64,000 nt of DNA from a virus, in IMG/VR virus record IMGVR_UViG_3300028585_000023, positions 370 to 64,369 of that record. One strand, 5' to 3'. The notes under the pieces are model-generated. The model did not search any database, was not told the DNA's origin, and was given only the letters and a program-made list of their open reading frames with translations. Shown here piece after piece: positions 1 through 64,000 of the stretch; within the stretch, counting starts at the first letter, position 1; each line of letters starts with the position of its first letter. A program made the translations under genes and the position numbers.

Positions 1-986
1 ACGCCAGTATAAATGTCGTTATAACCAATGGCGCGAATACGGATGTTAGTGATGTATTCAATGTACTGACAAACGATCTCTCTGTTCAGTCCGATCATTG
101 ATCCATCCTGGAACAGATATGCCGCCCAATCCTTTTCCTGTTCTGCAGCATCTTTGAAGATCGCGTAGACTTCGCCTTCACACTCTTTCGCGATGTCAGC
201 CATTTCTGGATCATCGGCACCGCTGCGCATCAGCATGATCATGTGCTGCGTGCCGGTCAGGTGCAGTGCTTCATCACGCGCGATCAGTTTGATGATCTTT
301 GCATTCCCTTCCATCAGCTCGCGTTCTGCAAACGCAAACGAGCAGGCGAATGAAACGTAGAAACGAATCGCTTCCAGCACGTTAACCGACACAATGCACA
401 GATATACCAGACGTTTGATTGAACGCAGTGAGACTTCAACCTTCTTACCGTTGATGCTGTGTGTACCAGCACCCAGTAGATTGTAGTACATGCATTCTTC
501 GATCAGCTGGTCGTAATACTCAGATACCGATGCTGCACGCGCCTTGATGTGTTCGTTGGTCACGATGTCATCAAAGATAATGCCCGGCTCCGTAAAGATA
601 TTACGGATGATGTGGGTATACGAGCGAGAGTGAATGGTTTCAGAGAATGCCCAGGTCTCAATCCAGGTTTCGAGTTCTGGCAGAGACGTGATTGGCAACA
701 GCGCCACGTTTGGAGAACGACCCTGAATAGAGTCCAGCAGGGTCTGGTATTTCAGGTTGCTGATAAAGATGTGCTTCTCATGATCCGGCAGACCGTTAAA
801 GTCAATACGGTCTTGCGACACATCAACCTCTTCAGGACGCCAGAAGAAACTCAACTGCTTTTCGATCAGCTTTTCGAAGATCTCGTACTTCTGCTGATCA
901 AAACGAGAGACGTTGACCGACTGACCCAGGAACATAGGCTCAAGCATCTGATCGTTTTTAGTGGTATTGAAAGTACTATACTGCAT
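1..986 (-). CDS. nrdB: Ribonucleotide reductase class Ia beta subunit (runs off the left end of the window; not in the ORF track)
   Basis: Manual translation from ATG at 986: [22 protein letters not shown]...FFWRPEEVD...[10 protein letters not shown]...[14 protein letters not shown]...[10 protein letters not shown]...RDEALHL; all diiron ligands and the radical Tyr are present. Confidence 0.96.
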
Positions 987-1012
987 GTAGTCTACTCCAA
1001 AAGAGAATAACG

Positions 1013-1285
1013 TTAATTAGATCGAGCTAAATTCTGAGTAACACAACGTGGCGTACCGTCCGTGCTTTTCGCTGAGTTACAAACCAGGACAGTATTGGTC
1101 GCTTGATTCACGACAGTTACTGTTCCATCATTACACTGTGTGATCACTGTGTTATCTGTGATCGCCGATGTACAATTAGGTGGCTTATCTTCCGCCTGAA
1201 CAGATTGTGCAAAGAGAATTAACAAGGTACCGATCAAAAGACAAACCAATACCACACCAAGACCTTTTATAGTGCCTTTGCTCAT
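1013..1285 (-). CDS. Small secreted or membrane-anchored Cys-containing protein
   Basis: Likely start MSKGTIKG at 1285 after a G-rich SD; hydrophobic N-terminus ending AQSVQA; four Cys in the mature part. Confidence 0.7.
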
Positions 1286-1295
1286 GACACCCCCC

Positions 1296-1397
1296 CTACT
1301 GCCAATAAGTGACGTAAACAACGTACCCGTAGAAAGTCAGGGTAAGTATTGTACCAATACCAGCACCGATACAAAATGCTTTAAGGAAATAATTCAT
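1296..1397 (-). CDS. 33-aa hydrophobic peptide, not in ORF track
   Basis: MNYFLKAFCIGAGIGTILTLTFYGYVVYVTYWQ, AAGGGA SD, fills the gap between co-oriented genes. Confidence 0.6.
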   Translation of the reverse strand: MNYFLKAFCIGAGIGTILTLTFYGYVVYVTYWQ

Positions 1398-1409
1398 TGC
1401 AGTCCCTTA

Positions 1410-1493
1410 TCAGATCACGTGGTGGAAGACAGCCATGCGCGCCAGTACACAAGCGACTAACAATCCGACTGCATAGATAACCGCCATTATCAT
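1410..1493 (-). CDS. 27-aa hydrophobic peptide, not in ORF track
   Basis: MIMAVIYAVGLLVACVLARMAVFHHVI; fills the gap but SD is weak. Confidence 0.4.
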   Translation of the reverse strand: MIMAVIYAVGLLVACVLARMAVFHHVI

Positions 1494-1503
1494 TAACCAA
1501 AGG

Positions 1504-1995
1504 TTATTCACGAGGTGTCCAGCCCGAGTCTTGTTTGATCGGCACCTGTTTTACGTAGCTGTCAATAAGGTCTTCATCGATCTTATCAAACGACTTCAGC
1601 CAATCAGGAATAGCATCAGGGAAGAAGCCAGGCTGAAGAGTATAATGACCAGTACCTGTTTCACGATAAGCGCGACAGGCCAACATATCGAAAAGGTAAT
1701 TATAAACACTTCCCTCTGGATCATCCGGGGCATTGGTGTGGTTAGTAACACGCTCATCAAGATCACGGATAGCATCCTGGATCGTTTTACCGAAACCTAC
1801 CGGGTACCAATCGGTGCGAAAGAGACCTTCTTCCAGGTTGTCGTGATCGCCATGCTTTCCGCCTGCGTCATCAGCCATCGCTTCGGCGTGGTGCTCTGCT
1901 GATAAGAATGCACAGAACCAACCACCCATACGCTGATGAACAACCGTCAGCGTGCTCATGGTGTTCTTCATGAAACTGCTCAAGTCGTTAGTCAT
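1504..1995 (-). CDS. Hypothetical protein
   Basis: 163 aa ORF with GGGAG SD, co-oriented with neighbours. Confidence 0.75.
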   Translation of the reverse strand: MTNDLSSFMKNTMSTLTVVHQRMGGWFCAFLSAEHHAEAMADDAGGKHGDHDNLEEGLFRTDWYPVGFGKTIQDAIRDLDERVTNHTNAPDDPEGSVYNYLFDMLACRAYRETGTGHYTLQPGFFPDAIPDWLKSFDKIDEDLIDSYVKQVPIKQDSGWTPRE

Positions 1996-2016
1996 AACAA
2001 CTCCCAGATTGTTAAG

Positions 2017-2035
2017 GAGGGGTCAATGACCCCTC
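2017..2035 (-). terminator. Stem-loop GAGGGGTCA-A-TGACCCCTC, possible terminator or processing site
   Basis: Perfect intergenic inverted repeat; U-tract weak. Confidence 0.45.
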
Positions 2036-2041
2036 GATAGA

Positions 2042-2269
2042 TTAGATATCCATTGCGGTATCACTGAAACGAGCTGCTTGTTTGATCTCCTGAATAGGAC
2101 GACCCCAATGCCAGCGTTGATTACCACACATCGTGCAGCTACAGATGCAAGGTGTATGTAACACCCGTCCCACAGCTTTAGCGTTCGCACGCTTAGATCC
2201 GACGTTATGGTAATGCTTGCGTTTAGCTTTTAAGCGTTTCATGTGATGGCGATTCATTGCAATTGACAT
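2042..2269 (-). CDS. Small basic protein with putative Zn-binding H..CxCxCxxC motif
   Basis: K/R/H-rich N-terminus; HTPCICSCTMCGNQR. Confidence 0.75.
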   Translation of the reverse strand: MSIAMNRHHMKRLKAKRKHYHNVGSKRANAKAVGRVLHTPCICSCTMCGNQRWHWGRPIQEIKQAARFSDTAMDI

Positions 2270-2277
2270 ATGTCATT

Positions 2278-2322
2278 CTCCGAGTGCAGGCCGCAGGATG
2301 CGGCAAGCGTAGCAGCTCGGAG
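2278..2322 (-). promoter_or_regulatory. RNA hairpin that sequesters the GGAG Shine-Dalgarno of the 2042-2269 gene
   Basis: CTCCGAG/CTCGGAG, TGC/GCA and GCCGCA/TGCGGC stems in an 80-nt intergenic gap. Confidence 0.55.
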
Positions 2323-2349
2323 TGTCGATGGGCACGATGCATAATAACC

Positions 2350-2619
2350 TTAATGTGACAATGGCGTGCAATTATCATAACCCATTTCAACATGGGAAGT
2401 CTTTTTAACCGAATCATAGACGTATCTACATCCATTACTCTTATTTGTTAAAATAAACTCAGGGGTATTGTCGACGCTGGTTTTGTCAAAGTTATCAGCA
2501 GCAACCGCATGGACGTCGGTGCCGGATAACATCGTCATTAAACCAAACATACCTACTGAATAAATGCACAGGCAAATAAGAGTAACTCGAATGAATCTAC
2601 TGCCAGATTTACGTTTCAC
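2350..2619 (-). CDS. Signal-peptide or TM-anchored hypothetical protein
   Basis: Basic N-terminus, hydrophobic stretch, Cys pair in C-terminal part. Confidence 0.7.
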   Translation of the reverse strand: MKRKSGSRFIRVTLICLCIYSVGMFGLMTMLSGTDVHAVAADNFDKTSVDNTPEFILTNKSNGCRYVYDSVKKTSHVEMGYDNCTPLSH

Positions 2620-2635
2620 GTACTACGACCTTTAA

Positions 2636-3223
2636 TTAATTAGTGAGGAATGGAGCTTCATCGAAACCAACAACCTGCAATACAGAGTAAGGAACACGTT
2701 TGGTTAACCATACACCGTTTTCTGCACGGTAGAACACAATGCCAAAACGCTGCATTTTAACCGTATCAATCGCATACACGATGCCGTCCGTTTTGCGTCG
2801 AGTGGCAGACTTCCACGCCTGTTCACGATCATCGGTTAAATGGACGTATAAACGCTGCTGACGAGAGATCCCTTTACGGTCGATCGATTCCCTGTTAGAA
2901 GCCGGCGTACCGTGATAAAGGATTGCAGGCGGCGTAGCGAGCTCGTGATGCATGCCCTTCACACTGTCATGGGAATGCCCCTGCACTGCACGGATATATT
3001 GAAAAGCATCATCGAACTGATAACGACCCTTCTCATCCTCTTCAACGATCAGCTGAAGATCAACCAGTTCGCAGACACGACCTGTTGCATTGAGTTTATC
3101 AATTAGCGTCGCTACGTGTGTCCAACCATTCTCATCAAGAATGATCTCGAGCTCTTCTGGTTTGTGACGTAAAACCAGAGAAAGATAAATACTTAATTGG
3201 GTCGAGAGCTTTTTACTTAACAT
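2636..3223 (-). CDS. kptA: RNA 2'-phosphotransferase (Tpt1/KptA family)
   Basis: LSLVLRH, ENGW, KGRY, IRAVQGHS, LYHGT, RLYVHL, AENGVWLT motifs. Confidence 0.93.
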   Translation of the reverse strand: MLSKKLSTQLSIYLSLVLRHKPEELEIILDENGWTHVATLIDKLNATGRVCELVDLQLIVEEDEKGRYQFDDAFQYIRAVQGHSHDSVKGMHHELATPPAILYHGTPASNRESIDRKGISRQQRLYVHLTDDREQAWKSATRRKTDGIVYAIDTVKMQRFGIVFYRAENGVWLTKRVPYSVLQVVGFDEAPFLTN

Positions 3224-3232
3224 AAACGCCTC

Positions 3233-3523
3233 TTAAAGTTTGCCCAGCATATATAGGGAAGTCATGATCGATGACAGTACCATACTCATGGCAACGGTCC
3301 AGATTAACCAACCAACGAAGTCATGCTTGTTGGTGGCACCGGCATGTGAATCAACAATGTATTCACGCAAGTTATAAACAATCACCACGGCAATCGCAAA
3401 TATCGTCAGGTTCAAAGGAAGTGACCAGAGTTTAATCAGGATGCCCGATACGAACATCGTGACCATACCGGTAAACATCCAACGTAATACCCAATTCTCC
3501 AAGATACGCTCGTGCCATTTCAT
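3233..3523 (-). CDS. Membrane protein, about 3 TM segments
   Basis: Three hydrophobic stretches in 96 aa. Confidence 0.7.
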   Translation of the reverse strand: MKWHERILENWVLRWMFTGMVTMFVSGILIKLWSLPLNLTIFAIAVVIVYNLREYIVDSHAGATNKHDFVGWLIWTVAMSMVLSSIMTSLYMLGKL

Positions 3524-3524
3524 G

Positions 3525-3833
3525 TTAATAACCTTTGAGTCGATGGGGGACAGTGGTCTCGCGAGATTTCAACATCTTCGCAATCTTTGGTTGAGAGGTA
3601 CCGTACAGATAAGCCAGTTGGCGCTGAGACCATTTGGCATTGTACAGCTTTTTAATATTGCCTTCCGTGAGCTCTGGAAGATCACCAAAATAAGTGGTCT
3701 CGATTTGACCATCTTTTTGCGTGCCAAAACAGGCAACAAGTCCATCAATAGAAACGACCTCAACTTTGGGATACATCGTAGCGATGAGTTGTAAGGCATG
3801 ATGAACAACTGGGTTTGGCGTAGGCTTTGGCAT
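3525..3833 (-). CDS. Protein with C-terminal helix-turn-helix
   Basis: WSQRQLAYLYGTSQPKIAKML fits an XRE-like HTH. Confidence 0.6.
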   Translation of the reverse strand: MPKPTPNPVVHHALQLIATMYPKVEVVSIDGLVACFGTQKDGQIETTYFGDLPELTEGNIKKLYNAKWSQRQLAYLYGTSQPKIAKMLKSRETTVPHRLKGY

Positions 3834-3896
3834 GATAGTTCCTGATATGTGGTTACTAAAAGATTTAGTCGATCTGTACGTAATTACTGTTACGAC

Positions 3897-3924
3897 AAAA
3901 AATAAAGAGGGCCGAAGCCCTCTT
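3897..3924 (-). terminator. Intrinsic terminator with UUCG loop
   Basis: Minus strand AAGAGGGC-TTCG-GCCCTCTT followed by a T-rich tract. Confidence 0.85.
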
Positions 3925-3935
3925 GTTAATCCAGC

Positions 3936-4547
3936 TTATCCGCGTGCACCCTTACCGATGCCAGCGCCCACCATAGACATATAAGTTTCTGGCAGTGATT
4001 CAAACTTACGATGAACGCGCATGCATACACGTTTATTCATTTTGCTACGGTACTGGTCGAGCTCTGCTGCTAACATCGGACCGAAGTAACTTGGGTTACA
4101 CAGAGCGAACTGAAGATCATCACCGTTAGTGCGAGTCAGTGTAAAGACAACCCGATCACTTTGGATATCCGCGATTACGTCAGGTACGAAAATAAGACCT
4201 TTGAGATACTCGCCCTGTTCGGAGTTCGTTAACTCATGGTTCAAATGAGCGATGATCGATTCTAACTGACCTTTTACCGTACCGACCATTGCTTCGATAA
4301 CGATACCGGTGTCGTGGTAGTTACCTTTGCGCAGTAATAGGTAACGTGTGAAAATATCGCTCAGATCTGACATCACCTGGTTGTGATGGTCAACCATGTG
4401 CATTTTGAGGAGGTTCTCGTAACGCGTTTTGTTAAAGCTTTCGAAACGGAACTGATTGCGTGCGATAACGGCACCGACAATCACCACCGTAGCTAAAGTC
4501 AAAGAGATGAAACCGAGGCTGATTGCGGCGAACTGATGTGCTTGCAT
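3936..4547 (-). CDS. N-terminally membrane-anchored hypothetical protein
   Basis: Single N-terminal TM then helical soluble domain. Confidence 0.75.
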   Translation of the reverse strand: MQAHQFAAISLGFISLTLATVVIVGAVIARNQFRFESFNKTRYENLLKMHMVDHHNQVMSDLSDIFTRYLLLRKGNYHDTGIVIEAMVGTVKGQLESIIAHLNHELTNSEQGEYLKGLIFVPDVIADIQSDRVVFTLTRTNGDDLQFALCNPSYFGPMLAAELDQYRSKMNKRVCMRVHRKFESLPETYMSMVGAGIGKGARG

Positions 4548-4568
4548 GACGATACTCCTACAATTTGA

Positions 4569-5051
4569 TTAAGTTGGATTGATGCTGCTGAAATGGGTGA
4601 TCGACTTAACGATCTGTTCTACAAACATGTCTAACTGAATAGGCATGTCAATTGGACGATGATCTTCAACGATCTTCAAACGTAAGTCATTAAACGCCTT
4701 AGGTTTGAGTGTCACGCCATCGCGTTCAACGATATTTGCCGATGGGTAACCGAATGGCCCAAACTCGCTACGCATGCGCTCGATGCATTCTTTGGTTGCT
4801 TCTGCTAATGAGCAATCAGGCCAGCCATTACTGAAGTCAGTTGGACCCTCGTCATAGGCGGTAATGATCGCGTTCCAGATAGCCAACATGATGTCTGGTG
4901 TGCCCTCAAGCAGACGTGCTGCATCGGTGTGGTACGTGTGATCGTATTTGGCCTGCAGATACAGACTTTCCAGCCGATCGATGATTGTCACGAGACCAAG
5001 CTTTAGCTCAGCAATGCCCGCGATGTCATCCCCTCCTTTTATACCAAACAT
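4569..5051 (-). CDS. Hypothetical protein
   Basis: 160 aa ORF in operon. Confidence 0.7.
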   Translation of the reverse strand: MFGIKGGDDIAGIAELKLGLVTIIDRLESLYLQAKYDHTYHTDAARLLEGTPDIMLAIWNAIITAYDEGPTDFSNGWPDCSLAEATKECIERMRSEFGPFGYPSANIVERDGVTLKPKAFNDLRLKIVEDHRPIDMPIQLDMFVEQIVKSITHFSSINPT

Positions 5052-5519
5052 TTACTTATCCTCAGTAAAATCGAGTGACCAGCCTGTTGCGAGTTCACGG
5101 TTACGAATAGCCATCGCTTTGGTGAGTTTGTCATCTTTACCGTAGGTCAGCTCGACAACACAATTCGCCAACAGGATCTGATAACGAGGGAGTGTTCTCG
5201 CATCCATGAGGCAGAACATGGTGACGTTGTTATCACGGGCATAGTGCGCGAGGTCATAGGTCATTGACCCTGAGCCCGTTACCAGAACAACGATGGGCTT
5301 TTTAACACCGACAAATGCCTTGCTCAGTGTTTCGAGGTCATCCACATTACCAAATGCAAGATGGAAGTTATCCAGGTTTTCATTTACCCAGCTAAGACCC
5401 GCACCCATTAAAGGACCGCTATTGTTTTTGATTGATAACATAATGACATTACCAGGACTCAGTTGCTCCTGGCTGATCAGGTCGTAATAACGCGCATCTT
5501 TAAATTTAATTTCGCTCAT
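5052..5519 (-). CDS. Hypothetical alpha/beta protein
   Basis: 155 aa ORF, first gene after a putative early promoter. Confidence 0.7.
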   Translation of the reverse strand: MSEIKFKDARYYDLISQEQLSPGNVIMLSIKNNSGPLMGAGLSWVNENLDNFHLAFGNVDDLETLSKAFVGVKKPIVVLVTGSGSMTYDLAHYARDNNVTMFCLMDARTLPRYQILLANCVVELTYGKDDKLTKAMAIRNRELATGWSLDFTEDK

Positions 5520-5564
5520 GAAAAATATCCTTACGGTAATTGATTGATCAGGCCTATCGCATTG

Positions 5565-5584
5565 GTAATGTAGGTTTAACTTTT
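5565..5584 (-). promoter_or_regulatory. Putative phage early promoter (AAAAGTTAAAC-CTACATTAC)
   Basis: Intergenic motif found at five sites; resembles the phiKZ early TATATTAC-type element. Confidence 0.65.
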
Positions 5585-5615
5585 ATTGCAATCAAAAAAT
5601 AAAAAGTCATAATAA

Positions 5616-5641
5616 AAGAGGGAAGCCTAAGCCTCCCTCTT
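5616..5641 (-). terminator. Intrinsic terminator
   Basis: AAGAGGGA...TCCCTCTT stem followed on the minus strand by TTTATTATG. Confidence 0.75.
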
Positions 5642-5643
5642 AT

Positions 5644-5724
5644 TTAGTCTTTTAGCACACTTGTTACTAACACAGTCAGCGAATCCACCATTTCTATCCA
5701 TTCAAACATGTAAACCCTGAGCAT
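5644..5724 (-). CDS. 26-aa peptide, not in ORF track
   Basis: MLRVYMFEWIEMVDSLTVLVTSVLKD; GGAGG SD overlapping the upstream stop; ends just before the terminator. Confidence 0.55.
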   Translation of the reverse strand: MLRVYMFEWIEMVDSLTVLVTSVLKD

Positions 5725-5725
5725 G

Positions 5726-6157
5726 TTATCCTCCATTTAAGTAAGTCACTGCAAACCAACCATTACCGTAGAAGCCTGCGGTATGGCGATCAAGTAATTG
5801 ACGTGTCTGCATGAAGTGGTTAACCCGCATAGATGACCATGACATATCCGACAAGGCGAACTGTTCATTTTGAATATCAGTCGGGACAAATACTCGGATG
5901 AACCGCAAGTCCATGTTTGGGAACTCAGCCTGGATTGCCATCTGTGCAGCGATTTCGTTCTCAGCGGCAATGACGCCCGTATAAGTACTGAACGGCACAT
6001 GTTGCCACTGCGTGGTTGTGTCACAGAGTTCACCTGCCCCGGTAGTCCAGTATGCCAGGATATTCGGGTTAGGGGGATACTGCAACGGCACTACAATGGT
6101 GTTGGGATGCTGCCATCCGCACCAGTACAACTGTAATGGATTTACAGGAATGAACAT
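5726..6157 (-). CDS. Hypothetical protein
   Basis: 143 aa ORF with GAGG SD. Confidence 0.7.
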   Translation of the reverse strand: MFIPVNPLQLYWCGWQHPNTIVVPLQYPPNPNILAYWTTGAGELCDTTTQWQHVPFSTYTGVIAAENEIAAQMAIQAEFPNMDLRFIRVFVPTDIQNEQFALSDMSWSSMRVNHFMQTRQLLDRHTAGFYGNGWFAVTYLNGG

Positions 6158-6164
6158 AACAACC

Positions 6165-6878
6165 TCATGGGTTAAAAGGAAACTCTTTTGCTTTCAGAAT
6201 AGTTTCGAGGGGAGTAGGTTTTATATACGCCTCTTCCGCATCTATGATCGAGTGTTTCTCTTCGTGAACAAGCTTATTTGAGCCTATATACGTTTTAGAG
6301 AATGTCCAACGAGAAACTATACCGATGGTGCGAGCACGGCGCACCGTACTGCGTTTCAGCCAAATAGAATGTTCATCGCTTTTCATTGATAAACATAAGA
6401 GGCTTTGATCTAAATCAATGCCTGGACACACAAAGTTTCTGTGCTGGAATTTATCACGCGCTTTAGATCCGTCAAAGATAGCAGTGATCAAGGTCCAAGC
6501 ATCCCATGCCTCAATCGCTATTTCGATTCCAAGGTCACGACCAGCTTTTTCATCCGATAATAACCAATACCACGCTGCGATACCCAGCAGTTCAATACCT
6601 GGTCCGGCACCTGCTGCACTGTTCTCAACGAGTTTAAATTTTTCCTCAACAAGTTCACGCGGTAACATGCCGGTTCGATGACCGGTTCCCACGGGCCCGG
6701 ATGATAAGCACCGAGTCAGCACGATAACAAACCGATCGTCTGACGACCCGTTGTCATGTTGTTGAATTTCAATGGCATAGGGAATGTTAAATTCCTTGCC
6801 AGATTCCCGATCAAAGTTGGCATTAGCGAATTCAGCGACTTTATCCAGACGTATAACTTTGGTTGCAACAATAGACAT
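6165..6878 (-). CDS. Hypothetical protein
   Basis: Likely start MSIVATK at 6878 with GAGG SD. Confidence 0.75.
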   Translation of the reverse strand: MSIVATKVIRLDKVAEFANANFDRESGKEFNIPYAIEIQQHDNGSSDDRFVIVLTRCLSSGPVGTGHRTGMLPRELVEEKFKLVENSAAGAGPGIELLGIAAWYWLLSDEKAGRDLGIEIAIEAWDAWTLITAIFDGSKARDKFQHRNFVCPGIDLDQSLLCLSMKSDEHSIWLKRSTVRRARTIGIVSRWTFSKTYIGSNKLVHEEKHSIIDAEEAYIKPTPLETILKAKEFPFNP

Positions 6879-6967
6879 GGTATTTCCTCTTCTTTGTTTA
6901 GCCGACACTTTGTTTGGTCAGCGGGATATACAACTTCTTTATTTTGTCTACTTCTACAAATAGACAC

Positions 6968-6993
6968 AAAAAAGAAAGGGACCCGAAGGTCCC
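6968..6993 (-). terminator. Intrinsic terminator after the autotransporter gene
   Basis: GGGACC-TTCG-GGTCCC then TTTCTTTTTT. Confidence 0.88.
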
Positions 6994-7005
6994 TAACTTT
7001 ACAAC

Positions 7006-9204
7006 TTAGAAGCCGAAGCCGATACCGGCACCAGCGACAGCATCAGAATCGTTAGAGAAACCGACAGATGCCTTTACCTGTACGTTAGGACGGATGTTTG
7101 CACCCACGCCTACCGCCAGAGCAGTACGATCTTTGAACTGACCGATACCCGCACCTAAAGTCATTACCTGACCTGGGACGACCGGGATATTAGCCATCGC
7201 AGCGACTGAGGCAATGCCACTACGGTATTCTTTCTGATCGTCAGAACGGTTACGGTTCACTTCACCACGCAGATTACCAACTTGCTGATCAGTATAGCTC
7301 TTAGACTGCTGCAGGGTGCGAGCAGAAGAAGTATTGATGTTATTGTTGATGATCTGGTTGTTAGTGTTGTAGACGTCCTGGAACTGGTAGTAGTCGTTGC
7401 TCAGGTTAGAGATGTTCGTTTCATTGTTAGTGATACGCGTCTCGTGATTGTTAATCACTTTACCCTGATTGTTCACAACGGTCTGAGTCTCTTTGATGTC
7501 GGAGGTGTTCTTCGCGATATTAGACTCATTGGTGGTGATACGACCTTCATGGTTTGCGATCTGTGTAGTGTGCGTTGCAATCGTACCTTCCGCAGTAGTG
7601 ATGCGGTTGGTGTTAGACTGCGTCTGCTTCACGTTTTGTGTCAACACGTTATTAGTGTTGACCAGATCGTTACGGGTCTGCTGAATCTGCTGGGTATTGG
7701 ATGTGGTGCGGTTATCCAGATTCACGATGTCATTACCGTTTTTCTGACCGATACCCACAGCAACGTCCGCGGTGTTCTGCGCATTGATTGCTGTGTTCTT
7801 CGCATCCTGGCCGATGGCAACACCTGCGTTAGCAGTCTGCTGCGCATTATAGGCATCATTAATACCCTTCTGACCCAGACCGACTGCAACATCAGCAGTG
7901 TTCTGTGCGTTCACTGCTTTGTTGTAGCCTTCGTTCGCAACGTTACCAACGTTAACGATGTCGTTAGTGTTTTTGTCAACCTGCGACTGAACACCGTCTA
8001 CACGGTTATTGATGTTGGTACGATCTTTGGTCAGCTGATCATTGGTTTCACGCAGGCCACCTTCAACACCGTCTAAACGCACGGCATTGTTTTGTGAACG
8101 CGCATCCACCGCATTCAGATGATCACCCTGATCACGCAGTGTACCTTCGGCGGTATCCAGACGTGTTTCGGTGCGCCCGATACGCTCACCCGTTTCACTG
8201 AACTGTTGCTGTACCTGGTTGTTGACACCGGTCTGAGTTGCAATCGCACCGTCTACCTTGGTGTTCAGGTTACCCAGGTTGGTATTGGTTGTAGCCAGAC
8301 CAGTCTTCAGACCGCTGATATCTTTGCTGTTTTGTGCAGTTTTGCCTTCAACAGAAGTCAGACGACCATCGACAGATTTGTTCACACCCGCCTGTGCTTT
8401 GGTAGTTGCATCTACCTTCGCGCCCAGCGCATCAACTTTCAGATTTGCTACAGTACCCAGAACCACGCCAGCCGTACCCGTTGCTTGCGCAACATCAACA
8501 CGGTTACCCAGCGCTTTGCTATCTGCTTGTGCATTAGCAATCGCCGAATCCAGACGGGTGTTCAGAGCTTTGTCGCCAGCATCGATTTTGTCGTTCAACT
8601 GACCAGCAACTTTCACACCGGTGGCAGCCAGGTCATTGACCTTGCCATCGAGTGCATTGACTTTACCATCAACTGCCCCGATCGCCGCTGTCCCTGCGGC
8701 AGACAATGCGTCGACTTTGCTGTCCAGTGCGTTGGTGGCGCTAGCCGTGGTAGTGGACAGATTATCGATACGACCGCTCAATGCATCATCCGCGCTAACA
8801 CGCGCATCGATTTCACCGTTGAGTTTCGCACCCAGGTTGTTGATTGCAGCCGTGTTACCATAAGAGGTAGTCAGCGCGTTGTTAGCAGTAGCACGACCTT
8901 CGACAGCGATGTCAAATGCCTGGCCCGCTTTGATGTTGGTGTTGTTCAGTGCCGTGTTGGTTTTACCCAGCTCGCCATTGAAGTAACTGACCGACGTATC
9001 GATTTTGGTGTTAAGATTGTTCAGGCCGGTGTTCAACTGACCGATCTGCTGCGTGTGCAGCGTGGTGGTATTTTTCAGTGACGTGACGTCAGCTGTATTT
9101 TTGTTGACAGTGGTGTTTAAGATCCCCAGATCAAGATCGATCAGAGAAGCATTGGCCCCGGCGGTAAACAAAATAACAGAAATAGCAAGCGACTTTAATT
9201 TCAT
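7006..9204 (-). CDS. Trimeric autotransporter adhesin (YadA/Eib-like): Sec signal, long coiled-coil stalk, C-terminal YadA anchor
   Basis: Start MKLKSLAISVILFTAGANA at 9204; C-terminal GIASVAAMANIP...LGAGIGQF...ALAVGVG...VKASVGF...AGAGIGFGF ending in Phe; Asn-rich heptads such as NHETRITNNE. Confidence 0.88.
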   Translation of the reverse strand: MKLKSLAISVILFTAGANASLIDLDLGILNTTVNKNTADVTSLKNTTTLHTQQIGQLNTGLNNLNTKIDTSVSYFNGELGKTNTALNNTNIKAGQAFDIAVEGRATANNALTTSYGNTAAINNLGAKLNGEIDARVSADDALSGRIDNLSTTTASATNALDSKVDALSAAGTAAIGAVDGKVNALDGKVNDLAATGVKVAGQLNDKIDAGDKALNTRLDSAIANAQADSKALGNRVDVAQATGTAGVVLGTVANLKVDALGAKVDATTKAQAGVNKSVDGRLTSVEGKTAQNSKDISGLKTGLATTNTNLGNLNTKVDGAIATQTGVNNQVQQQFSETGERIGRTETRLDTAEGTLRDQGDHLNAVDARSQNNAVRLDGVEGGLRETNDQLTKDRTNINNRVDGVQSQVDKNTNDIVNVGNVANEGYNKAVNAQNTADVAVGLGQKGINDAYNAQQTANAGVAIGQDAKNTAINAQNTADVAVGIGQKNGNDIVNLDNRTTSNTQQIQQTRNDLVNTNNVLTQNVKQTQSNTNRITTAEGTIATHTTQIANHEGRITTNESNIAKNTSDIKETQTVVNNQGKVINNHETRITNNETNISNLSNDYYQFQDVYNTNNQIINNNINTSSARTLQQSKSYTDQQVGNLRGEVNRNRSDDQKEYRSGIASVAAMANIPVVPGQVMTLGAGIGQFKDRTALAVGVGANIRPNVQVKASVGFSNDSDAVAGAGIGFGF

Positions 9205-9288
9205 GGTCTTAATTCCTGAGAAGTATTGTTGGATATTGATTGACTGCACATGTGTAGTGATTCGATATTCCTTAGATTCACCACACCG

Positions 9289-9312
9289 GTAATATAGAAG
9301 TGAGAAATATTT
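9289..9312 (-). promoter_or_regulatory. Putative phage early promoter (CTATATTAC) upstream of the autotransporter
   Basis: Contains exact TATATTAC, about 85 nt before the ATG. Confidence 0.7.
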
Positions 9313-9328
9313 GATTCTGAATTAAGTC

Positions 9329-9354
9329 GGCATAAAGGGCCCCCGAAGGGACCC
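9329..9354 (-). terminator. Hairpin (UUCG loop) + TTTATGCC terminator
   Basis: GGGTCCC-TTCG-GGGGCCC then TTTATGCC. Confidence 0.82.
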
Positions 9355-9359
9355 GTGTG

Positions 9360-11261
9360 TTATTTTGCTTCTTTCTTGAGCTCAATGTAACGCAGTTCAG
9401 ACTTCGACCACTGTGCTTGGTTAACCTGAACCCGCACTTGCAGGAAGTCTCCTACAATCTTACCCTTCAGGATCAGGTCACCATCATTGGTTGCACCGAT
9501 CCCCGCCTTCTGTCCGATTGACCACTGTTCACTGATATCAGACACATTGGCCAGTGCCGCGACTTCAGCGTCAGCAACCGGAGCAACATCAGCACGGAAG
9601 AAGAACGACACCCCTTTCTCGAAGTGAGTGCTACCCGTTGCGGTAATGATAGGAATGACGTTACGGGTATATCCTTTCAACTGCACATAAAGAACAAAGC
9701 GTGAACCATCTTTGACGATCTTTGCAGCCAGAACAGGCGAGGAACCCGATGGCATGAATGTACCGCCAATTGCACCGTCTTTCTTGTACTGGACACGAAT
9801 CAGGGTATTACCGCCACCTTGACGTGTATCGTCGATATCGTTCAGTACCGCATTGGCAGAGAGGTAGTTGCCAGTGCCTACTAAATTGATATCGATCTGA
9901 TCACCTTCAGCCGGTGAGAAGAACTTACCAACACGGAACCATTTGGCCGTTGCGGCTGAGTTGTTCAGTTTGTTACGAGACATCAACGCACCGAACTCAA
10001 GGGAGCCGTCGGTGTAGATACCGTAGTTCTGGATATCAATACGACCACGTTCCCATTCAGACAGCCATTCTTGCAGATCTGGATCTGGTGAGTAATCGAT
10101 ACCCGAGCCTGACTGGAGATTACGCGCTGTCTCAACCAAACGAGAGTAGGAGGCTTTCAGTTTGGTTTTGCAATCTTCCATGGAGAAGCCAGTGATGACC
10201 CACTGACCATTGGAGATATCACCTGGGTTATCGGAGTGTTCAATCCAACCATTATAAATGAAGGACTGAGTACAACGTGGTAAGTTGAAGACTTTACCTA
10301 AACGACTACCCTGTACGTTGAAGTTAGAAAGTTCAACAGCCGTGGTGTGATCCCATACACCTTTCGCTTGACCGGACCAGGTTGCAGCGATGATATCGCC
10401 GGTACAATCAGATGCGTACCACTGATTCACGCGAGTATCGAGTGTGTCCAACAGACTGATACAAGTACCACCAATCTTTTCGAAGCGTACACAGCTCAGG
10501 TTAAAGAACTGACCACCTGGGATGCTGTTGTTGAAGAAGCCTTTCTTAATTGGTTTATCAACAGTGGAAGTACTGCGGACAATTAAGTTAGCCAATTCTA
10601 CTTTACGTGCTACCAGATCAATCATGAAGTTTTCATCAGTGTTCGACACGAGGATTGTCGAACTGTGATAACCAAAGTTGGTAGCATTGCCCGTAATACG
10701 AATGATGTTAAGTTCTTTGTTCGGTTTGAACTGCGATACAAAGAATGTACCCGCCGGGAAACGAATACCAACACCTTGCATCTTAGATACAGACCAGTTG
10801 TACATATTGGTCATTGCAGGGACGGCATCGGTCTTAGCATCTGGCACCGCTCCCCAATGGGTTACGTTCAGATCGGCCGGATCATTAATTACACGTTCCC
10901 AGTAGAAGCCATTGCCTGCAGCAATTGTACCGCCATCATCAGCACCTTTGCTTAAGTGACCAATAAAGTCACCGCCACCATAACAGGTACCGGTATTCCA
11001 GCCACGCAGAGAAATACGTGCACCTTCCATACGCGGTTTGGTTTTGCGTAATTCATCAAAGGATTGGATTTGCCCAATTAAGCACAGCGCGTCATTGGAC
11101 TTCAGCACATCAACACTCAGGAGATTGGTGAGCTGTTCAGTTAAATCACTTAACGGGAAATAAGACATTTCACCGCCGGTAATAGTGACAACCCGCGTAT
11201 CGGGTTTCGCGCTTGCAAGCAATCGTTGCAGGGGCGATAATACTTCGGCTGTAGCTGCCAT
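9360..11261 (-). CDS. amsF: AmsF/WceF-like exopolysaccharide-associated beta-helix protein (tailspike-like fold)
   Basis: GQIQSFDELR, DDGGTIA, GIRFPAGTFF, LDTLD, WDHTTAVELSNFN, LPRCTQS.I.NGWIEHS..PGDISNGQW, GIGATNDGDL match Erwinia AmsF as recalled; no twin-arginine signal. Confidence 0.82.
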   Translation of the reverse strand: MAATAEVLSPLQRLLASAKPDTRVVTITGGEMSYFPLSDLTEQLTNLLSVDVLKSNDALCLIGQIQSFDELRKTKPRMEGARISLRGWNTGTCYGGGDFIGHLSKGADDGGTIAAGNGFYWERVINDPADLNVTHWGAVPDAKTDAVPAMTNMYNWSVSKMQGVGIRFPAGTFFVSQFKPNKELNIIRITGNATNFGYHSSTILVSNTDENFMIDLVARKVELANLIVRSTSTVDKPIKKGFFNNSIPGGQFFNLSCVRFEKIGGTCISLLDTLDTRVNQWYASDCTGDIIAATWSGQAKGVWDHTTAVELSNFNVQGSRLGKVFNLPRCTQSFIYNGWIEHSDNPGDISNGQWVITGFSMEDCKTKLKASYSRLVETARNLQSGSGIDYSPDPDLQEWLSEWERGRIDIQNYGIYTDGSLEFGALMSRNKLNNSAATAKWFRVGKFFSPAEGDQIDINLVGTGNYLSANAVLNDIDDTRQGGGNTLIRVQYKKDGAIGGTFMPSGSSPVLAAKIVKDGSRFVLYVQLKGYTRNVIPIITATGSTHFEKGVSFFFRADVAPVADAEVAALANVSDISEQWSIGQKAGIGATNDGDLILKGKIVGDFLQVRVQVNQAQWSKSELRYIELKKEAK

Positions 11262-11340
11262 GATAACTCCTAATTAATTGAAAGATACTACTCGGTGATT
11301 TCTTGCAAATCATATTATCAATCAAAAAAAAAATAAGGCA

Positions 11341-11368
11341 GCATAAGGGAGAGCCGAAGCCCTCCCTT
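11341..11368 (-). terminator. Hairpin (UUCG loop) + TATGC terminator
   Basis: AAGGGAGGGC-TTCG-GCTCTCCCTT then ATGC. Confidence 0.8.
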
Positions 11369-11372
11369 AGAA

Positions 11373-11900
11373 TTAGAGTCGATACATGTCTTTGGTGGGC
11401 GCTGTGTACCCAAAGGTTGAGAGCCGATGCGCCAGACGATCCAACTGATAAACTGCCTGTTGTAGGTGATTGTGACTGAACACCAAAACGTCAGTGTACT
11501 TATTGGCCCAGTGCACCGTAACAGAAACTTCTTTGCCGTCGGCCGACTCATTCACCACGATCTTGTTAATCTTCATGTATTCAGTCTGTAAGCCCACAGA
11601 GAGTTTATCAATGACTTCATTATACTCTTTGTGGAATCGTTTCATAATGACTTGAATATTTTCAATCGACCCATCATCGCGCAAATACATCTTAGCGCAC
11701 GCAGTGAGCGTCGCAAGATCAAGTGCACTGTAAAGGTCAGCCATCATTTTACGACTGACATACACGAGGAAACGCAGCTTTGCGTCGTGGCTCGCCGCAA
11801 TGACCGCTTGCTCGTTGTTGTTAACGAGTTTGTGGAATTTAAACAGCAAGAACAATGCTGCGATTAGCAGCACGGTATTGAGAAGGAATCCGTATTCCAT
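11373..11900 (-). CDS. N-terminally membrane-anchored hypothetical protein
   Basis: N-terminal TM then helical domain. Confidence 0.75.
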   Translation of the reverse strand: MEYGFLLNTVLLIAALFLLFKFHKLVNNNEQAVIAASHDAKLRFLVYVSRKMMADLYSALDLATLTACAKMYLRDDGSIENIQVIMKRFHKEYNEVIDKLSVGLQTEYMKINKIVVNESADGKEVSVTVHWANKYTDVLVFSHNHLQQAVYQLDRLAHRLSTFGYTAPTKDMYRL

Positions 11901-11916
11901 GTATCACCTCAGCAGG

Positions 11917-12426
11917 TTATTGATTAGCGGTATCGACTCCTATTTGCATATAACTGCTAATAGCGCGAATACCTGTTATAAAGGATTGTAATCCATAGTC
12001 AGGCAGAAAATGCTTAACCACATCATTACCCTGACCCAAATGGATCAGCAACCAAGTGCCGTCATCGGTATCCTGACGGTCAACCTTGGTTACCATAATA
12101 TCCTCGAAAACAGATGACATCTGAATGGCAGGCGCTACAGCTAAATTGTACCAATTAGTGAAAAGACTGACTGCCGCATGCGCAACCCCGCGGTCATGAT
12201 CAACACTGAATCGCTCATCACGTAAAAACTGCACTTCCTTGTGAGAACGGATTACCTGAGTTTCTAAGGTGAGTAACAGGATACGTGACATTGCCATCAC
12301 GTTCTGCCCGGCACGGTGTTTGTACGTCATCACTCTGCGTTCATGACGCTTACGTAACCAGGTTGCCGCTAATAAAATAGCAAGCGGTACCAGCACTGAA
12401 ATTAAGGTTACTGAAATAGTATCCAT
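11917..12426 (-). CDS. N-terminally membrane-anchored hypothetical protein
   Basis: Likely start MDTISV at 12426; TM followed by basic RKRHERR. Confidence 0.75.
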   Translation of the reverse strand: MDTISVTLISVLVPLAILLAATWLRKRHERRVMTYKHRAGQNVMAMSRILLLTLETQVIRSHKEVQFLRDERFSVDHDRGVAHAAVSLFTNWYNLAVAPAIQMSSVFEDIMVTKVDRQDTDDGTWLLIHLGQGNDVVKHFLPDYGLQSFITGIRAISSYMQIGVDTANQ

Positions 12427-12430
12427 GATG

Positions 12431-12931
12431 TTATCCTTTATTGGCACTGTGCATGACGTTCAGGGTGTCAAGATAGGCTTCCTGATAGACTTGACATCTA
12501 CCTAGGTAGTTGGCAGCCAAGTTCAAATCGACTGTAACGGCAGGTTCGTTATTGCATTGGTAAACTACCGCCACGACGAAATGACTACGGTGGCCAATGC
12601 CATTAACTAAAGACCCTCTTATGGTGATGCTCAGGTTGAAATTGTTAAACTCGCGGACATCGGCCCAGCGATCAAATACTTCACGGATACCATCCAACGT
12701 GTCATCCAGTATCGGTGGTGCAGAGTCGGCTAGCATCATATCCCATGGAATGAATTGCGCGTGACTCACATCAGCCTTACCATTTAACACACGCAGCATC
12801 GACTGGATAACCTGGTCAGGACCGTGGTTCGCCAATCGTTTCTTGTTGCGATTATAAGAGCGAGTAACACTAAACATATACCAGGTGAACAAGCCGATAA
12901 CGCCAGCTAGAACAATTGTGTTAAAATCCAT
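12431..12931 (-). CDS. N-terminally membrane-anchored hypothetical protein
   Basis: TM followed by basic RNKKR. Confidence 0.75.
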   Translation of the reverse strand: MDFNTIVLAGVIGLFTWYMFSVTRSYNRNKKRLANHGPDQVIQSMLRVLNGKADVSHAQFIPWDMMLADSAPPILDDTLDGIREVFDRWADVREFNNFNLSITIRGSLVNGIGHRSHFVVAVVYQCNNEPAVTVDLNLAANYLGRCQVYQEAYLDTLNVMHSANKG

Positions 12932-13042
12932 GAGAATACCCTTAGTTAATTTTAGCCAGCATAACTCTTCACGTTACCCTTAGCTCGGGACAAAGTTTAT
13001 AATCTTTGTATAACAAAGACGACAATTGTACGAAATTACATT

Positions 13043-13068
13043 GGCATAAAAGCCGGCACAAAGCCGGC
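13043..13068 (-). terminator. Hairpin + TTTTATGCC terminator
   Basis: GCCGGC/GCCGGC stem then TTTTATGCC. Confidence 0.75.
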
Positions 13069-13075
13069 CCTTAGT

Positions 13076-13198
13076 TTACCAGTGATGACGCTTGCGACGT
13101 AAACGTTCAATACGCTTCACGTCTTCGGCTTCAACCGCACTCATGCCAAACCAAAGTGCTGCTGCAAAAACGATCATACTAAGCACTGCCCAAATCAT
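13076..13198 (-). CDS. 40-aa membrane peptide with basic tail, not in ORF track
   Basis: MIWAVLSMIVFAAALWFGMSAVEAEDVKRIERLRRKRHHW; ATGA overlap with the HD gene stop. Confidence 0.72.
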   Translation of the reverse strand: MIWAVLSMIVFAAALWFGMSAVEAEDVKRIERLRRKRHHW

Positions 13199-13944
13199 TC
13201 TACCCACTCATCAAAGTTGAGCTCTGCATAGTCCTTCAGCTCGGCCCTGCCTTTTTCACTACCCAGTTGTTCCTTTACTTTAGCGATTGCATCACCGTGC
13301 ATAATCGCTGCGTAAGTCGGGTAGCTCTCCCATGCATAACCACCATCGCCAAACTTCTCAACCATGTGTTCGATAGATTCATCGATGACCGTGTTGATGT
13401 TGATCATTGTCATACGCTTGTAACGGTACTGTACAGCACGACGGATGTATTTCTGTAGATCAGGGTACCCGCGATCAGCAGAGGCCACAGCGTTAGACAC
13501 GGGATTGATACGAGGGTATTTCCAGGAAGCACGATGTTCCAGTACTGCCTGTCCAATCAGATAGATATCTGCACGAGACAGACCATAATCGGCAGCGTGT
13601 GGAGACAATGCCTCGATTGCGTGCTCGGCACCTAACAGATGATGCATGTCGCGATCCACATGACAGTGGGTGTCATGGAACAAACAACCCAGCATGATCT
13701 GCTTACGCCATTTCTCAAGTTCGGGTTGATGTGCAATAATGTCGCTGGCTTCAGCCATCACAACCAGTGCATGATCGGGCTGATGAGCAGCGTCATTCAG
13801 CTTATAGTGATGCATGGCAATAACAACATGCAGACGTTTGATTTCAAAACCAGCGAGAAACTCAATCTTTTTACACAGCTGAGTTGTGTGTTCATTATCA
13901 GGATGGAAAGCAGCGTCCATCTCTTTTGGGAAAGTTACCATCAT
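13195..13944 (-). CDS. HD-domain phosphohydrolase
   Basis: HQPDHALVV...LFHD...HHLLGAE...EHR...ASADR metal-binding pattern. Confidence 0.85.
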   Translation of the reverse strand: MMVTFPKEMDAAFHPDNEHTTQLCKKIEFLAGFEIKRLHVVIAMHHYKLNDAAHQPDHALVVMAEASDIIAHQPELEKWRKQIMLGCLFHDTHCHVDRDMHHLLGAEHAIEALSPHAADYGLSRADIYLIGQAVLEHRASWKYPRINPVSNAVASADRGYPDLQKYIRRAVQYRYKRMTMININTVIDESIEHMVEKFGDGGYAWESYPTYAAIMHGDAIAKVKEQLGSEKGRAELKDYAELNFDEWVE

Positions 13945-13966
13945 GGTCGGTATTCCTTACAATAAG

Positions 13967-14284
13967 TTAATTAGATGACTGCAGTGCAGCCCAGTTAATA
14001 CTGATGGCGATTTCTAACTCTTTCAAGTCGAAACCGACTGGCGCTATTTTAGACCAAACCGCAGGTAGATCAAAATTAGCCTTGCCTGTTGATGGGTCTA
14101 TCACCAGATGTCCGATATCAGGATCGACTGGCTCAAAGGTATACGTACCTTCTGATTCCTTATCAACAAATTTCACTCCAGTAACGAATACATAAAGTAA
14201 CGCACCGGCTGCATTCAGATATTTGTTGACAACGTCATAGCCATCCAGAGTAATGTGGAAGGTATCGCTTTTCTCTAATGACAT
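13967..14284 (-). CDS. Hypothetical protein
   Basis: 105 aa ORF with AAGGAAGG SD. Confidence 0.7.
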   Translation of the reverse strand: MSLEKSDTFHITLDGYDVVNKYLNAAGALLYVFVTGVKFVDKESEGTYTFEPVDPDIGHLVIDPSTGKANFDLPAVWSKIAPVGFDLKELEIAISINWAALQSSN

Positions 14285-14295
14285 GATGCCTTCCT

Positions 14296-14949
14296 TTATT
14301 CGTTGATGTATTTCAGATTGAGAATTGGGTACTGACGAGGCATTGAATGATAGTCAGGATAACCCATCACCCGCGCAATGTGATTATACGATTGCATTAA
14401 CGTCAATGGGTGTAATGGCTCACTGACATTGACATACGAACGATAAGCCTTGCCTAATTTACGAAATTGACGCTTAGATATCTCTTTGGATAAGGCCAGC
14501 ATCAATAGAGGATTTAGAGTCGGTTTACTTTCAATCAGTACCAACGGTTCATCATCTTCCATTTTGGCTTCTAACACCATCCGGTCTGCCTTTCGCCGTT
14601 GCACGTAATTCCGTACGGGAACTGCAGCTCTAACGGTCACATCAATTGAATCATAATTGCGATACCCTACCAAACACGCGACATAGTCACGGGCTTTTCC
14701 TTCCTTTATATCTGCTCCAGCGATTTTTGTTAGACGGTTAGCCGCCGTATTGATATCACGCAGGGAAATGGTTTTACTTGCTTTGAGATACGCGATGATA
14801 CCCTGACCTACCAGGTTCTGTTCGATATTCTCAAGCGTCCATTCCGGTTTGGTAGTCTGACGTTTCTTGTTGCCACCTAAGCGTGTTACTGCCTCATGAG
14901 CTGCTGCGTGCTCACCTAAGGTCTTATTAGCTTTTCTAGCAGTTACCAT
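14296..14949 (-). CDS. Basic protein with a duplicated helical motif
   Basis: ARDYVACLVGYRNYDSI and SYNHIARVMGYPDYHSM. Confidence 0.7.
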   Translation of the reverse strand: MVTARKANKTLGEHAAAHEAVTRLGGNKKRQTTKPEWTLENIEQNLVGQGIIAYLKASKTISLRDINTAANRLTKIAGADIKEGKARDYVACLVGYRNYDSIDVTVRAAVPVRNYVQRRKADRMVLEAKMEDDEPLVLIESKPTLNPLLMLALSKEISKRQFRKLGKAYRSYVNVSEPLHPLTLMQSYNHIARVMGYPDYHSMPRQYPILNLKYINE

Positions 14950-14953
14950 TTGT

Positions 14954-15520
14954 TTACGACTCCACTGTTAATTTGATAGATTGGTAATCAACATGCTTGG
15001 GTGCAAGATCCCACCATTCGGCACGTTCATTGTTATACGGTTGAAATCTGACGAACTCGCCAGTAGAGGTATTCTTAACACAGATTTGATCGACAGCTTC
15101 CATGAACGTGTCACAGAGTAACCAATGTTCTCCGGTGACATGTGCATCATGCACTAACTCTTGTTCGGTTAACGTTGCAGTATCCACAACCGCACTACTC
15201 ACATTGAGTATTGGGCGGTATACCGTAAAACACATAGCGTCACAACCTTCATCTTCAAAGTGATGAGAGATATTCGGATAGATCGCCCAGAAACACTGTT
15301 CGATAGAAGGTGCCACACAGATACGTGGGATTGGCATCTCACTGAAAGAACTGCTCGGATTCTTCGGTGTGTCAAAAGGTGAGTCTGGTAACTTTGGTGT
15401 CCAGATACCTTCACGATCACCGTGGAAACTAATGTGGTATAAAGGAAGAGTGATTTCGTTACCACGTTTAATCAAGTTTCCGTAACGCGCTTTGAACAAT
15501 TGCTGGATATCGGTATCCAT
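14954..15520 (-). CDS. Hypothetical phage protein
   Basis: LYHISF and IPRICVAPSIEQC motifs; function unknown. Confidence 0.7.
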   Translation of the reverse strand: MDTDIQQLFKARYGNLIKRGNEITLPLYHISFHGDREGIWTPKLPDSPFDTPKNPSSSFSEMPIPRICVAPSIEQCFWAIYPNISHHFEDEGCDAMCFTVYRPILNVSSAVVDTATLTEQELVHDAHVTGEHWLLCDTFMEAVDQICVKNTSTGEFVRFQPYNNERAEWWDLAPKHVDYQSIKLTVES

Positions 15521-16221
15521 TACTCCTCCGGTTTAATAACTCCGCTTACAACTAACCCAGTGCCAGCTGCAGTAATACCACCGCCTACCGACACCAGATG
15601 TGATCCTTTGTGAGAGATGATGCTGTCCAGAATCTCTGCCAGAATCCCATTGTATTTGTTCTGATGATCATCGATGCACTGATAAGCATCACTGAAAGTA
15701 TAGCCGTGCTTTGCCACCAGATGTTTTATCAGGAAACCTCTGTAAACATGCAGTGCTGTTTTCCATGGGAGTTCGATGGTCACTTCATTACCTTCCTTGT
15801 TGACCTGCGTGATCACCGGGCACCCTATCATCGCATCGGTCGTGCTGGCAGCATGCTTACGCAATAATCCTGGGCGACGACCTAAGATCTCACTAGGTGA
15901 TGGAACCGGTGTATTGTGTTTCTCCGCAAACACTTTAGCCGCCGGTAATTTTTGAATACTACCGGCAACAGTACGAATCAGTTGTAACGCTGTCTGGTTC
16001 GATATATCGGCGTCGGCAATCAGTTCGAAATAATGATTGATTATTTCAAGGTACGCTTCCCGTGTCATGGACCCCGAGTCATGGCGGGTATTATAAACAC
16101 GGACGATCAGCGACTGCAGGTAGTCCATAAGGAGGGATTCAAATCCTTTCTGATCGATCTCCCCTTCGACCAAGCGTTGCTTCAGACCTTCATACCAGGT
16201 GGTGTACGTTTCTTTGTTCAT
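15520..16221 (-). CDS. Hypothetical protein
   Basis: 233 aa ORF with AGGAG SD. Confidence 0.75.
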   Translation of the reverse strand: MNKETYTTWYEGLKQRLVEGEIDQKGFESLLMDYLQSLIVRVYNTRHDSGSMTREAYLEIINHYFELIADADISNQTALQLIRTVAGSIQKLPAAKVFAEKHNTPVPSPSEILGRRPGLLRKHAASTTDAMIGCPVITQVNKEGNEVTIELPWKTALHVYRGFLIKHLVAKHGYTFSDAYQCIDDHQNKYNGILAEILDSIISHKGSHLVSVGGGITAAGTGLVVSGVIKPEE

Positions 16222-16245
16222 GATGATACTCCTGAATTATAGATA

Positions 16246-16273
16246 AAAAAGAAAAGGGGAGGTAATCCTCCCC
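16246..16273 (-). terminator. Intrinsic terminator
   Basis: GGGGAGG-ATTA-CCTCCCC then TTTTCTTTTTT. Confidence 0.85.
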
Positions 16274-16282
16274 GGATACAGA

Positions 16283-17680
16283 TTAGTGCATCACGACCAG
16301 TAAACAGCTACCAGTCAGATCAACACCGAAGGTTGGTGTAACACGATACTGCGCAGCAGCCTGATGCAGCGCAGACAGCAGTGATTCTTCCAGAGAAACC
16401 GGACCATCGAAAGCATCCCCGCCGTTATAGCCGCCATTGGTGCGATTGAATCGTGGTGTCACATTAGGGATCGGCCACAGCGAAATGAACTGTTGCAGCA
16501 GTGAACCCATAGGTGTGAAGCGGTGCATTTGCGTATGACTGTTGCTGTAATGCAGTCCGCGAACACCCATGCTCGCTGCGTCGAACAGTTCGTGACAGAT
16601 GCGCATTTCGACTATGCCGTTACGCAGGATATCGGTGGTGATTGCTAACACACCGTTTTCAAGTTCCAGTGTATCGGTACGGGTATGCTTCATTAAGAAA
16701 CTCGCATGCCCCTTTTCAAGAGGGTTAGCGATAGCCAGCAATACAGACGCTGTGGTATCTTTCACAAAGTCCAGCAGTTCAGTACGGGCCAGCTGCCGAG
16801 CTGTGGTTACCGGGCAGTAACCGTCACTGAATTGTTGTAACAGACCGTTACGATCACGGGTATTAGGATCGCCGTTGAATCTGGAGCTATTTACACGTTC
16901 CTCCAATGCCTGCTTAGCAACAGTAACCCGATCATTGTTTGTCACCGGTTCACCGAGCTTCATAAAAGCATCGATGTGCGGTGTTTTGATAGGACTGGCG
17001 TACAGACTACGAAGTGTGTCTTCCAGATGTTCACGCTCACTGTCAGGAATGGTACCTACCGCATTGATCAAAGAGATGAAATAGTCGACAAGCAGGATGT
17101 TGTCAACATATTTAGGATCGTCATGATACAATTCCATTACCAGTGCTGAAATTTGTTTCTCAGCATCGGCGTAGAACTTACAGACATTTTGATGGTTTTG
17201 TGAGGTACCAATCACGTTAAATGCATCACGTGCGCTACTGCTCGCTGAGGTAGGTTTGTTTGCACAAACCCAGTTCTCGACTTCAGCCTTGGTTGGGAAC
17301 TTTGGAAAAGTCTTTTTCTCTTCAGCCTTCACGGCCTGATCCTTTTCTCTTTTAAGGTATGCTGCTACTTGAACCGCATTGAAATTATCCAAGGCTATCC
17401 TGACTACCTCTACTGTGTCGGCTCCACTCTTACCCAGCGTATAAGCGATATTTACAACTGTAGTTTGCGTGAAGACATGGTCATAACCCACTGCATTCAG
17501 AATATCGGCAATGAGCTCAGCTTTATTCCGGGTAATTTCTTTACCACCTTCAAAGAAAGCGTCAAGGGCGTCGACGATCCCCCTTTCAAATTCGATCACC
17601 GTAATTTTATTGGATTTCAAATTTGTTTTCAGGTCCATGTACCAGTCGAACAAAGCTGTTTTAGATCTCAGTGCTGCCAT
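16283..17680 (-). CDS. Hypothetical protein, 465 aa
   Basis: Long ORF with AGGAG SD, monocistronic between an early-type promoter and a terminator. Confidence 0.8.
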   Translation of the reverse strand: MAALRSKTALFDWYMDLKTNLKSNKITVIEFERGIVDALDAFFEGGKEITRNKAELIADILNAVGYDHVFTQTTVVNIAYTLGKSGADTVEVVRIALDNFNAVQVAAYLKREKDQAVKAEEKKTFPKFPTKAEVENWVCANKPTSASSSARDAFNVIGTSQNHQNVCKFYADAEKQISALVMELYHDDPKYVDNILLVDYFISLINAVGTIPDSEREHLEDTLRSLYASPIKTPHIDAFMKLGEPVTNNDRVTVAKQALEERVNSSRFNGDPNTRDRNGLLQQFSDGYCPVTTARQLARTELLDFVKDTTASVLLAIANPLEKGHASFLMKHTRTDTLELENGVLAITTDILRNGIVEMRICHELFDAASMGVRGLHYSNSHTQMHRFTPMGSLLQQFISLWPIPNVTPRFNRTNGGYNGGDAFDGPVSLEESLLSALHQAAAQYRVTPTFGVDLTGSCLLVVMH

Positions 17681-17727
17681 GATAAAGCTCCTTACAAGGG
17701 TTAAATTGGATTGGTTAATTCACGTGT

Positions 17728-17748
17728 GTCATGTAGGTTTGAGATTTT
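17728..17748 (-). promoter_or_regulatory. Putative early promoter variant (AAAATCTCAAAC-CTACATGAC)
   Basis: One mismatch to CTACATTAC, similar upstream AAAA...AAAC. Confidence 0.55.
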
Positions 17749-17774
17749 CTGCAGTTAACTTTATTCGCTATATC

Positions 17775-17802
17775 GGCATAAAAGGAGGACCGAAGTCCTC
17801 CT
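17775..17802 (-). terminator. Hairpin (UUCG loop) + TTTTATGCC terminator
   Basis: AGGAGGAC-TTCG-GTCCTCCT then TTTATGCC. Confidence 0.87.
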
Positions 17803-17807
17803 CTAAA

Positions 17808-18200
17808 TTATGCGACATCCAATACAATGTTTTTCTCTACCTCCAGGCTTCTACCGCTTAATGCCACTTGCAATTGATACCCATCCCATTTATGCACTTC
17901 TTTTAGCATGAGGAGGAGGTCGGTTGCCACCAGACCGTGATGAGTATACAATGTAGAATGACTACAGTCTCGGCCATTAAAGTCGAATAAACACGATACA
18001 TCTACTGTCTTAACCTGATCTACAACAACATCGCCGTTTTTGGAAATGAATCTGTAGTGAACTACTTCTACCTTGAATTCCCGTCGGGAACACTTGGCAA
18101 GTCCGTTACGCATCTTGATGAGGAATTGCTTGAGGTTTTGAACGTCTTCATCACCACTTACCTCACCAAATGTTAATGTACAGTTTTCATTACAGTTCAT
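17808..18200 (-). CDS. Hypothetical protein
   Basis: 130 aa ORF with GGAG SD. Confidence 0.65.
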   Translation of the reverse strand: MNCNENCTLTFGEVSGDEDVQNLKQFLIKMRNGLAKCSRREFKVEVVHYRFISKNGDVVVDQVKTVDVSCLFDFNGRDCSHSTLYTHHGLVATDLLLMLKEVHKWDGYQLQVALSGRSLEVEKNIVLDVA

Positions 18201-18226
18201 GTTATTGCTCCGTCAATACACAGGGG

Positions 18227-18421
18227 TTAACCTACGTTGATGGCTCTGGCTAAATAACGCTCATCTACAACATCTTGGATAGTCACGTTGTCAACGCCCT
18301 TTGCAATCGCGGCCATTAATACTGCTTGTGTTTTAATCGGCACTTGATGCTTGGATGTTAGCTCAACCAACTTTCTTTCGACCAGTTCATAAGCATCGCT
18401 AGAGATATGCACCGTAGGCAT
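18227..18421 (-). CDS. Small protein, possible ribbon-helix-helix-like DNA binder
   Basis: N-terminal TVHIS strand then two helices; coupled to the thyA stop. Confidence 0.5.
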   Translation of the reverse strand: MPTVHISSDAYELVERKLVELTSKHQVPIKTQAVLMAAIAKGVDNVTIQDVVDERYLARAINVG

Positions 18422-19572
18422 TACACAGCTCTCTCATATTTAATGAACGGATGTGGGTCGTAGCCTTCCAACTTAAAGTCTTCCAGCTTGTAATCCTCCA
18501 ATTTATCGTGAGGGTTAAGAACAGTGAGTGTGGGTAACTCACGCGGGGTACGACTCGCCTGCATAATTGCTTTTTCCTTATGGAAATTGTAAATATGCAC
18601 GTTAGTCATGTCCGCCTCTAACATCCGAGGAATCATGTTCGCTGCACCGGCAAACATATGCTGCAACACAGCATAGCTTGCGATGTTATACGGCACGCCA
18701 ACCATGTAGTCACATGAACGCTGATGATATTTCAGATCCAGGTAATACTTCGGTACGTTAGCATCATCCATGAACTCAATAAGGCGTTTATCATCAGTAT
18801 CGCCTAACCACTGACCTCGATGCGAACGGTCATTGTAATCTTCCCAGGCGCTAGGTGCGTTAGCCTCGATCCAATCGATACGATCTTCAACCGGGATCTC
18901 ATCGGTATACAGCTCGAACGCCCAATGACACGGAGTCAGGCATGGTTTACCGCCAATGACATTATCCTGCGGGCTAATGGATTCATCTGGCATGTTAGCC
19001 GGATCCCATGCAGATAGCACCATACGACGGCTCGTAGGATTCGTTTTAAGCATGTTTAGCAGATAACCGATCTGATCATGCACTTCGCCATTACGACCCT
19101 TCCAAGCGCGCCATGCTGGTCCGTATGGTGCATTGAGCGCACCTTCTGGTACCAGCACGACTTTCTTAGTACGCGGTACACCCTGTTGATCCAGGAAAGC
19201 ATGACCCGCTTTCGCAGAACCCATGCCATTGAGTTGTGCCTCAGCGACCGGGCGTTTTAGATCAGACAGCTCACACCAGGCAGTAAGACGCTCGTGATTA
19301 TCCATCGGGATTTCGCGAGAGATCTCTTCCTTAACACGCCAGTCATCCCAGATACTGATTCCGGGCATATCGGGATTACCCGCCAGGAAGGAGATCAGTT
19401 CATGAACGATGAAATCGAAACGAACCTTTTTACTGGTAACCAGCGGGAAGCCTTGACGCAGGTCGTAAGTCTGTTTCATGGAGAATACAGATAACGTACC
19501 CACACCAGTACGATCGCCACGTTGAGACCCGTTCTCAAAGATGTAACGAACCCCGTCTAAATATTGACGCAT
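18421..19572 (-). CDS. thyA: Thymidylate synthase
   Basis: DRTGVGT, FPLVTSKK, IWDDW, YG..WR, SRRM, PCH (catalytic Cys), QRSCD...PYNIASY. Confidence 0.96.
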   Translation of the reverse strand: MRQYLDGVRYIFENGSQRGDRTGVGTLSVFSMKQTYDLRQGFPLVTSKKVRFDFIVHELISFLAGNPDMPGISIWDDWRVKEEISREIPMDNHERLTAWCELSDLKRPVAEAQLNGMGSAKAGHAFLDQQGVPRTKKVVLVPEGALNAPYGPAWRAWKGRNGEVHDQIGYLLNMLKTNPTSRRMVLSAWDPANMPDESISPQDNVIGGKPCLTPCHWAFELYTDEIPVEDRIDWIEANAPSAWEDYNDRSHRGQWLGDTDDKRLIEFMDDANVPKYYLDLKYHQRSCDYMVGVPYNIASYAVLQHMFAGAANMIPRMLEADMTNVHIYNFHKEKAIMQASRTPRELPTLTVLNPHDKLEDYKLEDFKLEGYDPHPFIKYERAV

Positions 19573-19586
19573 GTTGCTTTTCCTTA

Positions 19587-20381
19587 TTAGCCGTAATGTT
19601 GTTCTTTGATCAGACGATCCATCGTTTCTTGTGGACTGTGCTCGTTATCCAACATACGAACACTACCGCCGACTACCCCGCCTTTCCAGCCGCTGCGATC
19701 ATGACCGATTCCATTCCCGCCATTGCCTTCATATTTGAAGTCAACACTGCGCACACGCCTTGCAAATAATGACAACCAAGGTAACCAGGCTAAACGCCAC
19801 GTCATGCGCTCAATGATAGCGCTGATCATGAGTTCCTGGACTTCACCATGTTTCGTGGTATAGGTCGCTGGAAACGCCCATTGACTAGCATTGGTTGGAT
19901 TCTCATCAGAGTTAACCCATTTGCCGCCAGTGGTCATGATTTCACGTTTATAGAACTCGCGCGCCCAAGGCAGAGGGAATGACTTGGTGCGCTTACGCAG
20001 ACTGATGTGTTCGCCTGACTTCGCTGACTTATTACCCAGGTGAAGGTAGACGTGATTATCCATGACACTAAAACCGTACGACGGCTTATTGTCATTCTCT
20101 GTCCAGGTCAGTTGTTTACGCGGCTTCGACCAGGCGATCAGCACAAACCAGTAGAGACGCAATACCAGTGAGAGCTTTCTGCCATTTTCGACATAACAGG
20201 CAAAACCATAACCAACTTTACGGTTAAGGGTTTTATTGAACGTTCGGCCGTAAGACAACTCGTATTGGTCACCACACACCCGAGTGCTACCATCTTCGTC
20301 TTTGCGTGCAGATGAGGCACCTAACCAACGCTTAAACACGGCTGCCAACATGACTTGCCCCTTTTGGATCGTAGTTTTCAA
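19587..20381 (-). CDS. Hypothetical protein (start may be 20351)
   Basis: 264 aa Trp-rich ORF. Confidence 0.7.
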   Translation of the reverse strand: MKTTIQKGQVMLAAVFKRWLGASSARKDEDGSTRVCGDQYELSYGRTFNKTLNRKVGYGFACYVENGRKLSLVLRLYWFVLIAWSKPRKQLTWTENDNKPSYGFSVMDNHVYLHLGNKSAKSGEHISLRKRTKSFPLPWAREFYKREIMTTGGKWVNSDENPTNASQWAFPATYTTKHGEVQELMISAIIERMTWRLAWLPWLSLFARRVRSVDFKYEGNGGNGIGHDRSGWKGGVVGGSVRMLDNEHSPQETMDRLIKEQHYG

Positions 20382-21126
20382 TTGCCATCATGATATCGAC
20401 GTAGTCTTCAACCCGCCAATTCCTACCGGTCACTAAGCCCGCCAGTAACCACACCGCCGCGACCTCGGTATCTTTCTGCACGATCTGACGTTGCGCCAGT
20501 CGATGGATAGCGTACCGCGCAGCTTGATTTATGAATTTATACTCTTCAAAGATCACTCTACCTTTTTGGTCGATAACGCCGGTATGGATCTCGTGATGAG
20601 GTTGATGATCGCGAGAACTGCTTACATCACGGCTATAGGTGCGAGCCCGATCAAATGATTTAAAGGCTGTAAGAATCGCATGGGTTATCGGATTACCTTG
20701 CATGTCCGTGACGATCAGGTCCACGCCCAGGTTGACCGGATAGTGATTGCGCACATGACACCAGTACGGCAATGTTGGATTAACCTTACGATCAAACACA
20801 CCCAATGCAATGAATACCCGGTAATCGTTTTGAATTGGATGTGGTTTGTCCTGATCAGCCAGTAACTCCATTAGATAAACTGTAGCACCACCGACATACG
20901 CATTGTGATCCATCCACGTGACCAGAGTTTCCATTTGGTCGGCCGTGATGATCTGTTCGGCCAGCTGCAGGCGATCACTTGAAATAAAGTGCTCGTTGAT
21001 TGCCTCAATGTGCTGGTCATAACTTGCAAAGAACTTCTTTTTCAAATCAGAAGTGGTTTGGTGTAGCCGATCCAGACGCGCCTGACGTTGTGCCTGCAGT
21101 TCAGTTGGTGATAATTCTTTACCCAT
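20332..21126 (-). CDS. Hypothetical protein
   Basis: Likely start MGKELS at 21126 with AGGAG SD. Confidence 0.7.
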   Translation of the reverse strand: MGKELSPTELQAQRQARLDRLHQTTSDLKKKFFASYDQHIEAINEHFISSDRLQLAEQIITADQMETLVTWMDHNAYVGGATVYLMELLADQDKPHPIQNDYRVFIALGVFDRKVNPTLPYWCHVRNHYPVNLGVDLIVTDMQGNPITHAILTAFKSFDRARTYSRDVSSSRDHQPHHEIHTGVIDQKGRVIFEEYKFINQAARYAIHRLAQRQIVQKDTEVAAVWLLAGLVTGRNWRVEDYVDIMMAIENYDPKGASHVGSRV

Positions 21127-21820
21127 AACGTTGCTCCTTAGGTGGATACTTCTTAACGAGCTTTTGGACTTCGGCATCTACTGTTTTCGATGCGACCTTT
21201 TGCAAGTTGTTGATGTGATACGCAATGGCCATTTCAAAACCGTCAATTAAGACGTCTTCCATGGAGTTGTGACGCTCCAGACCAGCGGGATAACCCAGCC
21301 ATGGGATAAACCCGATATCGGTATCCAACTTGGCATCGATGTAAGTGCGGATCTCTTTGTTAGAGCGATGATTGTGCGGTAGCTTCACACCGGCATCACG
21401 TGCTAAAGACGCAATAGCACGAGCATCAAAGTCACCACGGTAATAAATGTTCACCAGTGCATCTTCCCCACGTTCTTCTTTGGTGAGAGTGATGAGGTTC
21501 TGAATGAACTCGACGTATTGTTCCATAGCAGCTTTCAATGGCGTAGTTGGTTCCAGAATAGCAGCCTGTGCTGCCTTGGTTGTCTTCTTCACCCACCACG
21601 CTTGTGTGCTCGCCAGGAACGTACGACCCAGGAGGTATTGTTCAGTGATGTTAAACACCACATGGAACGACCCTTCTGGTTTTTTCTTTGCTTTATAATC
21701 AGCAATCTGTTTTTCAATATCAGACAGATCAGTCACATTCAGGATAATACCCGAAAGGGTAAACAGACCGGCGCTATCAACCAGGTCAGTAGATTCAGCA
21801 TCAACTACACCAACAAGCAT
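21119..21820 (-). CDS. DEDDh-family 3'-5' exonuclease (Rv2179c-like)
   Basis: VVDAES (ExoI), RGDFDA (ExoII), HNSMEDV (ExoIII). Confidence 0.7.
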   Translation of the reverse strand: MLVGVVDAESTDLVDSAGLFTLSGIILNVTDLSDIEKQIADYKAKKKPEGSFHVVFNITEQYLLGRTFLASTQAWWVKKTTKAAQAAILEPTTPLKAAMEQYVEFIQNLITLTKEERGEDALVNIYYRGDFDARAIASLARDAGVKLPHNHRSNKEIRTYIDAKLDTDIGFIPWLGYPAGLERHNSMEDVLIDGFEMAIAYHINNLQKVASKTVDAEVQKLVKKYPPKEQRYG

Positions 21821-21830
21821 TTCTCTTTCC

Positions 21831-22376
21831 TTAACTTAAAGTAACGATAATCGAGTCATCACGTGTTTCAACAGCAAGAGTCCATTTAGATTCTGGAAAC
21901 TCTTTTTCCGGGTAGTTTTCATTGTATACTTTGATTAAATCAAATCTCAAGTACATAGGCGACGATAGCTTTTTAGCGACCTCGGCCACGTCAGATAAAA
22001 ACTTAGGTGCAAGTACATCGCGATTAAAACGATAGGTACACACGATACACAGCGACTCATCAGCCGCACCAGGTTTACGAGTGATGCGCGCATTTCCTTG
22101 CGCCACAGCCAAATCATCTAGGTTGGTGCATCCATGAAGGCGCGACCAAAGCCTCTGGTCTTCATTATAAAACCCCTCAACGATATCATCTATCTTACGT
22201 CGGTCTTTCAAATCGATATGAAACTCGCCGGTGTTATAAATCAAAGCAACCATAGCCTCACTGCTTCTGATAATATCCCATGCAAAACGATCGATATTAC
22301 TGCGCTGTTCTTCTAACTTAGCTTCAGATCTTTCGCGTAGACGTTTAAGAATGCCGGCACTCGTGATAGTTTCCAT
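21831..22376 (-). CDS. Hypothetical protein
   Basis: 181 aa ORF. Confidence 0.7.
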   Translation of the reverse strand: METITSAGILKRLRERSEAKLEEQRSNIDRFAWDIIRSSEAMVALIYNTGEFHIDLKDRRKIDDIVEGFYNEDQRLWSRLHGCTNLDDLAVAQGNARITRKPGAADESLCIVCTYRFNRDVLAPKFLSDVAEVAKKLSSPMYLRFDLIKVYNENYPEKEFPESKWTLAVETRDDSIIVTLS

Positions 22377-22442
22377 GAATATCTCTCTATTTATATTTGG
22401 CTAAATGATTGGACAATGGATGTCGGAAAGAACAAAAAAAAT

Positions 22443-22468
22443 GGCATAAAGGGAGGCCGAAGCCCCCC
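22443..22468 (-). terminator. Hairpin (UUCG loop) + TTTATGCC terminator
   Basis: GGGGGGC-TTCG-GCCTCCC then TTTATGCC. Confidence 0.82.
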
Positions 22469-22474
22469 ATCTGA

Positions 22475-22675
22475 TTAGCGCATACTGTAAACAGGTCGGT
22501 AGTTCACACCGAAGTCATTGCAATGTTTTATTGCGACTACTGCAAAGCAAACAGCCACTGCAAAGATACCGGGGTAAACATAACGCTTTACTTTATTTTC
22601 TGTCATGGGTAATCCGTAAGATCCCCAGAGATAGCATAAAAGTAAGATCGAGATGTAGAGCCATAAATCATCCAT
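22475..22675 (-). CDS. Small 2-TM membrane protein
   Basis: Likely start MDDLWLY at 22675 with GGAG SD. Confidence 0.65.
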   Translation of the reverse strand: MDDLWLYISILLLCYLWGSYGLPMTENKVKRYVYPGIFAVAVCFAVVAIKHCNDFGVNYRPVYSMR

Positions 22676-22679
22676 GAAG

Positions 22680-23000
22680 TCACTCCGCTTTGAATACATC
22701 CGTGCTAGCAGGTACGTATACTGGCCCGTCAATACGTTTGTAGCAACGATCGTTTGACATCACACCCTGACCCGGTGGTAGATCACGACACTTACCACGC
22801 TCCATGTAAGCATCGAATGCGGCGAAGCCATACGTTATCAATACCACTACGATTCCCGCAATAGTCGGTATGCCATAACGCCCCAGCTTGGTTTCAGCAG
22901 TGTTTGTCCCGCCGCTACCAAAGTAGAACCAGATGAACACCATGATAAAGATGACGAGATCGAGGATGTATGAAAAATATGCGTGAAAGAATTCTGACAT
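22680..23000 (-). CDS. Small 2-TM membrane protein with Cys-containing C-terminal domain
   Basis: Likely start MSEFFH at 23000 with AGGA SD. Confidence 0.65.
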   Translation of the reverse strand: MSEFFHAYFSYILDLVIFIMVFIWFYFGSGGTNTAETKLGRYGIPTIAGIVVVLITYGFAAFDAYMERGKCRDLPPGQGVMSNDRCYKRIDGPVYVPASTDVFKAE

Positions 23001-23017
23001 GAAATAAGTTCCTATGC

Positions 23018-23047
23018 GGCATAAAGGGGTAGGATATCCTACCCCTT
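23018..23047 (-). terminator. Hairpin + TATGCC terminator
   Basis: Perfect 10-bp stem AAGGGGTAGG-ATAT-CCTACCCCTT then TATGCC. Confidence 0.85.
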
Positions 23048-23049
23048 GA

Positions 23050-23228
23050 TTATGAGAGCTTGAGCTGTGTAGAAAAAGGAGAGCAATATACAATGCAAAG
23101 TTCGCCGAATAACTAAAATCCGTCGACTTGAGTTATACGACTTTGGCTATGCTGCCACTGCCGGGTTCTAACCCTTACCCAAGGGAGATAATGGATCACC
23201 TCTTTAGAGTTACAACCTATATAATAAG
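23050..23228 (-). ncRNA. Candidate structured non-coding RNA or long 3'UTR element
   Basis: About 180 nt without a credible ORF, several complementary segments, ends at a strong terminator. Confidence 0.35.
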
Positions 23229-23230
23229 CA

Positions 23231-23653
23231 TTATATTTCTTCTTTCTTCTCTACACGGATTGTAAGTTGACACGGTGGTAATACGTTACCGAGTACGACC
23301 TTACAATCAGGATAGTACAGCTCAAGGTGAGAACTGATAATATCCACAAACGATTTGATAAGACCTGCATCCTGAACGAATTGCGGGATATTGATTTCAT
23401 ACACCGTGCAGGTTTCACTGCGAATCTCAACAGACCAACACGTGATCTTTTCCAGGTCGTTGTATTGGACAAACTTGTGTTCACCAAAACGTGGAATGGA
23501 ACGATCGGTTAACCCGTTGCGATGATAGAACGCGGTACTGATCAACGTGCTGACTAAAGCGTTACAATAATCAGGTAATACCGCCACCTCCTTGGCGGCA
23601 GCATGGTCTTTGTCAATTTCCCGGACATGGGTAATAATACCACGATTTGGCAT
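23231..23653 (-). CDS. Hypothetical protein
   Basis: 140 aa, coupled to the upstream gene. Confidence 0.7.
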   Translation of the reverse strand: MPNRGIITHVREIDKDHAAAKEVAVLPDYCNALVSTLISTAFYHRNGLTDRSIPRFGEHKFVQYNDLEKITCWSVEIRSETCTVYEINIPQFVQDAGLIKSFVDIISSHLELYYPDCKVVLGNVLPPCQLTIRVEKKEEI

Positions 23654-24105
23654 CAGGCTTTCCCTTTGGATGCTTTAACTAAAACGAACTCGAATTCGTG
23701 GTTAAACGCCTCGCCACTACTAACAGCATGGTAATCGTCAATCCTTGCATTAAGGTGACCTGCCAGTTGATGTCCGGCAACGTACTGTAGTTTGTGATCA
23801 CGAATGAAGCTAGCCCAGTCAATGCTAATATAAATAGATCCCTTTGGGTACACCATAATGCGTACACCCGTGATACGATCGCCGAAACAGAGAAATAGAC
23901 GGTCAGTACAGCTAACAGACCTAACAACAGTTTCATCATGGTAATCCGCCTTACGAATCGCTTTCTCAATTACCTTTTGAAGCTTAGCTGCCATTTTGCT
24001 TATATAACCAGGCAGAGTTGCTTCTTGCTTTCTGCACAGCGTAGTACGTTCGTTTTGAGTATCAAACTCGATTACATCCAGCGCATCATCAATACGTGTG
24101 TTCAT
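23653..24105 (-). CDS. Hypothetical protein
   Basis: 150 aa, AAGGA SD. Confidence 0.7.
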   Translation of the reverse strand: MNTRIDDALDVIEFDTQNERTTLCRKQEATLPGYISKMAAKLQKVIEKAIRKADYHDETVVRSVSCTDRLFLCFGDRITGVRIMVYPKGSIYISIDWASFIRDHKLQYVAGHQLAGHLNARIDDYHAVSSGEAFNHEFEFVLVKASKGKA

Positions 24106-24144
24106 AAGTTTCCTTTTATGGACAAGTTAAGTTAGATTGGTTCT

Positions 24145-24660
24145 TTACTCTTGCATAAGTGAAGGTGGTTTCCCGGTGATCTTCCGTTTGACCATTTCAG
24201 CATATACATTAGTCAGTTGTGTATACTTGTACGTATTTAATAAAATCTTGCGAGATTGCGAAACCAGATTCATTGCATCAACCAGTTCCGCATGAACTTC
24301 CATTGCCGCTTGCATACACTCCTCAAGGTGAGGGTCGTTAGAGCGACAATAGCGCAGGCCTTTGCCCCGCGGAATAATGCGACGAGTAACCATGCTGTCA
24401 ACCAGGGTGTATTCGTACACTAATCCGTGCGGTGTTATCAGAATACCTAGAACATAGTTGTTGTAGGAACTATCAACCGACAGTTTACCTGGTTCAAGGA
24501 AATACTCGATTAGCGCAAGCCCTTGATGCGAGACAGGAAAGAATCGACCACATGGCATCCACAGTGATCCCTCACCTGGCGTGAATGGCAGTCCGTTCAG
24601 TTTAAGCAATTGATGGGCGTAAACGATGTTATTTTCTGAGATGGCAAAGATGCTGCTCAT
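24145..24660 (-). CDS. Hypothetical protein, possibly a degenerate paralogue of the adjacent Ntn-like protein
   Basis: Similar size and N-terminal strand pattern; coupled to 24660-25187. Confidence 0.6.
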   Translation of the reverse strand: MSSIFAISENNIVYAHQLLKLNGLPFTPGEGSLWMPCGRFFPVSHQGLALIEYFLEPGKLSVDSSYNNYVLGILITPHGLVYEYTLVDSMVTRRIIPRGKGLRYCRSNDPHLEECMQAAMEVHAELVDAMNLVSQSRKILLNTYKYTQLTNVYAEMVKRKITGKPPSLMQE

Positions 24661-25187
24661 TATACCGCCTCTTTAATAAGTGGTTTTAACGTAGCCTGAT
24701 TGATAAGAGTAAACCGCTTACTGACTTCCTGGTTTACTTTAGACACCGCTTCAACTGTCTTTTGTGGTGACAGACCCGCTGTTAAGAAAACGTCCGCCAT
24801 CACTTGCCCGCTACCTGTTGCATACCAAGGCTCGTTACTGAGATCGATCAGCATACCCGCTTCCACAGCGAAGATATGAGTACGGGTCATGATCATAAAG
24901 TGACGAATAGTCATCCCCATGCGCAACGCATCTTCTTCACTGTATCTGTTGTTGTAATCCAAATCCCGATGACGGTAGTGATGATCAGTAACGGAGTTAA
25001 TGAAGAAATCAAACGCGACCTGTAGGTCTTCCTCAGTTAACACCTGTCCAGTAACCGCCAACACAATCCTGCCACATTTAGACTTATAGAGCTTCTTGAC
25101 ATCACGTGCCATGTCAAAAGAAGCGACATAGCGTGATCCCTGCCTATCCCCAACTAATAGCCCGTCTTTGTAAATCACTAAACTCAT
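24660..25187 (-). CDS. HslV/proteasome-beta-like Ntn-hydrolase fold protein
   Basis: Start MSLVIYKDGLLVGDRQ at 25187; VLAVTG; WYATGSG..MA.....AG.....VEAVSK. Confidence 0.6.
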   Translation of the reverse strand: MSLVIYKDGLLVGDRQGSRYVASFDMARDVKKLYKSKCGRIVLAVTGQVLTEEDLQVAFDFFINSVTDHHYRHRDLDYNNRYSEEDALRMGMTIRHFMIMTRTHIFAVEAGMLIDLSNEPWYATGSGQVMADVFLTAGLSPQKTVEAVSKVNQEVSKRFTLINQATLKPLIKEAV

Positions 25188-25200
25188 ATAACCCCCGAAC

Positions 25201-25226
25201 GGCATAAGGGAGGGTTTCCCCTCCCC
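25201..25226 (-). terminator. Hairpin + TTATGCC terminator
   Basis: GGGGAGGG-GAAA-CCCTCCC then TTATGCC. Confidence 0.8.
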
Positions 25227-25233
25227 GCATGGA

Positions 25234-25524
25234 TTAACCTGGACGACGCATGTTCATCGAACCGGCAGTAGCCGCGCTATTTACTTTCTTCTCGGGGATA
25301 TCCCAGCCCGTCACTTCGCCTTCTGGACTGAAGTACAGCTTGGTACCGTTGACGCGTGCTTCGAGCGGAACGTCCTGTGCCGGCGCACCTAACTCTTGAG
25401 TCAGGTTATGATCCATTGAAATGATCAGTTTGGTTTTGTTACCACCAGACACATTAGCGTACAGACGGCCATCTTTTGTTTTGAACAGGAATGGAACGAG
25501 TTTTGCATCAAGGGCAAAGGCCAT
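25234..25524 (-). CDS. Hypothetical protein
   Basis: 96 aa, AAGGA SD. Confidence 0.72.
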   Translation of the reverse strand: MAFALDAKLVPFLFKTKDGRLYANVSGGNKTKLIISMDHNLTQELGAPAQDVPLEARVNGTKLYFSPEGEVTGWDIPEKKVNSAATAGSMNMRRPG

Positions 25525-25579
25525 GATAATTTCCTTACTTGGTTAGTTAATAACGAGCAGTTAGCTCATGAACACAATA

Positions 25580-25813
25580 CTAATCACTGCCATAGCCACA
25601 AATATGCCAGGACAGGACACGAGAAGGAACCTCATGCTCGATATAGCAGATCACTGTCAGTTCAGCACCACGGGTTAGTGGCAGGTTATCGTTGATATCC
25701 TTTACAAAGAGATCAACGGCTTCCTGGGCTGACTTGGCCATGATGACAGCTATACGATCTATGTAGTCCAATGGATCCTTCTCATGTACTTTATAGACGT
25801 TGCTGGTAACCAT
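25580..25813 (-). CDS. Hypothetical protein
   Basis: 77 aa ORF in operon. Confidence 0.6.
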   Translation of the reverse strand: MVTSNVYKVHEKDPLDYIDRIAVIMAKSAQEAVDLFVKDINDNLPLTRGAELTVICYIEHEVPSRVLSWHICGYGSD

Positions 25814-25815
25814 GA

Positions 25816-26241
25816 TTACTGCACATCTACTTTGGTGACGATCCCTTCTACGGTATCGCGCAAGAAGAGTTCGATACTGAAGGTTTCGACGAGGTCAACG
25901 GCTTCAGTTGATTTCACCGACCAACCAATCGGACCGGTGACCTTAACCATGTCGCCTGACTTCCATCCCTGGAACACCATAGAGACTTCATCTTTGGTAT
26001 TAAGACTGCGTAGATCATCAAGGTTCATTACCGCACGGCAAGTGAACTGCTCGGCAAACACGCCATAGTCACCTGGCATGACGTAAGCACGTAAACCGAA
26101 TTTAGGATGCAGACCAGGACCTACCGTTCGCGACAGCGTAAAGATGAGTTCACCTGTGATACCCGCAACTAATTCATGACGAGGATCTTCAAGCGCCATC
26201 ATTGTTTCCGGGGAGAGTGCGTAGACCTTATTCAGTTCCAT
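25816..26241 (-). CDS. Hypothetical protein
   Basis: Likely start MELNKV at 26241. Confidence 0.65.
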   Translation of the reverse strand: MELNKVYALSPETMMALEDPRHELVAGITGELIFTLSRTVGPGLHPKFGLRAYVMPGDYGVFAEQFTCRAVMNLDDLRSLNTKDEVSMVFQGWKSGDMVKVTGPIGWSVKSTEAVDLVETFSIELFLRDTVEGIVTKVDVQ

Positions 26242-27229
26242 CGACCACCACCTTATCACGTTCTGCCTGACGCATTTTCTTTTGCATCTTACGCAGTTGT
26301 TTACCAGTCAGTTTCTTTCCATCCACTGAACGCATTTCTGACTTGGTGACAAAACGGCCATCCTTCTCGTTCTTACCACCGCCTGGTGCCTTACGATCAA
26401 TCGCACGATGTAGGTGCGGGGTAACCATGTGCGCTGCAAGTGCAGATACCGCGACCCGACGACGCATCGCCTTACCAGTAGGCGTGAAACCCAAGCTAGC
26501 AACACGATTAGCTTCGGCCTGTTCGGCACGATCTTTCTCAATCTGGATTGCCGCCATCTCTTCCAGTGTCTTAATTGCACACAGACATACCGCTGGCTGA
26601 TAATCCGTTGGCGACTCCAGGTTAAATGGCAACGTACTGGTCTTCCAGGCAACCTGCACATGCGCGTCAGTATGGTTAGCCTTCTTGCACAGTACATTGA
26701 GGTAAGACCGCAGGCTGTCACCCAGATCAGTGTTTGGCTCGATGTCGTTGTGACGTTCGCTCAGTTGTGTTTTGAGTTCCTCAACAGAGAGTTCATTCAC
26801 ATGTAACCACATCGCTTCTTCACCGCTCCAGGTACTCAGCACCCAGTCATCAAAGATACGACGCTTGATCGGCGTGAAGGTCACCGCGCCATCTTCGGCA
26901 ATGTTAACCGTTGGCAGCACATCACCAAACATCTTCACATTACGGTCTAGACGGTCTTTGCCTTTGAAGTAATACTCTTCAGTGATCTCTTCATCCAACA
27001 TCTGACGGATTTCAGCAATCTCATCATCTTCAACCCGGTCAGGGCCTTCATGATCAGATGTCCATTTAGCAAACGATCCCCCGTTAGGATAGTAATACCG
27101 CCAGACCTCACCGGTCTTCAGCTTGATATCATAACGGTCTTTGAGACGCCAACCAGTATACGGAACCCAGATACCTGGATGAGCAGGATGGTGATTCATC
27201 CCATCTTTTAATTCAACGACTTGTGCCAT
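26228..27229 (-). CDS. Hypothetical multi-domain protein with basic C-terminus
   Basis: 333 aa; tail KKLTGKQLRKMQKKMRQ. Confidence 0.75.
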   Translation of the reverse strand: MAQVVELKDGMNHHPAHPGIWVPYTGWRLKDRYDIKLKTGEVWRYYYPNGGSFAKWTSDHEGPDRVEDDEIAEIRQMLDEEITEEYYFKGKDRLDRNVKMFGDVLPTVNIAEDGAVTFTPIKRRIFDDWVLSTWSGEEAMWLHVNELSVEELKTQLSERHNDIEPNTDLGDSLRSYLNVLCKKANHTDAHVQVAWKTSTLPFNLESPTDYQPAVCLCAIKTLEEMAAIQIEKDRAEQAEANRVASLGFTPTGKAMRRRVAVSALAAHMVTPHLHRAIDRKAPGGGKNEKDGRFVTKSEMRSVDGKKLTGKQLRKMQKKMRQAERDKVVVDGTE

Positions 27230-27245
27230 GATAAAGTAGTCCTAC

Positions 27246-27665
27246 TTAAACAGGGGTGATGGTCAGGAAAGGCGCGCGTTCCATCAAATCGATTTCCTGC
27301 AACTCTTTCCAACTATCGTCGCGTAACATGGCCAGTGCGACCTGGTTAGTGTCGGCAACCTGGGTACGCAGGAACAGTGGCGAATCAACAATCGCGTCAA
27401 CCACACGCATCGCACCGCCTGAGAAGTTAGCATCGATGCCGTATTCCATACTGACCACATTAGAGCCCGGAATAACACCCATGCCCGCTTTAGCGAGAGT
27501 TGCCCTGGGGTCTCCACCACAGAAGTCTGGTTTAGCAACATCAATGGCTTTGCGAATGTGAGTATCGATATCATTGTTAGTGATCTCTTTACTCACTTCC
27601 AGGAACAGGTAACGTGTGTTGTACGACGTGTCACTGATGATAACCAGTTTAATTACATTGTCCAT
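27246..27665 (-). CDS. Hypothetical protein
   Basis: 139 aa, GAGG SD. Confidence 0.7.
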   Translation of the reverse strand: MDNVIKLVIISDTSYNTRYLFLEVSKEITNNDIDTHIRKAIDVAKPDFCGGDPRATLAKAGMGVIPGSNVVSMEYGIDANFSGGAMRVVDAIVDSPLFLRTQVADTNQVALAMLRDDSWKELQEIDLMERAPFLTITPV

Positions 27666-28079
27666 TTATTCTTCCTCTACGTAAGCAATGCCACGCATCG
27701 AACCGTTATAGATGCTTAAGGTTGGGTTTGCACGGGTAAGTAAAGCTGCAGCTGCGCGTACAGTGCAGGAGTTACGGAAATGGGGCTCGTCGTCAACAAA
27801 TGCCTTGGCGAGCTTTGGAATAAAATCTTCCCATTCAGTGTCGCTATAAATGAAGTGTACCGTGGGGGTATCGCCGTCATCGATAACATCAATTAAAGTT
27901 TCTACTTTGTGACGGTTACACAATGTGTCATTACTGTCACGAAATACATCACGATGAGTAGCCGAATGTAACCAAGTTTCGACCCGTTCGAAGTCAACTT
28001 CGTGGTAAGGGTCTTTGATGATTAGGGCAATGGATTTCTGTGCAGAAGGTTCTGATAATACAACAACGAGTGAACGCAT
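27666..28079 (-). CDS. Hypothetical protein
   Basis: Likely start MRSLVV at 28079 with AGGA SD. Confidence 0.7.
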   Translation of the reverse strand: MRSLVVVLSEPSAQKSIALIIKDPYHEVDFERVETWLHSATHRDVFRDSNDTLCNRHKVETLIDVIDDGDTPTVHFIYSDTEWEDFIPKLAKAFVDDEPHFRNSCTVRAAAALLTRANPTLSIYNGSMRGIAYVEEE

Positions 28080-28098
28080 GGTTAATTTCCTTTTGATT

Positions 28099-28126
28099 GG
28101 CATAAAAGGAGGGCCAAAGCCCTCCT
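28099..28126 (-). terminator. Hairpin + TTTTATGCC terminator closing the RNA-ligase operon
   Basis: AGGAGGGC-TTTG-GCCCTCCT then TTTATGCC. Confidence 0.85.
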
Positions 28127-28131
28127 ATAGT

Positions 28132-28452
28132 TTACTCGGCAGGTGAAGTACCGCGTGGGATAACCTTCATACCGCCTGCATGACGAATGGCCACATAACC
28201 TTTCGGTGCGGCACCACCTTCAAGAACAGGCGCTGGCATAGTGAGCTCTTCGATAGAGATTTCAACCTTATCAGCGATCTCTGGTAAGATGTCAATACCC
28301 ACGAAGTTTTCTGCTTCAGAGGCGGCGTTAGAAAGCAGCTTAGGTTCGATACCCGCTTCTTTCAATGCTTTCTCAATCACTGCAATGACAGCAGTCTTAG
28401 CCGAATTATGTTCACCGGCAACAAAGATAGTGACTTGCTTTTTATTTGACAT
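28132..28452 (-). CDS. Small protein with degenerate P-loop-like motif
   Basis: Start MSNKKQV at 28452, 2 nt after the rtcB stop; VTIFVAGEHNSAKT. Confidence 0.6.
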   Translation of the reverse strand: MSNKKQVTIFVAGEHNSAKTAVIAVIEKALKEAGIEPKLLSNAASEAENFVGIDILPEIADKVEISIEELTMPAPVLEGGAAPKGYVAIRHAGGMKVIPRGTSPAE

Positions 28453-28454
28453 GA

Positions 28455-29693
28455 TTAACCCTTCACGCAAAGAATCTGTTTCAATATATACTTGATTTTC
28501 ACCAAGTCATCCTGGGAACGCATGACATCGTCAATTGACTTATACGCTTTTGGCGTTTCATCAATCACACCGGCATCTTTACGACACTCAACACCCGCCG
28601 TGTCGCGAATATGATCTTCGACACTGAACTTATTGTTTGCGGCAGCGCGCGACATCAACCGACCAGCACCATGCGAACATGAACAGAAGCTCTCTTCATT
28701 ACCCAAACCTTCGACAATGAATGACTTAGCACCCATGCTACCAGGGATAATCGCCAGATCACCTACACGGGCACGAACTGCGCCTTTACGGGTTACCAGT
28801 ACATTGGCATTAAAGTGGTTTTCCATTGCCACGTAGTTGTGATGGCAGTTAACCGCAATGGTGCTTTCCGTAAACGGTTTAGCAATAGTTGTGTGTAGTG
28901 CCTTAAGTGTTGCACTCAGCATGATTGCGCGATTGACTGCAGCGAAGTCCTGCGCCCAGCTAACTGCTTCCAGGTAGTCGTGGTAATACTGAGAGCCCTC
29001 TGGAAGATAAGCCAGATCCTGATCCACTAGGTGAATGAAGAAGCGCGCCATCTCTTCTTTGGCTTTCTCAATAAAGTACTTACCAATACTGTTACCAATG
29101 CCGCGCGAGCCAGAGTGTAACATTACCCACACCCGTTGCTCCTCATCAAGACAGATTTCAACGAAATGGTTACCGCTACCCAGTGTGCCGGCATGGCGAG
29201 CAAAGCGCGAACTGGCTTTCAGTAACTTAGGATGCTTACCAGTGATTGTCTTCAAGCGATCCTGAAGTGCAATCAACGCGTCCTTATGCACCTGGTCGAG
29301 ATTCATACTGAATTCGGTCCCCCAGGCACCACGATCGTTAGCACCACCGTTATCAGTACGGCCATGCGGAATACCTGCTTCAATACGAGAACGCAGCGGA
29401 GCGAGGTTATCAGGCAGATCAGCTGCAACCAACGAGGTCTGCTGAGCGATCATCCCACAACCGATATCCACACCGACTGCAGCGGGGATAATCGCACCTT
29501 TGGTTGCAATGACAGAGCCGATAGTTGCACCCATCCCCCAGTGGACATCCGGCATGACGGCCAGGTGTTTATAAATGAATGGCAGAGTTGCCAAATTCTT
29601 TAACTGGACTTCAGCACGTTCTTCGACAGGAACAAACTTTGTCCACATCTTGATCGGCACTTGCTGTCCTCCGAGTTCGATAATATTTGACAT
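28455..29693 (-). CDS. rtcB: RtcB RNA ligase (3'-phosphate or cyclic phosphate to 5'-OH)
   Basis: MPDVH, VGVDIGCG, GTLGSGNHFVE, HSGSRG, HHNY, RKGA, PGSMG, SCSHGAGR, DETPKAYK. Confidence 0.97.
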   Translation of the reverse strand: MSNIIELGGQQVPIKMWTKFVPVEERAEVQLKNLATLPFIYKHLAVMPDVHWGMGATIGSVIATKGAIIPAAVGVDIGCGMIAQQTSLVAADLPDNLAPLRSRIEAGIPHGRTDNGGANDRGAWGTEFSMNLDQVHKDALIALQDRLKTITGKHPKLLKASSRFARHAGTLGSGNHFVEICLDEEQRVWVMLHSGSRGIGNSIGKYFIEKAKEEMARFFIHLVDQDLAYLPEGSQYYHDYLEAVSWAQDFAAVNRAIMLSATLKALHTTIAKPFTESTIAVNCHHNYVAMENHFNANVLVTRKGAVRARVGDLAIIPGSMGAKSFIVEGLGNEESFCSCSHGAGRLMSRAAANNKFSVEDHIRDTAGVECRKDAGVIDETPKAYKSIDDVMRSQDDLVKIKYILKQILCVKG

Positions 29694-29702
29694 TACTAAT
29701 CC

Positions 29703-31034
29703 TTAGTCTTCGCTTAAGAGATATTTGTTACTGATTACCTTGAACGAGAAGTCCCGTGTCAACGATTTGTAAACCACGCCTTCACGATTGGGCTTACCGG
29801 AATAGAAGCGTTTACCGTCTGCCTTGGCCAACACTTCCTTAATAGTAGCCGGCAACGTAGTGACTTCTTCCAGAACAGGAACGTACTTCAGTCCCAGACG
29901 TGTGCATACGTTGCGTGCCTGCTCAGGTGACAGGGCCATGGTACCGTTGACGTATACACGGTAGACATTGAAGGAGACTTTATCTACACCTTCGTAGTTT
30001 CCCTGGATACCCGGTCCAAAGAGCTCGCCCTGAACGGTATACTCGCAACGGTCCATTACTGACAGCGCACCGAGCTTAGTCAGAATGCCATTCTCGTGAG
30101 CATAGCGGAAGAAGTTATCATCCAACGCCGAGATAACACGCTCTACACGAGGCAGACCCACATTGATGATGTCACGCAGTTCATTGCTATTAAAGAAATC
30201 ACGTAACCACGGGATTGGCGCTGAAGTGTATTCAGGCCAGGTAATACGTCGCCAACTAAATGCACGACGGTTACGTAGCATGAGTCCACCTACCCAACGA
30301 CGTACTGTTTGCCATGGGGTAAAGACAATATCGTCTTGACGGATTTCACAGTTACGTGAGCACACGCCGGTAATCACTTCGCCGTCGTCAATGAACGAAT
30401 AAACGGTCATTGATTCACCATCCAGTTTCACCGTGACTTCGAACTCTTCACCGGACTCTACGGCGCGCTGATACTGAGACGAGGAGTTCTGCACCCGGTT
30501 CTCTTCTGACTTACGCAGAAACGCCGGGAATGGCAACGGACTGATTTCAGGCCCACGGATACGCAATGCCAGGCGATGGTACCAACTGTATGACGGTTCA
30601 ACAGCAGTGGTGTTCTTGGAGTCTGATTTCTCATACTTCAATACACCCAGCACCATTGTCAGATCGTCGCCTTCCACACAGTTGGTTACCTTGACAACCT
30701 GCTGTGGAATAGGGATTAACAGGCCCTGTGACAGCTCTTTACGCAGCTTGATGGTTTTAATGCGAGCATACGTCTGATCGCCAAAAGACTTCAGTCCTTC
30801 TTTGCGCTCCTCTAAGAAGGCAAACTCAGGAATGCTGGTTGGGACCAAGGAATCGATCTCGCAGTACAGCGCCAGATCACCCTTGTTAAATTCACCCAGC
30901 TTGATACAGACTTGCCAGCCGCCAATAATGGCTAATGCCAGACGGTCAGCATTCGGATGTGGGATAACATCATCGATGGTCACTACACGTGCCATCTGGC
31001 GAAAGGTCTCTACAACAGCCTTTGCATCACTCAT
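29703..31034 (-). CDS. ATP-dependent RNA ligase, DRB0094/Rnl5 family
   Basis: N-terminal OB-like HPNADRL...GGWQV...EIDS...KLRKELSQGL; motif I KLDG; III QGELFGPGIQGN; IV REGVVYK; V FKVISNKYLL. Confidence 0.9.
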   Translation of the reverse strand: MSDAKAVVETFRQMARVVTIDDVIPHPNADRLALAIIGGWQVCIKLGEFNKGDLALYCEIDSLVPTSIPEFAFLEERKEGLKSFGDQTYARIKTIKLRKELSQGLLIPIPQQVVKVTNCVEGDDLTMVLGVLKYEKSDSKNTTAVEPSYSWYHRLALRIRGPEISPLPFPAFLRKSEENRVQNSSSQYQRAVESGEEFEVTVKLDGESMTVYSFIDDGEVITGVCSRNCEIRQDDIVFTPWQTVRRWVGGLMLRNRRAFSWRRITWPEYTSAPIPWLRDFFNSNELRDIINVGLPRVERVISALDDNFFRYAHENGILTKLGALSVMDRCEYTVQGELFGPGIQGNYEGVDKVSFNVYRVYVNGTMALSPEQARNVCTRLGLKYVPVLEEVTTLPATIKEVLAKADGKRFYSGKPNREGVVYKSLTRDFSFKVISNKYLLSED

Positions 31035-31837
31035 TTAATTTTTCCGTATATCTTCTTGTGAATAATCTTTAACATTTCATTGTCAGTAGATAATTTAGTT
31101 CTCCTGACAACAACCCAAAAACAACCTTCAAACAGTTTATTTAAATTAGTTTCCGGTGTTGTGACAACATCCGTTATTGAATACATACGCATCCGTGTGA
31201 CACCAACAGATAACATCGCTTTATGGAGTGTCTCAAATTCATCAGCAGTTATACCTACCTTGTCGGTCCAGTAAGTTATCTTGCTGTGCACACATCCTAA
31301 AACTTCGGCAATTTCACTCAGAGGTGTATAATTACCTCTGAACATTAATCGCCGAGTATCTCTCTTGTTACGTCCCTGTTGTTTAGTTGTCGCCCAAACA
31401 CAGTTACCAGGTTCGTAATTACCATCTGGATCAATACGTTCGATGCTGTGTTTAGGTGTTGGTCTTTTACCCATATCACGAATAAAAGCAGCATAAGAGT
31501 TTTTCCATTCGTCGGACACAATTATTCCACGTCCACCATATATGGCGTAATCTGTAGCCGAAGGGATATAACATCTTGCTTTCATGCCATTCCATACTTT
31601 AAATTCAGGGTCTTTGCAGCCGCCATGCTTGACTATTTTATCCCTCAGTTTCTCCAGGCGATAACAACCGCAAGATATTTGATGACCACCGACTATTGTT
31701 TTTACGACTCTGGAGATGACGTTGCCACAATCACAACGCCATTTCCACATGGTACGTCCTTCTTTGTTTTTACCATCGGGAGATACCGCTGTTAGTCGTC
31801 CGTACTTATTACCTACTTCTATTTCAATCTTTTTCAT
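31031..31837 (-). CDS. Free-standing HNH endonuclease (homing-endonuclease-like)
   Basis: GNKYGRLT, WKWRCDCGN, SCGC, WNGMKARC, YGGRGI, SIERIDPDGNYEPGNCVWAT..QQGRNKR. Confidence 0.88.
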   Translation of the reverse strand: MKKIEIEVGNKYGRLTAVSPDGKNKEGRTMWKWRCDCGNVISRVVKTIVGGHQISCGCYRLEKLRDKIVKHGGCKDPEFKVWNGMKARCYIPSATDYAIYGGRGIIVSDEWKNSYAAFIRDMGKRPTPKHSIERIDPDGNYEPGNCVWATTKQQGRNKRDTRRLMFRGNYTPLSEIAEVLGCVHSKITYWTDKVGITADEFETLHKAMLSVGVTRMRMYSITDVVTTPETNLNKLFEGCFWVVVRRTKLSTDNEMLKIIHKKIYGKIK

Positions 31838-31882
31838 TGCAACCTCGGTGAAGGGAACAATTAAGTTCCCGTTTTAGATTCC

Positions 31883-32233
31883 TTAGAACCGCTTAAGGGG
31901 ATTGTCCTCATCGCCGTTCATGTGTAAGTAATTATCAAGCCTGACCGATAAGACTTCGCCGACCAGTTCAGGTTTAAATGCAGCAAGTTCTTCTTTTACT
32001 TTCGAATTCCAGATATGGGTATAACGTTTTGACCCATCTGGGAATCGAGTGATAATAACGAGACTATTCTCTAACATCGGTTCATTGATTGTATCGACGG
32101 TTTGGAACGCCTGAACGATCTTGACCGCATCAATGTTTTTATTAAACAAACCGAAGAACCGTTTCAGACTGGTTATTGAATCCGGGGTCAGCTTGACTTC
32201 TTTTACTTTGAATCGAATGAATGGCATGACCAC
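31883..32233 (-). CDS. Hypothetical protein
   Basis: 116 aa, GGAGG SD. Confidence 0.7.
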   Translation of the reverse strand: MVMPFIRFKVKEVKLTPDSITSLKRFFGLFNKNIDAVKIVQAFQTVDTINEPMLENSLVIITRFPDGSKRYTHIWNSKVKEELAAFKPELVGEVLSVRLDNYLHMNGDEDNPLKRF

Positions 32234-32268
32234 CCCTCCATTAAAAGGACATCCCTGTCCATTATCAG

Positions 32269-32865
32269 TTAACTACCCAGATCGATGGTTTTCTGCTTGC
32301 CGGTTTTAAACGCTTCCTGCGTCTGGTCATCAGACACCACTTGGCAAAGTTTCGCCAGATCTTTCTTCGGGTAACCCGCCCATTTCAGGAACATGCCCTG
32401 CCAGAAGTAACCCAGGCTGTTTTCATAGTTACGACACGCAGTGAGCTTATTGCTTTGCGCAATACGGAACTCATCTTGCCCGGCGGCCATTTCGTTTTGA
32501 ATGTTCAGATACAGTTTCGAGTCAACCTGATGGTTTTGCTCTTGAATGAACTGCACCACCGCTTTCGATCCATCTTTACCATAACGGCCTTCAAACGTCG
32601 CCCGGATGATCTCTTTCAAGTCTTTGACATACATCCCAGGGATCTGAGCCATGTTCTTTATCTTGATGGTAGAGGTCGACAGCACGTTCTCTGAGTCTTT
32701 GTTCAGCTGCTCAATGCGAGACTCCGCTTGCACGCCGCCATTAGAGGCAGAGACATAACCCAGGAACAGGCTGCCCGCTATGGCCAGGACCAGTACCAGG
32801 AGACCAGCAAAGATGAAACCCACAATAGCACCAGTAGACAAACCTTTCTTGTTACCATCTTGCAT
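32269..32865 (-). CDS. Membrane-anchored helical protein (LemA-like architecture)
   Basis: N-terminal TM then helical domain. Confidence 0.7.
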   Translation of the reverse strand: MQDGNKKGLSTGAIVGFIFAGLLVLVLAIAGSLFLGYVSASNGGVQAESRIEQLNKDSENVLSTSTIKIKNMAQIPGMYVKDLKEIIRATFEGRYGKDGSKAVVQFIQEQNHQVDSKLYLNIQNEMAAGQDEFRIAQSNKLTACRNYENSLGYFWQGMFLKWAGYPKKDLAKLCQVVSDDQTQEAFKTGKQKTIDLGS

Positions 32866-33958
32866 TACGATACCCTTTATGTTTATTCATGAATTGAAAT
32901 TCGCCCATGTCGTTTTTTACGAGATAGAGACAAACCCCAATGTTCAAAAGCAGGTTGATCAGAACCGTCATGACGATTGCCCACATCGGTGGCGTAAAAT
33001 CTTCATTCAGGTATTCAAAGGTTTTATTCGGAAGTCTATTAAAACGTTCCTGAATCACGTGAAGTTGTTCGTGTACCAGATCCGCATCAAGTGTGCGATC
33101 GAGCGCTGTCGAGTTCAGTGTTTTGATCATCGACATGTTCGACTGCCCGTCTGCAAACGCATCTGCTTTAAACCAGTTCACATGATGTTCCTTGTCGATG
33201 CCGTAGACGAGTATTACATCGTTCTTACGGGCACCATCCCAGGATTCACGGAGAGCTTCATAGAAGTCCTTGCTGTAGTCGGTGATGACTACAACGATGT
33301 TGAGTTGTTTTTGTGCGCCGAGTGTGATCAGTTCCTTATTAAGGTAATCGTTGATGTAATTGAAATCATCCTTGGTAGTATTCACCACCCGGTTGAATCG
33401 GTAATAGTCGTACGTTGACGGATAGTCAGGTATACGACCTTTATAACGCGCCATAACGCCTTCTGCGGCTTTAAACCGTTCAGGGTCGAGTAAGAGGTAG
33501 TTTCGCGTCATGTGCTCGCTAGCAGCCGGTTCACCGAGTTTAACCGCCGTAAAGCGACCAGGCTCACGTAACCCCTGACGATCAACACGGTCGATAGTAA
33601 AAGTACCAACCGTTGTCTTCACATCCCAGTCAACATCAAAGGCATGGTCAGGACAATAGATTGGTGTACAATGTTTCTTACCTTTACTGTCAGTAGAACA
33701 GGTCTCACCGCACTGGTGTTCATGGGTGCAGGAAACCTTGACAGGTGCTTTTGATACAACTGCGCCATTCCAGACTTCGTGGTCAAAACTCATACCGGCT
33801 GTTGTCGCATAGAGTATCCCCACTGACAGCGCCGTCCCAATCACCACCGCGCCACCTTGCATTGTCCATTCCATGTATGTAATGCGATGTGCAAACACTG
33901 CCTTAGATAACAGAACGAGCAACAGGGACGGGATCAAAATCCAGACCAGGTAGATCAT
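32852..33958 (-). CDS. Membrane protein with large extracytoplasmic Cys-containing domain
   Basis: Two N-terminal TMs, CTHEHQCGETC...HCTPIYC loop, C-terminal TM. Confidence 0.75.
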   Translation of the reverse strand: MIYLVWILIPSLLLVLLSKAVFAHRITYMEWTMQGGAVVIGTALSVGILYATTAGMSFDHEVWNGAVVSKAPVKVSCTHEHQCGETCSTDSKGKKHCTPIYCPDHAFDVDWDVKTTVGTFTIDRVDRQGLREPGRFTAVKLGEPAASEHMTRNYLLLDPERFKAAEGVMARYKGRIPDYPSTYDYYRFNRVVNTTKDDFNYINDYLNKELITLGAQKQLNIVVVITDYSKDFYEALRESWDGARKNDVILVYGIDKEHHVNWFKADAFADGQSNMSMIKTLNSTALDRTLDADLVHEQLHVIQERFNRLPNKTFEYLNEDFTPPMWAIVMTVLINLLLNIGVCLYLVKNDMGEFQFMNKHKGYRNARW

Positions 33959-34989
33959 TTGATTTTACTCAGTCGAGTGAAGATATGCCCTGGGTGAGTT
34001 TGTGGTCCGCCAACAACATTGTATTCCAGCGCATCCAATACGTTAACACAACTGGCACCACGATCATTAAGACGCAAGACATCGCCCAGTGAGAACAGAT
34101 TACCCAGGCAATTCATCAGAGCAGGTCCGACGGTGTTATCAAGTTCAACCGTTGTAGACTGTTCTTTATGACCACCAAAATGCGGCAGTAACTCACGTTT
34201 CATGAGGCGGTTGTTAATAGGCTTAAGGGCGGTGATTGGTACTTTAGGTCCATCGTAGATACCGTCGTCACCACGGGCTTTAACGAGCTGCACACTGTAT
34301 GTCAGTGTCTTTTCATTAATGTCGGATAAACTGCTGGTTTGAAATACATAGTCGCGCCACATGTGCGAGAGGAACACCCAAAGGATCGTATCGGGAACCT
34401 GTTTTGCGGCACCGCGCAACAAGTAACCGCTATCACCAATGATAACAAGCTTAGCATCCACCTCTTCATCATGAGGATTGCTATCGCCATTCAGCGCCTG
34501 CCAGTCCGCTACCAGCTTTTGAAAGTAGGCACGTTGGTAAGCTGGTTCAAACTTCGGTTTGTCCAAATCGTCCGTCTCATCAGAGTGATGGCGGATATCC
34601 TCAGGTTTACGACTGATGATTTCTTTGCCAAACAAGAATTCTTTTAACCAAGCCATGATGCTTCCTTTTTTAATTGGCTCTACGGATTTATACTCACGCA
34701 GAGTCACAGTTAAGATGTAACGAGTGTCTTCATGACGAGTAGCAAAGCTTCTGGACATGTTGTCTTTAAGATACAGCACATCCTCACCGCTTAGCTCGTC
34801 AAGCAACAACTCCATAGACGGCCAGTGCCAGTTATCATTGTACGCGGCGTGTTCCTGCCAAGCTTTTGTCGCCACACCACGTGCAGCGAACATCAGACTG
34901 AAACGATCCATCACTGTGCTAACAGATGGCAGTTCCTCACGATCGATTTTAAATACAGTGATAAGTTCAACTTTATCACACATCACCAA
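33955..34989 (-). CDS. Hypothetical protein
   Basis: 344 aa ORF overlapping neighbours by a few bases. Confidence 0.7.
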   Translation of the reverse strand: MVMCDKVELITVFKIDREELPSVSTVMDRFSLMFAARGVATKAWQEHAAYNDNWHWPSMELLLDELSGEDVLYLKDNMSRSFATRHEDTRYILTVTLREYKSVEPIKKGSIMAWLKEFLFGKEIISRKPEDIRHHSDETDDLDKPKFEPAYQRAYFQKLVADWQALNGDSNPHDEEVDAKLVIIGDSGYLLRGAAKQVPDTILWVFLSHMWRDYVFQTSSLSDINEKTLTYSVQLVKARGDDGIYDGPKVPITALKPINNRLMKRELLPHFGGHKEQSTTVELDNTVGPALMNCLGNLFSLGDVLRLNDRGASCVNVLDALEYNVVGGPQTHPGHIFTRLSKIK

Positions 34990-35291
34990 CCCTCTTCCTT
35001 AAAGGTGCTCTGGTATACTTTGTATTCCAGCGCTACCCCGTCGAGTGTAATTGCCGTCAAAGGAATCACCCTGGCATTACCCTGCAGGGCCGCACGCATT
35101 TCATTAAGGAGTTTATCGATCACCGCCTTGTGCTCTTTGCTGGCTTCATCGAACTTAATTCGTTCTTTGTGGCACTTTGCAATTAAATCAATACGGTGAT
35201 TGATATCGAGTTCGTTCTGGTTGACGAATACCGTGATGGGTGTTTTACGCTCACCAAACACAATTAGAACGGTCATGAGTTCAAACTTCAT
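34983..35291 (-). CDS. Hypothetical protein
   Basis: 102 aa, GGAGG SD. Confidence 0.7.
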   Translation of the reverse strand: MKFELMTVLIVFGERKTPITVFVNQNELDINHRIDLIAKCHKERIKFDEASKEHKAVIDKLLNEMRAALQGNARVIPLTAITLDGVALEYKVYQSTFKEEGW

Positions 35292-35485
35292 GATTCCTCC
35301 TTATTAGTTCGGATAAATTTATACAGCGTCTCACGGACTTCGGTATCGCCCCAATCCCACATCCGAGCCATGTTGCGGATGTCCTCTGGGATCTTTGCCG
35401 CCCAGTGCGCCATTGAGGTATCAGTAGGCTCGATACCATTATCGAGTAAACCGTCCCACAGGACGTCGTGCAGATCAGGATCCAT
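35288..35485 (-). CDS. Hypothetical protein
   Basis: 65 aa, coupled on both sides. Confidence 0.65.
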   Translation of the reverse strand: MDPDLHDVLWDGLLDNGIEPTDTSMAHWAAKIPEDIRNMARMWDWGDTEVRETLYKFIRTNKEES

Positions 35486-36042
35486 TAGATTTGTTTCCCT
35501 TTGAGTTTACCTAACGCATCCGTTAGTACGGCCTTTGCAGCACGGGAGACAGACGCAAACTGCAGAGAACGGTAAAGCTCCAGCTGCTCGTTGTTGTGAC
35601 GATGTGGTGCCAGGTGCGCGAGCTCAGATGCGATCATGGTGTGTAGGAGCTCTTCAGTGCGCGGTTCGTCATGCGGAAGATCGCCTACCCAGAAATGCAG
35701 GCGGTTATTAATCCAGTCAGCAAAACCCCAGCACTGCTGTGTGCGCATATCGCTGAGTTCCTGCTCACGGGTCATCTCAACGGGCGAGCCATCGGCTAAC
35801 ACACCTTGACGAGACTGTGCCATCAGATCTTCGTAGGTCATGCCCGAGGCTTCAGCCATTGGTGCCCAGTGCGCCTGGTGAATACTCTCAGGTGTGTCAT
35901 GCCAACACACTTCAAAGGCAGGTTGATCCGGGTAAGGTACCACATCACCGATGGAATAATGAACCTCCAGCAGTTCTTCCAGGAGTGCTACCCGTTTAGC
36001 GAGTTTCCAGTTTTTAAACTTGTCGACAACTGACATGATCAT
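35485..36042 (-). CDS. Hypothetical protein with degenerate HExxH-like motif
   Basis: MIASELAHL. Confidence 0.65.
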   Translation of the reverse strand: MIMSVVDKFKNWKLAKRVALLEELLEVHYSIGDVVPYPDQPAFEVCWHDTPESIHQAHWAPMAEASGMTYEDLMAQSRQGVLADGSPVEMTREQELSDMRTQQCWGFADWINNRLHFWVGDLPHDEPRTEELLHTMIASELAHLAPHRHNNEQLELYRSLQFASVSRAAKAVLTDALGKLKGKQI

Positions 36043-36100
36043 TTCCTTTAAATAGGTTATCTGTTAAAAGATGATTCAACTTTGTTCGTAAAAACAAGAC

Positions 36101-36128
36101 GGCATAAGAGAGCCCCGAAGGACTCTCT
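36101..36128 (-). terminator. Hairpin (UUCG loop) + TTATGCC terminator
   Basis: AGAGAGTCC-TTCG-GGGCTCTCT then TATGCC. Confidence 0.82.
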
Positions 36129-36129
36129 A

Positions 36130-36417
36130 TTATAAAGTTTGTTTGTGTGATTTGTGTCTGGTAATTAAACGTATTACTTCTGCAGGCCAATAACTTGCTC
36201 GCATGAGGGCATTGGGCTGTTTGAGTAAAACCAACACCGTGTAGGTTATAACAGTGGCGAATATGGTTAATGGAATACTGATCGTCGTGCCTGCTGCTAT
36301 AAGGAACAACTCGACCGTAGTGTTTTCCGGTTCTTCCCGGTGGATGACGCGTTCCAGTAATACCAACATGACAAAGATCACTGCCGTGGCTACTAGATGG
36401 TCAAGATAGTGATACAT
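36130..36417 (-). CDS. 2-TM membrane protein
   Basis: Two hydrophobic segments; sole gene between an early-type promoter and a terminator. Confidence 0.7.
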   Translation of the reverse strand: MYHYLDHLVATAVIFVMLVLLERVIHREEPENTTVELFLIAAGTTISIPLTIFATVITYTVLVLLKQPNALMRASYWPAEVIRLITRHKSHKQTL

Positions 36418-36456
36418 GGTTACCCAACCTTATTAAGGCTATCTTATTACCTATCT

Positions 36457-36478
36457 GTAATGTAGGCTTAAAGAATTC
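36457..36478 (-). promoter_or_regulatory. Putative early promoter (CTACATTAC)
   Basis: Same motif as at 5565 and 44880. Confidence 0.65.
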
Positions 36479-36578
36479 TCGACAAAAAATAAAGGGCTGC
36501 GTGTAGAAGGGGGACAACTGTCCCCCGAACTGCTGAAGTTACACTACGGCTAAGAGGGATGAACTCTAACCATAAGAT

Positions 36579-37043
36579 TTACTTGACGACAGTCAGCCCA
36601 CTCTTCCGTAGTGGTGTGACATTGCTCGTCTCTTCAGCGGCTTCTACAGCAGGTGTATCAAACACAGTAGACGGTGCCTTACCTTCATTCACTGGCGTGC
36701 CAAAGAGATCACCGACGAAACCTACTGCATAGTTAGGATTCTCACGAGAATAAAGTGCTTTGACCCAGCCGACCGGAATAAAAGCACGATGTGGTTTACC
36801 GTTGAAACGCTGTTCAACGACCATGTAGCCTTCTTCGCTGATCTGGTAGGATCGACACGCAGTATTGCTCAGATTGAGTATCAGCGACCCATCTTCTCTG
36901 ACGTACTGATCAAGAACCTCATCTACACCAGGAATAGGCTGCAGCACGGCATATGGCGTCATGTTATTCGCGATCAGAAAATCACGAAAAGCATTGATTG
37001 CAAAATGCAGGTAAGGAATCTTTGCTGTTGGTTGTTCTTGCAT
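36579..37043 (-). CDS. sspB: Stringent starvation protein B (ClpXP adaptor) homologue
   Basis: YL....AF.D....N.MTPY, DGSLILNLS, RFNG.P....IP...V.A.YSREN; C-terminal SGLTVVK resembles the ClpX-binding LRVVK tail. Confidence 0.85.
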   Translation of the reverse strand: MQEQPTAKIPYLHFAINAFRDFLIANNMTPYAVLQPIPGVDEVLDQYVREDGSLILNLSNTACRSYQISEEGYMVVEQRFNGKPHRAFIPVGWVKALYSRENPNYAVGFVGDLFGTPVNEGKAPSTVFDTPAVEAAEETSNVTPLRKSGLTVVK

Positions 37044-37054
37044 GTCTTACTCCG

Positions 37055-37633
37055 TTAATGGATTACAATGGGGTCGTTGATCACAGCCCCACGTTTACGT
37101 GGTATGAATGAAATCTGTTTTTCGACATTGCCGATTTTACCGTTGCGTTCATTGATATAAAAGCAAAAGACAGCTTCTGTGAATTTATCCATCAGCTTGA
37201 GGAACTTATCGGCGACTAAGTCTGCCGACTTATTGGAGCGGATAAGTTTTGAATCAAGCTCATTGATGAATTCGAATGGCGCGATATACATCTCCATGAT
37301 TTTGTTGTATGACTCACGTGGGATGTTGTGCCATACATCAGGTAGTTCTTCGATCAACAGTACTTCGTCGTTCTGTGTGACCATGAACTGGTTACCACGG
37401 ATCAGATAGACATGATCATGGAATACCCCATCTTCATCAAAGATCTCTTCAGCTTCTTGAAGATGGGGAGGGAGGAATGCGATGCACGTACCAAAATCAC
37501 CCAGGATCACGGGCAAACAGAAATAAGACGCCACCCGTTCAAGGTGCGTCATCTCATTGGGGTCTTTATCAATCCCCTCTGTTCTGAATGCAACCAAAAA
37601 CGTGTGACCGTTAGAGCGATATATGTAGTTCAT
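37055..37633 (-). CDS. Hypothetical protein
   Basis: 192 aa, GAGG SD. Confidence 0.7.
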   Translation of the reverse strand: MNYIYRSNGHTFLVAFRTEGIDKDPNEMTHLERVASYFCLPVILGDFGTCIAFLPPHLQEAEEIFDEDGVFHDHVYLIRGNQFMVTQNDEVLLIEELPDVWHNIPRESYNKIMEMYIAPFEFINELDSKLIRSNKSADLVADKFLKLMDKFTEAVFCFYINERNGKIGNVEKQISFIPRKRGAVINDPIVIH

Positions 37634-37645
37634 AGCTATCCTCTT

Positions 37646-38161
37646 TTAGCGAAACAGGTTTTTCAATAAAGCGCGTTCACGTAAAATGTGAGAACGTTTA
37701 TCTTCGATATATTTTGCCAGGGATTCCCATATTGCGTTATCAGGCTCAAGGCAGACCTGAGGAAGCTTATCCAACCACACGACACCCGCGATTAACACGA
37801 TGCCCCGATATGCCACGTTATTCACCGTTACCGTCAGTGTGCGTCCGCCGCATAATCCAGCAATCAACCCACAACACTCTTGTGAATTATAAGGCATCGT
37901 TGGGAAACAACGCAGTGCTTCTTCAACGACTGTCACCAACTGCGATACATGATGCGATGTTGCCATTTGTGCAACAACACGACGATACCCTTCGATTTCC
38001 GACACACCAATCGGATAGCAGATCTGCAAAGGTGGATTGACTGGGATAACACGATTACCCAGATCGAAACTATAATAAAGCGGTTGCTTTCCGAAGAACT
38101 TACAAAACATATCCGAAAGCACTAAAGTCTTAGGGGAAGGTTGATACTGACCGATATCCAT
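37646..38161 (-). CDS. Hypothetical protein
   Basis: 171 aa ORF. Confidence 0.65.
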   Translation of the reverse strand: MDIGQYQPSPKTLVLSDMFCKFFGKQPLYYSFDLGNRVIPVNPPLQICYPIGVSEIEGYRRVVAQMATSHHVSQLVTVVEEALRCFPTMPYNSQECCGLIAGLCGGRTLTVTVNNVAYRGIVLIAGVVWLDKLPQVCLEPDNAIWESLAKYIEDKRSHILRERALLKNLFR

Positions 38162-38185
38162 ATATGACTCACTTATTGATTAATT

Positions 38186-38210
38186 AAAAAGCGCTGACAA
38201 ATGCCAGCGC
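38186..38210 (-). terminator. Intrinsic terminator
   Basis: GCGCTGGCA-TT-TGTCAGCGC then TTTTT. Confidence 0.75.
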
Positions 38211-38243
38211 ATACGGGGTATCAATTCCCTGGTGTAAAATAAA

Positions 38244-38945
38244 TCAGTAACGCGTCTGTAATTCGGTCAGACGTTCGTTAAACACATCGATCGCTTCTTT
38301 TGGCGTATTGACTGTAGTGACCGACAAGTAGTTCAAAGAGTCTTTGCCGTTCTTACCGGGATAAGCCGCATCGAAGAGAGGTACGACACAAAAGGTGTGG
38401 TATACCTGTGGACGGAATTTAGTCCATAAACGCATGTACCAACGTTTATAGATAACGGTAGTTGCCGCCATACTCACTCTCCACTTGGCATAACGAATCC
38501 CGTTAGGTTCGTCCAGATGCGACACCGCGGCTTGTTCGTAAACAGACTGACCCATAGGTTTGTTGTCTACAAACCAGTCACCACAAAGAACATCTTTCCA
38601 GGTGCTGATATAACTCCAACCATTGAGCTCGCCTTTAGTGTGGTCATACGTATCATGCCACAGCGCCAGGTTGATATACTGGTCGCAGAAATGGATACGT
38701 ATGATGTCACGGTCTTTGGCTTTACCCAATGCCTTCATCCACCATGCCCAGGGCTGGAAGTTAAACGTGAGATAGATCAGAAACAGGAATGGAAGGCCGA
38801 ACATAAACTGAAAGGTATCTTCCGTATCACGACCTAAGCTTAAACTGAAACCCAGCGTCTTTGCCCGCTTCCCAAAATGTGACTCAAACCGAATTGCACT
38901 TAGGCGTTTAAAACTATCATAGAACCAGACTTTAGAGAGTTCCAC
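38244..38945 (-). CDS. Hypothetical Trp-rich protein
   Basis: 233 aa, coupled to the GNAT gene. Confidence 0.7.
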   Translation of the reverse strand: MELSKVWFYDSFKRLSAIRFESHFGKRAKTLGFSLSLGRDTEDTFQFMFGLPFLFLIYLTFNFQPWAWWMKALGKAKDRDIIRIHFCDQYINLALWHDTYDHTKGELNGWSYISTWKDVLCGDWFVDNKPMGQSVYEQAAVSHLDEPNGIRYAKWRVSMAATTVIYKRWYMRLWTKFRPQVYHTFCVVPLFDAAYPGKNGKDSLNYLSVTTVNTPKEAIDVFNERLTELQTRY

Positions 38946-39421
38946 TATATCAACCTCATTTGGTATTTGACTTGCACAGACTGGAAACCCATGCGTTCAT
39001 AAAGCCTGCGCACCGGATTGGCTGAGCTCACATTTAACGTTAGTGCAACGATCTTCTGTTTCTCAGCATGACGTTTAATTCGAACAAGGGTTGCACTGCC
39101 GATACCACGTCCACGATAGGGTTCATCTATAAAGACCTCATCGATGTGGCAGATCATCCCTTTGTCAGTACGTTCGACACTCAACAGAGCAAACCCAATC
39201 ATCGTTTCATTTACATCACGAATGATTAACTTGATCGCTGCATTCTTCACATAGTTTGCCATATGCGAGTGGATCGTCTTTGGCTGTGGAGAATTCCAGT
39301 CTACGCCCAGTTCTTTCCAATAGGTGGCCTGAGCGTAGTACTGTTTTACTGCAAGGGCGGTCATGGCGCTATGATCAGCTTCGTTTAGATTACTGAGCCA
39401 GCGCCAGTCAATTCCCTTCAT
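38945..39421 (-). CDS. GNAT-family N-acetyltransferase
   Basis: HIDEVFIDEPYRGRGIG acetyl-CoA loop; NPVRRLYERMGF. Confidence 0.9.
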   Translation of the reverse strand: MKGIDWRWLSNLNEADHSAMTALAVKQYYAQATYWKELGVDWNSPQPKTIHSHMANYVKNAAIKLIIRDVNETMIGFALLSVERTDKGMICHIDEVFIDEPYRGRGIGSATLVRIKRHAEKQKIVALTLNVSSANPVRRLYERMGFQSVQVKYQMRLI

Positions 39422-39693
39422 AAGCTCGGTACTGAGAGTTCCTCTTCTTCGCGTTCCACTTCGCGACGAAGATCTTGGATCTCTTCAAATTTAGCTACCG
39501 ACAAAGGTACACCGCTAATAGACTGCAGAATACGTTTCACGTGAGGTGATTTCGCTTTACGCGCCAGACTGAAACACTTGTTCTTCAACAAGGTGTTGAT
39601 ACGATCTGGGTTATGCAAGCGAATGTGCTGGAGTTCACGAGCCAATGTATCAAGCACAGTGATCAGTTCAGGTGTTAATTGCTTCTTATCCAT
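39418..39693 (-). CDS. Hypothetical protein
   Basis: 91 aa ORF. Confidence 0.65.
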   Translation of the reverse strand: MDKKQLTPELITVLDTLARELQHIRLHNPDRINTLLKNKCFSLARKAKSPHVKRILQSISGVPLSVAKFEEIQDLRREVEREEEELSVPSL

Positions 39694-39725
39694 TTAACCG
39701 GTATCCTTCCTATCAGTGAGGTTAA

Positions 39726-40172
39726 TTAAAGGTTGTTGTAACCAACGCCGTATTTAGTCGCCAGACCAATTGTCGCTTCTGCTACATCGGCGTCAGTTCC
39801 GAAGTCGCCTACCCAGACATTGAGGTCTACACCGCCGACATACTCAATGCGGTACACACTACGCACGCCGGTCTCGGTATTACAGCGCGCTTCAATGGAT
39901 TCGACACGGCCCTTGATCGGGATCAGACTATCGAACAGACCAAAGTCACGCTCGACACCACCATCACCATCGATCACCCGCACCTGGATGTTCTTCGGAA
40001 TGAAGTTCTTGGCTTCGCGAAGATATGACAATGAAGAGTCGCTTTCAACCCGTGCCTGAATGTCATTTGCACGCAGGGCGTTATCAATTACTGAGGCAAC
40101 CGCAGTCTTACCCGCTTTAGTAGGACCGACAACACGGATGATGATTTCATTTACTTCGTTAAACTCGCTCAT
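39726..40172 (-). CDS. Small protein with N-terminal Walker A motif
   Basis: IIIRVVGPTKAGKT. Confidence 0.6.
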   Translation of the reverse strand: MSEFNEVNEIIIRVVGPTKAGKTAVASVIDNALRANDIQARVESDSSLSYLREAKNFIPKNIQVRVIDGDGGVERDFGLFDSLIPIKGRVESIEARCNTETGVRSVYRIEYVGGVDLNVWVGDFGTDADVAEATIGLATKYGVGYNNL

Positions 40173-40500
40173 GAGGTTTTTCCTGATCTAAACTATATCG
40201 TTCAATAAGGGTGTCGGCGTATGCGGTCAAATCGCCCGGATACATGAAAAGACCAACAATGGGATACGTCCAGCCATTGCTCGTCTGTTCAACACGACGG
40301 AGTTCATACCACTTAGTGGCAATAAAAGGAGGGTGTATAACGTCTTTCGGCTTACGGTGATTAATACTCACACGTTTACGAGGATCGTTAATAGTCAGAT
40401 CGATGTCTTGGTAATGCTCAGCAACCCGCACCACAATCAACCTGACAACCCTGCCGATCAATGGCACTTCATAATCTTTGCGAACGTGGGTGACCATCAC
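40159..40500 (-). CDS. Hypothetical protein
   Basis: 113 aa ORF. Confidence 0.6.
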   Translation of the reverse strand: MMVTHVRKDYEVPLIGRVVRLIVVRVAEHYQDIDLTINDPRKRVSINHRKPKDVIHPPFIATKWYELRRVEQTSNGWTYPIVGLFMYPGDLTAYADTLIERYSLDQEKPHERV

Positions 40501-40955
40501 GCATACCCGACATCAAAAGTAATGAACTTCCAACCGTTGTCCCATTTAAGACGCGGGTAGACTTTGTACTTAGTCTTGCGCTCAGTACTGGCATTGAATG
40601 CCTTGATCAGTTTGTTGGCATGAATACCAAAAGGAATCAGACGACCAACCAAACGACCTTCGGTGTCTAAGCGAACCTGATCGACCATACAACCCAGGTT
40701 ATTTTCATTCACCCGCAGATATTTATTGATTTCATCCGTTGCATCCCACGGGCGGAGATAAGCGCGCATGAAATCATCTTTCGGCGGAATAGTAGCACTA
40801 CCAAACTCACCTTTAAAGATGGTGTTGTTAGCGGCCATGATATCGTAGACGTTGATCGAATACTCACTCAGTTGTTCAGGTGTCATAATGACCACGTCAC
40901 GAAACACCGGTGGGTTAATAACAGAACCAGACTGATTCAACGAAGTATTAAACAT
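40497..40955 (-). CDS. Hypothetical protein, possible inactive prohead-protease (S80)-like paralogue
   Basis: RVNENNLGCMVDQVRLD...GRLIPFGIHA...KFITFD. Confidence 0.5.
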   Translation of the reverse strand: MFNTSLNQSGSVINPPVFRDVVIMTPEQLSEYSINVYDIMAANNTIFKGEFGSATIPPKDDFMRAYLRPWDATDEINKYLRVNENNLGCMVDQVRLDTEGRLVGRLIPFGIHANKLIKAFNASTERKTKYKVYPRLKWDNGWKFITFDVGYA

Positions 40956-41013
40956 AATGCACTCCAGGGTAATTTACAGATAATACTGACTAAATGTTAA
41001 TGAATACAAATAA

Positions 41014-41448
41014 TCAATCTTTCAGGATGTTGACTGCCAGGCGCCAGTTCTCATTAGGGAATGACCGAAGCTCCCATGTCTCTGATTTGAACGGCGCAAA
41101 CACTTTAGCCAACGTCTTAGTGTGATTGACTTCGACTACTGAAAGCGGGATAAGTGCCACCACACTCGAGTTGTCATGCTTGTTAATTAATTTAATGACC
41201 TCACGGGTAATCGGAATGAAATCAACAACCGGGCACTCCACCCGTACCATCACTGCTTTGCCATGACCATAGAAAAGCCAATGGGTGTTATCCGGCGCCA
41301 TGTCTTCCAGTAGATTGTTGGTTCCGTCAGACAGCGTTATTTGAAACCAATGCCCTGTTTCATTAATCAGGATATCGCGTCGATTAGCTTCCGTGCCATC
41401 GGTTACAGTTAATCCCGCAACTTTATGTAATTCAATTAGGGTGGTCAT
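41014..41448 (-). CDS. Hypothetical protein
   Basis: Likely start MTTLIEL at 41448, right after the PP-loop gene stop. Confidence 0.65.
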   Translation of the reverse strand: MTTLIELHKVAGLTVTDGTEANRRDILINETGHWFQITLSDGTNNLLEDMAPDNTHWLFYGHGKAVMVRVECPVVDFIPITREVIKLINKHDNSSVVALIPLSVVEVNHTKTLAKVFAPFKSETWELRSFPNENWRLAVNILKD

Positions 41449-41449
41449 G

Positions 41450-42343
41450 TTAATTTGTTCCTTTAAGTAACCCGCGTTTGTACTCAGTCGCGTTATGCAG
41501 ATGCAGTGGGTTAACCACATAGTTCAACACAGGCATCTCTAAGATAGGCGCCGTCCGTTTGACACATTGTTTAACGAGCGACAGTTTAGCGCAATCACTA
41601 ATACAATGCTTGGCGATAAAGAAACGGTCAAGATCGGTCAGTAGTTCATAACTTGCCGTCACACCTTTGACAACATCAATACCTAACTTAGCGTACTCTT
41701 TAAATTTACCTGATCCACCAGGTACACTTGCCGACATTAAAAGATTACCGTTGTCATAGTCAGTAACCCAGTATATGTAATCCAGACAGATATTCTTTTG
41801 TGTCCATTCATCAAGCGAGTTCCACATATCGATCTTTTTCATATCCCAGGCAGGCGTTAATAACTTACTTATCGATCCTCGTCGTCTTGGGTCCATTAAA
41901 CGCAACATCGGCAGAAGGGTATCTTTTAGCATAAAGAGTGATTCTTCACCCGTGCCTTGGTTAGGGTCTCCTTCAAGTACGTCCTCATGATGCCAACCTA
42001 CCATCGGTCGATACCAGGGTACTTCAGAACTGATCATGACTTGGATCAGTGACAGCATAGTGTTTGACTGCTGGACGATTTGTGGTCGTTTGGTTTCAAG
42101 CGGTATTTGCGAGATATGAACCGGGGTGTTAAGGTTCACCCATTCATCTTTAATCTGGTCAGGGTATTTCTTGTAGAAGTGCTCAAGGATTCGACGCCGA
42201 CAGGTGATCTCAGCAATAATCGACTGCTCGCCTTGACTCACTGCCCCGTACATCACCTCAACTTCATATCCCTTCTTTAGTTCTTCCTCTAACACATAAG
42301 TAGAATCCAAACCGCCAGTAAAAGCAATCAACGAACGAGCCAT
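41450..42343 (-). CDS. PP-loop adenine-nucleotide alpha-hydrolase, QueC-like N-terminus
   Basis: LIAFTGGLDST; later PAWDMKKIDMW resembles the QueC P...K..I segment; the Zn-binding CxxCxxC motif is not seen. Confidence 0.65.
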   Translation of the reverse strand: MARSLIAFTGGLDSTYVLEEELKKGYEVEVMYGAVSQGEQSIIAEITCRRRILEHFYKKYPDQIKDEWVNLNTPVHISQIPLETKRPQIVQQSNTMLSLIQVMISSEVPWYRPMVGWHHEDVLEGDPNQGTGEESLFMLKDTLLPMLRLMDPRRRGSISKLLTPAWDMKKIDMWNSLDEWTQKNICLDYIYWVTDYDNGNLLMSASVPGGSGKFKEYAKLGIDVVKGVTASYELLTDLDRFFIAKHCISDCAKLSLVKQCVKRTAPILEMPVLNYVVNPLHLHNATEYKRGLLKGTN

Positions 42344-42366
42344 AAAAGGGTCCTTATAAAAATGAC

Positions 42367-42396
42367 GGCATAGCAGGAGAAGCCTTCGCTTCTCCT
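42367..42396 (-). terminator. Hairpin + TATGCC terminator
   Basis: AGGAGAAGC-GAAG-GCTTCTCCT then GCTATGCC. Confidence 0.75.
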
Positions 42397-42427
42397 AAAC
42401 TATATTATCAGTGGTTTATGTACGAAA

Positions 42428-43195
42428 TTACATATTTCTTACGTAAGCTGTACTAAACCCTATATTTGCAGGTTTTTCATCGAGCTTAGCGACCAGGTCA
42501 TCCAGTCGTTTATTTTGCTCGTAGCGTGCTGCGTACTTTACGGCCGTGGGTTTATAAACCCGGCTATGGTTAGCCACTTTACGATCCATGCTGGCTCTGA
42601 ACTGGGCAACAGTCAGTGGTCGACCTTTATTGTAGAATAATCGTGCGTTCCCGCGGGAGACACTCACTACAGATGTGATCGACCGGTTACCCCTGGCTTT
42701 GAGTACTTTGATTGCAGTACCCGGTCCAACGAAGTGTGCCATATAGACTTCGGATGTGGTGATATCACGTTTTAGTGCCTGCTGTAAAAGGCTCCTATTC
42801 TGCTTTATGTATTCGGCCGTCATAGCGGCATTAGCATAGGCATTAAAACGAGACACGTTCTTGCTTAACCCGTACTGCTTGCGATGGTCGCGCATTAATG
42901 ATCGGAAAGTAGATTCAGTCATACCCCCAAGTCCAGCTGCTGTGGAGTGTCCGCCGATGTTCTTAACGCCGGCTTTCATACCTGACTCAATAGAGAAGAA
43001 TGAAACAAGTTCGCCGAGTGGTACGCCCGACGCAACTGCAGCTTTCGCCATCATCGCTTTGTTCTTGTCCCAACCGACTTGGTTAAACTCTACGGCTGGT
43101 TTCGCAGAGGTGCTCGCATGAGCGTGTTGCGTGTATGTAACAAAGAGGCACATCATTAGCGCCAGAGAAGTAAAGAGAGTGGTGATTTTCTTCAT
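42428..43195 (-). CDS. Lytic transglycosylase (phiKZ gp144-like catalytic domain) with N-terminal signal peptide
   Basis: SIESG (catalytic Glu), AAGLGGM...F, RFNAYANA.M.AEY, YMAHFVGPG; signal MKK...AHA. Confidence 0.8.
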   Translation of the reverse strand: MKKITTLFTSLALMMCLFVTYTQHAHASTSAKPAVEFNQVGWDKNKAMMAKAAVASGVPLGELVSFFSIESGMKAGVKNIGGHSTAAGLGGMTESTFRSLMRDHRKQYGLSKNVSRFNAYANAAMTAEYIKQNRSLLQQALKRDITTSEVYMAHFVGPGTAIKVLKARGNRSITSVVSVSRGNARLFYNKGRPLTVAQFRASMDRKVANHSRVYKPTAVKYAARYEQNKRLDDLVAKLDEKPANIGFSTAYVRNM

Positions 43196-43269
43196 TTTTG
43201 GTTTTTACCGAAGTCGTGGTTCTTTAAGTGGAGGCTTATACCCCCACGGCCTTGGTCACTTCGCTTAAG

Positions 43270-43710
43270 TCAGAAGTGAATAACTGTCAATGGTTCCTTA
43301 TAAGTAGTGGGTTCGTAGATGGTAACGTCCATAACGAAGTTACGTTTGTTGTGCTCGATAAGGACACATTTCACCACATGACCTGCTCTGCCTGGGGCGA
43401 GTGTCGGTACGGCACGTTTCAAGGCCGCAGCAATGTTATCCACCGAGTCTATAAACCAGTTCACCGCTTCTTCGGTTAATGGTTTGCTCGCTGCTTTCTG
43501 GATCGCATTAACTGCTTCGTCCATGGCATCGACTTCGAAGGTACGCGTTGCCAGGATTTTGTTCAAGACGAACTCAAAGACGTCTCGTTTGATTTGGAAC
43601 TCAGGATTTTCCATCACAAGCTGAGAGAACTCTGCCCATGCTTTATTTGCTTCATCCGATTGAACGATACAAATGATGTTGTGGTAATTAGATTCTATCA
43701 TGGAGTTCAC
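43270..43710 (-). CDS. Hypothetical protein
   Basis: 146 aa ORF; start uncertain. Confidence 0.65.
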   Translation of the reverse strand: MNSMIESNYHNIICIVQSDEANKAWAEFSQLVMENPEFQIKRDVFEFVLNKILATRTFEVDAMDEAVNAIQKAASKPLTEEAVNWFIDSVDNIAAALKRAVPTLAPGRAGHVVKCVLIEHNKRNFVMDVTIYEPTTYKEPLTVIHF

Positions 43711-43800
43711 TCGTCATCGCAGATTGCGAATCCGACATAAGCTGTTTGAGTGTGAGCTGTTATCAAATAAATATCTCGAATATGTTGATCTAAACTAATT

Positions 43801-43986
43801 TCAGGCATAAACGAGAGGAATTCCTCTGCAAGGGAGTTCTTGAATTCGACGCATCACTTGGTAATCATTACCCTCTATCCACTCGATAACAACACGCATC
43901 AAATGATCGGTGCTGATATCAAGCTCACGCGCAATAACGCGCATAGAGGGCACTGGGATGACTGCGTGATATTGCAGCTTCATCAC
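43801..43986 (-). CDS. Small hypothetical protein
   Basis: 61 aa, AGGTG SD. Confidence 0.55.
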   Translation of the reverse strand: MMKLQYHAVIPVPSMRVIARELDISTDHLMRVVIEWIEGNDYQVMRRIQELPCRGIPLVYA

Positions 43987-43992
43987 GACACC

Positions 43993-44496
43993 TTATATAA
44001 GATAATACCGTTTCGCACCTGGCAGCTTAAATGAAAATGCGATATCTTCAACACCCTGATGATGACTGGTAGTGATCACCAGCTGAGTGTCTGCAGTGAG
44101 TTCGCCTATCATGCGCTTGTACAGTTGCAATCCGACTACGTGGTTGATCATGATCACCTCGTTATCTTCAGCCCACTTAATCAATTGGGAGCGAGTCTCT
44201 TTACTCACTTCTTCCTTGGAAAGTTTCTGATAGATTTCGATGGCAATCCCTACCAGCTTTTGACGTGCTGTCTGCTGGAAGAACGGATTCTCAGTCTGTT
44301 GTAACCGCCACTTGTCAAAACCATCCGTGCACTCTTTAGCACGCGCTTTGAAAAGTTTTTGGAATTCCTGCTGATGTTGTAAAGACATAGCTATTCTCCG
44401 TCCAATATCCGTGCTATTCTCTTCTGCTTTTACGATGTCGGTGGAGAAGTCCATCCCGACGCTTACGCGCTTGCCCAGCTCCTGTACATTACTCAT
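43993..44496 (-). CDS. Hypothetical protein
   Basis: 167 aa, AGGA SD. Confidence 0.7.
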   Translation of the reverse strand: MSNVQELGKRVSVGMDFSTDIVKAEENSTDIGRRIAMSLQHQQEFQKLFKARAKECTDGFDKWRLQQTENPFFQQTARQKLVGIAIEIYQKLSKEEVSKETRSQLIKWAEDNEVIMINHVVGLQLYKRMIGELTADTQLVITTSHHQGVEDIAFSFKLPGAKRYYLI

Positions 44497-44507
44497 AGTT
44501 TTAGTTC

Positions 44508-44852
44508 CTACTCTTCAAGGGTTAAGGTGAGGTGATGCTGACCTGCGTCTACAACCCGCGGGATCATCACCCCATTACATAGCCGATACAGTGTAGTGTT
44601 AATCTCACGACTGGCTGTCTTGATCACATCCATTAATACCCGATCAGACGGCGTGTCGTAAGGCAGGTCAGCGAGGCTATCATCTAGCTTATTGATCTCA
44701 CCAAAGAGATTATCCATCGCGCAATCAATGTCACCATTAATACAGTGCACCGCTGCATTCAAGATCTCTACAGGTGTGAACGCATAGTCGGTATTCTGCA
44801 AAGCATTATGTGCTTTGTGTGTCAGATGACCAACAGATAAAGTAACCAGCAT
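44508..44852 (-). CDS. Hypothetical protein
   Basis: 114 aa, GAGG SD, first gene after an early-type promoter. Confidence 0.7.
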   Translation of the reverse strand: MLVTLSVGHLTHKAHNALQNTDYAFTPVEILNAAVHCINGDIDCAMDNLFGEINKLDDSLADLPYDTPSDRVLMDVIKTASREINTTLYRLCNGVMIPRVVDAGQHHLTLTLEE

Positions 44853-44879
44853 GATGACCTCGCTAACTACACCACATTT

Positions 44880-44902
44880 GTAATGTAGGAATAAAATGAT
44901 TT
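44880..44902 (-). promoter_or_regulatory. Putative early promoter (AAATCATTTTATTC-CTACATTAC)
   Basis: Same motif family. Confidence 0.65.
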
Positions 44903-44907
44903 ACAAC

Positions 44908-46338
44908 TTACCGTGGTTTAGCTGAACACAGTCGACGAATCCACGCCCTGATTGGGTGGTCACGTTCAAACTGTTCTTGCCTCTTCTGCTCAATAAGCCT
45001 TTCTTGTTTCAGTGCCGATTCCGTTTCGTACTGACGATGCTGTTCTTCGAAGAGCTGATCTCTAGCCTGCTGCGACAACAACGGGTTATTCATGTCGTGA
45101 CCAAGTTTAATCCGCTCTTTGAGTTCTTCTACCTGCATTGCCAATGTTAAATGACGTTGCGTATAAGGAATGCCAGCCGGCAGAACACGCCATGCATTTT
45201 CATGGTAAGTGTACAGCTGTTTTTCATTTAACCAAACATCACCATCTTCCGGGTCAAGACCATCCCATTGATAGCACGCATCGCGATAATGCAACGGTCC
45301 CATGACGACCATAGGTGCCCGTTTTCCCTCTGGGAACATAGAACGTTCCGGTAACTCAATTTCAACCAAAAAACCATACTGGTTATATAAAGAGTGTTTT
45401 CCGTCAGATTCTACAACGATCCAGCCACAACCATTTGGTTCACAAGGAAGGGCGTCAACATCACGGCGATAGACCCCCTGCATCGGAATGGGTTCTAATG
45501 CTTCCGGTGGGTAGAAGTTGAAAGGTACGTCATCACTTCCCGGAGCGCATTGGATTACCACAAAACGATTAACAATGGCATTGTAGATATACATGAAGTT
45601 ATCGACGAGATATGCATCACCCGTTTTGTGAGGTCCACGCAAGCGCAGGACATCAATACCGGATAACATGCTGCCTCGATAATTAAATGCAATCTTACCG
45701 ATAGGTATCCACATCCGTTCAGCGTCGAATACAAACTCATTGAATTCACTGTCAATCCAGTTATCGCCGGGTGACGGTGGCTTATCGGTGTTTACCGCAA
45801 AGCGTGCCGATATATCCAAATCTAAATACGGCATATATGGTTTCTCCTCGGCTAACCATCTATTAACGTACTCCCCAACCATATTAGCAGGAACATATTG
45901 TTCTGAGTTGAGCAAATAATCTTCACCCATGTGACGGTAAAACAACTTCAGAGTATTGCCGTCAACCATGCCATATTCTTCTGTTGGCTGGGCGTAGACA
46001 TACACGGAGTCATCAGGGATAAGCTCAAAACTATACTGCCCATACAGCAACCCGAGTACCTTCGGTCCTTCTATCCGATTAGAGAGCGATAGCCAGGCAT
46101 TGTCGCGATAGGTCGCCATTGGTTCATTTAAAGAAGCGAGAGTACCCTCAGGGATCGCAATCACATAATCCATCAGAGGTGCCCATCTTATTTTTTGTAC
46201 CGTTGAGACATGGCTGATGAACGACCAGCCGTAATCACCACCCCGATACAGACGCTCGCCATCATTAAAGATGGCACCTGGGAGGGCATTGAGCGGGAGC
46301 TCCGGTCCAAAGTAGAGATTAGCGGGAATGTTTGACAT
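44908..46338 (-). CDS. Protein with repeated GD-aromatic modules and C-terminal coiled coil
   Basis: GAIFNDGERLY, GDNWIDSEFNEF, GDAYLVDNFMY, GDVWLNEKQLY; likely start MSNIP at 46338. Confidence 0.7.
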   Translation of the reverse strand: MSNIPANLYFGPELPLNALPGAIFNDGERLYRGGDYGWSFISHVSTVQKIRWAPLMDYVIAIPEGTLASLNEPMATYRDNAWLSLSNRIEGPKVLGLLYGQYSFELIPDDSVYVYAQPTEEYGMVDGNTLKLFYRHMGEDYLLNSEQYVPANMVGEYVNRWLAEEKPYMPYLDLDISARFAVNTDKPPSPGDNWIDSEFNEFVFDAERMWIPIGKIAFNYRGSMLSGIDVLRLRGPHKTGDAYLVDNFMYIYNAIVNRFVVIQCAPGSDDVPFNFYPPEALEPIPMQGVYRRDVDALPCEPNGCGWIVVESDGKHSLYNQYGFLVEIELPERSMFPEGKRAPMVVMGPLHYRDACYQWDGLDPEDGDVWLNEKQLYTYHENAWRVLPAGIPYTQRHLTLAMQVEELKERIKLGHDMNNPLLSQQARDQLFEEQHRQYETESALKQERLIEQKRQEQFERDHPIRAWIRRLCSAKPR

Positions 46339-46639
46339 GCGTCTCTCCAAAGGTTGCTTCGCCATTTTCCATCAATGCCAGTTGTTCCGAGTAGACAACC
46401 TTGACCGTCCCTCGATCAACTTCGCAGGTAACACTGAGTTGGTCAACGTACGGCGCAATCGCCTTAAGGGGGTAGTTAGCAATCAAGTCTTTGATACACT
46501 CGTTATAACGAATCTCTGCCATGACTGCCATCGACTCAACGCTCGAACTCATCGATTGTTCAAAGTAATCTTCAAAACACTGCTCTAACTTACCTGCTAC
46601 TGCTTGGAAAAAGAAACGCTGCTGATCAGGAGACAACAT
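46319..46639 (-). CDS. Hypothetical protein
   Basis: 106 aa ORF. Confidence 0.65.
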   Translation of the reverse strand: MLSPDQQRFFFQAVAGKLEQCFEDYFEQSMSSSVESMAVMAEIRYNECIKDLIANYPLKAIAPYVDQLSVTCEVDRGTVKVVYSEQLALMENGEATFGETHVKHSR

Positions 46640-46650
46640 ACCAAAGCCCT

Positions 46651-46674
46651 CATAAAGGGGAGGTTACCCTCCCC
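46651..46674 (-). terminator. Hairpin + TTTATG terminator after sbcC
   Basis: GGGGAGGG-TAA-CCTCCCC then TTTATG. Confidence 0.75.
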
Positions 46675-46678
46675 ATGG

Positions 46679-49183
46679 TTATTCTATCTCGACATGCTCA
46701 TTATAGTGTTCAGGTAAGGCAACCCCGTCGACAGTCAGAGCACAGGTTTCAGCATGAGTCAGTACACCGTGGTTTGCGATGTAATGCGAGATCAGAAAGA
46801 TCTGCGAATACGTACCTGAGTCAGCTGCACGCTTAATGTAGTTCATTAATGCTGGGCGGTGCGCCACATCAAAGTTAGCACCCGCCTCATCCATATGCAA
46901 CGGATACTGCTCAAAACCCAGATACGACATAACCACCAATCGGAATACATAGTTGATGATCTGTGCCTCACCTGTTGAACTGTCAGAGATATCCTTCGCA
47001 CCGCCATCAAACTCACCTGAGATCAATGGGAACTTAAAGGATAAATCCCCGTTCTCCATATTGCAAGGTAGGATACGTAATGTATCCCCCCAGATCTCTT
47101 CAATGATTGTATTCATCTCATCGACAAACGTACCAATGAAATCAGAGAGCTCTTCTGCAACAATGCCTTCAGTTGGTGAGGTTGCCTTCACCAGAAGCTG
47201 CAAGGCCTTCTCTGAGGCGTTAAGTGAGGTAAGATGGGATTCCGTGCTACTGATGGTTCCTTCAAGCGAGCGTGCGTTATAGAGCCCCGCATTGATCGCT
47301 TTATGTTGCTCACCCAATTCACGGTATTCATTATTCGCTGCATCATTAATAGCTTGACGCGCTAAGAGCCCAGTGTTCTCCCGAATACGTGCCATGGTTG
47401 TCTGCAGGATCTCTGAGGCAACGACGGCGTCATCAGCTTTACGCAGGTCGGCTTCTAAGCGAGCGATATCACGCTGCACCACACGCATCTCATTGATGGT
47501 CTTGGACAACGCTTCTTCGTGCTCGCTATGTCGTCGTTTCCACCATTCAATCGCATCGTCAGTAAACAGTTTGAGTTTGTTTTCAATCTGTACTAAACGC
47601 TGCGTATCAGATAGATGGTTCTCACGAGCCTGGATACCATGCTTGATCGCAGGAAGTACAGTCGCAAAACGACGGTTACCTTCATACAAGACATCGTTTG
47701 CCAGTAACCACTCAAAGATCTCACGACACTCCGGCATTGAGTCGGTATAGCGCAGGTAACGCACTGCTGCTTGATACCATGTCTCATTGCTTGCCAGGTA
47801 TTCATTACATTTCGCTAAACGATCACGGCGGGTTGCGAGCTCTACAACCAATGTGGTGTGTTTGGTGCGAATATCTTCAACTTGATGCTCAGTAACGCCG
47901 GGTATCCATTTATGATGACAGGCTGGGCATTCGGTTTTATCCGCGTTATTGAAATGATTAAGCTTGTGCGTGTACTTCGCATCATCTTGCTCAAGCACTT
48001 CAATGGCCGAAGTGAGTTCATACTGCAAACGACGTACTTTGTCATATTGCGTAATTGTCACTGTACGGTCATCTAAGACCACCATGCGTAACAGGTAGTC
48101 AATGAGCTGTTCTAATTGCGATAACAGCACACGGACCGATTCATACGGCATTTGATACATCTTCTGCCATAGAGGATCATTACCTAAACGAGCAATAGCA
48201 TCTTCGTGGATAATCCGACTCTGTTCAATCAGTTCGGCGACCTGCAGCTTCGAGGCTTCCAGCTCCGCTTTATCTTTCTCAACATTTCCGCTGCTAAAGG
48301 CTTCATTCTTTGCAAGTTCAGATAACTCGTTAGAATGGGTCTTATGCGCATATTGCAGTTTACTGAGTTCACCACGACTGTATTCGAGTTTAGACAAGAT
48401 CTCGCCACGTGAGGTGTATTGTTGAGAAAGGGATAACGGTGAACGCTGGTATTGGTCGCCCATCTGTCGTAATGTCACCACATCATCATCAATGTGCTGC
48501 TGATAGTTGATACCCGAGATCTCATTACTTACAAACTGGGCGATGCGGTCACGACGAGATTGTATCTGGTCAAGCTGTCGTTGTTGACCTTCGATATCCA
48601 TCCCGTCTTTACGCTGGCCATAAAGTTCAGTCAGATGACTGTTACCTGTTTTAATACCGCCTTTGGTATCACGTAGTACAGTTTTTAACAACTGATGTAA
48701 TTCCGTGACAAACGACATGTCTGTCGGATGGAGCATGGTAAACCACTCGCGACGTTTCTGCGGTGTCATGCTAGTAAAGGCAACGCCATTGACCATCCCA
48801 AGCAATAACTCATGGATCTCTTTGGTATAGCCGAAATGTTCTTTGACCAAAATGCTCTGTGCGTTCATGGTCATGGATTCATTAAGCTCGACATCAATAC
48901 CATCGCGCTTAACTTTGAAACTGTGACGAGACGGTGAACCCGGTGTGGAATAGAGTTCGTACTCAACGCCTTTATGCTCAATGACGATGTGCTTATAACC
49001 GCCTTTGTCATATTCGTCGTTAGCAGGAGGCAGTGGTGAAAGCTCTCTTACTAAAGAGGACTTGCCACTACCGTTCTTACCCAGAATTACCTGCACAGTT
49101 TCAGTGAACCGAATGCTGATGCGGTTGATTCCTTTATTCTTCAACCGCTGGTAATTGTATAGTTCGATAAATTTTATCAGCAT
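46679..49183 (-). CDS. sbcC: SbcC/Rad50-like SMC-family ATPase
   Basis: Walker A GKNGSGKSS, long coiled coils, zinc hook CPAC, signature SSTGE, Walker B HMDE, D-loop ANFD, ISH. Confidence 0.92.
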   Translation of the reverse strand: MLIKFIELYNYQRLKNKGINRISIRFTETVQVILGKNGSGKSSLVRELSPLPPANDEYDKGGYKHIVIEHKGVEYELYSTPGSPSRHSFKVKRDGIDVELNESMTMNAQSILVKEHFGYTKEIHELLLGMVNGVAFTSMTPQKRREWFTMLHPTDMSFVTELHQLLKTVLRDTKGGIKTGNSHLTELYGQRKDGMDIEGQQRQLDQIQSRRDRIAQFVSNEISGINYQQHIDDDVVTLRQMGDQYQRSPLSLSQQYTSRGEILSKLEYSRGELSKLQYAHKTHSNELSELAKNEAFSSGNVEKDKAELEASKLQVAELIEQSRIIHEDAIARLGNDPLWQKMYQMPYESVRVLLSQLEQLIDYLLRMVVLDDRTVTITQYDKVRRLQYELTSAIEVLEQDDAKYTHKLNHFNNADKTECPACHHKWIPGVTEHQVEDIRTKHTTLVVELATRRDRLAKCNEYLASNETWYQAAVRYLRYTDSMPECREIFEWLLANDVLYEGNRRFATVLPAIKHGIQARENHLSDTQRLVQIENKLKLFTDDAIEWWKRRHSEHEEALSKTINEMRVVQRDIARLEADLRKADDAVVASEILQTTMARIRENTGLLARQAINDAANNEYRELGEQHKAINAGLYNARSLEGTISSTESHLTSLNASEKALQLLVKATSPTEGIVAEELSDFIGTFVDEMNTIIEEIWGDTLRILPCNMENGDLSFKFPLISGEFDGGAKDISDSSTGEAQIINYVFRLVVMSYLGFEQYPLHMDEAGANFDVAHRPALMNYIKRAADSGTYSQIFLISHYIANHGVLTHAETCALTVDGVALPEHYNEHVEIE

Positions 49184-49197
49184 GATGGCTCGGCCGC

Positions 49198-49392
49198 TTA
49201 TGAGTTGATAGTGATGTTGGTTCCGTCAAAGATTAATTGGTTACCAACTGAAGCCACTTCACCGTTAACGATAAAATGCTGGACGTTTGTACCGGAGTCG
49301 CCATGAACAATCACGGTGCCTTCAAGAATTGCTTGGGAGAGCCACTCAGGAATCTGTTGTGGTTCGCCTTTAATAAAGAATACGTCTTTCAT
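49198..49392 (-). CDS. Small hypothetical protein
   Basis: 64 aa, AGGA SD. Confidence 0.65.
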   Translation of the reverse strand: MKDVFFIKGEPQQIPEWLSQAILEGTVIVHGDSGTNVQHFIVNGEVASVGNQLIFDGTNITINS

Positions 49393-49466
49393 GATCGTTT
49401 CCTGTTTAGATTCGGTCTACGTTATACCATGATCGAACTACGTAAAAAATAACATTAGGGTTTGCT

Positions 49467-50405
49467 ATGGCCAGTAACATTTCCGTCTTGAAGTTTTATT
49501 CAATGGGTATCGTTGCCGCCCCTAAGGACACGAACAGCAAAGAGATCCAGGTTATCCCACGTGAAACCCAGCCAATGATGTCAGGTACGGCGGATGTGAA
49601 TCCCCAAGTCATGACGTATAAAGGAAAGGATTCAAATGGAAACGCGATTGAAGACAAGGTTGTAACCAACTCTTCAATGTCAGCGATCTGGTTCCCGTTT
49701 CGTTCTAACCGCGTTACCGCACCTGATGTAGTTAAAGGTGAACGTGTTGTTATCTGGCAAGTGGGTGATGAAGACAAATACTACTGGACAGAGTCAGGAC
49801 TTGATGACAACCTGCGCCGGTTAGAAACCATCGTCATTGCAATCAGTGGGTCACCCGCAACGACTGAAGATAAGAACATAGGTGAAGGTGATTGGTACTT
49901 CATCGAATGGTCATCTCATAAGAAGCACTTTATGATGTCCAACTCAAAAGCCAACGGAGAACAAGTTCAGTATGTCATTAAAGCTGACTACGGTGAAGCG
50001 ATCTTCTCCCTTGCCGATGACTTGGATAACAACCTGGTATTGGATTCACTGAATGCCTTATGGCAGATCACTAACACCGACAAGTGTTTGATCACCATGA
50101 GTAAGAAGAACATCGAGATCATCGCACAGGAAAATTTCAGCCTGACTGCACAGAAGATGATCAAGATGCTTTGTCAGACCATGCAAATCCAGGCCAATGA
50201 CACCTTCCAGTTAAAAACCAATACCACCTCAATCGACTCACCGGGTGGTGTTACCATCAACGGGGATATCCACCATATCGGATTGATCGATACCTCAGGC
50301 GGATTAACCACCCCTGCTGATGTTATGGCTGGCGGGATATCGTTGAAGGGACATAGGCACGGTGGCGTGCAAAGTGGTGGTTCACAAACATCGGGTCCAA
50401 TATAA
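49467..50405 (+). CDS. Baseplate central spike (gpV/gp138-like)
   Basis: OB-like N-terminus, beta-helix repeats, C-terminal GGISLKGHRHGGVQSG apex with HxH metal site. Confidence 0.85.
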   Translation: MASNISVLKFYSMGIVAAPKDTNSKEIQVIPRETQPMMSGTADVNPQVMTYKGKDSNGNAIEDKVVTNSSMSAIWFPFRSNRVTAPDVVKGERVVIWQVGDEDKYYWTESGLDDNLRRLETIVIAISGSPATTEDKNIGEGDWYFIEWSSHKKHFMMSNSKANGEQVQYVIKADYGEAIFSLADDLDNNLVLDSLNALWQITNTDKCLITMSKKNIEIIAQENFSLTAQKMIKMLCQTMQIQANDTFQLKTNTTSIDSPGGVTINGDIHHIGLIDTSGGLTTPADVMAGGISLKGHRHGGVQSGGSQTSGPI

Positions 50406-50409
50406 AGAC

Positions 50410-50445
50410 GGCATAGAGGAGAGGGCAAACGCCCTCTCCTTATGC
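50410..50445. terminator. Bidirectional terminator with TATGC on both strands
   Basis: GGCATAG-AGGAGAGGGC-AAAC-GCCCTCTCCT-TATGC between convergent genes. Confidence 0.85.
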
Positions 50446-50450
50446 TGATC

Positions 50451-53400
50451 TTAGTTACGCCAAGCGAAGTTACCTGCGCCTGATGGCACCCCAGTGGAGA
50501 TTGGGATGGCCGAACCAATGCGATTCGCTGATAACTCAAAAGTCTCTACACGCACTTTCTTGTTAACGCTGATCGATTGGATTTGAGTGCTGTTGGTAAC
50601 AATACTGCCGATATACATTAGAGTCATTGACGGGGCCTGTGCCTGGGTCGTGATGAGATACGACACTTGCTCGTCAACCAGCTGCACGTACAGATAGAAC
50701 GTCGTGTTTGCTGGATTGGCTTGGATGCTACGCAGATCGATGTTACCGGCCGGAAGGGTGTATTCGTTACCCGCTAAGAACACTTGGGTCGGTGCCGTAA
50801 AGTAAACGAGGTAACCCTGCTCAACCTGTTGCGCAGCCAGGATAAACTTCCCACGAGAAGTCCAGTTAATGAACTCTTGATAGGTCGTTGCCATGGAATC
50901 CATGACCATGACTGCAGTGGCGTTATTACGGTTGGTCGCATAATCCATTACACAAATACCAGATCCCGGTACAACTAATGGCGTTGGGTTATCAGCCGTT
51001 GGGTAATACCCGTGGTTAAACCGTTTCACCGTACTGTCTTCGATGGTCCCAGTACCTGCACGAATTGCCGCATACCACACATAGCTGTAAATACCGCCAT
51101 ACGTTTGATGGTTAGGTGGGCAACCAATTCCTAAGAGGTAATCACCTGCCGCAGTCTTGTAGATATTTAAACCACCTTGACCGGCGAGCTCCATGGTAAC
51201 GCCCGATGGTTGCTGTTCTTCAATGCGTCTGTCGATTACACGTTTGATGGTGTAACCTGTTACACTGCCTGAACGAGATCCAGTGTAGTTAAGTTCAACT
51301 AACGCAAATGCAGCACGGTAAGCAAGACCATCATCACGCAGGACTTCACCGTTACACACCATGATCAATGGCACCGCCGTATCTTGCGGAACATAGATCA
51401 GCCCCATGTTCAGTGTTGGGGCTTTACCGAGCACTTGGGTAATGGCCGCTTTCGCCAACGCGTTCATCTCTGCTTTATCAAAACTGAACGAACCCGTCAT
51501 GTTCAGATTAGCATCAATGTCAGTGCAACCAACCCAACTGGTTGACTTATCGTTATCTTCCCAGATTACAGAAGGTGACGAAATGATGTTACCTCCACTG
51601 TCCACTTGGGTAATTACGTGTGCAAAGCGATAACGATCGATCGCTGTCCGTGCAGCCGGGATTTCAGAACGATTGCCATTAGGCGCGAAGCCATTGATTG
51701 TACGACCATCCAGTAGTTTATACGGGAAGTTTGCATTACCTGTTATGACAACACGTTTTGTGGTGCCGTAGGTGTAATAACCGACTTCCTTATACTTCGT
51801 ACCGGTTAACAACAATCCAAATCCTCGGAGCAGCTGAGGTTTCATGAAGTTGTTGGTCAACGCACTGCCTGTTACCAATGGATCGTTAACCTGGGTAATC
51901 AACCGAGTGACCCGACTCCGCTCACGCATTGCATCGAAGCGGGAGACAAAGTTAAGGATCTGACCTTTACCGTACAACGGGTTCTCGTCTGGCTGATTAC
52001 CTGACATACGGGTTAGCAAATAACCACGGTTAGTAACAAGCGTGTTATGATGTCGGTTACCGCCCATCATATCCATGCCAGTTGCTGTCGTTGAACCTGT
52101 CTGCAAAGGTGAACTGATCGGCGCACTGTATTGGTTGCCAGAAATGGTGATTGGCCCAGGGCTATCTTCCACCACGGATGTTTTGGCAGTCGTATCGATC
52201 AAAATAGAGAAGGCAATTGGTGCTAGACCGGTCCCGCCTGCTTTGGCTTGTGAATAGGTAGTGTGGTGATAATTCACACGTACCTGATTCGGGTTGGCTG
52301 GATTCACCGCTGATTGCAAACGACGTTGGGCATTCTGTATGTTGATCGCGAACAACTGTTTATTGGTAACATAAACGTACGGGTTGTTGTTAGCGTCGGA
52401 GCTTGACCACTGCGCTGCAATCAAGACGTCAGCATTCGTAATACTGCGGCCATACACATCTTTACATGACCAATTCGTAACCGGTTCTAAAGTGACAGTA
52501 CCACCGGCCTGAATTGCCGAGATAGCCACACGCCAAACTACCAGCCTAGCTGAATCAGTACGTTCCGCATTACCGTTCGCATCTGGGGTAACCGTCACGA
52601 AATCTTCAAGTCCGCCAAAGATATAAACGTAGGTACCGACAATTGCTGCGGTCATAAAGCGGATATGGTAGTTCCCGTTAGCCATACCGGCAGCTTTATA
52701 GTAAGCGGTGTAATGTTTACTGACATCAAAGGTACCGTTAGTCAGTGAGATAAAACGATCGACACTGCTTGATCCTTTAATCGCACCCAGCAACACTTCA
52801 GAGTCATTGTTGTAGATGTCAGAACAGTATGTTCCAGCCGGAAGGTTAGGTGGCACGTATTTAAAGTTTGTACGAATTGGACTGGTGCTGTCAATGCGAT
52901 CTTCAGCAGATGGCAGATAGAAGTAATACAAACCTTCTGAGGTACCCGTTGCGCCGTAACGCAGACCCACCATGGTGCCGTCATCTTCAATGATCATCGG
53001 ACCACAAGAGTTACCTGACAACTGACCAGAACCTTCAAACGAACCTGAGATATCCGGTGGTAAAAAGGACAATGAACCGAACGCTGAAATCGGGTTAATC
53101 CCCTGGTGATGCAAAGATGAACCGAAGTCACCAAATACCTTCGACGCTAAAGCATTATATCCCGGCGGGGTGATAAACAGATTGTCATACTCGCCTTCAC
53201 CTGCTTGAGCAACTGTCGCGGTCTTAAAGTTATCCACCAGACCAAAACCAATTTGAGTCGCGTTGACTTTATGGATATTGGTGCGGTTACTCGCATGGGC
53301 GTTCAGGTTAGACTGGGCTTCGGTGACCAACATCTCAACCGTGTTGGTAAAGTTGGTCATCACCCCCGCAGCTAAGTCGTATTGCGAATAACGTGCGTTT

Positions 53401-53480
53401 TGTAATTTCCAGGTGAGTGCTTCAATCGAGGCATAAAACGAACCCCAACTACCCGGATCAACCGTCAGGTTGTCGCTCAT
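50451..53480 (-). CDS. Tail fibre/baseplate protein (phiKZ gp131-like family)
   Basis: Start MSDNLT at 53480 (AAGGAG SD); C-terminal ...YLYVQL...GSAIPISTG.P module shared with the next two genes. Confidence 0.75.
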   Translation of the reverse strand: MSDNLTVDPGSWGSFYASIEALTWKLQNARYSQYDLAAGVMTNFTNTVEMLVTEAQSNLNAHASNRTNIHKVNATQIGFGLVDNFKTATVAQAGEGEYDNLFITPPGYNALASKVFGDFGSSLHHQGINPISAFGSLSFLPPDISGSFEGSGQLSGNSCGPMIIEDDGTMVGLRYGATGTSEGLYYFYLPSAEDRIDSTSPIRTNFKYVPPNLPAGTYCSDIYNNDSEVLLGAIKGSSSVDRFISLTNGTFDVSKHYTAYYKAAGMANGNYHIRFMTAAIVGTYVYIFGGLEDFVTVTPDANGNAERTDSARLVVWRVAISAIQAGGTVTLEPVTNWSCKDVYGRSITNADVLIAAQWSSSDANNNPYVYVTNKQLFAINIQNAQRRLQSAVNPANPNQVRVNYHHTTYSQAKAGGTGLAPIAFSILIDTTAKTSVVEDSPGPITISGNQYSAPISSPLQTGSTTATGMDMMGGNRHHNTLVTNRGYLLTRMSGNQPDENPLYGKGQILNFVSRFDAMRERSRVTRLITQVNDPLVTGSALTNNFMKPQLLRGFGLLLTGTKYKEVGYYTYGTTKRVVITGNANFPYKLLDGRTINGFAPNGNRSEIPAARTAIDRYRFAHVITQVDSGGNIISSPSVIWEDNDKSTSWVGCTDIDANLNMTGSFSFDKAEMNALAKAAITQVLGKAPTLNMGLIYVPQDTAVPLIMVCNGEVLRDDGLAYRAAFALVELNYTGSRSGSVTGYTIKRVIDRRIEEQQPSGVTMELAGQGGLNIYKTAAGDYLLGIGCPPNHQTYGGIYSYVWYAAIRAGTGTIEDSTVKRFNHGYYPTADNPTPLVVPGSGICVMDYATNRNNATAVMVMDSMATTYQEFINWTSRGKFILAAQQVEQGYLVYFTAPTQVFLAGNEYTLPAGNIDLRSIQANPANTTFYLYVQLVDEQVSYLITTQAQAPSMTLMYIGSIVTNSTQIQSISVNKKVRVETFELSANRIGSAIPISTGVPSGAGNFAWRN

Positions 53481-53496
53481 GACAACTCCTTTCAAA

Positions 53497-53520
53497 ATAA
53501 AAGGAGGGGTTTCCCCCTCC
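53497..53520 (-). terminator. Intrinsic terminator between tail paralogues
   Basis: GGAGGGG-GAAA-CCCCTCC then TTTTATTTT. Confidence 0.8.
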
Positions 53521-53525
53521 CGACA

Positions 53526-56500
53526 TTACGTCTGACTCCAGTTACCCGTTTGTTGCGGCAGTCCCGTCGACACAGGAATAGATGAACCTGCTTTGATTGC
53601 AGAGATCTGATACTTATTGATCCCTGAACGCTTCGTGATGTTGATCGAGTTGATCTGTGAAGTGTTCGTTGCAACCGTCCCGATAAACATACGGGTCGTT
53701 TCAGCAGTTAATTCCGTAGCCGAAATGGTGTACTTCGCTGTTGTCGCATCCACAACCTCAATGTAAACATAATAGGTTGTGCTTGCTGGGTTAGCTTTTA
53801 TCGTACGCAGGTCAATGCTGGTAATTGGAATGGTGTATTCACGACCACCCAGGATGATTGGGATAGGTTCTGCAAAATACAGAATCCAACCTTGCTCTAC
53901 AGTTTGTGATAACAACACTGAGGTCCCGTTGCCCGGAATGGTCCATTGGCGAATCGTATCAAAGTTCTCACCTTGTGCGGCTAACACAATGGCACACGGG
54001 CCTACTGCTGATTGCGCACTTGGCGTAACCGGGACAGTATAGTTGGTGTCCGAATAAGTAACAAACAAACCTTTACCCGGAAGTGCAAAAGGGGTGTTTG
54101 ATAACAGATCGACATACGGTGAGACAAAGTACTGGTTTGACGGATTGCCTGAGATGCGTCCATTCGTCATCTTCAGATACACTAACGGCAGGTTGTTAGC
54201 AGGACCCACGGTGTATGGGCAATAGAAACCACCCATGGCAACGATGTATTCACCACCGACTTTATACGTCAGCATACCAAACGTCGTCAGGATACGAGAA
54301 ATATCCGTTGTACCGACAGACTGAGGCTTGCTGATAATATCATCGAGGTTAGCTGTCCAGCCATTTAACACACCGTCACGTGCACCGCCGTAAGACACGG
54401 TAGCGATGGCTGTGATGGTATCGGTAATGCCGTTGGCCTGCGCCGGTGTGAAGCCTACCACCTTAAGCATCAGTGACATTCCGCCATCCGTTGGGACAAA
54501 CAGTATGCAGCGATACTTAGCCGCAGTGATACCCAGCTGGTTAAGTACCCGTTGGCCTTGAGCACGCAGATAGTTCACATCGGTACTGATCGCACCTGAC
54601 GTGGTCAACGTAGGATCAATATTTGCAGGACCAGTTGGTGCATCATCAGAGATTGCGCGACAATGCGTAACAACCGACGCTCCATTGATCTCAGTGATGA
54701 TCTCACGACTAGGGCGATCCACTGTGGCTCTAACTCGATCGTTAGAAGGCTGGAAACCCTGAACATTACCGAGGCCAATCAGCTTATACTGGAAATCACC
54801 ATTACCCACGAGAGGCTGAGAAGCAAAATAAGTATTTGTTCCATCAAACGCCCAGAAGCCCAATCGGTTGTTCGGGAAGAGAATCGGACATCGCAGGTTA
54901 CCTTTCGCTTCGGATCCGTAGGAAGTACCGTCACCAATAGTGCGGAACAGGACGTTGGTGTAAGCCGCTGGATTACGCCAGTACGTATCGGCATCAACAA
55001 AGTTTGGGATCTGCTGAATATCGATGCGCATTCCGACGTTTGACGCCTGCTGACGACTGGTACAAATTGAGAAGCCTTTCTTTGTAATCAGTCGACTACC
55101 GTGGTAATCGCCGCTCAGTGCAGCAGTCCCGTCATTAACACCACGCAGTTTAAAGTAGTTGAGGTTAGAACCATTGGTTACCACCGTCATCTTCAACGTA
55201 CTGCTTGTGTCATCGACCACGGTAAACGGGTTCATGGTATCGGCAGGTCTGGCGGTCTTGGCATTAACATCAATAATAAAGCGAATGGGGAACACTGAAA
55301 TATTAGAGTTGTTACGCCCGTCGACGTTAATGGTGAAATCCACTAACATTGTCAAGGTGCCGTCACTGTTCGCCACCATCTTACCGTAACCGCCTGGCCA
55401 TGAGCGGTACTGTGCTTTGGCGTATTGATTGCCGTTATACTGCACCAGGACGTGCTGGTTAGAGCGTCCGATTACCTGATCACAGATCTGCATACTGCGG
55501 GCAGCAGTACGGACTTGACCGAGGAACGTAGTTGCCCAGCCTGTGATCTGTGTAAACGTAACCGCAGCGCCAGCGATAATATCCGCAACGTTGATATACC
55601 CCAGGTAGATCTGTGGGATCGCGTTGTAAGAGATCGCCCCGCCGGCTTCCATGGTTGTGGCAATGTTCGGGTTCTGATGAATCACGTAGATCCGCGAACC
55701 GACCATACACAACTGCGTCCACGACGGGCTGAACTCTTGTGTTGAACCATCGTCCATGGTGAAGAACGCGTTACTGATCTGGGCGCAGTTATGTTTGGTA
55801 CTATCCAGTGTGCCGTTGGTCAGGGCAATCCAGTATTTGTAATCACTGGTTGCCGGCAGAGCAGCCTTGTTGTACATGATACCGGCGATCACATCACCCT
55901 GGCAGTCAAACAAACGTGCCGGGATATATGCCTGGTCTAAACCAGATGGCGTATATTTGTTGTTGGTGTTGGTGACCGTAAAGGTATTGATGTTACGGTG
56001 AATGTTAGTGACATAATCGTAATACAACGCGATCGATTCGCCGTTCGTACCAGGACGAAGACGAATATACGTACCGTCATTCTCAACCACCTGAGCGTAA
56101 TGGTCATGCGCATCTACCATCGACGCCCCTTCAAACGAACCGATGATACCCGGTTGTAAGAAGTTCAGGTTACCAAACCGTGTAACAGGCAGGTTGCCCT
56201 GATGTACTAAGTTTGAAGAATACCCTTGCAGTGCGTTGGCAAGAATGTCCTGCGCACCTTTTACCGTCAGACGTAGATCAGGTCGCAAACCTTCAACAGC
56301 TTGAATGCTATCAGCGGTCGCCAGGTTCTGTAGTTTTGCGATACCAAAGGTTTTAGCGGTATCGGCATGTGGATTGCCGTCTTCAGTGGAATGCGTCAGG
56401 ATTTCACCGTTGATGCTTGCCTGTAGATCTTTGATCTGGTTGAGTACAACGGCAACCTTGTTGGTGAACCCTTCGTAGTTCAGGTTCTCGCCACGCAAGA

Positions 56501-57017
56501 TAAGACCATCAGCCACCCAGGTGCTGAACGCGATGCGGTCTTCCCAGCCATAGGTATCCATGAACATGTCATGGGTGTGATACGACGGCGGGTATGTCGC
56601 AGGACGGTTATTGATATTATCCCACAGGACATCACGCTCATCATTGATGATTGCCCACAACAAATTCTCAAGCGTAATTGAATTGAAAGTAAACAATCCA
56701 CCTACAACTTGATACTCGACAAAGATATCCCCAACGACCGTTTCATTGAGAATCTTGATAAAACAAGTACATGAACGCCCAGTCTTCTTAGAGGCTTCTG
56801 GGAAGTGATGTACAGGTTGGAAATCCACCCAAGGTTCAAGGTAGCTCCCATTTGGTAAACGTACCTTTACTGAGTCAGAAAAGAACGGACCTTCCAATGC
56901 GGCAATGATCTTGTTCTTAGGACCGGGGGTTAAGGTATGTCGTTCACCCCCAATCAAGTTCTGCGGATCTTTACCCGTAACATCAAATTTATATTTCGTA
57001 AGAATCGGGGTATTCAT
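53526..57017 (-). CDS. Tail fibre/baseplate protein (phiKZ gp131-like family)
   Basis: Start MNTPIL at 57017 (AGGAG SD); shares N- and C-terminal modules with neighbours. Confidence 0.78.
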   Translation of the reverse strand: MNTPILTKYKFDVTGKDPQNLIGGERHTLTPGPKNKIIAALEGPFFSDSVKVRLPNGSYLEPWVDFQPVHHFPEASKKTGRSCTCFIKILNETVVGDIFVEYQVVGGLFTFNSITLENLLWAIINDERDVLWDNINNRPATYPPSYHTHDMFMDTYGWEDRIAFSTWVADGLILRGENLNYEGFTNKVAVVLNQIKDLQASINGEILTHSTEDGNPHADTAKTFGIAKLQNLATADSIQAVEGLRPDLRLTVKGAQDILANALQGYSSNLVHQGNLPVTRFGNLNFLQPGIIGSFEGASMVDAHDHYAQVVENDGTYIRLRPGTNGESIALYYDYVTNIHRNINTFTVTNTNNKYTPSGLDQAYIPARLFDCQGDVIAGIMYNKAALPATSDYKYWIALTNGTLDSTKHNCAQISNAFFTMDDGSTQEFSPSWTQLCMVGSRIYVIHQNPNIATTMEAGGAISYNAIPQIYLGYINVADIIAGAAVTFTQITGWATTFLGQVRTAARSMQICDQVIGRSNQHVLVQYNGNQYAKAQYRSWPGGYGKMVANSDGTLTMLVDFTINVDGRNNSNISVFPIRFIIDVNAKTARPADTMNPFTVVDDTSSTLKMTVVTNGSNLNYFKLRGVNDGTAALSGDYHGSRLITKKGFSICTSRQQASNVGMRIDIQQIPNFVDADTYWRNPAAYTNVLFRTIGDGTSYGSEAKGNLRCPILFPNNRLGFWAFDGTNTYFASQPLVGNGDFQYKLIGLGNVQGFQPSNDRVRATVDRPSREIITEINGASVVTHCRAISDDAPTGPANIDPTLTTSGAISTDVNYLRAQGQRVLNQLGITAAKYRCILFVPTDGGMSLMLKVVGFTPAQANGITDTITAIATVSYGGARDGVLNGWTANLDDIISKPQSVGTTDISRILTTFGMLTYKVGGEYIVAMGGFYCPYTVGPANNLPLVYLKMTNGRISGNPSNQYFVSPYVDLLSNTPFALPGKGLFVTYSDTNYTVPVTPSAQSAVGPCAIVLAAQGENFDTIRQWTIPGNGTSVLLSQTVEQGWILYFAEPIPIILGGREYTIPITSIDLRTIKANPASTTYYVYIEVVDATTAKYTISATELTAETTRMFIGTVATNTSQINSINITKRSGINKYQISAIKAGSSIPVSTGLPQQTGNWSQT

Positions 57018-57069
57018 TGGATATCTCCTGGGATATCGGAAAGTGGGTGAGGGCATCACCCACTCACCC

Positions 57070-58332
57070 TTACCAGTTCAAATTCGCAGACTGAGATGGC
57101 AGACCCGCAGTTGCAGCAATCGCAGAACCAATCTTCGTTTCAGATACACGTGTGGTACCCAGACCAGAGATCTTGTTGATCGTGGCTGAAGTAATTGCGC
57201 TCGCACCACAAACGATACGACCCACGTTTACATACGTCGTTGTTTCGGGTGACGCCGCTTCTGCTACTTCATACGCAGCCTTACCATTACGAACGCGCAC
57301 ATAAAGGAAGAGAGTTTTATTCGCCGGTGCAGATACGAAGTCAGTCAGTTTAATACTGCTCGCCGGTAATACCCATTCGCGTGACGCCATGATAGCTGGC
57401 ACAACCGCGGTGATGTTCAGTACAAATCCATTAATCGTAAATGGAATCGCTGTTGTGCTTAGATCACCAAACTGCAACATTGGTACCCAGCCCACGTGCA
57501 CGATCGAATTGTCGTTCTTAAGCAGGGTATCGTAAGCTGCACCTGTTGCTGTCAAGGGGGACAGGAACTTATTCGACGCCGTGCCTGCAATCGCCTCGGC
57601 TAATGACGCCATGTCAAAGTCATCGACATTATTAAGTCCAACCAACATGCTCTTAGTGTCAACATGTGGATTGGTGTAATTACGACGGTGAGCAATGAAG
57701 GTGTTATAGATCGCGAGCAGGCGCACGGCGGTTGCTGCAAAAGAACTGTCCAACGAATCGATGTAGGACTGAATCGACGGTAAATGACTGATGTTCTGCA
57801 AGCAAACGTGGAAGCGTGCCATTGACTCAGTCATCGGCGCCCAGTTGTAAGTATCCTTTATATCCAGCGTGTGCGGAGATGGCGGGAACTTGTCTGGCTT
57901 ATCAAAGATATCATCCCAGTAGTACTTACGGTTATCGTTTGCAATTGCATCTAAGATATCCGTAAGGTCACGGTTAGAGATCCCTGATGGCAAGCCAACA
58001 GCCTGGTACGACGCATTCACCCGTCCTTTGAGATTATCATTAAGGATCATGATAAACGCTGCTGTAGACTTACCTGTCATTTCATCGAGGTTGAGTTCAG
58101 GGCGGTTATAAGGATAAACAGGTTTGTAGTCCGTCCATTTGGTCAGAGTATTACCGTTGTCATCCACTAACACCAAAGACTCAGAATAGAACGCACCATG
58201 CTTTAATACAATCGCACGGTTAGTCAGCTCATCTGGGATCTCGATGACATCATCGGTAATGTGGTTATCCTGACTGACACCTGTGATGTCGAATTCAAGT
58301 CGCACCACATCGGGAAACAGAGTCCCGGCCAT
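57070..58332 (-). CDS. Virion structural protein, same paralogue family without the large central domain
   Basis: Shared N-terminal, NPH..T and C-terminal modules. Confidence 0.75.
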   Translation of the reverse strand: MAGTLFPDVVRLEFDITGVSQDNHITDDVIEIPDELTNRAIVLKHGAFYSESLVLVDDNGNTLTKWTDYKPVYPYNRPELNLDEMTGKSTAAFIMILNDNLKGRVNASYQAVGLPSGISNRDLTDILDAIANDNRKYYWDDIFDKPDKFPPSPHTLDIKDTYNWAPMTESMARFHVCLQNISHLPSIQSYIDSLDSSFAATAVRLLAIYNTFIAHRRNYTNPHVDTKSMLVGLNNVDDFDMASLAEAIAGTASNKFLSPLTATGAAYDTLLKNDNSIVHVGWVPMLQFGDLSTTAIPFTINGFVLNITAVVPAIMASREWVLPASSIKLTDFVSAPANKTLFLYVRVRNGKAAYEVAEAASPETTTYVNVGRIVCGASAITSATINKISGLGTTRVSETKIGSAIAATAGLPSQSANLNW

Positions 58333-58333
58333 A

Positions 58334-59308
58334 TTAACCTCCTAACAGTCGTGCAAACGCCGTGTTGGTCGCAGGTGGCGTAATTACCGTGGTTGACCCG
58401 GTCGATGCTTTAATTAACATCTGTGCACGGTAGCTTTTCCACTGGGTAAAGTTACTGACCTCATCTGAAGTAAGTAGACCTGCATCATTTAGGATAGCGA
58501 GCTGTTGCACAATACTTGCTGACGATAACACATCAGAGACAACGGCTGACTTCAACGCCGTAACTGACGCACCGGAGTACATGTAGTTAAAAGCGCGCTT
58601 CACCATATCCAGTGACATCACAAGATCTGATCCCTGTGCGGGTAGATCGTCTACCGTGGCTGGCGCCCAGTTAGGCACGTTACCAATACCAAACTGCAGC
58701 TTGGTCATCTGGTGTGCGTTGCCTTCGGTATCAATATGTGTGTTAAGCGCCCCCACGTAACCATTGATTGCTGCGATAATAACACTCTTCAAACCATCCA
58801 GCTGTTCGATATAATCCATGTAGTTCAGCGTCTGATCTGCAGGATGCTGATGGTCAATCGGTGGATAAGTCGCTGGCGTATCGGCAATTTGCGACCAGTC
58901 GAGTTCACGTGGGTTATTAACGATGTTTGCAGCAAGTTCTGCGTACTTCGTCGAGTTCAGTACAAAGTCACCACCCAGGGTATCGTACGTGATCTGCACT
59001 TCGATCGGGGCGTCGAGTTCATTGAAGGTAATGCCACCGTACAAACCTTTATAGGTCAGGGCAGTAAACGGCGCAAAGAAATAACCTAAGGTAAAGTTCT
59101 GGTCTAACACCAACGGTTGATTCGTTGCCACGTTGATAATCTTTACCGTGCTGCGAAAGAAAGGTGCAGCGCGTGGAATGATCGTTACATAGTTCACACC
59201 GTTCGCAGGAGTCAACGTATGGTTCTCTACAATGCCTTGTGCCCCGGCAACGTTGTTCAGGGGGTTGTATGGGTAGACAACGTCTCCCACGGAAATCTGT
59301 TGAGCCAT
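58334..59308 (-). CDS. Virion structural protein, N-terminal-module paralogue
   Basis: Start MAQQIS at 59308; ENHTLTP, APFF, YPPIDHQHP, GNAH motifs. Confidence 0.75.
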   Translation of the reverse strand: MAQQISVGDVVYPYNPLNNVAGAQGIVENHTLTPANGVNYVTIIPRAAPFFRSTVKIINVATNQPLVLDQNFTLGYFFAPFTALTYKGLYGGITFNELDAPIEVQITYDTLGGDFVLNSTKYAELAANIVNNPRELDWSQIADTPATYPPIDHQHPADQTLNYMDYIEQLDGLKSVIIAAINGYVGALNTHIDTEGNAHQMTKLQFGIGNVPNWAPATVDDLPAQGSDLVMSLDMVKRAFNYMYSGASVTALKSAVVSDVLSSASIVQQLAILNDAGLLTSDEVSNFTQWKSYRAQMLIKASTGSTTVITPPATNTAFARLLGG

Positions 59309-59391
59309 GTCGGTCTCCAAGTAATTTTATAGCTTAGGTGTAATTAGTAATGAACACATATGATTGATTTTTCAAACTAAGGGCGGAGCGC

Positions 59392-60621
59392 ATGTACAAC
59401 TACGTTGCCTGTATTTCTCAAACCGTGGGCAAGCGCCCGAAATTAGTTGATGACGATATCTCGTCCATGCAGCTGAAAACGGTATTGCAGACCTATAGTC
59501 AAAACCGGGTCATATTATCATCACCCTTCTTAAAGAAGGATGTGTGCCTGGTGCTGCAAGACTACTATAATGAAGTCGCTGCATTTAATGGAACTATTGT
59601 GCAGTGGTTAGCTTCCATTGGTAACCGCGCACTGACTACCAGTGAAACATTGCCGAACCTCACTAAGAAGTTCGCTTTGTTCAACAACCTCAATGAGTAT
59701 TGGTTTACTCAGAGACCAACGAACATCAACTCGTCATTGAAGCGTGAGTTTTCCTACGCAGATTCTGACGACGTGATCTTGATGAAAGAAGGTGTCGATT
59801 ATCCAAAGTTGTTTAATTGCGCACTCTTTACAGTCAATGGATACCTGCATCGGAGTTCATTAGCCGATGAAGGGATTTATCTGATTGATGCGTGTAAAAA
59901 CGCCAAGATCAGTAATGATGTGAAAACCGGTGTTTTGACGTTTCACAATGTCAGCACCCTAAACTGTTATGGTATTACTGCTGATCAGTTCTTGCCGTCC
60001 GATGAATTCAACCCCTATCGTGAAACGATTATGCTTTCCCCTCCGTTTAATACCAAAGGGAAACAAGTGGGGATTGTTATCGGCGGTGTGTTATATCTGC
60101 AGGATAATGTCGTCTCAGTGATTGGTGAAAAACTCGTAAGCTTGTCAACGGTAAATGTTGATTGGATTGGCCGCTATTTCTATGACCGTGAATTCATAGA
60201 CCTATCTACGATCCCGGCTAACATTAACCCTGATTCGCCTCGGGTAATTGGCAAAGGCGATTACCAGAAGGATGACTTCTATAAAGCCTGGTTACTCTTA
60301 TCTACCAGTTTCTGGGTGGTCTTCGATAATCCGCTCTTAGAAGTGGAGCAGATCCCATTAGAAACGCACAGATGGCCTGGTATGTTTACAGTGCCCGATA
60401 ACACTCGCATCCCTATTCAGTTGAACAACGGGGTGATGGCGGAGCCTTTGCTACGTCCTGGCGAGAATCGCTCACGGCTGTATACCTTGCATCATCGCAG
60501 GCGATCAGCACTCAATACCACCGTGCAGTATAAGAACGAGGGTATTGTAACGGACTATGCACTGATGCCTAAACCTTGGCGGTACGCCAAAGCTTGGTGG
60601 TTGAAAATATCTACCTACTAG
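59392..60621 (+). CDS. Probable virion structural protein
   Basis: 409 aa in the structural region; LFTVNGYLH and IGGVLYL patterns typical of phiKZ-like virion proteins as recalled. Confidence 0.6.
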   Translation: MYNYVACISQTVGKRPKLVDDDISSMQLKTVLQTYSQNRVILSSPFLKKDVCLVLQDYYNEVAAFNGTIVQWLASIGNRALTTSETLPNLTKKFALFNNLNEYWFTQRPTNINSSLKREFSYADSDDVILMKEGVDYPKLFNCALFTVNGYLHRSSLADEGIYLIDACKNAKISNDVKTGVLTFHNVSTLNCYGITADQFLPSDEFNPYRETIMLSPPFNTKGKQVGIVIGGVLYLQDNVVSVIGEKLVSLSTVNVDWIGRYFYDREFIDLSTIPANINPDSPRVIGKGDYQKDDFYKAWLLLSTSFWVVFDNPLLEVEQIPLETHRWPGMFTVPDNTRIPIQLNNGVMAEPLLRPGENRSRLYTLHHRRRSALNTTVQYKNEGIVTDYALMPKPWRYAKAWWLKISTY

Positions 60622-60630
60622 GATCGTGTT

Positions 60631-61092
60631 ATGCTTACACTGCTGAAAGAGTTGTTAATAAAAAACTTCATGCCCATTCTGGTTGCTCTAGCGCTCGGCG
60701 TGGCAATTTACTTTCTTTGGTCAACGGCAACTACGGTTGCGGTATTGGGTGAAGAGCAAAAGAAATTGTCGCAAGACGTGAAGCAACTCGGTACGCAAAT
60801 GAATGAACTAAAGGTCCTCGGGGAGCAGACGAGGGACATCCAGCGAGAACAGATGGCGCTTACTAAGCGGATAGGAGATTCGTATGATAAAGACACGCAA
60901 ACTGCCGATGCTTATACCAGCAGTGCTCTTGGTGCTGTTAGTGACGGTACTTTCCGGTTGCGAATCAAAAAGCCAAGTGCCACTGTCGTCCCCTACCGTC
61001 CAGTTGCTGGGTCAAACGGTACTGCAAGTCCAGGAGCCGCCGGCTCCCCTGATGCGACCAGCGGCTCCGACAGTTCAAAAGCGTATCATTGA
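60631..61092 (+). CDS. Inner-membrane spanin (Rz-like)
   Basis: N-terminal TM, coiled coil, DGTFRLRI motif, overlapping lipoprotein gene. Confidence 0.75.
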   Translation: MLTLLKELLIKNFMPILVALALGVAIYFLWSTATTVAVLGEEQKKLSQDVKQLGTQMNELKVLGEQTRDIQREQMALTKRIGDSYDKDTQTADAYTSSALGAVSDGTFRLRIKKPSATVVPYRPVAGSNGTASPGAAGSPDATSGSDSSKAYH

Positions 61093-61402
61093 TCGATTTG
61101 GTTCAGGTGACGTTCCTGCCATAGCGCCTACAAGTGTTCCAGCAGGTGCAACCTCAGTCACTACTGCGGTGAGCGCACCTTTACCAGAGGTCAATACCAA
61201 TGTAACAAGTATGCTCGTGCAAGATGACGACTACTTGTATTTTCCACCTGAAGATAGTCGATTTCTTCTTAACCTAGGTGCAGAGGCAGACGACACTGCT
61301 CGTCGTCTGAACAGTCTGCAGGATTACACCAATGGATTACTGGCTGCAATTAAGCGGTTAAATGATCTGAAAGTCAATCCAACTTCAGGGGCATCGAAAT
61401 AG
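60884..61402 (+). CDS. Outer-membrane spanin lipoprotein (Rz1-like)
   Basis: AGGAG SD at 60873; MIKTRK + hydrophobic core + lipobox LSGC; Pro-rich; starts inside the Rz-like gene in the +1 frame. Confidence 0.78.
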   Translation: MIKTRKLPMLIPAVLLVLLVTVLSGCESKSQVPLSSPTVQLLGQTVLQVQEPPAPLMRPAAPTVQKRIIDRFGSGDVPAIAPTSVPAGATSVTTAVSAPLPEVNTNVTSMLVQDDDYLYFPPEDSRFLLNLGAEADDTARRLNSLQDYTNGLLAAIKRLNDLKVNPTSGASK

Positions 61403-61410
61403 CTAACCGA

Positions 61411-61463
61411 CGGCATAAAACAAGACAGAGGGCCTCCGCAAGGAAGCTCTCTGTCTTTATGCC
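61411..61463. terminator. Bidirectional terminator with TATGCC on both strands
   Basis: GGCATAAAAC-AAGACAGAGGGC...GCTCTCTGTCTT-TATGCC between convergent genes. Confidence 0.82.
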
Positions 61464-61485
61464 GATTAAATCAGTTCAGTGGAAT

Positions 61486-61986
61486 TCATCGCGCATCCTC
61501 ACTAGGCGGTACTGGCGGTACGTTCTGGGCAAACCCTGGTGGTGGCTCAGGATAGTTGATCGGTTGTTGTGCCGGTGGCATTGGCGCGGTGTTCTGCTTT
61601 GGCGCTGGGTTGTAATCAAACCCCATACGTTTTGCAATCACCTCTTTCGCAATTCCGCCTAAACCCAATCCATTCTCATTAGAAAGGAGTGAGGTTAGGA
61701 TTTTGCGTACACCCATGAACTGCCAGGATGTCAACACCGGTCCGATCAATACCATCATCACAACACCGATACCAACGTTCGGCGGCCATGACCCATTGCG
61801 CCAAACATGGATGGTCATGTTAGCGAAAAAGGCAGCGGCACACAGGCACGTTGTCAGAACTGCAAGCACACCTGAGAAGATCATTGCCTTTACAACTGGC
61901 GGATGCACCGTCTGAATAACTGGCGTGATCACGTCGGAGGGATCAACATCTGGCATAATTGTATCGTCATCTTTCTGTGTAGTCAT
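61486..61986 (-). CDS. 2-TM membrane protein, holin candidate
   Basis: Likely start MTTQKDD at 61986 (GGAG SD); two TMs; adjacent to spanins. Confidence 0.5.
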   Translation of the reverse strand: MTTQKDDDTIMPDVDPSDVITPVIQTVHPPVVKAMIFSGVLAVLTTCLCAAAFFANMTIHVWRNGSWPPNVGIGVVMMVLIGPVLTSWQFMGVRKILTSLLSNENGLGLGGIAKEVIAKRMGFDYNPAPKQNTAPMPPAQQPINYPEPPPGFAQNVPPVPPSEDAR

Positions 61987-61987
61987 T

Positions 61988-62593
61988 TTATCTCCAAGTG
62001 CCTGCACGAATGGCATCCGAGATCTGGTCTAATGCATAAATACCAATAGCGACCGAGTCAACAGCATGCTCACTCATTTCGGCAAGACTTTGCGGCGGAA
62101 CCTTTAATTTTTCAGACTTCATAAGTCCCTGTCGCACTAACTCCTTATCATGCTTCTGTCCACGCGGAGCAATGGCATTTACTGCGCCTTTAGCCTGCAT
62201 TGGAGAGATTTCATAAAATGGCATATAAGGGTTATACATCCACGTTGCACGCTTGATTGCCTCGACGGCCTGGATGAGGGCTTTAAAGGCCTGTGGGGAG
62301 TGCCTGAGGAAGTTATCTTCGTAAACCACGACATGTGGGTTGACTGTTCCAAAGTAGCGCAGGAGCGCTTCTGAGAGCCCCATGATGCGTGCTTCACGTT
62401 GACGGTCTTCTTCGTACTGATATCCCGAGCGATAGTTCAATAACGAACCATATAACGTAAAGGATTCCTTCCAGTTCATCTCAAGGGTAAGTGGGTTCAA
62501 CCCGAGCAGACTTACGCCCATGGTATCCGTACCGGGGTCGATTGATACTAACAACAAATCACTAGGATCACGACCATCTTGAAACACCATCAT
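61988..62593 (-). CDS. ruvC: RuvC-like Holliday junction resolvase
   Basis: VSIDPG, VVVYED, SPMQAKGAV, DKELVR, EHAVDSVAIG. Confidence 0.85.
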   Translation of the reverse strand: MMVFQDGRDPSDLLLVSIDPGTDTMGVSLLGLNPLTLEMNWKESFTLYGSLLNYRSGYQYEEDRQREARIMGLSEALLRYFGTVNPHVVVYEDNFLRHSPQAFKALIQAVEAIKRATWMYNPYMPFYEISPMQAKGAVNAIAPRGQKHDKELVRQGLMKSEKLKVPPQSLAEMSEHAVDSVAIGIYALDQISDAIRAGTWR

Positions 62594-62606
62594 ACAACTC
62601 CCTAAA

Positions 62607-62626
62607 GGGAGCCCGTAAGGACTCCC
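62607..62626 (-). terminator. Stem-loop between the structural gene and ruvC
   Basis: GGGAGTCC-TTAC-GGGCTCCC then TTT. Confidence 0.6.
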
Positions 62627-62636
62627 TCATCAACTA

Positions 62637-63503
62637 CTATGGATCAATTTCAACCGTGTAGCCAATTGCCAGATAACCACCGACATCACCAACACCACTT
62701 AACTTAAGAATCAAGTAGTTAGTCGCATCACCTTTAATGTGTCCGTATGCAGCAGGAACATTTGTCTTAACACCGTTGTAGATAACTTCGGCATTATAAA
62801 GGCTAGCGCCAGTCTGACGGAACCCCCATTCGATGTTGGTGTACTCTGAGAGCAAATCAGCAATGGACCAATCGTCTTGAGATGGGATTGCCATCTTGTA
62901 GCCGACTTTCTCATTACGTAATGCTTCATTATTACCACTGAACACCGAGTAGTTAGTTCCATAGCTCAACAGCGGGCCCTGCATCTTCGTCGTATCTGCA
63001 GAAGGATAATTCAACCCGGTCAGTGAGGTACGCTTAATCACGTACGCCAAGTCAGTGGTTGGATCTTCTGCATAGATGTAGATGTTATCCTGGGTGTTTT
63101 TGTAAACCCAAGAGGTAGGTTTCACACGAATCTGCAGTTTCCAGATAGACTCGGTGGTATCGACCGTTGTGAGATACAGATCATCAGTTGTCAACTGCAG
63201 ACCGTAACGTGCAATCAACGCGGGCAGAATGCTGTGACTGGTTGAGTTTGCCTGTAAAGGAATGGTCAGGTGTTGATTAAGCCAATGCTTAGACAGGTCA
63301 AGCTTACCGAACTTGATGGTCTTCTTACGATAATAGACATCAGGATCGGCTGGGGCGATATCCGCTTGTGCATCAAACTCCCCGTCACCGGCGATATTCT
63401 GGAAATTGATGATCTTAGAGGCGCCAGGAATCAACGTGACATTGTTGTGCCCTGCGGCTAACTCCTTGATCAAGGTTTGTGCGTCTTTACCAAGAATGTT
63501 CAT
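62637..63503 (-). CDS. Probable virion structural protein
   Basis: 288 aa; IL..L...YGL.L...D and TSLTGLNYP patterns; located among structural genes. Confidence 0.6.
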   Translation of the reverse strand: MNILGKDAQTLIKELAAGHNNVTLIPGASKIINFQNIAGDGEFDAQADIAPADPDVYYRKKTIKFGKLDLSKHWLNQHLTIPLQANSTSHSILPALIARYGLQLTTDDLYLTTVDTTESIWKLQIRVKPTSWVYKNTQDNIYIYAEDPTTDLAYVIKRTSLTGLNYPSADTTKMQGPLLSYGTNYSVFSGNNEALRNEKVGYKMAIPSQDDWSIADLLSEYTNIEWGFRQTGASLYNAEVIYNGVKTNVPAAYGHIKGDATNYLILKLSGVGDVGGYLAIGYTVEIDP

Positions 63504-63515
63504 GTCGCCCTCTTA

Positions 63516-64000
63516 TTAAACAGTGGTGGCATTCACACCGCTGTCAGCCAGCAACGGTTCAGTCGCGCCGTAGTTAACCAGGCAGGTGATGCCTTTGTCA
63601 TCATCGTCCGCACCGGATCCACGGTTGGTCATGAAGTCAACGATCTGCGCTGCGATCACTTCGGTGTACTGGATCGTGCCACCCTGGCCATTTGAACCTT
63701 GAGCTGGAACATCAACACCAGATACCAGACCATACTCAGAGACTAAAGCATATGCTTCATCTTTGAACAGGATACGCGCAACATCAAGCAACTCTGCGCA
63801 GTCAACTTCATTTAATGAGATATCCAGTTCAGCATTGGCTGACAGGAATATCGTGGAAGTCACAACCTGGTTGCTGTTGTTGGTATTGATATCGGGCTGC
63901 TGCGGGTTCAGTGCTGATGCATCAGGCACATAGTCCGTGGTGGTGATCAGACCGTTTGGATCGCGCACGTTCTTTTGTGAGCGCACCGTGACGTTACTGA
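63516..64000 (-). CDS. Probable virion/baseplate structural protein (5' end lies beyond the window)
   Basis: Frame is open to the window edge; C-terminal SEYGLVSGVD...YTEVIAAQI. Confidence 0.6.
   Translation of the reverse strand, partial: SNVTVRSQKNVRDPNGLITTTDYVPDASALNPQQPDINTNNSNQVVTSTIFLSANAELDISLNEVDCAELLDVARILFKDEAYALVSEYGLVSGVDVPAQGSNGQGGTIQYTEVIAAQIVDFMTNRGSGADDDDKGITCLVNYGATEPLLADSGVNATTV

Follow-up and report, generated by a model that had tools for sequence, protein, structure and literature searches.

A predicted trimeric autotransporter on an accessory cassette in a relative of lytic Agricanvirus jumbo phages

Introduction

The closest described relatives of the protein investigated here are encoded by Erwinia phages, where gp261 of the jumbo phage Yoloswag (AQT28733.1) and gp273 of the jumbo phage pEa_SNUABM_5 (QQO90415.1), both annotated as 'putative autoagglutinating adhesin', share its architecture of signal, coiled coil and YadA anchor, and where homologues in Bue1 and phiEa2809 are annotated as 'STEC autoagglutinating adhesin'. 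In the literature searched, we found no characterization of any of these four adhesins. A YadA anchor in a lytic phage is also contained in gp119 of phiEco32, an 'agglutinating adhesin' located amid early or non-structural genes as at the present locus, and in other small genes of virulent phages including Kuravirus, the N4-like FSL SP-058/076, T4-like phages and Asteriusvirus. These small phage proteins comprise 130–270 residues compared to 732 in our case, and only their last ~100 residues align, with about 40% identity. Published work has listed YadA-anchor genes of lytic phages among putative virulence genes or auxiliary metabolic genes (PMC3728262, PMC10654107). A comparative review of jumbo phages makes no mention of autotransporter genes, and the literature searched contained no functional test of a lytic-phage autotransporter with respect to expression, localization or phenotype.

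Trimeric autotransporters are also borne by E. coli prophages in the form of the immunoglobulin-binding proteins EibA and EibD. Lysogens express these Eib proteins, which carry a YadA-like head and neck, the head domain being the ligand-binding part in both YadA and Eib. A chromosomally encoded trimeric autotransporter that binds human receptors, NadA of Neisseria meningitidis, has a passenger that is a coiled coil nearly throughout, connected to a YadA-type anchor. Lytic phages, in turn, are normally thought to alter the host surface through small exclusion proteins only. A surface fibre of 732 residues thus raises the question of its value to a cell that lyses within about two hours. An answer might inform our view of how phages spread in biofilms or over plant surfaces and how they compete with one another, and might also guide the composition of fire-blight cocktails, several candidate phages for which encode autotransporters.

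The window analysed in this study, a stretch of 64,000 nucleotides, originates from an uncultured phage related to Simmy50 and RAY, two Agricanvirus jumbo phages. As it is a fragment with 24% completeness recovered from a leaf-litter metagenome, its host is inferred from relatives. These are lytic, nucleus-forming jumbo phages (PMC6690015, PMC11724907), with no lysogeny genes in agricanviruses (PMC6690015) and a latent period of about 120 min in RAY (PMC11724907). Neither an integrase nor a resolvase was detected in the complete relative G001, and the assignment to a lytic jumbo phage made in a sequence-only reading of the window is upheld through these relatives. The carrier is probably nucleus-forming as well.

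Architecture of the predicted protein

The features identified at the locus are compiled in Table 1. A longer version of the reading frame starting from a GTG at 9249 is unlikely, since the in-frame stretch 5' of the ATG shifts frame between the window and L005, a relative with 88% identity, and 1-nt indels were found in this region upon comparison of relatives.

Table 1. Features of the adhesin locus, with positions in the window.
Feature	Position	Strand	Remarks
Predicted trimeric autotransporter gene	7006..9204	(-)	732 aa + stop; ATG start, begins MKLKSLAIS
Sec signal peptide, residues 1-19	9148..9204	(-)	read from sequence by rule
Passenger, residues 20 to ~660	7225..9147	(-)	continuous predicted coiled-coil stalk without head domain
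Three 21-residue repeats, residues 432-494	7723..7911	(-)	near-invariant across phage lineages
Stalk segment, residues 499-581	7462..7710	(-)	resembles trimeric coiled coil of P22 tail needle gp26
YadA-type membrane anchor, residues 681-732	7009..7164	(-)	four predicted beta-strands; ends in GxxFxF beta-signal
Inserted cassette, ~2.3 kb	6968..9281	(-)	from local alignments of both window flanks with the Simmy50 gp79-gp80 spacer
Cassette-borne intrinsic terminator	6968..6994	(-)	7-bp UUCG-loop hairpin (6977-6994), then T-run
Resident promoter-like motif CTATATTAC	9289..9297	(-)	preceded by AT-rich stretch; predicted start is conserved G at ~9282
Resident terminator of depolymerase gene	9328..9354	(-)	7-bp UUCG-loop hairpin (9337-9354), then TTTATGCCG (9328-9336)
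EPS-depolymerase homologue, 633 aa	9360..11261	(-)	phrog_4250 'EPS depolymerase', E 1e-223; 61% identical to Simmy50 gp79
gp80 homologue, 237 aa, downstream neighbour	6165..6878	(-)	phrog_11154; 50% identical to Simmy50 gp80

As had been claimed from the sequence, the N-terminus exhibits the hallmarks of a Sec-type signal, with lysines at positions 2 and 4, a 12-residue hydrophobic core and the sequence ANA ahead of the predicted cleavage after residue 19. The three full-length homologues (L005, L006 and Yoloswag gp261) all possess an equivalent signal. In the full-length AF2 monomer, which with a mean pLDDT of 59 is of low confidence and was taken for secondary structure alone, a helix extends over residues 28–651 with three short breaks and is followed by four to five strands. 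The stalk of about 650 residues suggested previously is in this way recovered as ~630 residues of predicted coiled coil. Equally in agreement with the initial assessment, no head is recognizable: at E-values up to 0.1, the protein matched no head or stalk family of Pfam, including Hep_Hag and YadA_head, and no neck or stalk motif, and the passenger is predicted to be helical throughout. This near-headless, all-coiled-coil passenger on a YadA-type anchor resembles NadA in its organization, with no sequence match to NadA in our searches.

Within the stalk, the sequence NAQNTADVAVG.GQ is indeed found twice (at residues 432 and 474), whereas the proposed unit of 14 residues has to be replaced by one of 21 residues present in three copies, which start at positions 432, 453 and 474. 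Asparagine accounts for 13.3% of the residues of the protein, and the Asn-containing heptads that had been listed as a feature did not withstand scrutiny, as composition-preserving shuffles contain motifs with Asn at position d at least as often. A simple hydrophobic-periodicity scan of the stalk gave no information, and no DNA tandem repeats of note were found within the adhesin gene. Residues 499–581 align with the coiled-coil repeats of P22 gp26 (4LIN, 2POH), with an E-value of 2.8e-7 against PDB chain 4lin_A in phmmer that may be explained by coiled-coil composition bias. Unlike the protein described here, gp26 is a virion part without signal peptide or membrane anchor. Matches to SMC, Rad50 and similar families in NCBIfam, which are far below cut-offs, and to Tropomyosin and P10 in Pfam were dismissed as coiled-coil noise.

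The C-terminal part matches the YadA_anchor family (PF03895) over residues 681–732 with an E-value of 3e-10 and 40.5 bits, compared to a Pfam gathering cut-off of 22.7, and with 46.2 bits in a six-frame search. The protein terminates in GIGFGF, and all 21 aligned homologues likewise end in F or W, as expected for an aromatic β-signal recognized by BAM. An AF2 model of residues 600–732 predicts a helix and four strands with pLDDT values of 84–90 over the anchor. In Foldseek searches with the anchor model, the top five PDB matches are the anchors of Hia, AtaA and YadA (E 1.7e-6 to 7.8e-4), with target TM-scores of 0.62–0.83 for Hia (3EMO, 2GR7), AtaA (9VNJ) and YadA (2LME) at sequence identities of 22–25%; the passengers of these bacterial proteins carry head domains, whereas ours does not. 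The relationship to 2LME is also detected by phmmer (E 4e-4), and the entire protein matches phrog_17426, labelled 'adhesin', with an E-value of 2e-50. The complete YadA β-barrel anchor ending in Phe, which was anticipated from the sequence, is hence confirmed.

A model of residues 420–732 in three copies obtained a score of 0.80 compared to 0.00 for the best of three controls, a value that was attained for 20 out of 30 proteins whose solved structure is a pair of one chain and for one of 23 that were solved as single chains. Between model runs, at least 76% of contacts are shared, pLDDT values are 88 or higher, and contacts at heptad spacing are found over residues 489–669. The AlphaFold check of a trimer suggested earlier was in this way passed, and since like complexes have already been solved (Hia, YadA, AtaA) and may have been known to the predictor, it signifies likeness rather than proof. 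With a Sec signal, the PF03895 domain, an anchor of a helix and four strands, a predicted homotrimer and an aromatic β-signal, sequence and models identify the protein as a genuine type Vc trimeric autotransporter, composed of signal, coiled-coil stalk and YadA anchor and devoid of a head.

A different assignment is suggested by RefSeq and PHROGs, where relatives are labelled 'tail protein' (PHROG category 'tail'), namely to the virion, as a fibre or part of the tail, instead of the outer membrane. The resemblance of part of the stalk to the P22 tail-needle coiled coil, the adjoining gene for a tailspike-type EPS depolymerase and the occurrence of cyanophage 'YadA domain' proteins in virions (PMC9146016) would be consistent with such an assignment. 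We nevertheless consider it highly improbable, since virions assemble in the cytoplasm, whereas all homologues retain both the cleavable Sec signal and the entire β-barrel anchor with its BAM β-signal. In addition, agricanvirus virions are built without the adhesin gene, the genes of Yoloswag, pEa_SNUABM_5 and phiEco32 sit in non-structural blocks, and the 'tail' label appears to derive from the word 'adhesin'.

Insertion site and transcription signals

In Simmy50, a spacer of about 150 bp separates gp79 from gp80, and the sequences on either side of the cassette align to it, while a YadA_anchor match is absent from the whole Simmy50 genome. The comparison identifies the upstream EPS-depolymerase homologue as a resident backbone gene outside the cassette. 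On the downstream side, the gp80 leader, which aligns with its counterpart in Simmy50, has become split from its promoter by the insertion. GTG microhomology is found at both junctions, and the cassette contains a 5' leader with an AGGAA ribosome-binding site (9213–9217), the ORF and a terminator of its own. As judged from these alignments, the adhesin gene represents an accessory insertion, with a terminator on either side, between genes that are adjacent in the Agricanvirus relatives. Other lineage-specific genes nearby, at 5726–6157 and 4569–5051, are unmatched in the syntenic Simmy50 locus.

The terminators previously noticed on both sides are recovered, the upstream one being located just outside the interval that had been assigned to the unit (7006–9312). 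The terminator of the depolymerase gene folds at –14.9 kcal/mol and the one carried by the cassette at –16.1 kcal/mol (z –3.6). Yoloswag and pEa_SNUABM_5 have hairpins homologous to the latter, equally far behind the stop codons of their genes. The situation differs for the promoter. The motif CTATATTAC is present upstream of gp80 at the matching position in Simmy50, and since it occurs there together with the upstream terminator and without the adhesin gene, the promoter is not the cassette's own. The unit, which had been regarded as self-contained, therefore makes use of the resident gp80 promoter. The cassette integrated at the predicted start site of this promoter, and of the two signals only the terminator came along.

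The claim of an own early-type promoter with the exact sequence TATATTAC stands in part, as the motif family is real, whereas its attribution to the cassette was mistaken. The exact sequence is found once in the window compared to 1.77 copies expected by chance, and a full-text literature search for the string returned unrelated primers only; it is meaningful solely as one member of a CTAYATTAC family and as part of the resident gp80 promoter. CTAYATTAC occurs 17 times in forward and never in reverse orientation in G001, and 15 times forward and never in reverse in Simmy50, with controls giving counts of 1–4. A G at position +7 is found in 17 of the 17 sites in G001 and in the window. On the coding strand of the window, five of six matches to TAYATKAC are intergenic, with intergenic DNA accounting for 6.3% of the window. 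A scan for sigma-70 promoters found fewer sites than in shuffles. The counts identify CTAYATTAC-N6-G as a real strand-specific motif family.

Early promoters of virion RNAPs are described as a recurring AT-rich motif upstream of operons on the coding strand (PMC7598289), and in AR9, phiKZ and phiR1-37 the start nucleotide is located 6 nt downstream of the motif (PMC5312081). Both a motif recurring on the coding strand and a conserved start nucleotide 6 nt downstream were found here, and the layout of CTAYATTAC-N6-G hence matches that of virion-RNAP early promoters, with the early class assigned by analogy only. On these grounds, we slightly favour that the adhesin gene is transcribed early, bearing in mind that a predicted early promoter may be silent, as observed for AR9 g057 (PMC5312081). 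With respect to the definition of a moron, we find an extra gene between neighbours of related phages and its own terminator. The promoter is resident, and expression from a prophage would not be expected, as G001 contains neither integrase nor resolvase and agricanviruses no lysogeny genes.

Phylogenetic distribution and selection

Homologues with identities of 45–70% are found in Yoloswag, pEa_SNUABM_5, Bue1 and phiEa2809, where they are located inside non-structural gene blocks. The protein of Yoloswag is 45% identical over 97% of the length and 64–70% in the C-terminal half, whereas the N-terminal 340 residues of these relatives are largely unrelated to those of the window protein. Their phages have the backbone of another genus than the Agricanvirus-like one of the window, and the insertion site differs. 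Conversely, bacterial genomes of the host family share the anchor alone, with 30–41% identity, and a whole-protein pattern scan of 185,579 bacterial species genomes identified no relative. A search with the N-terminal passenger (residues 20–430) returned three weak relatives only. EibA and EibD match in the anchor with 34% identity (E 9e-4) and differ from the window protein, which has no head and whose complete relative G001 contains no lysogeny genes. The nearest relatives of the protein are thus found in unrelated Erwinia phages and not in bacteria, and its distribution identifies the gene as traded among those phages. YadA-anchor genes as such are present in at least 86 phage records, mostly of virulent groups, and the contrast with morons of temperate phages, as drawn initially, is not new. 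The long fibre gene of Erwinia phages adds to the phage YadA-anchor genes already known.

The gene occupies this locus in G001, too, as well as in contigs from three additional studies. The gene could still be a hitch-hiking mobile module, which provides no benefit in the lytic cycle and persists in a permissive hotspot for accessory genes, as conceivable from the further lineage-specific genes in this region, from cultured agricanviruses managing without the cassette and from anchor alleles having been swapped by recombination. We regard this explanation as improbable, as the dN/dS ratio is 0.09 compared to L005 over 728 codons, which is similar to neighbouring genes, and 0.05–0.09 for the distal half within the lineage. 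The ratios thus place the adhesin gene under purifying selection. Also opposed to a neutral passenger are the intact reading frame in at least six related genomes from separate studies, the retention of homologues by five or more unrelated lineages of Erwinia phages, and the sole length change that we have seen, an in-frame duplication of 63 nt corresponding to three heptads.

The short YadA-anchor matches in other lytic phages suggest that selection may act on nothing but the anchor. The anchor could perturb the envelope by loading BAM and the outer membrane, and so aid lysis, vesicle release or host shut-off with no need for a functional fibre. For the protein of the window such a role is very improbable, as purifying selection maintains a stalk of ~630 residues, an early-type promoter fits lysis poorly, and no lysis genes are found near the adhesin gene.

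Predicted display and possible roles of the fibre

In the mechanism that we propose, the mRNA would start at the CTATATTAC-N6-G promoter, whose motif class is laid out like virion-RNAP early promoters. The protein would be translated in the cytoplasm, transported by Sec across the inner membrane and inserted by the host BAM machinery, where three chains would form a 12-strand barrel. The resulting fibre, of roughly 90 nm if a rise of 1.5 Å per residue is assumed, would be displayed on the infected cell throughout the long latent period. Display on the surface of the infected cell is likely.

As a consequence, the infected cell might stick to neighbouring cells, matrix or plant debris and burst amid susceptible hosts. 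Adhesion is the function of nearly all characterized autotransporter adhesins, and by this analogy we tentatively assign it to the fibre, with somewhat less than even confidence. The window protein does not have a head domain, which speaks against adhesion, and homotypic aggregation would require both cells to be infected. Moreover, the membrane-proximal stalk and the anchor are conserved across unrelated Erwinia phages, whereas the distal half is strongly divergent even among phages of the same host, which is not as predicted for binding of a shared host or plant ligand.

The same pattern of a conserved base and a variable distal half would better fit a steric role than a specific ligand, and the fibre layer could act as a shield that blocks the adsorption of competing or superinfecting phages, or that masks receptors on debris and thereby spares progeny from being lost after lysis, as proposed for Llp of T5. 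The missing head domain would be compatible with this role, an early-type promoter would suit exclusion, and the latent period of relatives is long (PMC11724907). Set against this are the strong purifying selection acting on the distal half within the lineage and the lack of precedent. We know of no autotransporter that has been shown to block phage adsorption, and none was found in the literature searched. We thus view a shield as doubtful. Our overall best explanation, though itself a tentative one, is a type Vc fibre cassette of a lytic jumbo phage by which the infected cell is made sticky.

No fewer than five unrelated lineages of Erwinia phages have exchanged the adhesin gene, which in the window is wired to a probable early promoter. 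In a broader and rather unlikely scenario, autotransporter fibres would be exchanged horizontally among many unrelated lytic phages as a module for remodelling the infected cell's surface. Expressed early, they would either exclude competing phages or attach the doomed cell to fresh hosts ahead of lysis. If true, it would define a class of lytic-cycle functions that is so far without experimental description, with the long Erwinia-phage version as a clean test case.

For the Agricanvirus group, the locus provides usable annotation rules in form of the CTAYATTAC-N6-G promoter, a phiKZ-type terminator and the insertion of a cassette exactly at a transcription start. The element composed of the hairpin and TTATGCC(G/A), which is found in about 14 copies on the coding strand of the window and also in Simmy50, matches the conserved terminator motif of phiKZ (PMC10914365).

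A trimeric autotransporter in an Agricanvirus-like phage

The window comes from an IMG/VR fragment of 66 kb with an estimated completeness of 24%, and a leaf-litter metagenome, the only run containing the whole stretch, may be its origin. The genes of the window are syntenic with those of the Agricanvirus jumbo phages of Erwinia amylovora (Simmy50, Ea35-70, RAY and others), with about 77% nucleotide identity over the aligning parts. Agricanvirus phages are devoid of lysogeny genes and form clear plaques (PMC6690015), and RAY assembles a phage nucleus during a cycle of about 120 min (PMC11724907). Because of this synteny and lifestyle, and since neither an integrase nor a resolvase was found in the complete 287-kb genome of the relative G001, which has terminal repeats and the same autotransporter locus, the assignment of the uncultured phage as a lytic jumbo phage in the sequence-only reading is well supported by kinship.

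The trimeric autotransporter cassette is genuine and well formed. Its gene consists of a single long ORF starting at an ATG. A GTG at 9249 is not a credible start, since the reading frame between both starts shifts relative to the related phage sequence L005 (88% identical) and since related contigs contain 1-base indels in this interval. The predicted Sec signal and full YadA anchor ending in Phe are both present, the latter found in a Pfam search and terminating in GIGFGF. Asn, Ala and Thr are abundant in the protein, and Cys and Trp are absent. As anticipated, no YadA head is recognizable: the Pfam search of the protein detected no head or stalk family, and a low-confidence AF2 model of the whole monomer (mean pLDDT 59) is helical over residues 28-651, followed by 4-5 strands. 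In PHROGs, the protein is a member of phrog_17426 'adhesin' (E 2e-50), and its residues 499-581 resemble the coiled coil of the P22 tail needle (E 2.8e-7). The motif NAQNTADVAVG, described as part of a 14-residue repeat found twice, is real and belongs to a 21-residue repeat found three times (residues 432, 453 and 474). Concerning the proposed Asn-containing heptads, the protein is Asn-rich, but heptads with Asn at position d are no more frequent than expected from composition.

Using 21 homologues, AF2 folds residues 600-732 into a helix and four strands with a pLDDT of 84-90 in the anchor. The top five hits of this model in the PDB all come from the Hia, AtaA and YadA anchors (E from 1.7e-6 to 7.8e-4). 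The trimer, modeled with three copies of residues 420-732, scored 0.80 compared to 0.00 for the best of three controls, a value attained by 20 of 30 one-chain-pair solved proteins and by 1 of 23 proteins solved as single chains. Its contacts show heptad spacing over residues 489-669, with a run-to-run agreement of at least 76% and a pLDDT of at least 88. As like complexes have already been solved, this result shows likeness to them and is not a demonstration of trimerisation.

Coordinates of features in the window
Feature	Position	Strand	Remarks
Autotransporter ORF	7006-9204	-	732 residues counted from ATG at 9204
Sec signal	N-terminus	-	MKLK, 12-residue hydrophobic core, ANA; classical type
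YadA_anchor	residues 681-732	-	Pfam E 3e-10; 40.5 bits, cut-off 22.7
Anchor-allele region	7009-7250
Duplication region	7697-7747
Cassette terminator to gp80	6895-6976	-
CTAYATTAC-N6-G promoter-like motif	5565-5573, 9289-9297, 17728-17735, 36457-36465, 44880-44888	-	after AT-rich stretch
Hairpin with (T)TTATGCC(G/A), examples	9328-9354, 17774-17800, 22442-22470, 36100-36125, 42366-42390, 50409-50435, 61411-61440	-
Small genes	5726-6157, 4569-5051	-	143 and 160 aa
EPS depolymerase	9360-11261	-	phrog_4250
Three consecutive large paralogues	50451-58332	-	1014, 1177 and 420 aa

Insertion behind a resident promoter

In Simmy50, the EPS-depolymerase gene gp79 is separated from gp80 by about 150 bp, which contain, in order, a hairpin followed by TTTATGCCG, an AT-rich stretch, CTATATTAC, GTG and the gp80 leader. 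In the window, alignments recover the initial part of this spacer, as far as the GTG, 5' of the autotransporter gene, and the remainder, which begins with GTG and ends at the start codon of gp80, 3' of the autotransporter terminator; both junctions show GTG microhomology. Because both flanks align to the spacer and the whole Simmy50 genome contains no YadA anchor, a cassette of about 2.3 kb comprising leader, ORF and a canonical hairpin-plus-T-run terminator has entered the locus after the resident promoter and ahead of the gp80 leader. Homologous hairpins are found at equal distance past the stop codon in the Erwinia phages Yoloswag and pEa_SNUABM_5; the terminator thus travels with the gene, and the promoter does not. 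Consequently, the cassette is not the self-contained unit that had been proposed: it brought a terminator and took over a promoter, which, instead of being its own, is shared with the gp79-gp80 spacer. The terminators described on both sides do exist, but only the downstream one belongs to the cassette, as the upstream hairpin is also resident in Simmy50.

The cassette terminator cuts gp80 off from its former promoter; no new promoter motif is visible in the stretch upstream of gp80, which may now depend on read-through. Two small genes, kept in G001 at 91-92% identity, find no counterpart in the syntenic 25 kb of Simmy50, and the region following the depolymerase gene resembles an accessory-gene hotspot. 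The depolymerase itself has no obvious export signal, and its bacterial homologues, from Erwinia endophytica and Kalamiella, reach no more than 40-42% identity; the RAY homologue clears the EPS of Pantoea vagans (PMC6690015). Elsewhere in the window, three large paralogues each match phrog_3573 and phrog_2163, annotated as 'virion structural protein'.

Promoter and terminator motifs

The exact TATATTAC suggested as promoter is not enriched in the window, whereas the TAYATKAC/CTAYATTAC family is enriched and strand-specific. Five of the six coding-strand matches of TAYATKAC in the window are intergenic, with intergenic sequence accounting for only 6.3%. The complete genomes of G001 and Simmy50 contain 17 and 15 forward copies of CTAYATTAC, respectively, and no reverse copy (control pattern, 1-4 occurrences). 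All 17 sites in G001 follow an AT-rich stretch and precede a G located exactly six nucleotides after the motif. This layout matches that of the virion-polymerase early promoters of phiKZ-related phages, which number tens per genome and combine a conserved AT-rich element near -10 with a start 6 nt downstream, as in the AR9 consensus AAATATATATTAT-(6N)-G (PMC5312081, PMC7598289). Similarly, the hairpin with TTATGCCG that precedes the autotransporter gene conforms to the terminator motif conserved in phiKZ, a hairpin plus TTATKYYGT (PMC10914365). Based on both similarities, early transcription of the gene appears somewhat favored. CTAYATTAC-N6-G, present 15-17 times in each genome and exclusively on the coding strand, can serve to annotate the transcription units of Agricanvirus-like phages. 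The coding strand of the window also contains about 14 GC-rich hairpins, each directly followed by (T)TTATGCC(G/A). Since this element contains TATG, the core of phiKZ late promoters, it might combine the termination of one transcript with the initiation of the following one.

Relatives in phages

The nearest named relatives are 'autoagglutinating adhesins' of the phages Yoloswag, pEa_SNUABM_5, Bue1 and phiEa2809, which all infect Erwinia and belong to different genera. In the first two, the C-terminal half is 64-70% identical and similarity in the distal half is low, while the proteins of Bue1 and phiEa2809 align only to the last 170-180 residues or so, at about 68% identity. Of 151 sampled genomes from the bacterial family holding Erwinia, 44 gave a match, and in the six best of these the similarity is confined to the anchor (30-41% identity). 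The family thus circulates among phages, and the hosts sampled were not its recent source. YadA-anchor genes are found in at least 86 phage records, including Kuravirus, N4-like, T4-like, Asteriusvirus and Aeromonas jumbo phages and the temperate P-EibA; gp119 of the Kuravirus phiEco32 sits in a block of small non-structural genes. Such genes were named putative virulence or auxiliary genes in print (PMC3728262, PMC10654107), and no functional test of any was found in the literature searched. The kind is thus already annotated in phages; new here are the capture of a promoter at its predicted start site, the motifs for promoters and terminators in this group and the exchange of modules between phage lineages.

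Proposed role, maintenance and exchange of alleles

In the proposed mechanism, the captured promoter would drive early transcription, and the protein would be translated in the cytoplasm, outside the phage nucleus, carried across the inner membrane by Sec and trimerised with assistance of BAM into a 12-strand barrel, thereby displaying a head-less coiled-coil fiber of roughly 90 nm (about 630 residues at 1.5 Å) on the infected cell. We tentatively prefer an adhesive or aggregative role, because characterized autotransporters act in this way. The variable distal half and the absent head favor an alternative, steric shielding from competing phages or debris, which we nevertheless regard as rather unlikely, and a role in envelope perturbation or lysis is very improbable. 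A virion fiber is likewise very improbable given the conserved signal peptide and anchor.

With respect to L005, the gene shows a dN/dS of 0.09 over 728 codons (neighbors, 0.08-0.12), and this purifying selection argues against a neutral passenger, which we consider improbable. Contigs of 283 kb, 183 kb and 21 kb from three other studies contain the same locus at about 90% identity. The anchor occurs as two alleles, one found in the window, in the 283-kb contig of sequencing run X8 and in the unrelated phage L006, the other in L005 and contigs of runs X3 and X7, where it accompanies an in-frame 63-nt duplication (21 residues, three heptads). The anchors of the window and L006 differ by a single residue, whereas that of the close relative L005 is divergent (dN 0.26), and anchor alleles have been swapped by recombination among related genomes. 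L006 represents a separate phiKZ-like lineage, whose nearest relatives are the Ralstonia phages RP12 and RP31 (neighboring protein 43% identical).

Follow-up and report, generated by a model that had tools for sequence, protein, structure and literature searches.

A headless trimeric-autotransporter adhesin gene in an Agricanvirus-like lytic jumbo phage

The closest described counterparts of the gene analysed here are adhesins of the Erwinia phages Yoloswag (gp261), pEa_SNUABM_5 (gp273), Bue1 and phiEa2809, which are annotated as 'putative/STEC autoagglutinating adhesin'. Over the last 170 residues they fall into the same clade (support 95/98) as the adhesin encoded in the window, by which we mean the whole 64,000-nucleotide stretch of DNA that was analysed; the Yoloswag protein is 45% identical to it over 95% of the length and the pEa_SNUABM_5 protein 48.5% identical over 85%. 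These adhesins have a signal peptide and a stalk-plus-YadA-anchor layout as here, with the Pfam head unmatched in the members scanned; those of Yoloswag, pEa_SNUABM_5 and Bue1 also lie among small non-structural genes, and in pEa_SNUABM_5 and Bue1 a terminator hairpin stands 3' of the gene, as it does here. They differ from the window adhesin in insertion site and promoter as well as in the length and sequence of the distal stalk, family members ranging from 431 to 767 aa. Their carriers are taxonomically unrelated (Yoloswagvirus, Rivsvirus and Ackermannviridae versus an Agricanvirus-like phage here), and the clade reaches beyond the lineage of the window into four unrelated named taxa of Erwinia phages.

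More distantly, YadA, Hia and AtaA of bacterial type Vc secretion have the anchor fold and the Pfam family in common with the window adhesin, and likewise possess a Sec signal, a coiled-coil stalk whose core positions include Asn, and a terminal aromatic residue. Unlike these bacterial proteins, the window adhesin has no head, neck or named passenger domain and is carried by a lytic phage, and its identity to bacterial members is just 27-29%. Two pattern-seeded scans of species-representative bacterial genomes confirmed no relative, which does not prove absence. The Eib adhesins of E. coli prophages (P-EibA/C/D) are also phage-borne trimeric autotransporters and have an anchor 34% identical to the one here, but their carriers are temperate, they are expressed from the lysogen, and at E values of 5e-5 to 9e-5 they are not close to the window adhesin. 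Eib proteins also carry head and neck domains, and their stalk binds Ig. The yadA homologues of phiEco32 (gp119), Salmonella phages FSL SP-058/-076 and the N4-like phages S6 and TR2 show 35-43% identity in the anchor; these proteins of small podoviruses are much shorter (265-320 aa) and alignable in the anchor alone. An earlier note on this DNA had introduced such adhesins as known morons of temperate phages. This description does not hold, because most of the 60 anchor records listed, among the 100 of 50,697 phage records with a YadA anchor, are of virulent types (Kuravirus, N4-like, T4-like, Ackermannviridae and jumbo phages), and two papers, of 2013 (PMC3728262) and 2023 (PMC10654107), had already described the anchor from virulent phages, at a distance from the tail genes. 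Many anchor-bearing phage records already bear an adhesin or YadA-like annotation, and the adhesin belongs to an already known kind, with similar genes annotated in many lytic phages. A further parallel is provided by huge-phage beta-barrel proteins and lambda Lom, which the main text of a recent preprint (10.64898/2026.10.24.761521) describes as signal-peptide-bearing, outer-membrane and encoded by large phages, and it proposes that the huge-phage outer-membrane proteins remodel the infected cell surface. That main text does not mention autotransporter, YadA or adhesin, and its 'surface display' class may or may not include such proteins; because its census counted barrels with 6-22 strands per chain, a class with four strands per chain would probably have been missed.

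The record from which the window was taken comprises 66,461 b and is estimated to be 24% complete. Among the 14 sequencing runs listed, one contained the full stretch and may be its source, and no RNA run containing it was listed. The gene content of the window is Agricanvirus-like (phiKZ-type jumbo phage), and scanning 62 proteins revealed no integrase; the lytic jumbo phage setting that had been proposed is upheld, and the carrier is best explained as a lytic, phiKZ-related jumbo phage that resembles Agricanvirus and infects Erwinia-type hosts. The adhesin gene has a depolymerase and small unknown genes as neighbours and lies outside the virion module (Table 1); gene order around it is unchanged in a 287-kb sister phage, whose adhesin is 87% identical and differs by an indel of 21 residues that keeps the heptad register.

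Table 1. Features of the adhesin locus, with coordinates given as positions in the window.
Feature	Position	Strand	Details
Intrinsic terminator AGGGACCTTCGGGTCCCT + T-run	6977..6994	-	Strong; -16.5 kcal/mol, z -4.8
Inserted cassette	6959..9280	-	~2.3 kb; approximate extent relative to Agricanvirus genomes, junctions aligned
Adhesin CDS	7006-9204	-	732 aa + stop
YadA-type anchor	7009..7164	-	Four beta-strands; C-terminus ...AGAGIGFGF
Headless coiled-coil stalk	7192..9147	-	~635 helical, heptad-periodic residues
Three 21-residue (3-heptad) repeats with NAQNTADVAVG.GQ	7723..7911	-	Units at residues 447, 468 and 489
Sec-type signal peptide MKLKSLAISVILFTAGANA	9148..9204	-	Predicted cleavage after ANA
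Shine-Dalgarno AGGA	9214..9217	-	9 nt 5' of ATG, read from sequence; AGGA also 5' of the sister-phage ATG
CTATATTAC, phiKZ-type early-promoter-like motif	9289..9297	-	~85 nt 5' of ATG
Octamer TATATTAC	9289-9296	-	Part of the promoter-like region
TTATGCC motif with TATG	9329..9335	-	Abuts the hairpin; recurrent 'hairpin + TTATGCC(G)' class
GC-rich hairpin, weak T tract	9337..9354	-	-14.9 kcal/mol, z -2.0; directly 3' of the EPS-depolymerase stop

The gene occupies an open frame (7006..9249, minus strand) of 747 codons counted from a GTG. Because the ATG at 9204 is preceded by the AGGA, and because the frame of the GTG extension is disrupted in the sister phage by a 1-nt indel lying 5' of the ATG, we took the ATG as the true start, giving the 732-aa product, which begins with MKLKSLAISVILFTAGANA followed by SL. 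The gene is of the complete trimeric-autotransporter type, with a signal peptide, a headless coiled-coil stalk and a YadA anchor, and in this respect most of the anatomy read in the earlier note (a Sec signal, about 650 aa of coiled-coil stalk with Asn-containing heptads, no recognisable YadA head and a YadA anchor ending in Phe) was borne out. The signal peptide call comes from visual inspection and a crude hydrophobicity script rather than from a trained predictor; among 30 family members, 28 have a hydrophobic signal-like N-terminal segment, preceded by K/R in 26 of those 28, and 28 end in F, W or Y. Hydrophobicity in the stalk, the composition of which is rich in N/T/A, has periods peaking at 3.55/3.5 and 6.95 residues, and an AF2 monomer model of moderate confidence (mean pLDDT 67, pTM 0.25) places helices at 52-120, 133-255, 263-360, 392-638 and 645-686; together with the heptad register of the indel, this is the pattern of a coiled coil, which if fully extended would reach roughly 94 nm. 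The protein contains ten [ILVA]xxNxxx[ILVA] sites, two of them in the signal peptide and the anchor linker, with the NT form at three stalk sites. The motif NAQNTADVAVG.GQ is indeed present twice, but the unit is not the 14-residue repeat that had been suggested: the two occurrences correspond to the first and the third of three 21-residue units, all of which are helical in the AF2 model, and a reading of the units as 14-residue head repeats (beta-roll) was dropped because of this spacing and the helical model. In the sister-phage copy, one extra 21-residue unit lies right downstream of the repeats.

Neither YadA_head nor YadA_stalk of Pfam was matched in the adhesin at E<=0.01, and these domains occur in just 2 of 29 relatives; a head or other ligand-binding passenger domain, which is usual though not universal in type Vc adhesins, was not found. 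NCBIfam profiles gave nothing above threshold; the sub-threshold matches were coiled-coil look-alikes, SMC and Rad50 among them. By contrast with the head, the anchor was matched by Pfam YadA_anchor (PF03895; 3e-10, 40.4 bits against a cut-off of 22.7) at residues 696-747, where the AF2 model has four strands (696-705, 708-720, 723-732 and 737-745) after helix 645-686. In a Foldseek search of the PDB, the best five matches were translocators of trimeric autotransporter adhesins, namely Hia (3emo, 2gr7 and 2gr8), AtaA (9vnj) and YadA (2lme), with E values of 9e-7 to 6e-5 and a probability of 1.0; the sixth match had an E value of 0.095. By homology, the protein would form a homotrimer with one 12-strand barrel, and the terminal aromatic residue (GFGF) is the sign in the sequence that BAM would insert the protein into the outer membrane and that it would be exposed at the surface. 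The product is probably displayed by the host as a surface fibre during infection.

We considered whether the protein could instead be a virion fibre or tail-associated protein with the YadA-like C-terminus serving as a trimerisation module. Database labels lean this way, in that the matched PHROG families are filed under 'tail' and RefSeq and several database records name relatives 'tail protein', but these labels cite no experiment; likewise, stalk residues 514-595 resemble the coiled coil of the P22 tail-needle gp26 (E 3.9e-7), coiled-coil E values being weak evidence. Cyanophage 'YadA domain-containing structural proteins' were detected in virions by LC-MS, as stated in a passage of PMC9146016, and cyanophage YadA-domain proteins have been assumed to be tail-fibre parts (PMC6224464); for some YadA-domain proteins, a role in the virion thus has a precedent. 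However, the cleavable Sec-type signal and the C-terminal aromatic residue are conserved family-wide, yet tailed-phage virions assemble in the cytoplasm; the fold matches are confined to membrane translocator domains; virions are made without the adhesin in adhesin-less sister genera; and the structural module does not contain the gene, either here or in Yoloswag, pEa_SNUABM_5, Bue1 and phiEco32. A tail fibre or needle of the P22 gp26 kind would have no export signal and would be encoded in the tail module, neither of which is the case here. We regard a place in the virion as very unlikely.

Comparison with related phages reveals how the gene came to its position. The adhesin sits between an EPS depolymerase gene and a gp80 homologue. 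Among 18 matched Erwinia phage records, 10 matched both flanks; in these the two genes are neighbours and the flanks lie 2,277 nt nearer each other in 10/10. In Deimos-Minion, the order is gp80, a 174-nt gap and gp79, and the adhesin is absent. The alignments indicate that a cassette comprising the gene and its own terminator was dropped in just behind a pre-existing hairpin and CTATATTAC. GC content is 0.468-0.498 over 6-10 kb compared with 0.441-0.501 elsewhere in the window, and the AT skew of -0.09 at the adhesin region is as expected of Asn/Thr-rich coding. As in a moron in the sense of Hendrix, the insertion lies between otherwise adjacent genes; of the own promoter and own terminator of such an element, the cassette has the terminator, whereas the promoter-like motif pre-exists.

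The earlier note had described the unit as self-contained, with its own early-type promoter given by the exact octamer and with terminators on both sides. The adhesin gene is complete and the downstream hairpin AGGGACCTTCGGGTCCCT with its T-run, identical in the sister phage, is a strong terminator of its own. The upstream hairpin, which is conserved in the sister phage and has a counterpart in Deimos-Minion, is the terminator of the depolymerase gene, and its T tract is weak. Because the same hairpin and CTATATTAC stand 5' of gp80 in Deimos-Minion, which is without the adhesin, the promoter is borrowed and not the adhesin's own. As a promoter word, the exact octamer TATATTAC was rejected because it occurs at chance frequency (1 in the window versus 1.77 expected); in Deimos-Minion it has 6 occurrences versus 5 for a reversed-pattern control, and with 1 mismatch it gave 26 matches versus 49 expected. 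In its place, we used the context-derived CTAYATKAC, which has 5 matches in the window, 5/5 of them intergenic and on the coding strand, and forward/reverse counts of 23/2 in the sister genome and 17/1 in Deimos-Minion, both complete genomes. CTATATTAC belongs to this wider class, which is real, recurrent, strand-biased and intergenic, as a conserved AT-rich phiKZ-type early-promoter motif of ~10 nt upstream of operons would be. The motifs of phiKZ, EL and 201phi2-1 tabulated in PMC7058600 Table 2 resemble this class, and by likeness to predicted or validated phiKZ-like early-promoter motifs (PMC7058600 Table 2; PMC7598289) transcription of the adhesin would be early. A sigma-70 scan gave no site on the adhesin's strand upstream of the gene, with 8 sites found versus 10.2 expected. 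The TTATGCC motif next to the upstream hairpin contains TATG, the core of phiKZ late promoters (review PMC7598289); it matches 14 times in the window (shuffle mean 8), on the coding strand in 13 cases and between genes in 8, and it may have a role at the adhesin locus.

The comparison with the sister phage also bears on the idea that the adhesin is a chance passenger gene, silent in lytic infection or without benefit to the phage. The gene is missing from 10/10 Agricanvirus records with both flanks matched and is, therefore, dispensable for this phage type. Against this stand its intactness in two phages at a dS of 0.60 and its dN/dS of 0.091, below the values of neighbouring genes (0.12 and 0.18). 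By segment, dN/dS is 0.02-0.25 throughout and 0.02-0.13 within residues 20-600 (numbering of the 732-aa product). Moreover, the regulatory DNA is 91-92% identical between the two phages, compared with 77-83% in the coding DNA on either side, the indel corresponds exactly to one 3-heptad unit, and the clade recurs in four unrelated named taxa of one host, beyond the lineage of the window. The substitution pattern indicates that the adhesin is kept under purifying selection, and we find a passenger gene highly improbable.

The reading that we prefer, tentatively and with slightly less than even confidence, is that the gene encodes a functional phage-borne type Vc adhesin that was acquired as a cassette, is exported and makes infected cells sticky. 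An Agricanvirus-like lytic jumbo phage would have acquired the ~2.3-kb cassette of gene and terminator directly behind a pre-existing promoter of the class used by virion RNA polymerases for early genes. The adhesin mRNA would be translated in the cytoplasm and the Sec signal would carry the product to the periplasm, where three C-terminal four-strand units would make up a 12-strand barrel for insertion by the host BAM, with the terminal Phe signal helping. The headless coiled-coil passenger would then be threaded outward to give a ~90 nm fibre on the still-living infected cell, and the most likely effect would be that infected cells turn sticky via stalk self-association or adhesion and remain in host microcolonies or matrix until burst, with steric receptor shielding as a side effect or alternative benefit. 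Counting for this reading, autoagglutination and adhesion are established for characterised trimeric autotransporter adhesins (YadA, Saa and Eib). In addition, the strong constraint along the whole exposed stalk is more readily explained by specific contacts than by a spacer role. Aggregation, receptor masking and plant anchoring are putative functions put forward in the earlier note; a search of freely accessible papers and preprint main texts found nothing on expression, localisation or phenotype of the adhesin or close relatives, and no functional study of such a phage adhesin.

The same outer-membrane fibre might instead have been selected for blocking the adsorption of competing or superinfecting phages, by forming a brush or by receptor binding, and for sparing progeny from loss on debris after lysis; we consider this possible but doubtful. 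Early envelope proteins of lytic phages classically serve exclusion, as does T5 Llp, which counts for shielding. The occurrence of the clade in the four taxa and the window lineage would be expected if competitors on the same host benefit, and the absence of a head domain and the wide variation in distal stalk length are also in its favour. Moreover, lambda Lom blocks LamB according to a citation in 10.64898/2026.10.24.761521, the main text of which proposes receptor interference for phage outer-membrane proteins generally. Yet exclusion by phage adhesins of this type was not found in the papers searched, a 732-aa fibre would be a costly receptor mask, a steric shield needs no strong purifying selection on the exposed stalk, and the carrier phage must not hinder its own progeny.

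Trimeric adhesins are usually treated as bacterial virulence factors or prophage cargo; that they recur in strictly lytic phages, and are kept there by purifying selection, suggests a surface remodelling of cells that are doomed within hours. It is conceivable, though in our view less likely than not, that the four Erwinia-phage taxa and the window lineage keep and exchange a phage-specific clade of headless adhesins, for which no close bacterial counterpart was found, and that these would be switched on from the phages' own early promoters as a ~90 nm coat, gluing cells into aggregates or fencing off rivals. With about 100 phage records carrying the anchor, virulent phages in general might use this strategy, which would then have been overlooked. 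The locus offers a natural experiment, with close relatives that have and lack the gene, an insertion right behind a phage promoter and cultivated Erwinia carriers. If the fibre aggregates cells or excludes phages, it would bear on phage competition, biofilm spread and the choice of fire-blight biocontrol cocktails; if true, such a fibre coat would represent a phage-directed manipulation of the social behaviour or the receptor landscape of the host.

The viral record carrying the window (66,461 b, estimated 24% complete) has an Agricanvirus-like, phiKZ-related gene set, as judged by PHROG scans of 62 proteins. This set includes an RNA polymerase beta fragment, RtcB, RNA ligase, thymidylate synthase, SbcC, and virion-protein paralogues, and no integrase was found among the 62 proteins. 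Nucleotide comparison with phage records gave 18 matches, all to Erwinia amylovora phages. In each of the ten records in which both flanks of the adhesin gene matched, the distance between these flanks is 2,277 nt shorter than in the window. Specifically, in Deimos-Minion, an Erwinia phage in which the adhesin is absent, gp80 is followed by a 174-nt gap and the gp79 EPS depolymerase. Alignment of the junctions gives an ancestral intergenic order of depolymerase stop, hairpin, CCTATATTACC, 5'UTR, and gp80. The window has the hairpin and TCTATATTACC first, then the adhesin gene with its terminator, and only after these the remaining gp80 5'UTR. Because the hairpin and motif precede the adhesin gene while the remainder of the gp80 5'UTR follows it, the alignment indicates that the cassette was inserted immediately downstream of an older promoter-like element, which the adhesin would borrow. 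Therefore, what the earlier note had taken for the adhesin's own promoter was already at the locus before the insertion. Of the terminators proposed on both sides, that downstream of the gene is intrinsic and strong (z -4.8), but the upstream GC hairpin belongs to the depolymerase gene and has a weak T tract (z -2.0). The depolymerase is kept in Agricanvirus genomes and is 82% identical in the sister phage, a related viral contig with the same adhesin locus. We note that the adhesin gene and its strong terminator separate the gp80 homologue from its ancestral promoter, and that no replacement promoter motif was seen in the 97-nt gap.

Features of the adhesin locus and other elements of the window
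Feature	Position	Strand	Description
EPS-depolymerase homologue	9360-11261	minus	PHROG 4250, 1e-223; directly upstream of adhesin
Adhesin ORF from GTG	7006-9249	minus	747 codons open
Stalk residues 514-595	7465-7710	minus	
Anchor segment	7009-7200	minus	
gp80 homologue	6165-6878	minus	PHROG 11154; 237 aa from conserved ATG at 6878
Further CTAYATKAC copies	5565-5573, 17728-17736, 36457-36465, 44880-44888	minus	each 28-48 nt upstream of a function-unknown gene
GC-rich hairpin with immediate TTATGCC(G)	9329-9354, 13043-13049, 17775-17781, 22443-22449, 23018-23024, 25201-25207, 28099-28105, 36101-36107, 61412-61418	minus	composite element
Four paralogous virion-structural genes	50451-59320	minus	PHROG 3573 and 2163; 1014, 1177, 420, 328 aa; N- and C-terminal modules in common
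RNA-repair set	2636-3223, 28455-31837	minus	RNA 2'-phosphotransferase, RtcB ligase, RNA ligase; HNH endonuclease adjoining

Because AGGA lies 9 nt before an ATG at 9204, and because in the sister phage (83% identical) the GTG extension is thrown out of frame by a 1-nt indel just before this ATG, which is conserved, we place the start at this ATG, giving a predicted product of 732 aa. The architecture described in the earlier note was largely borne out. The N-terminus, MKLKSLAISVILFTAGANA|SL, is a classical Sec-type signal as judged by eye and with a crude script, and is followed by ~650 N/T/A-rich residues without Cys or Trp; the only three prolines in the protein (689, 692, 721) are in the C-terminal anchor region. 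The hydrophobic periodicity of the stalk has maxima at 3.5 and 7 residues, and an AlphaFold2 monomer model (29 aligned sequences; mean pLDDT 67, pTM 0.25) contains helices at 52-120, 133-255, 263-360, 392-638, and 645-686, after which come exactly four strands (696-745). Pfam matched YadA_anchor above cut-off (3e-10) and no head or stalk family, consistent with a headless protein, and the C-terminus reads ...AGAGIGFGF, ending in Phe as proposed. The 14-residue repeat that had been seen twice turned out to be the first and third of three units of 21 residues at positions 447, 468, and 489 (numbering of the 747-residue reading), each comprising three heptads and modeled as helix; the sister phage has one additional unit directly after these three. 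Head-type beta-roll repeats were ruled out, the spacing and helical model identifying the units as stalk modules.

Searched against the PDB with Foldseek, the model gave five significant matches, all translocator domains, of Hia (three entries), AtaA, and YadA, and the sixth-ranked match had an E value of 0.095. We consider it highly probable that the adhesin would be exported via Sec and form a trimeric 12-strand barrel inserted by BAM, with a fibre of ~94 nm (0.148 nm for each of 635 helical residues). That it is instead a virion protein has precedents: "YadA domain-containing structural proteins" are reported from cyanophage virions by LC-MS (PMC9146016), and YadA-domain proteins have been assumed to be tail-fibre parts (PMC6224464). 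In addition, the P22 tail needle gp26 has a trimeric coiled coil (4lin) to which residues 514-595 of the stalk are similar (E 3.9e-7), a likeness that may reflect a shared heptad motif or a module swapped between fibres and adhesins. However, the signal-like N-terminus and the terminal aromatic residue are each kept in 28 of 30 family members, in five phages the gene is not within a structural module, relatives that have no adhesin make virions without it, and membrane translocators are the sole fold matches. A virion protein is, therefore, very improbable, and we favor the outer membrane.

With respect to timing, the exact octamer upstream of the adhesin, described earlier as early-type, occurs at chance frequency; the wider motif CTAYATKAC, by contrast, behaves as a strand-biased intergenic class. 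Its five copies in the window (mononucleotide-shuffle mean 2.3) are all intergenic and on the coding strand, with 8.6% of the window being intergenic on a crude 80-ORF map; four have A/T-rich upstream DNA and a GTG a few bases downstream, and three, including that of the adhesin, lie shortly behind a hairpin. Forward/reverse counts are 23/2 in the complete 287-kb sister genome and 17/1 in Deimos-Minion (reversed-pattern controls, 9/5 and 7/2), corresponding to ~18-25 strongly strand-biased copies per complete related genome. CTAYATKAC is similar to promoters predicted for phiKZ (TATATTAC), EL (..AAACCTACATTAT), and 201phi2-1 (..TATATTAC...GTG) (PMC7058600, Table 2). According to a review, every RNA-polymerase-encoding jumbo phage has ~10-nt AT-rich motifs upstream of early operons, and these are early promoters wherever tested (PMC7598289). 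Because "early" for the adhesin rests on this motif likeness and these review statements, it is a reasoned analogy with phiKZ-like phages, not an observation; transcription from the borrowed early-type promoter is somewhat favored. The hairpin upstream of the adhesin is followed by TTATGCC, which has 14 matches in the window (shuffle mean 8), 13 on the coding strand and 8 intergenic, and includes TATG, given as the phiKZ late-promoter core in the same review. In the hairpin-TTATGCC(G) composite, a terminator and a late promoter may be fused, and the adhesin may be expressed at more than one infection stage.

The nearest relatives by sequence are from phages: first the Yoloswag protein (45% identity across 95% of the length), then proteins on 72-350 kb contigs, then those of Bue1 and the Xanthomonas jumbo phage XbC2. 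Bacterial YadA-like proteins are more distant (27-29% identity). Two pattern-seeded scans confirmed no relatives in species-representative bacterial genomes, which is weak evidence because the seeds were short patterns. Among 29 aligned members, 27 have the Pfam anchor and only two a head or stalk family. At E<=1e-3, the anchor region matched 100 of 50,697 phage records, many already labelled "adhesin" or "YadA-like", and 20 viral structures in BFVD at the same threshold. The 60 of these 100 records that were listed include Kuravirus (phiEco32 group), N4-like Salmonella phages, Ackermannviridae, T4-like Yersinia, Proteus, and Salmonella phages, several jumbo phages, and, as a weak match (34%), Eib prophage records. 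yadA homologues were reported by Moreno Switt et al. 2013 (PMC3728262) from phiEco32, My1, cyanophages, and virulent Salmonella phages, and were noted not to lie close to genes for the tail. In a survey of N4-like phages, 19 genomes, that of Erwinia phage S6 among them, carry the anchor, which is classed there as a "virulence AMG" (PMC10654107). The main text of a preprint on outer-membrane proteins of huge phages mentions neither autotransporters nor adhesins (10.64898/2026.10.24.761521). A phage adhesin of this kind is not very novel; we found no experimental study of one in the open-access literature.

In the sister contig (287,406 b), depolymerase, adhesin, and gp80 homologue are arranged as in the window. 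Its adhesin matches that of the window at 663 of 758 positions, and the regulatory DNA shows 91-92% identity. Between the two phages, dN/dS is 0.091 for the adhesin, 0.123 for the depolymerase, and 0.175 for the gp80 homologue (dS 0.60, 0.95, and 2.0, respectively). All adhesin segments are constrained (0.02-0.25), the stalk most so, and dS is highest in the anchor segment (1.63 vs 0.3-0.7 in the stalk). A tree built on the C-terminal 170 residues (32 rows; P0008 and P0013, without anchor, excluded) places the window, sister, Yoloswag, pEa_SNUABM_5, Bue1, and three further proteins in one clade (support 95/98) whose named members are all Erwinia phages, from four unrelated taxa. The anchor segment is mosaic: in this tree the window sits not with its sister but with pEa_SNUABM_5, Bue1, and two further proteins (97/91), which suggests allele exchange there.

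Characterised family members make cells sticky or aggregate them. Because of this and the strong constraint over the exposed stalk, we tentatively suggest that the likeliest effect of the adhesin would be to make infected cells sticky or aggregated; the main rival function, receptor shielding or superinfection exclusion, is less likely.
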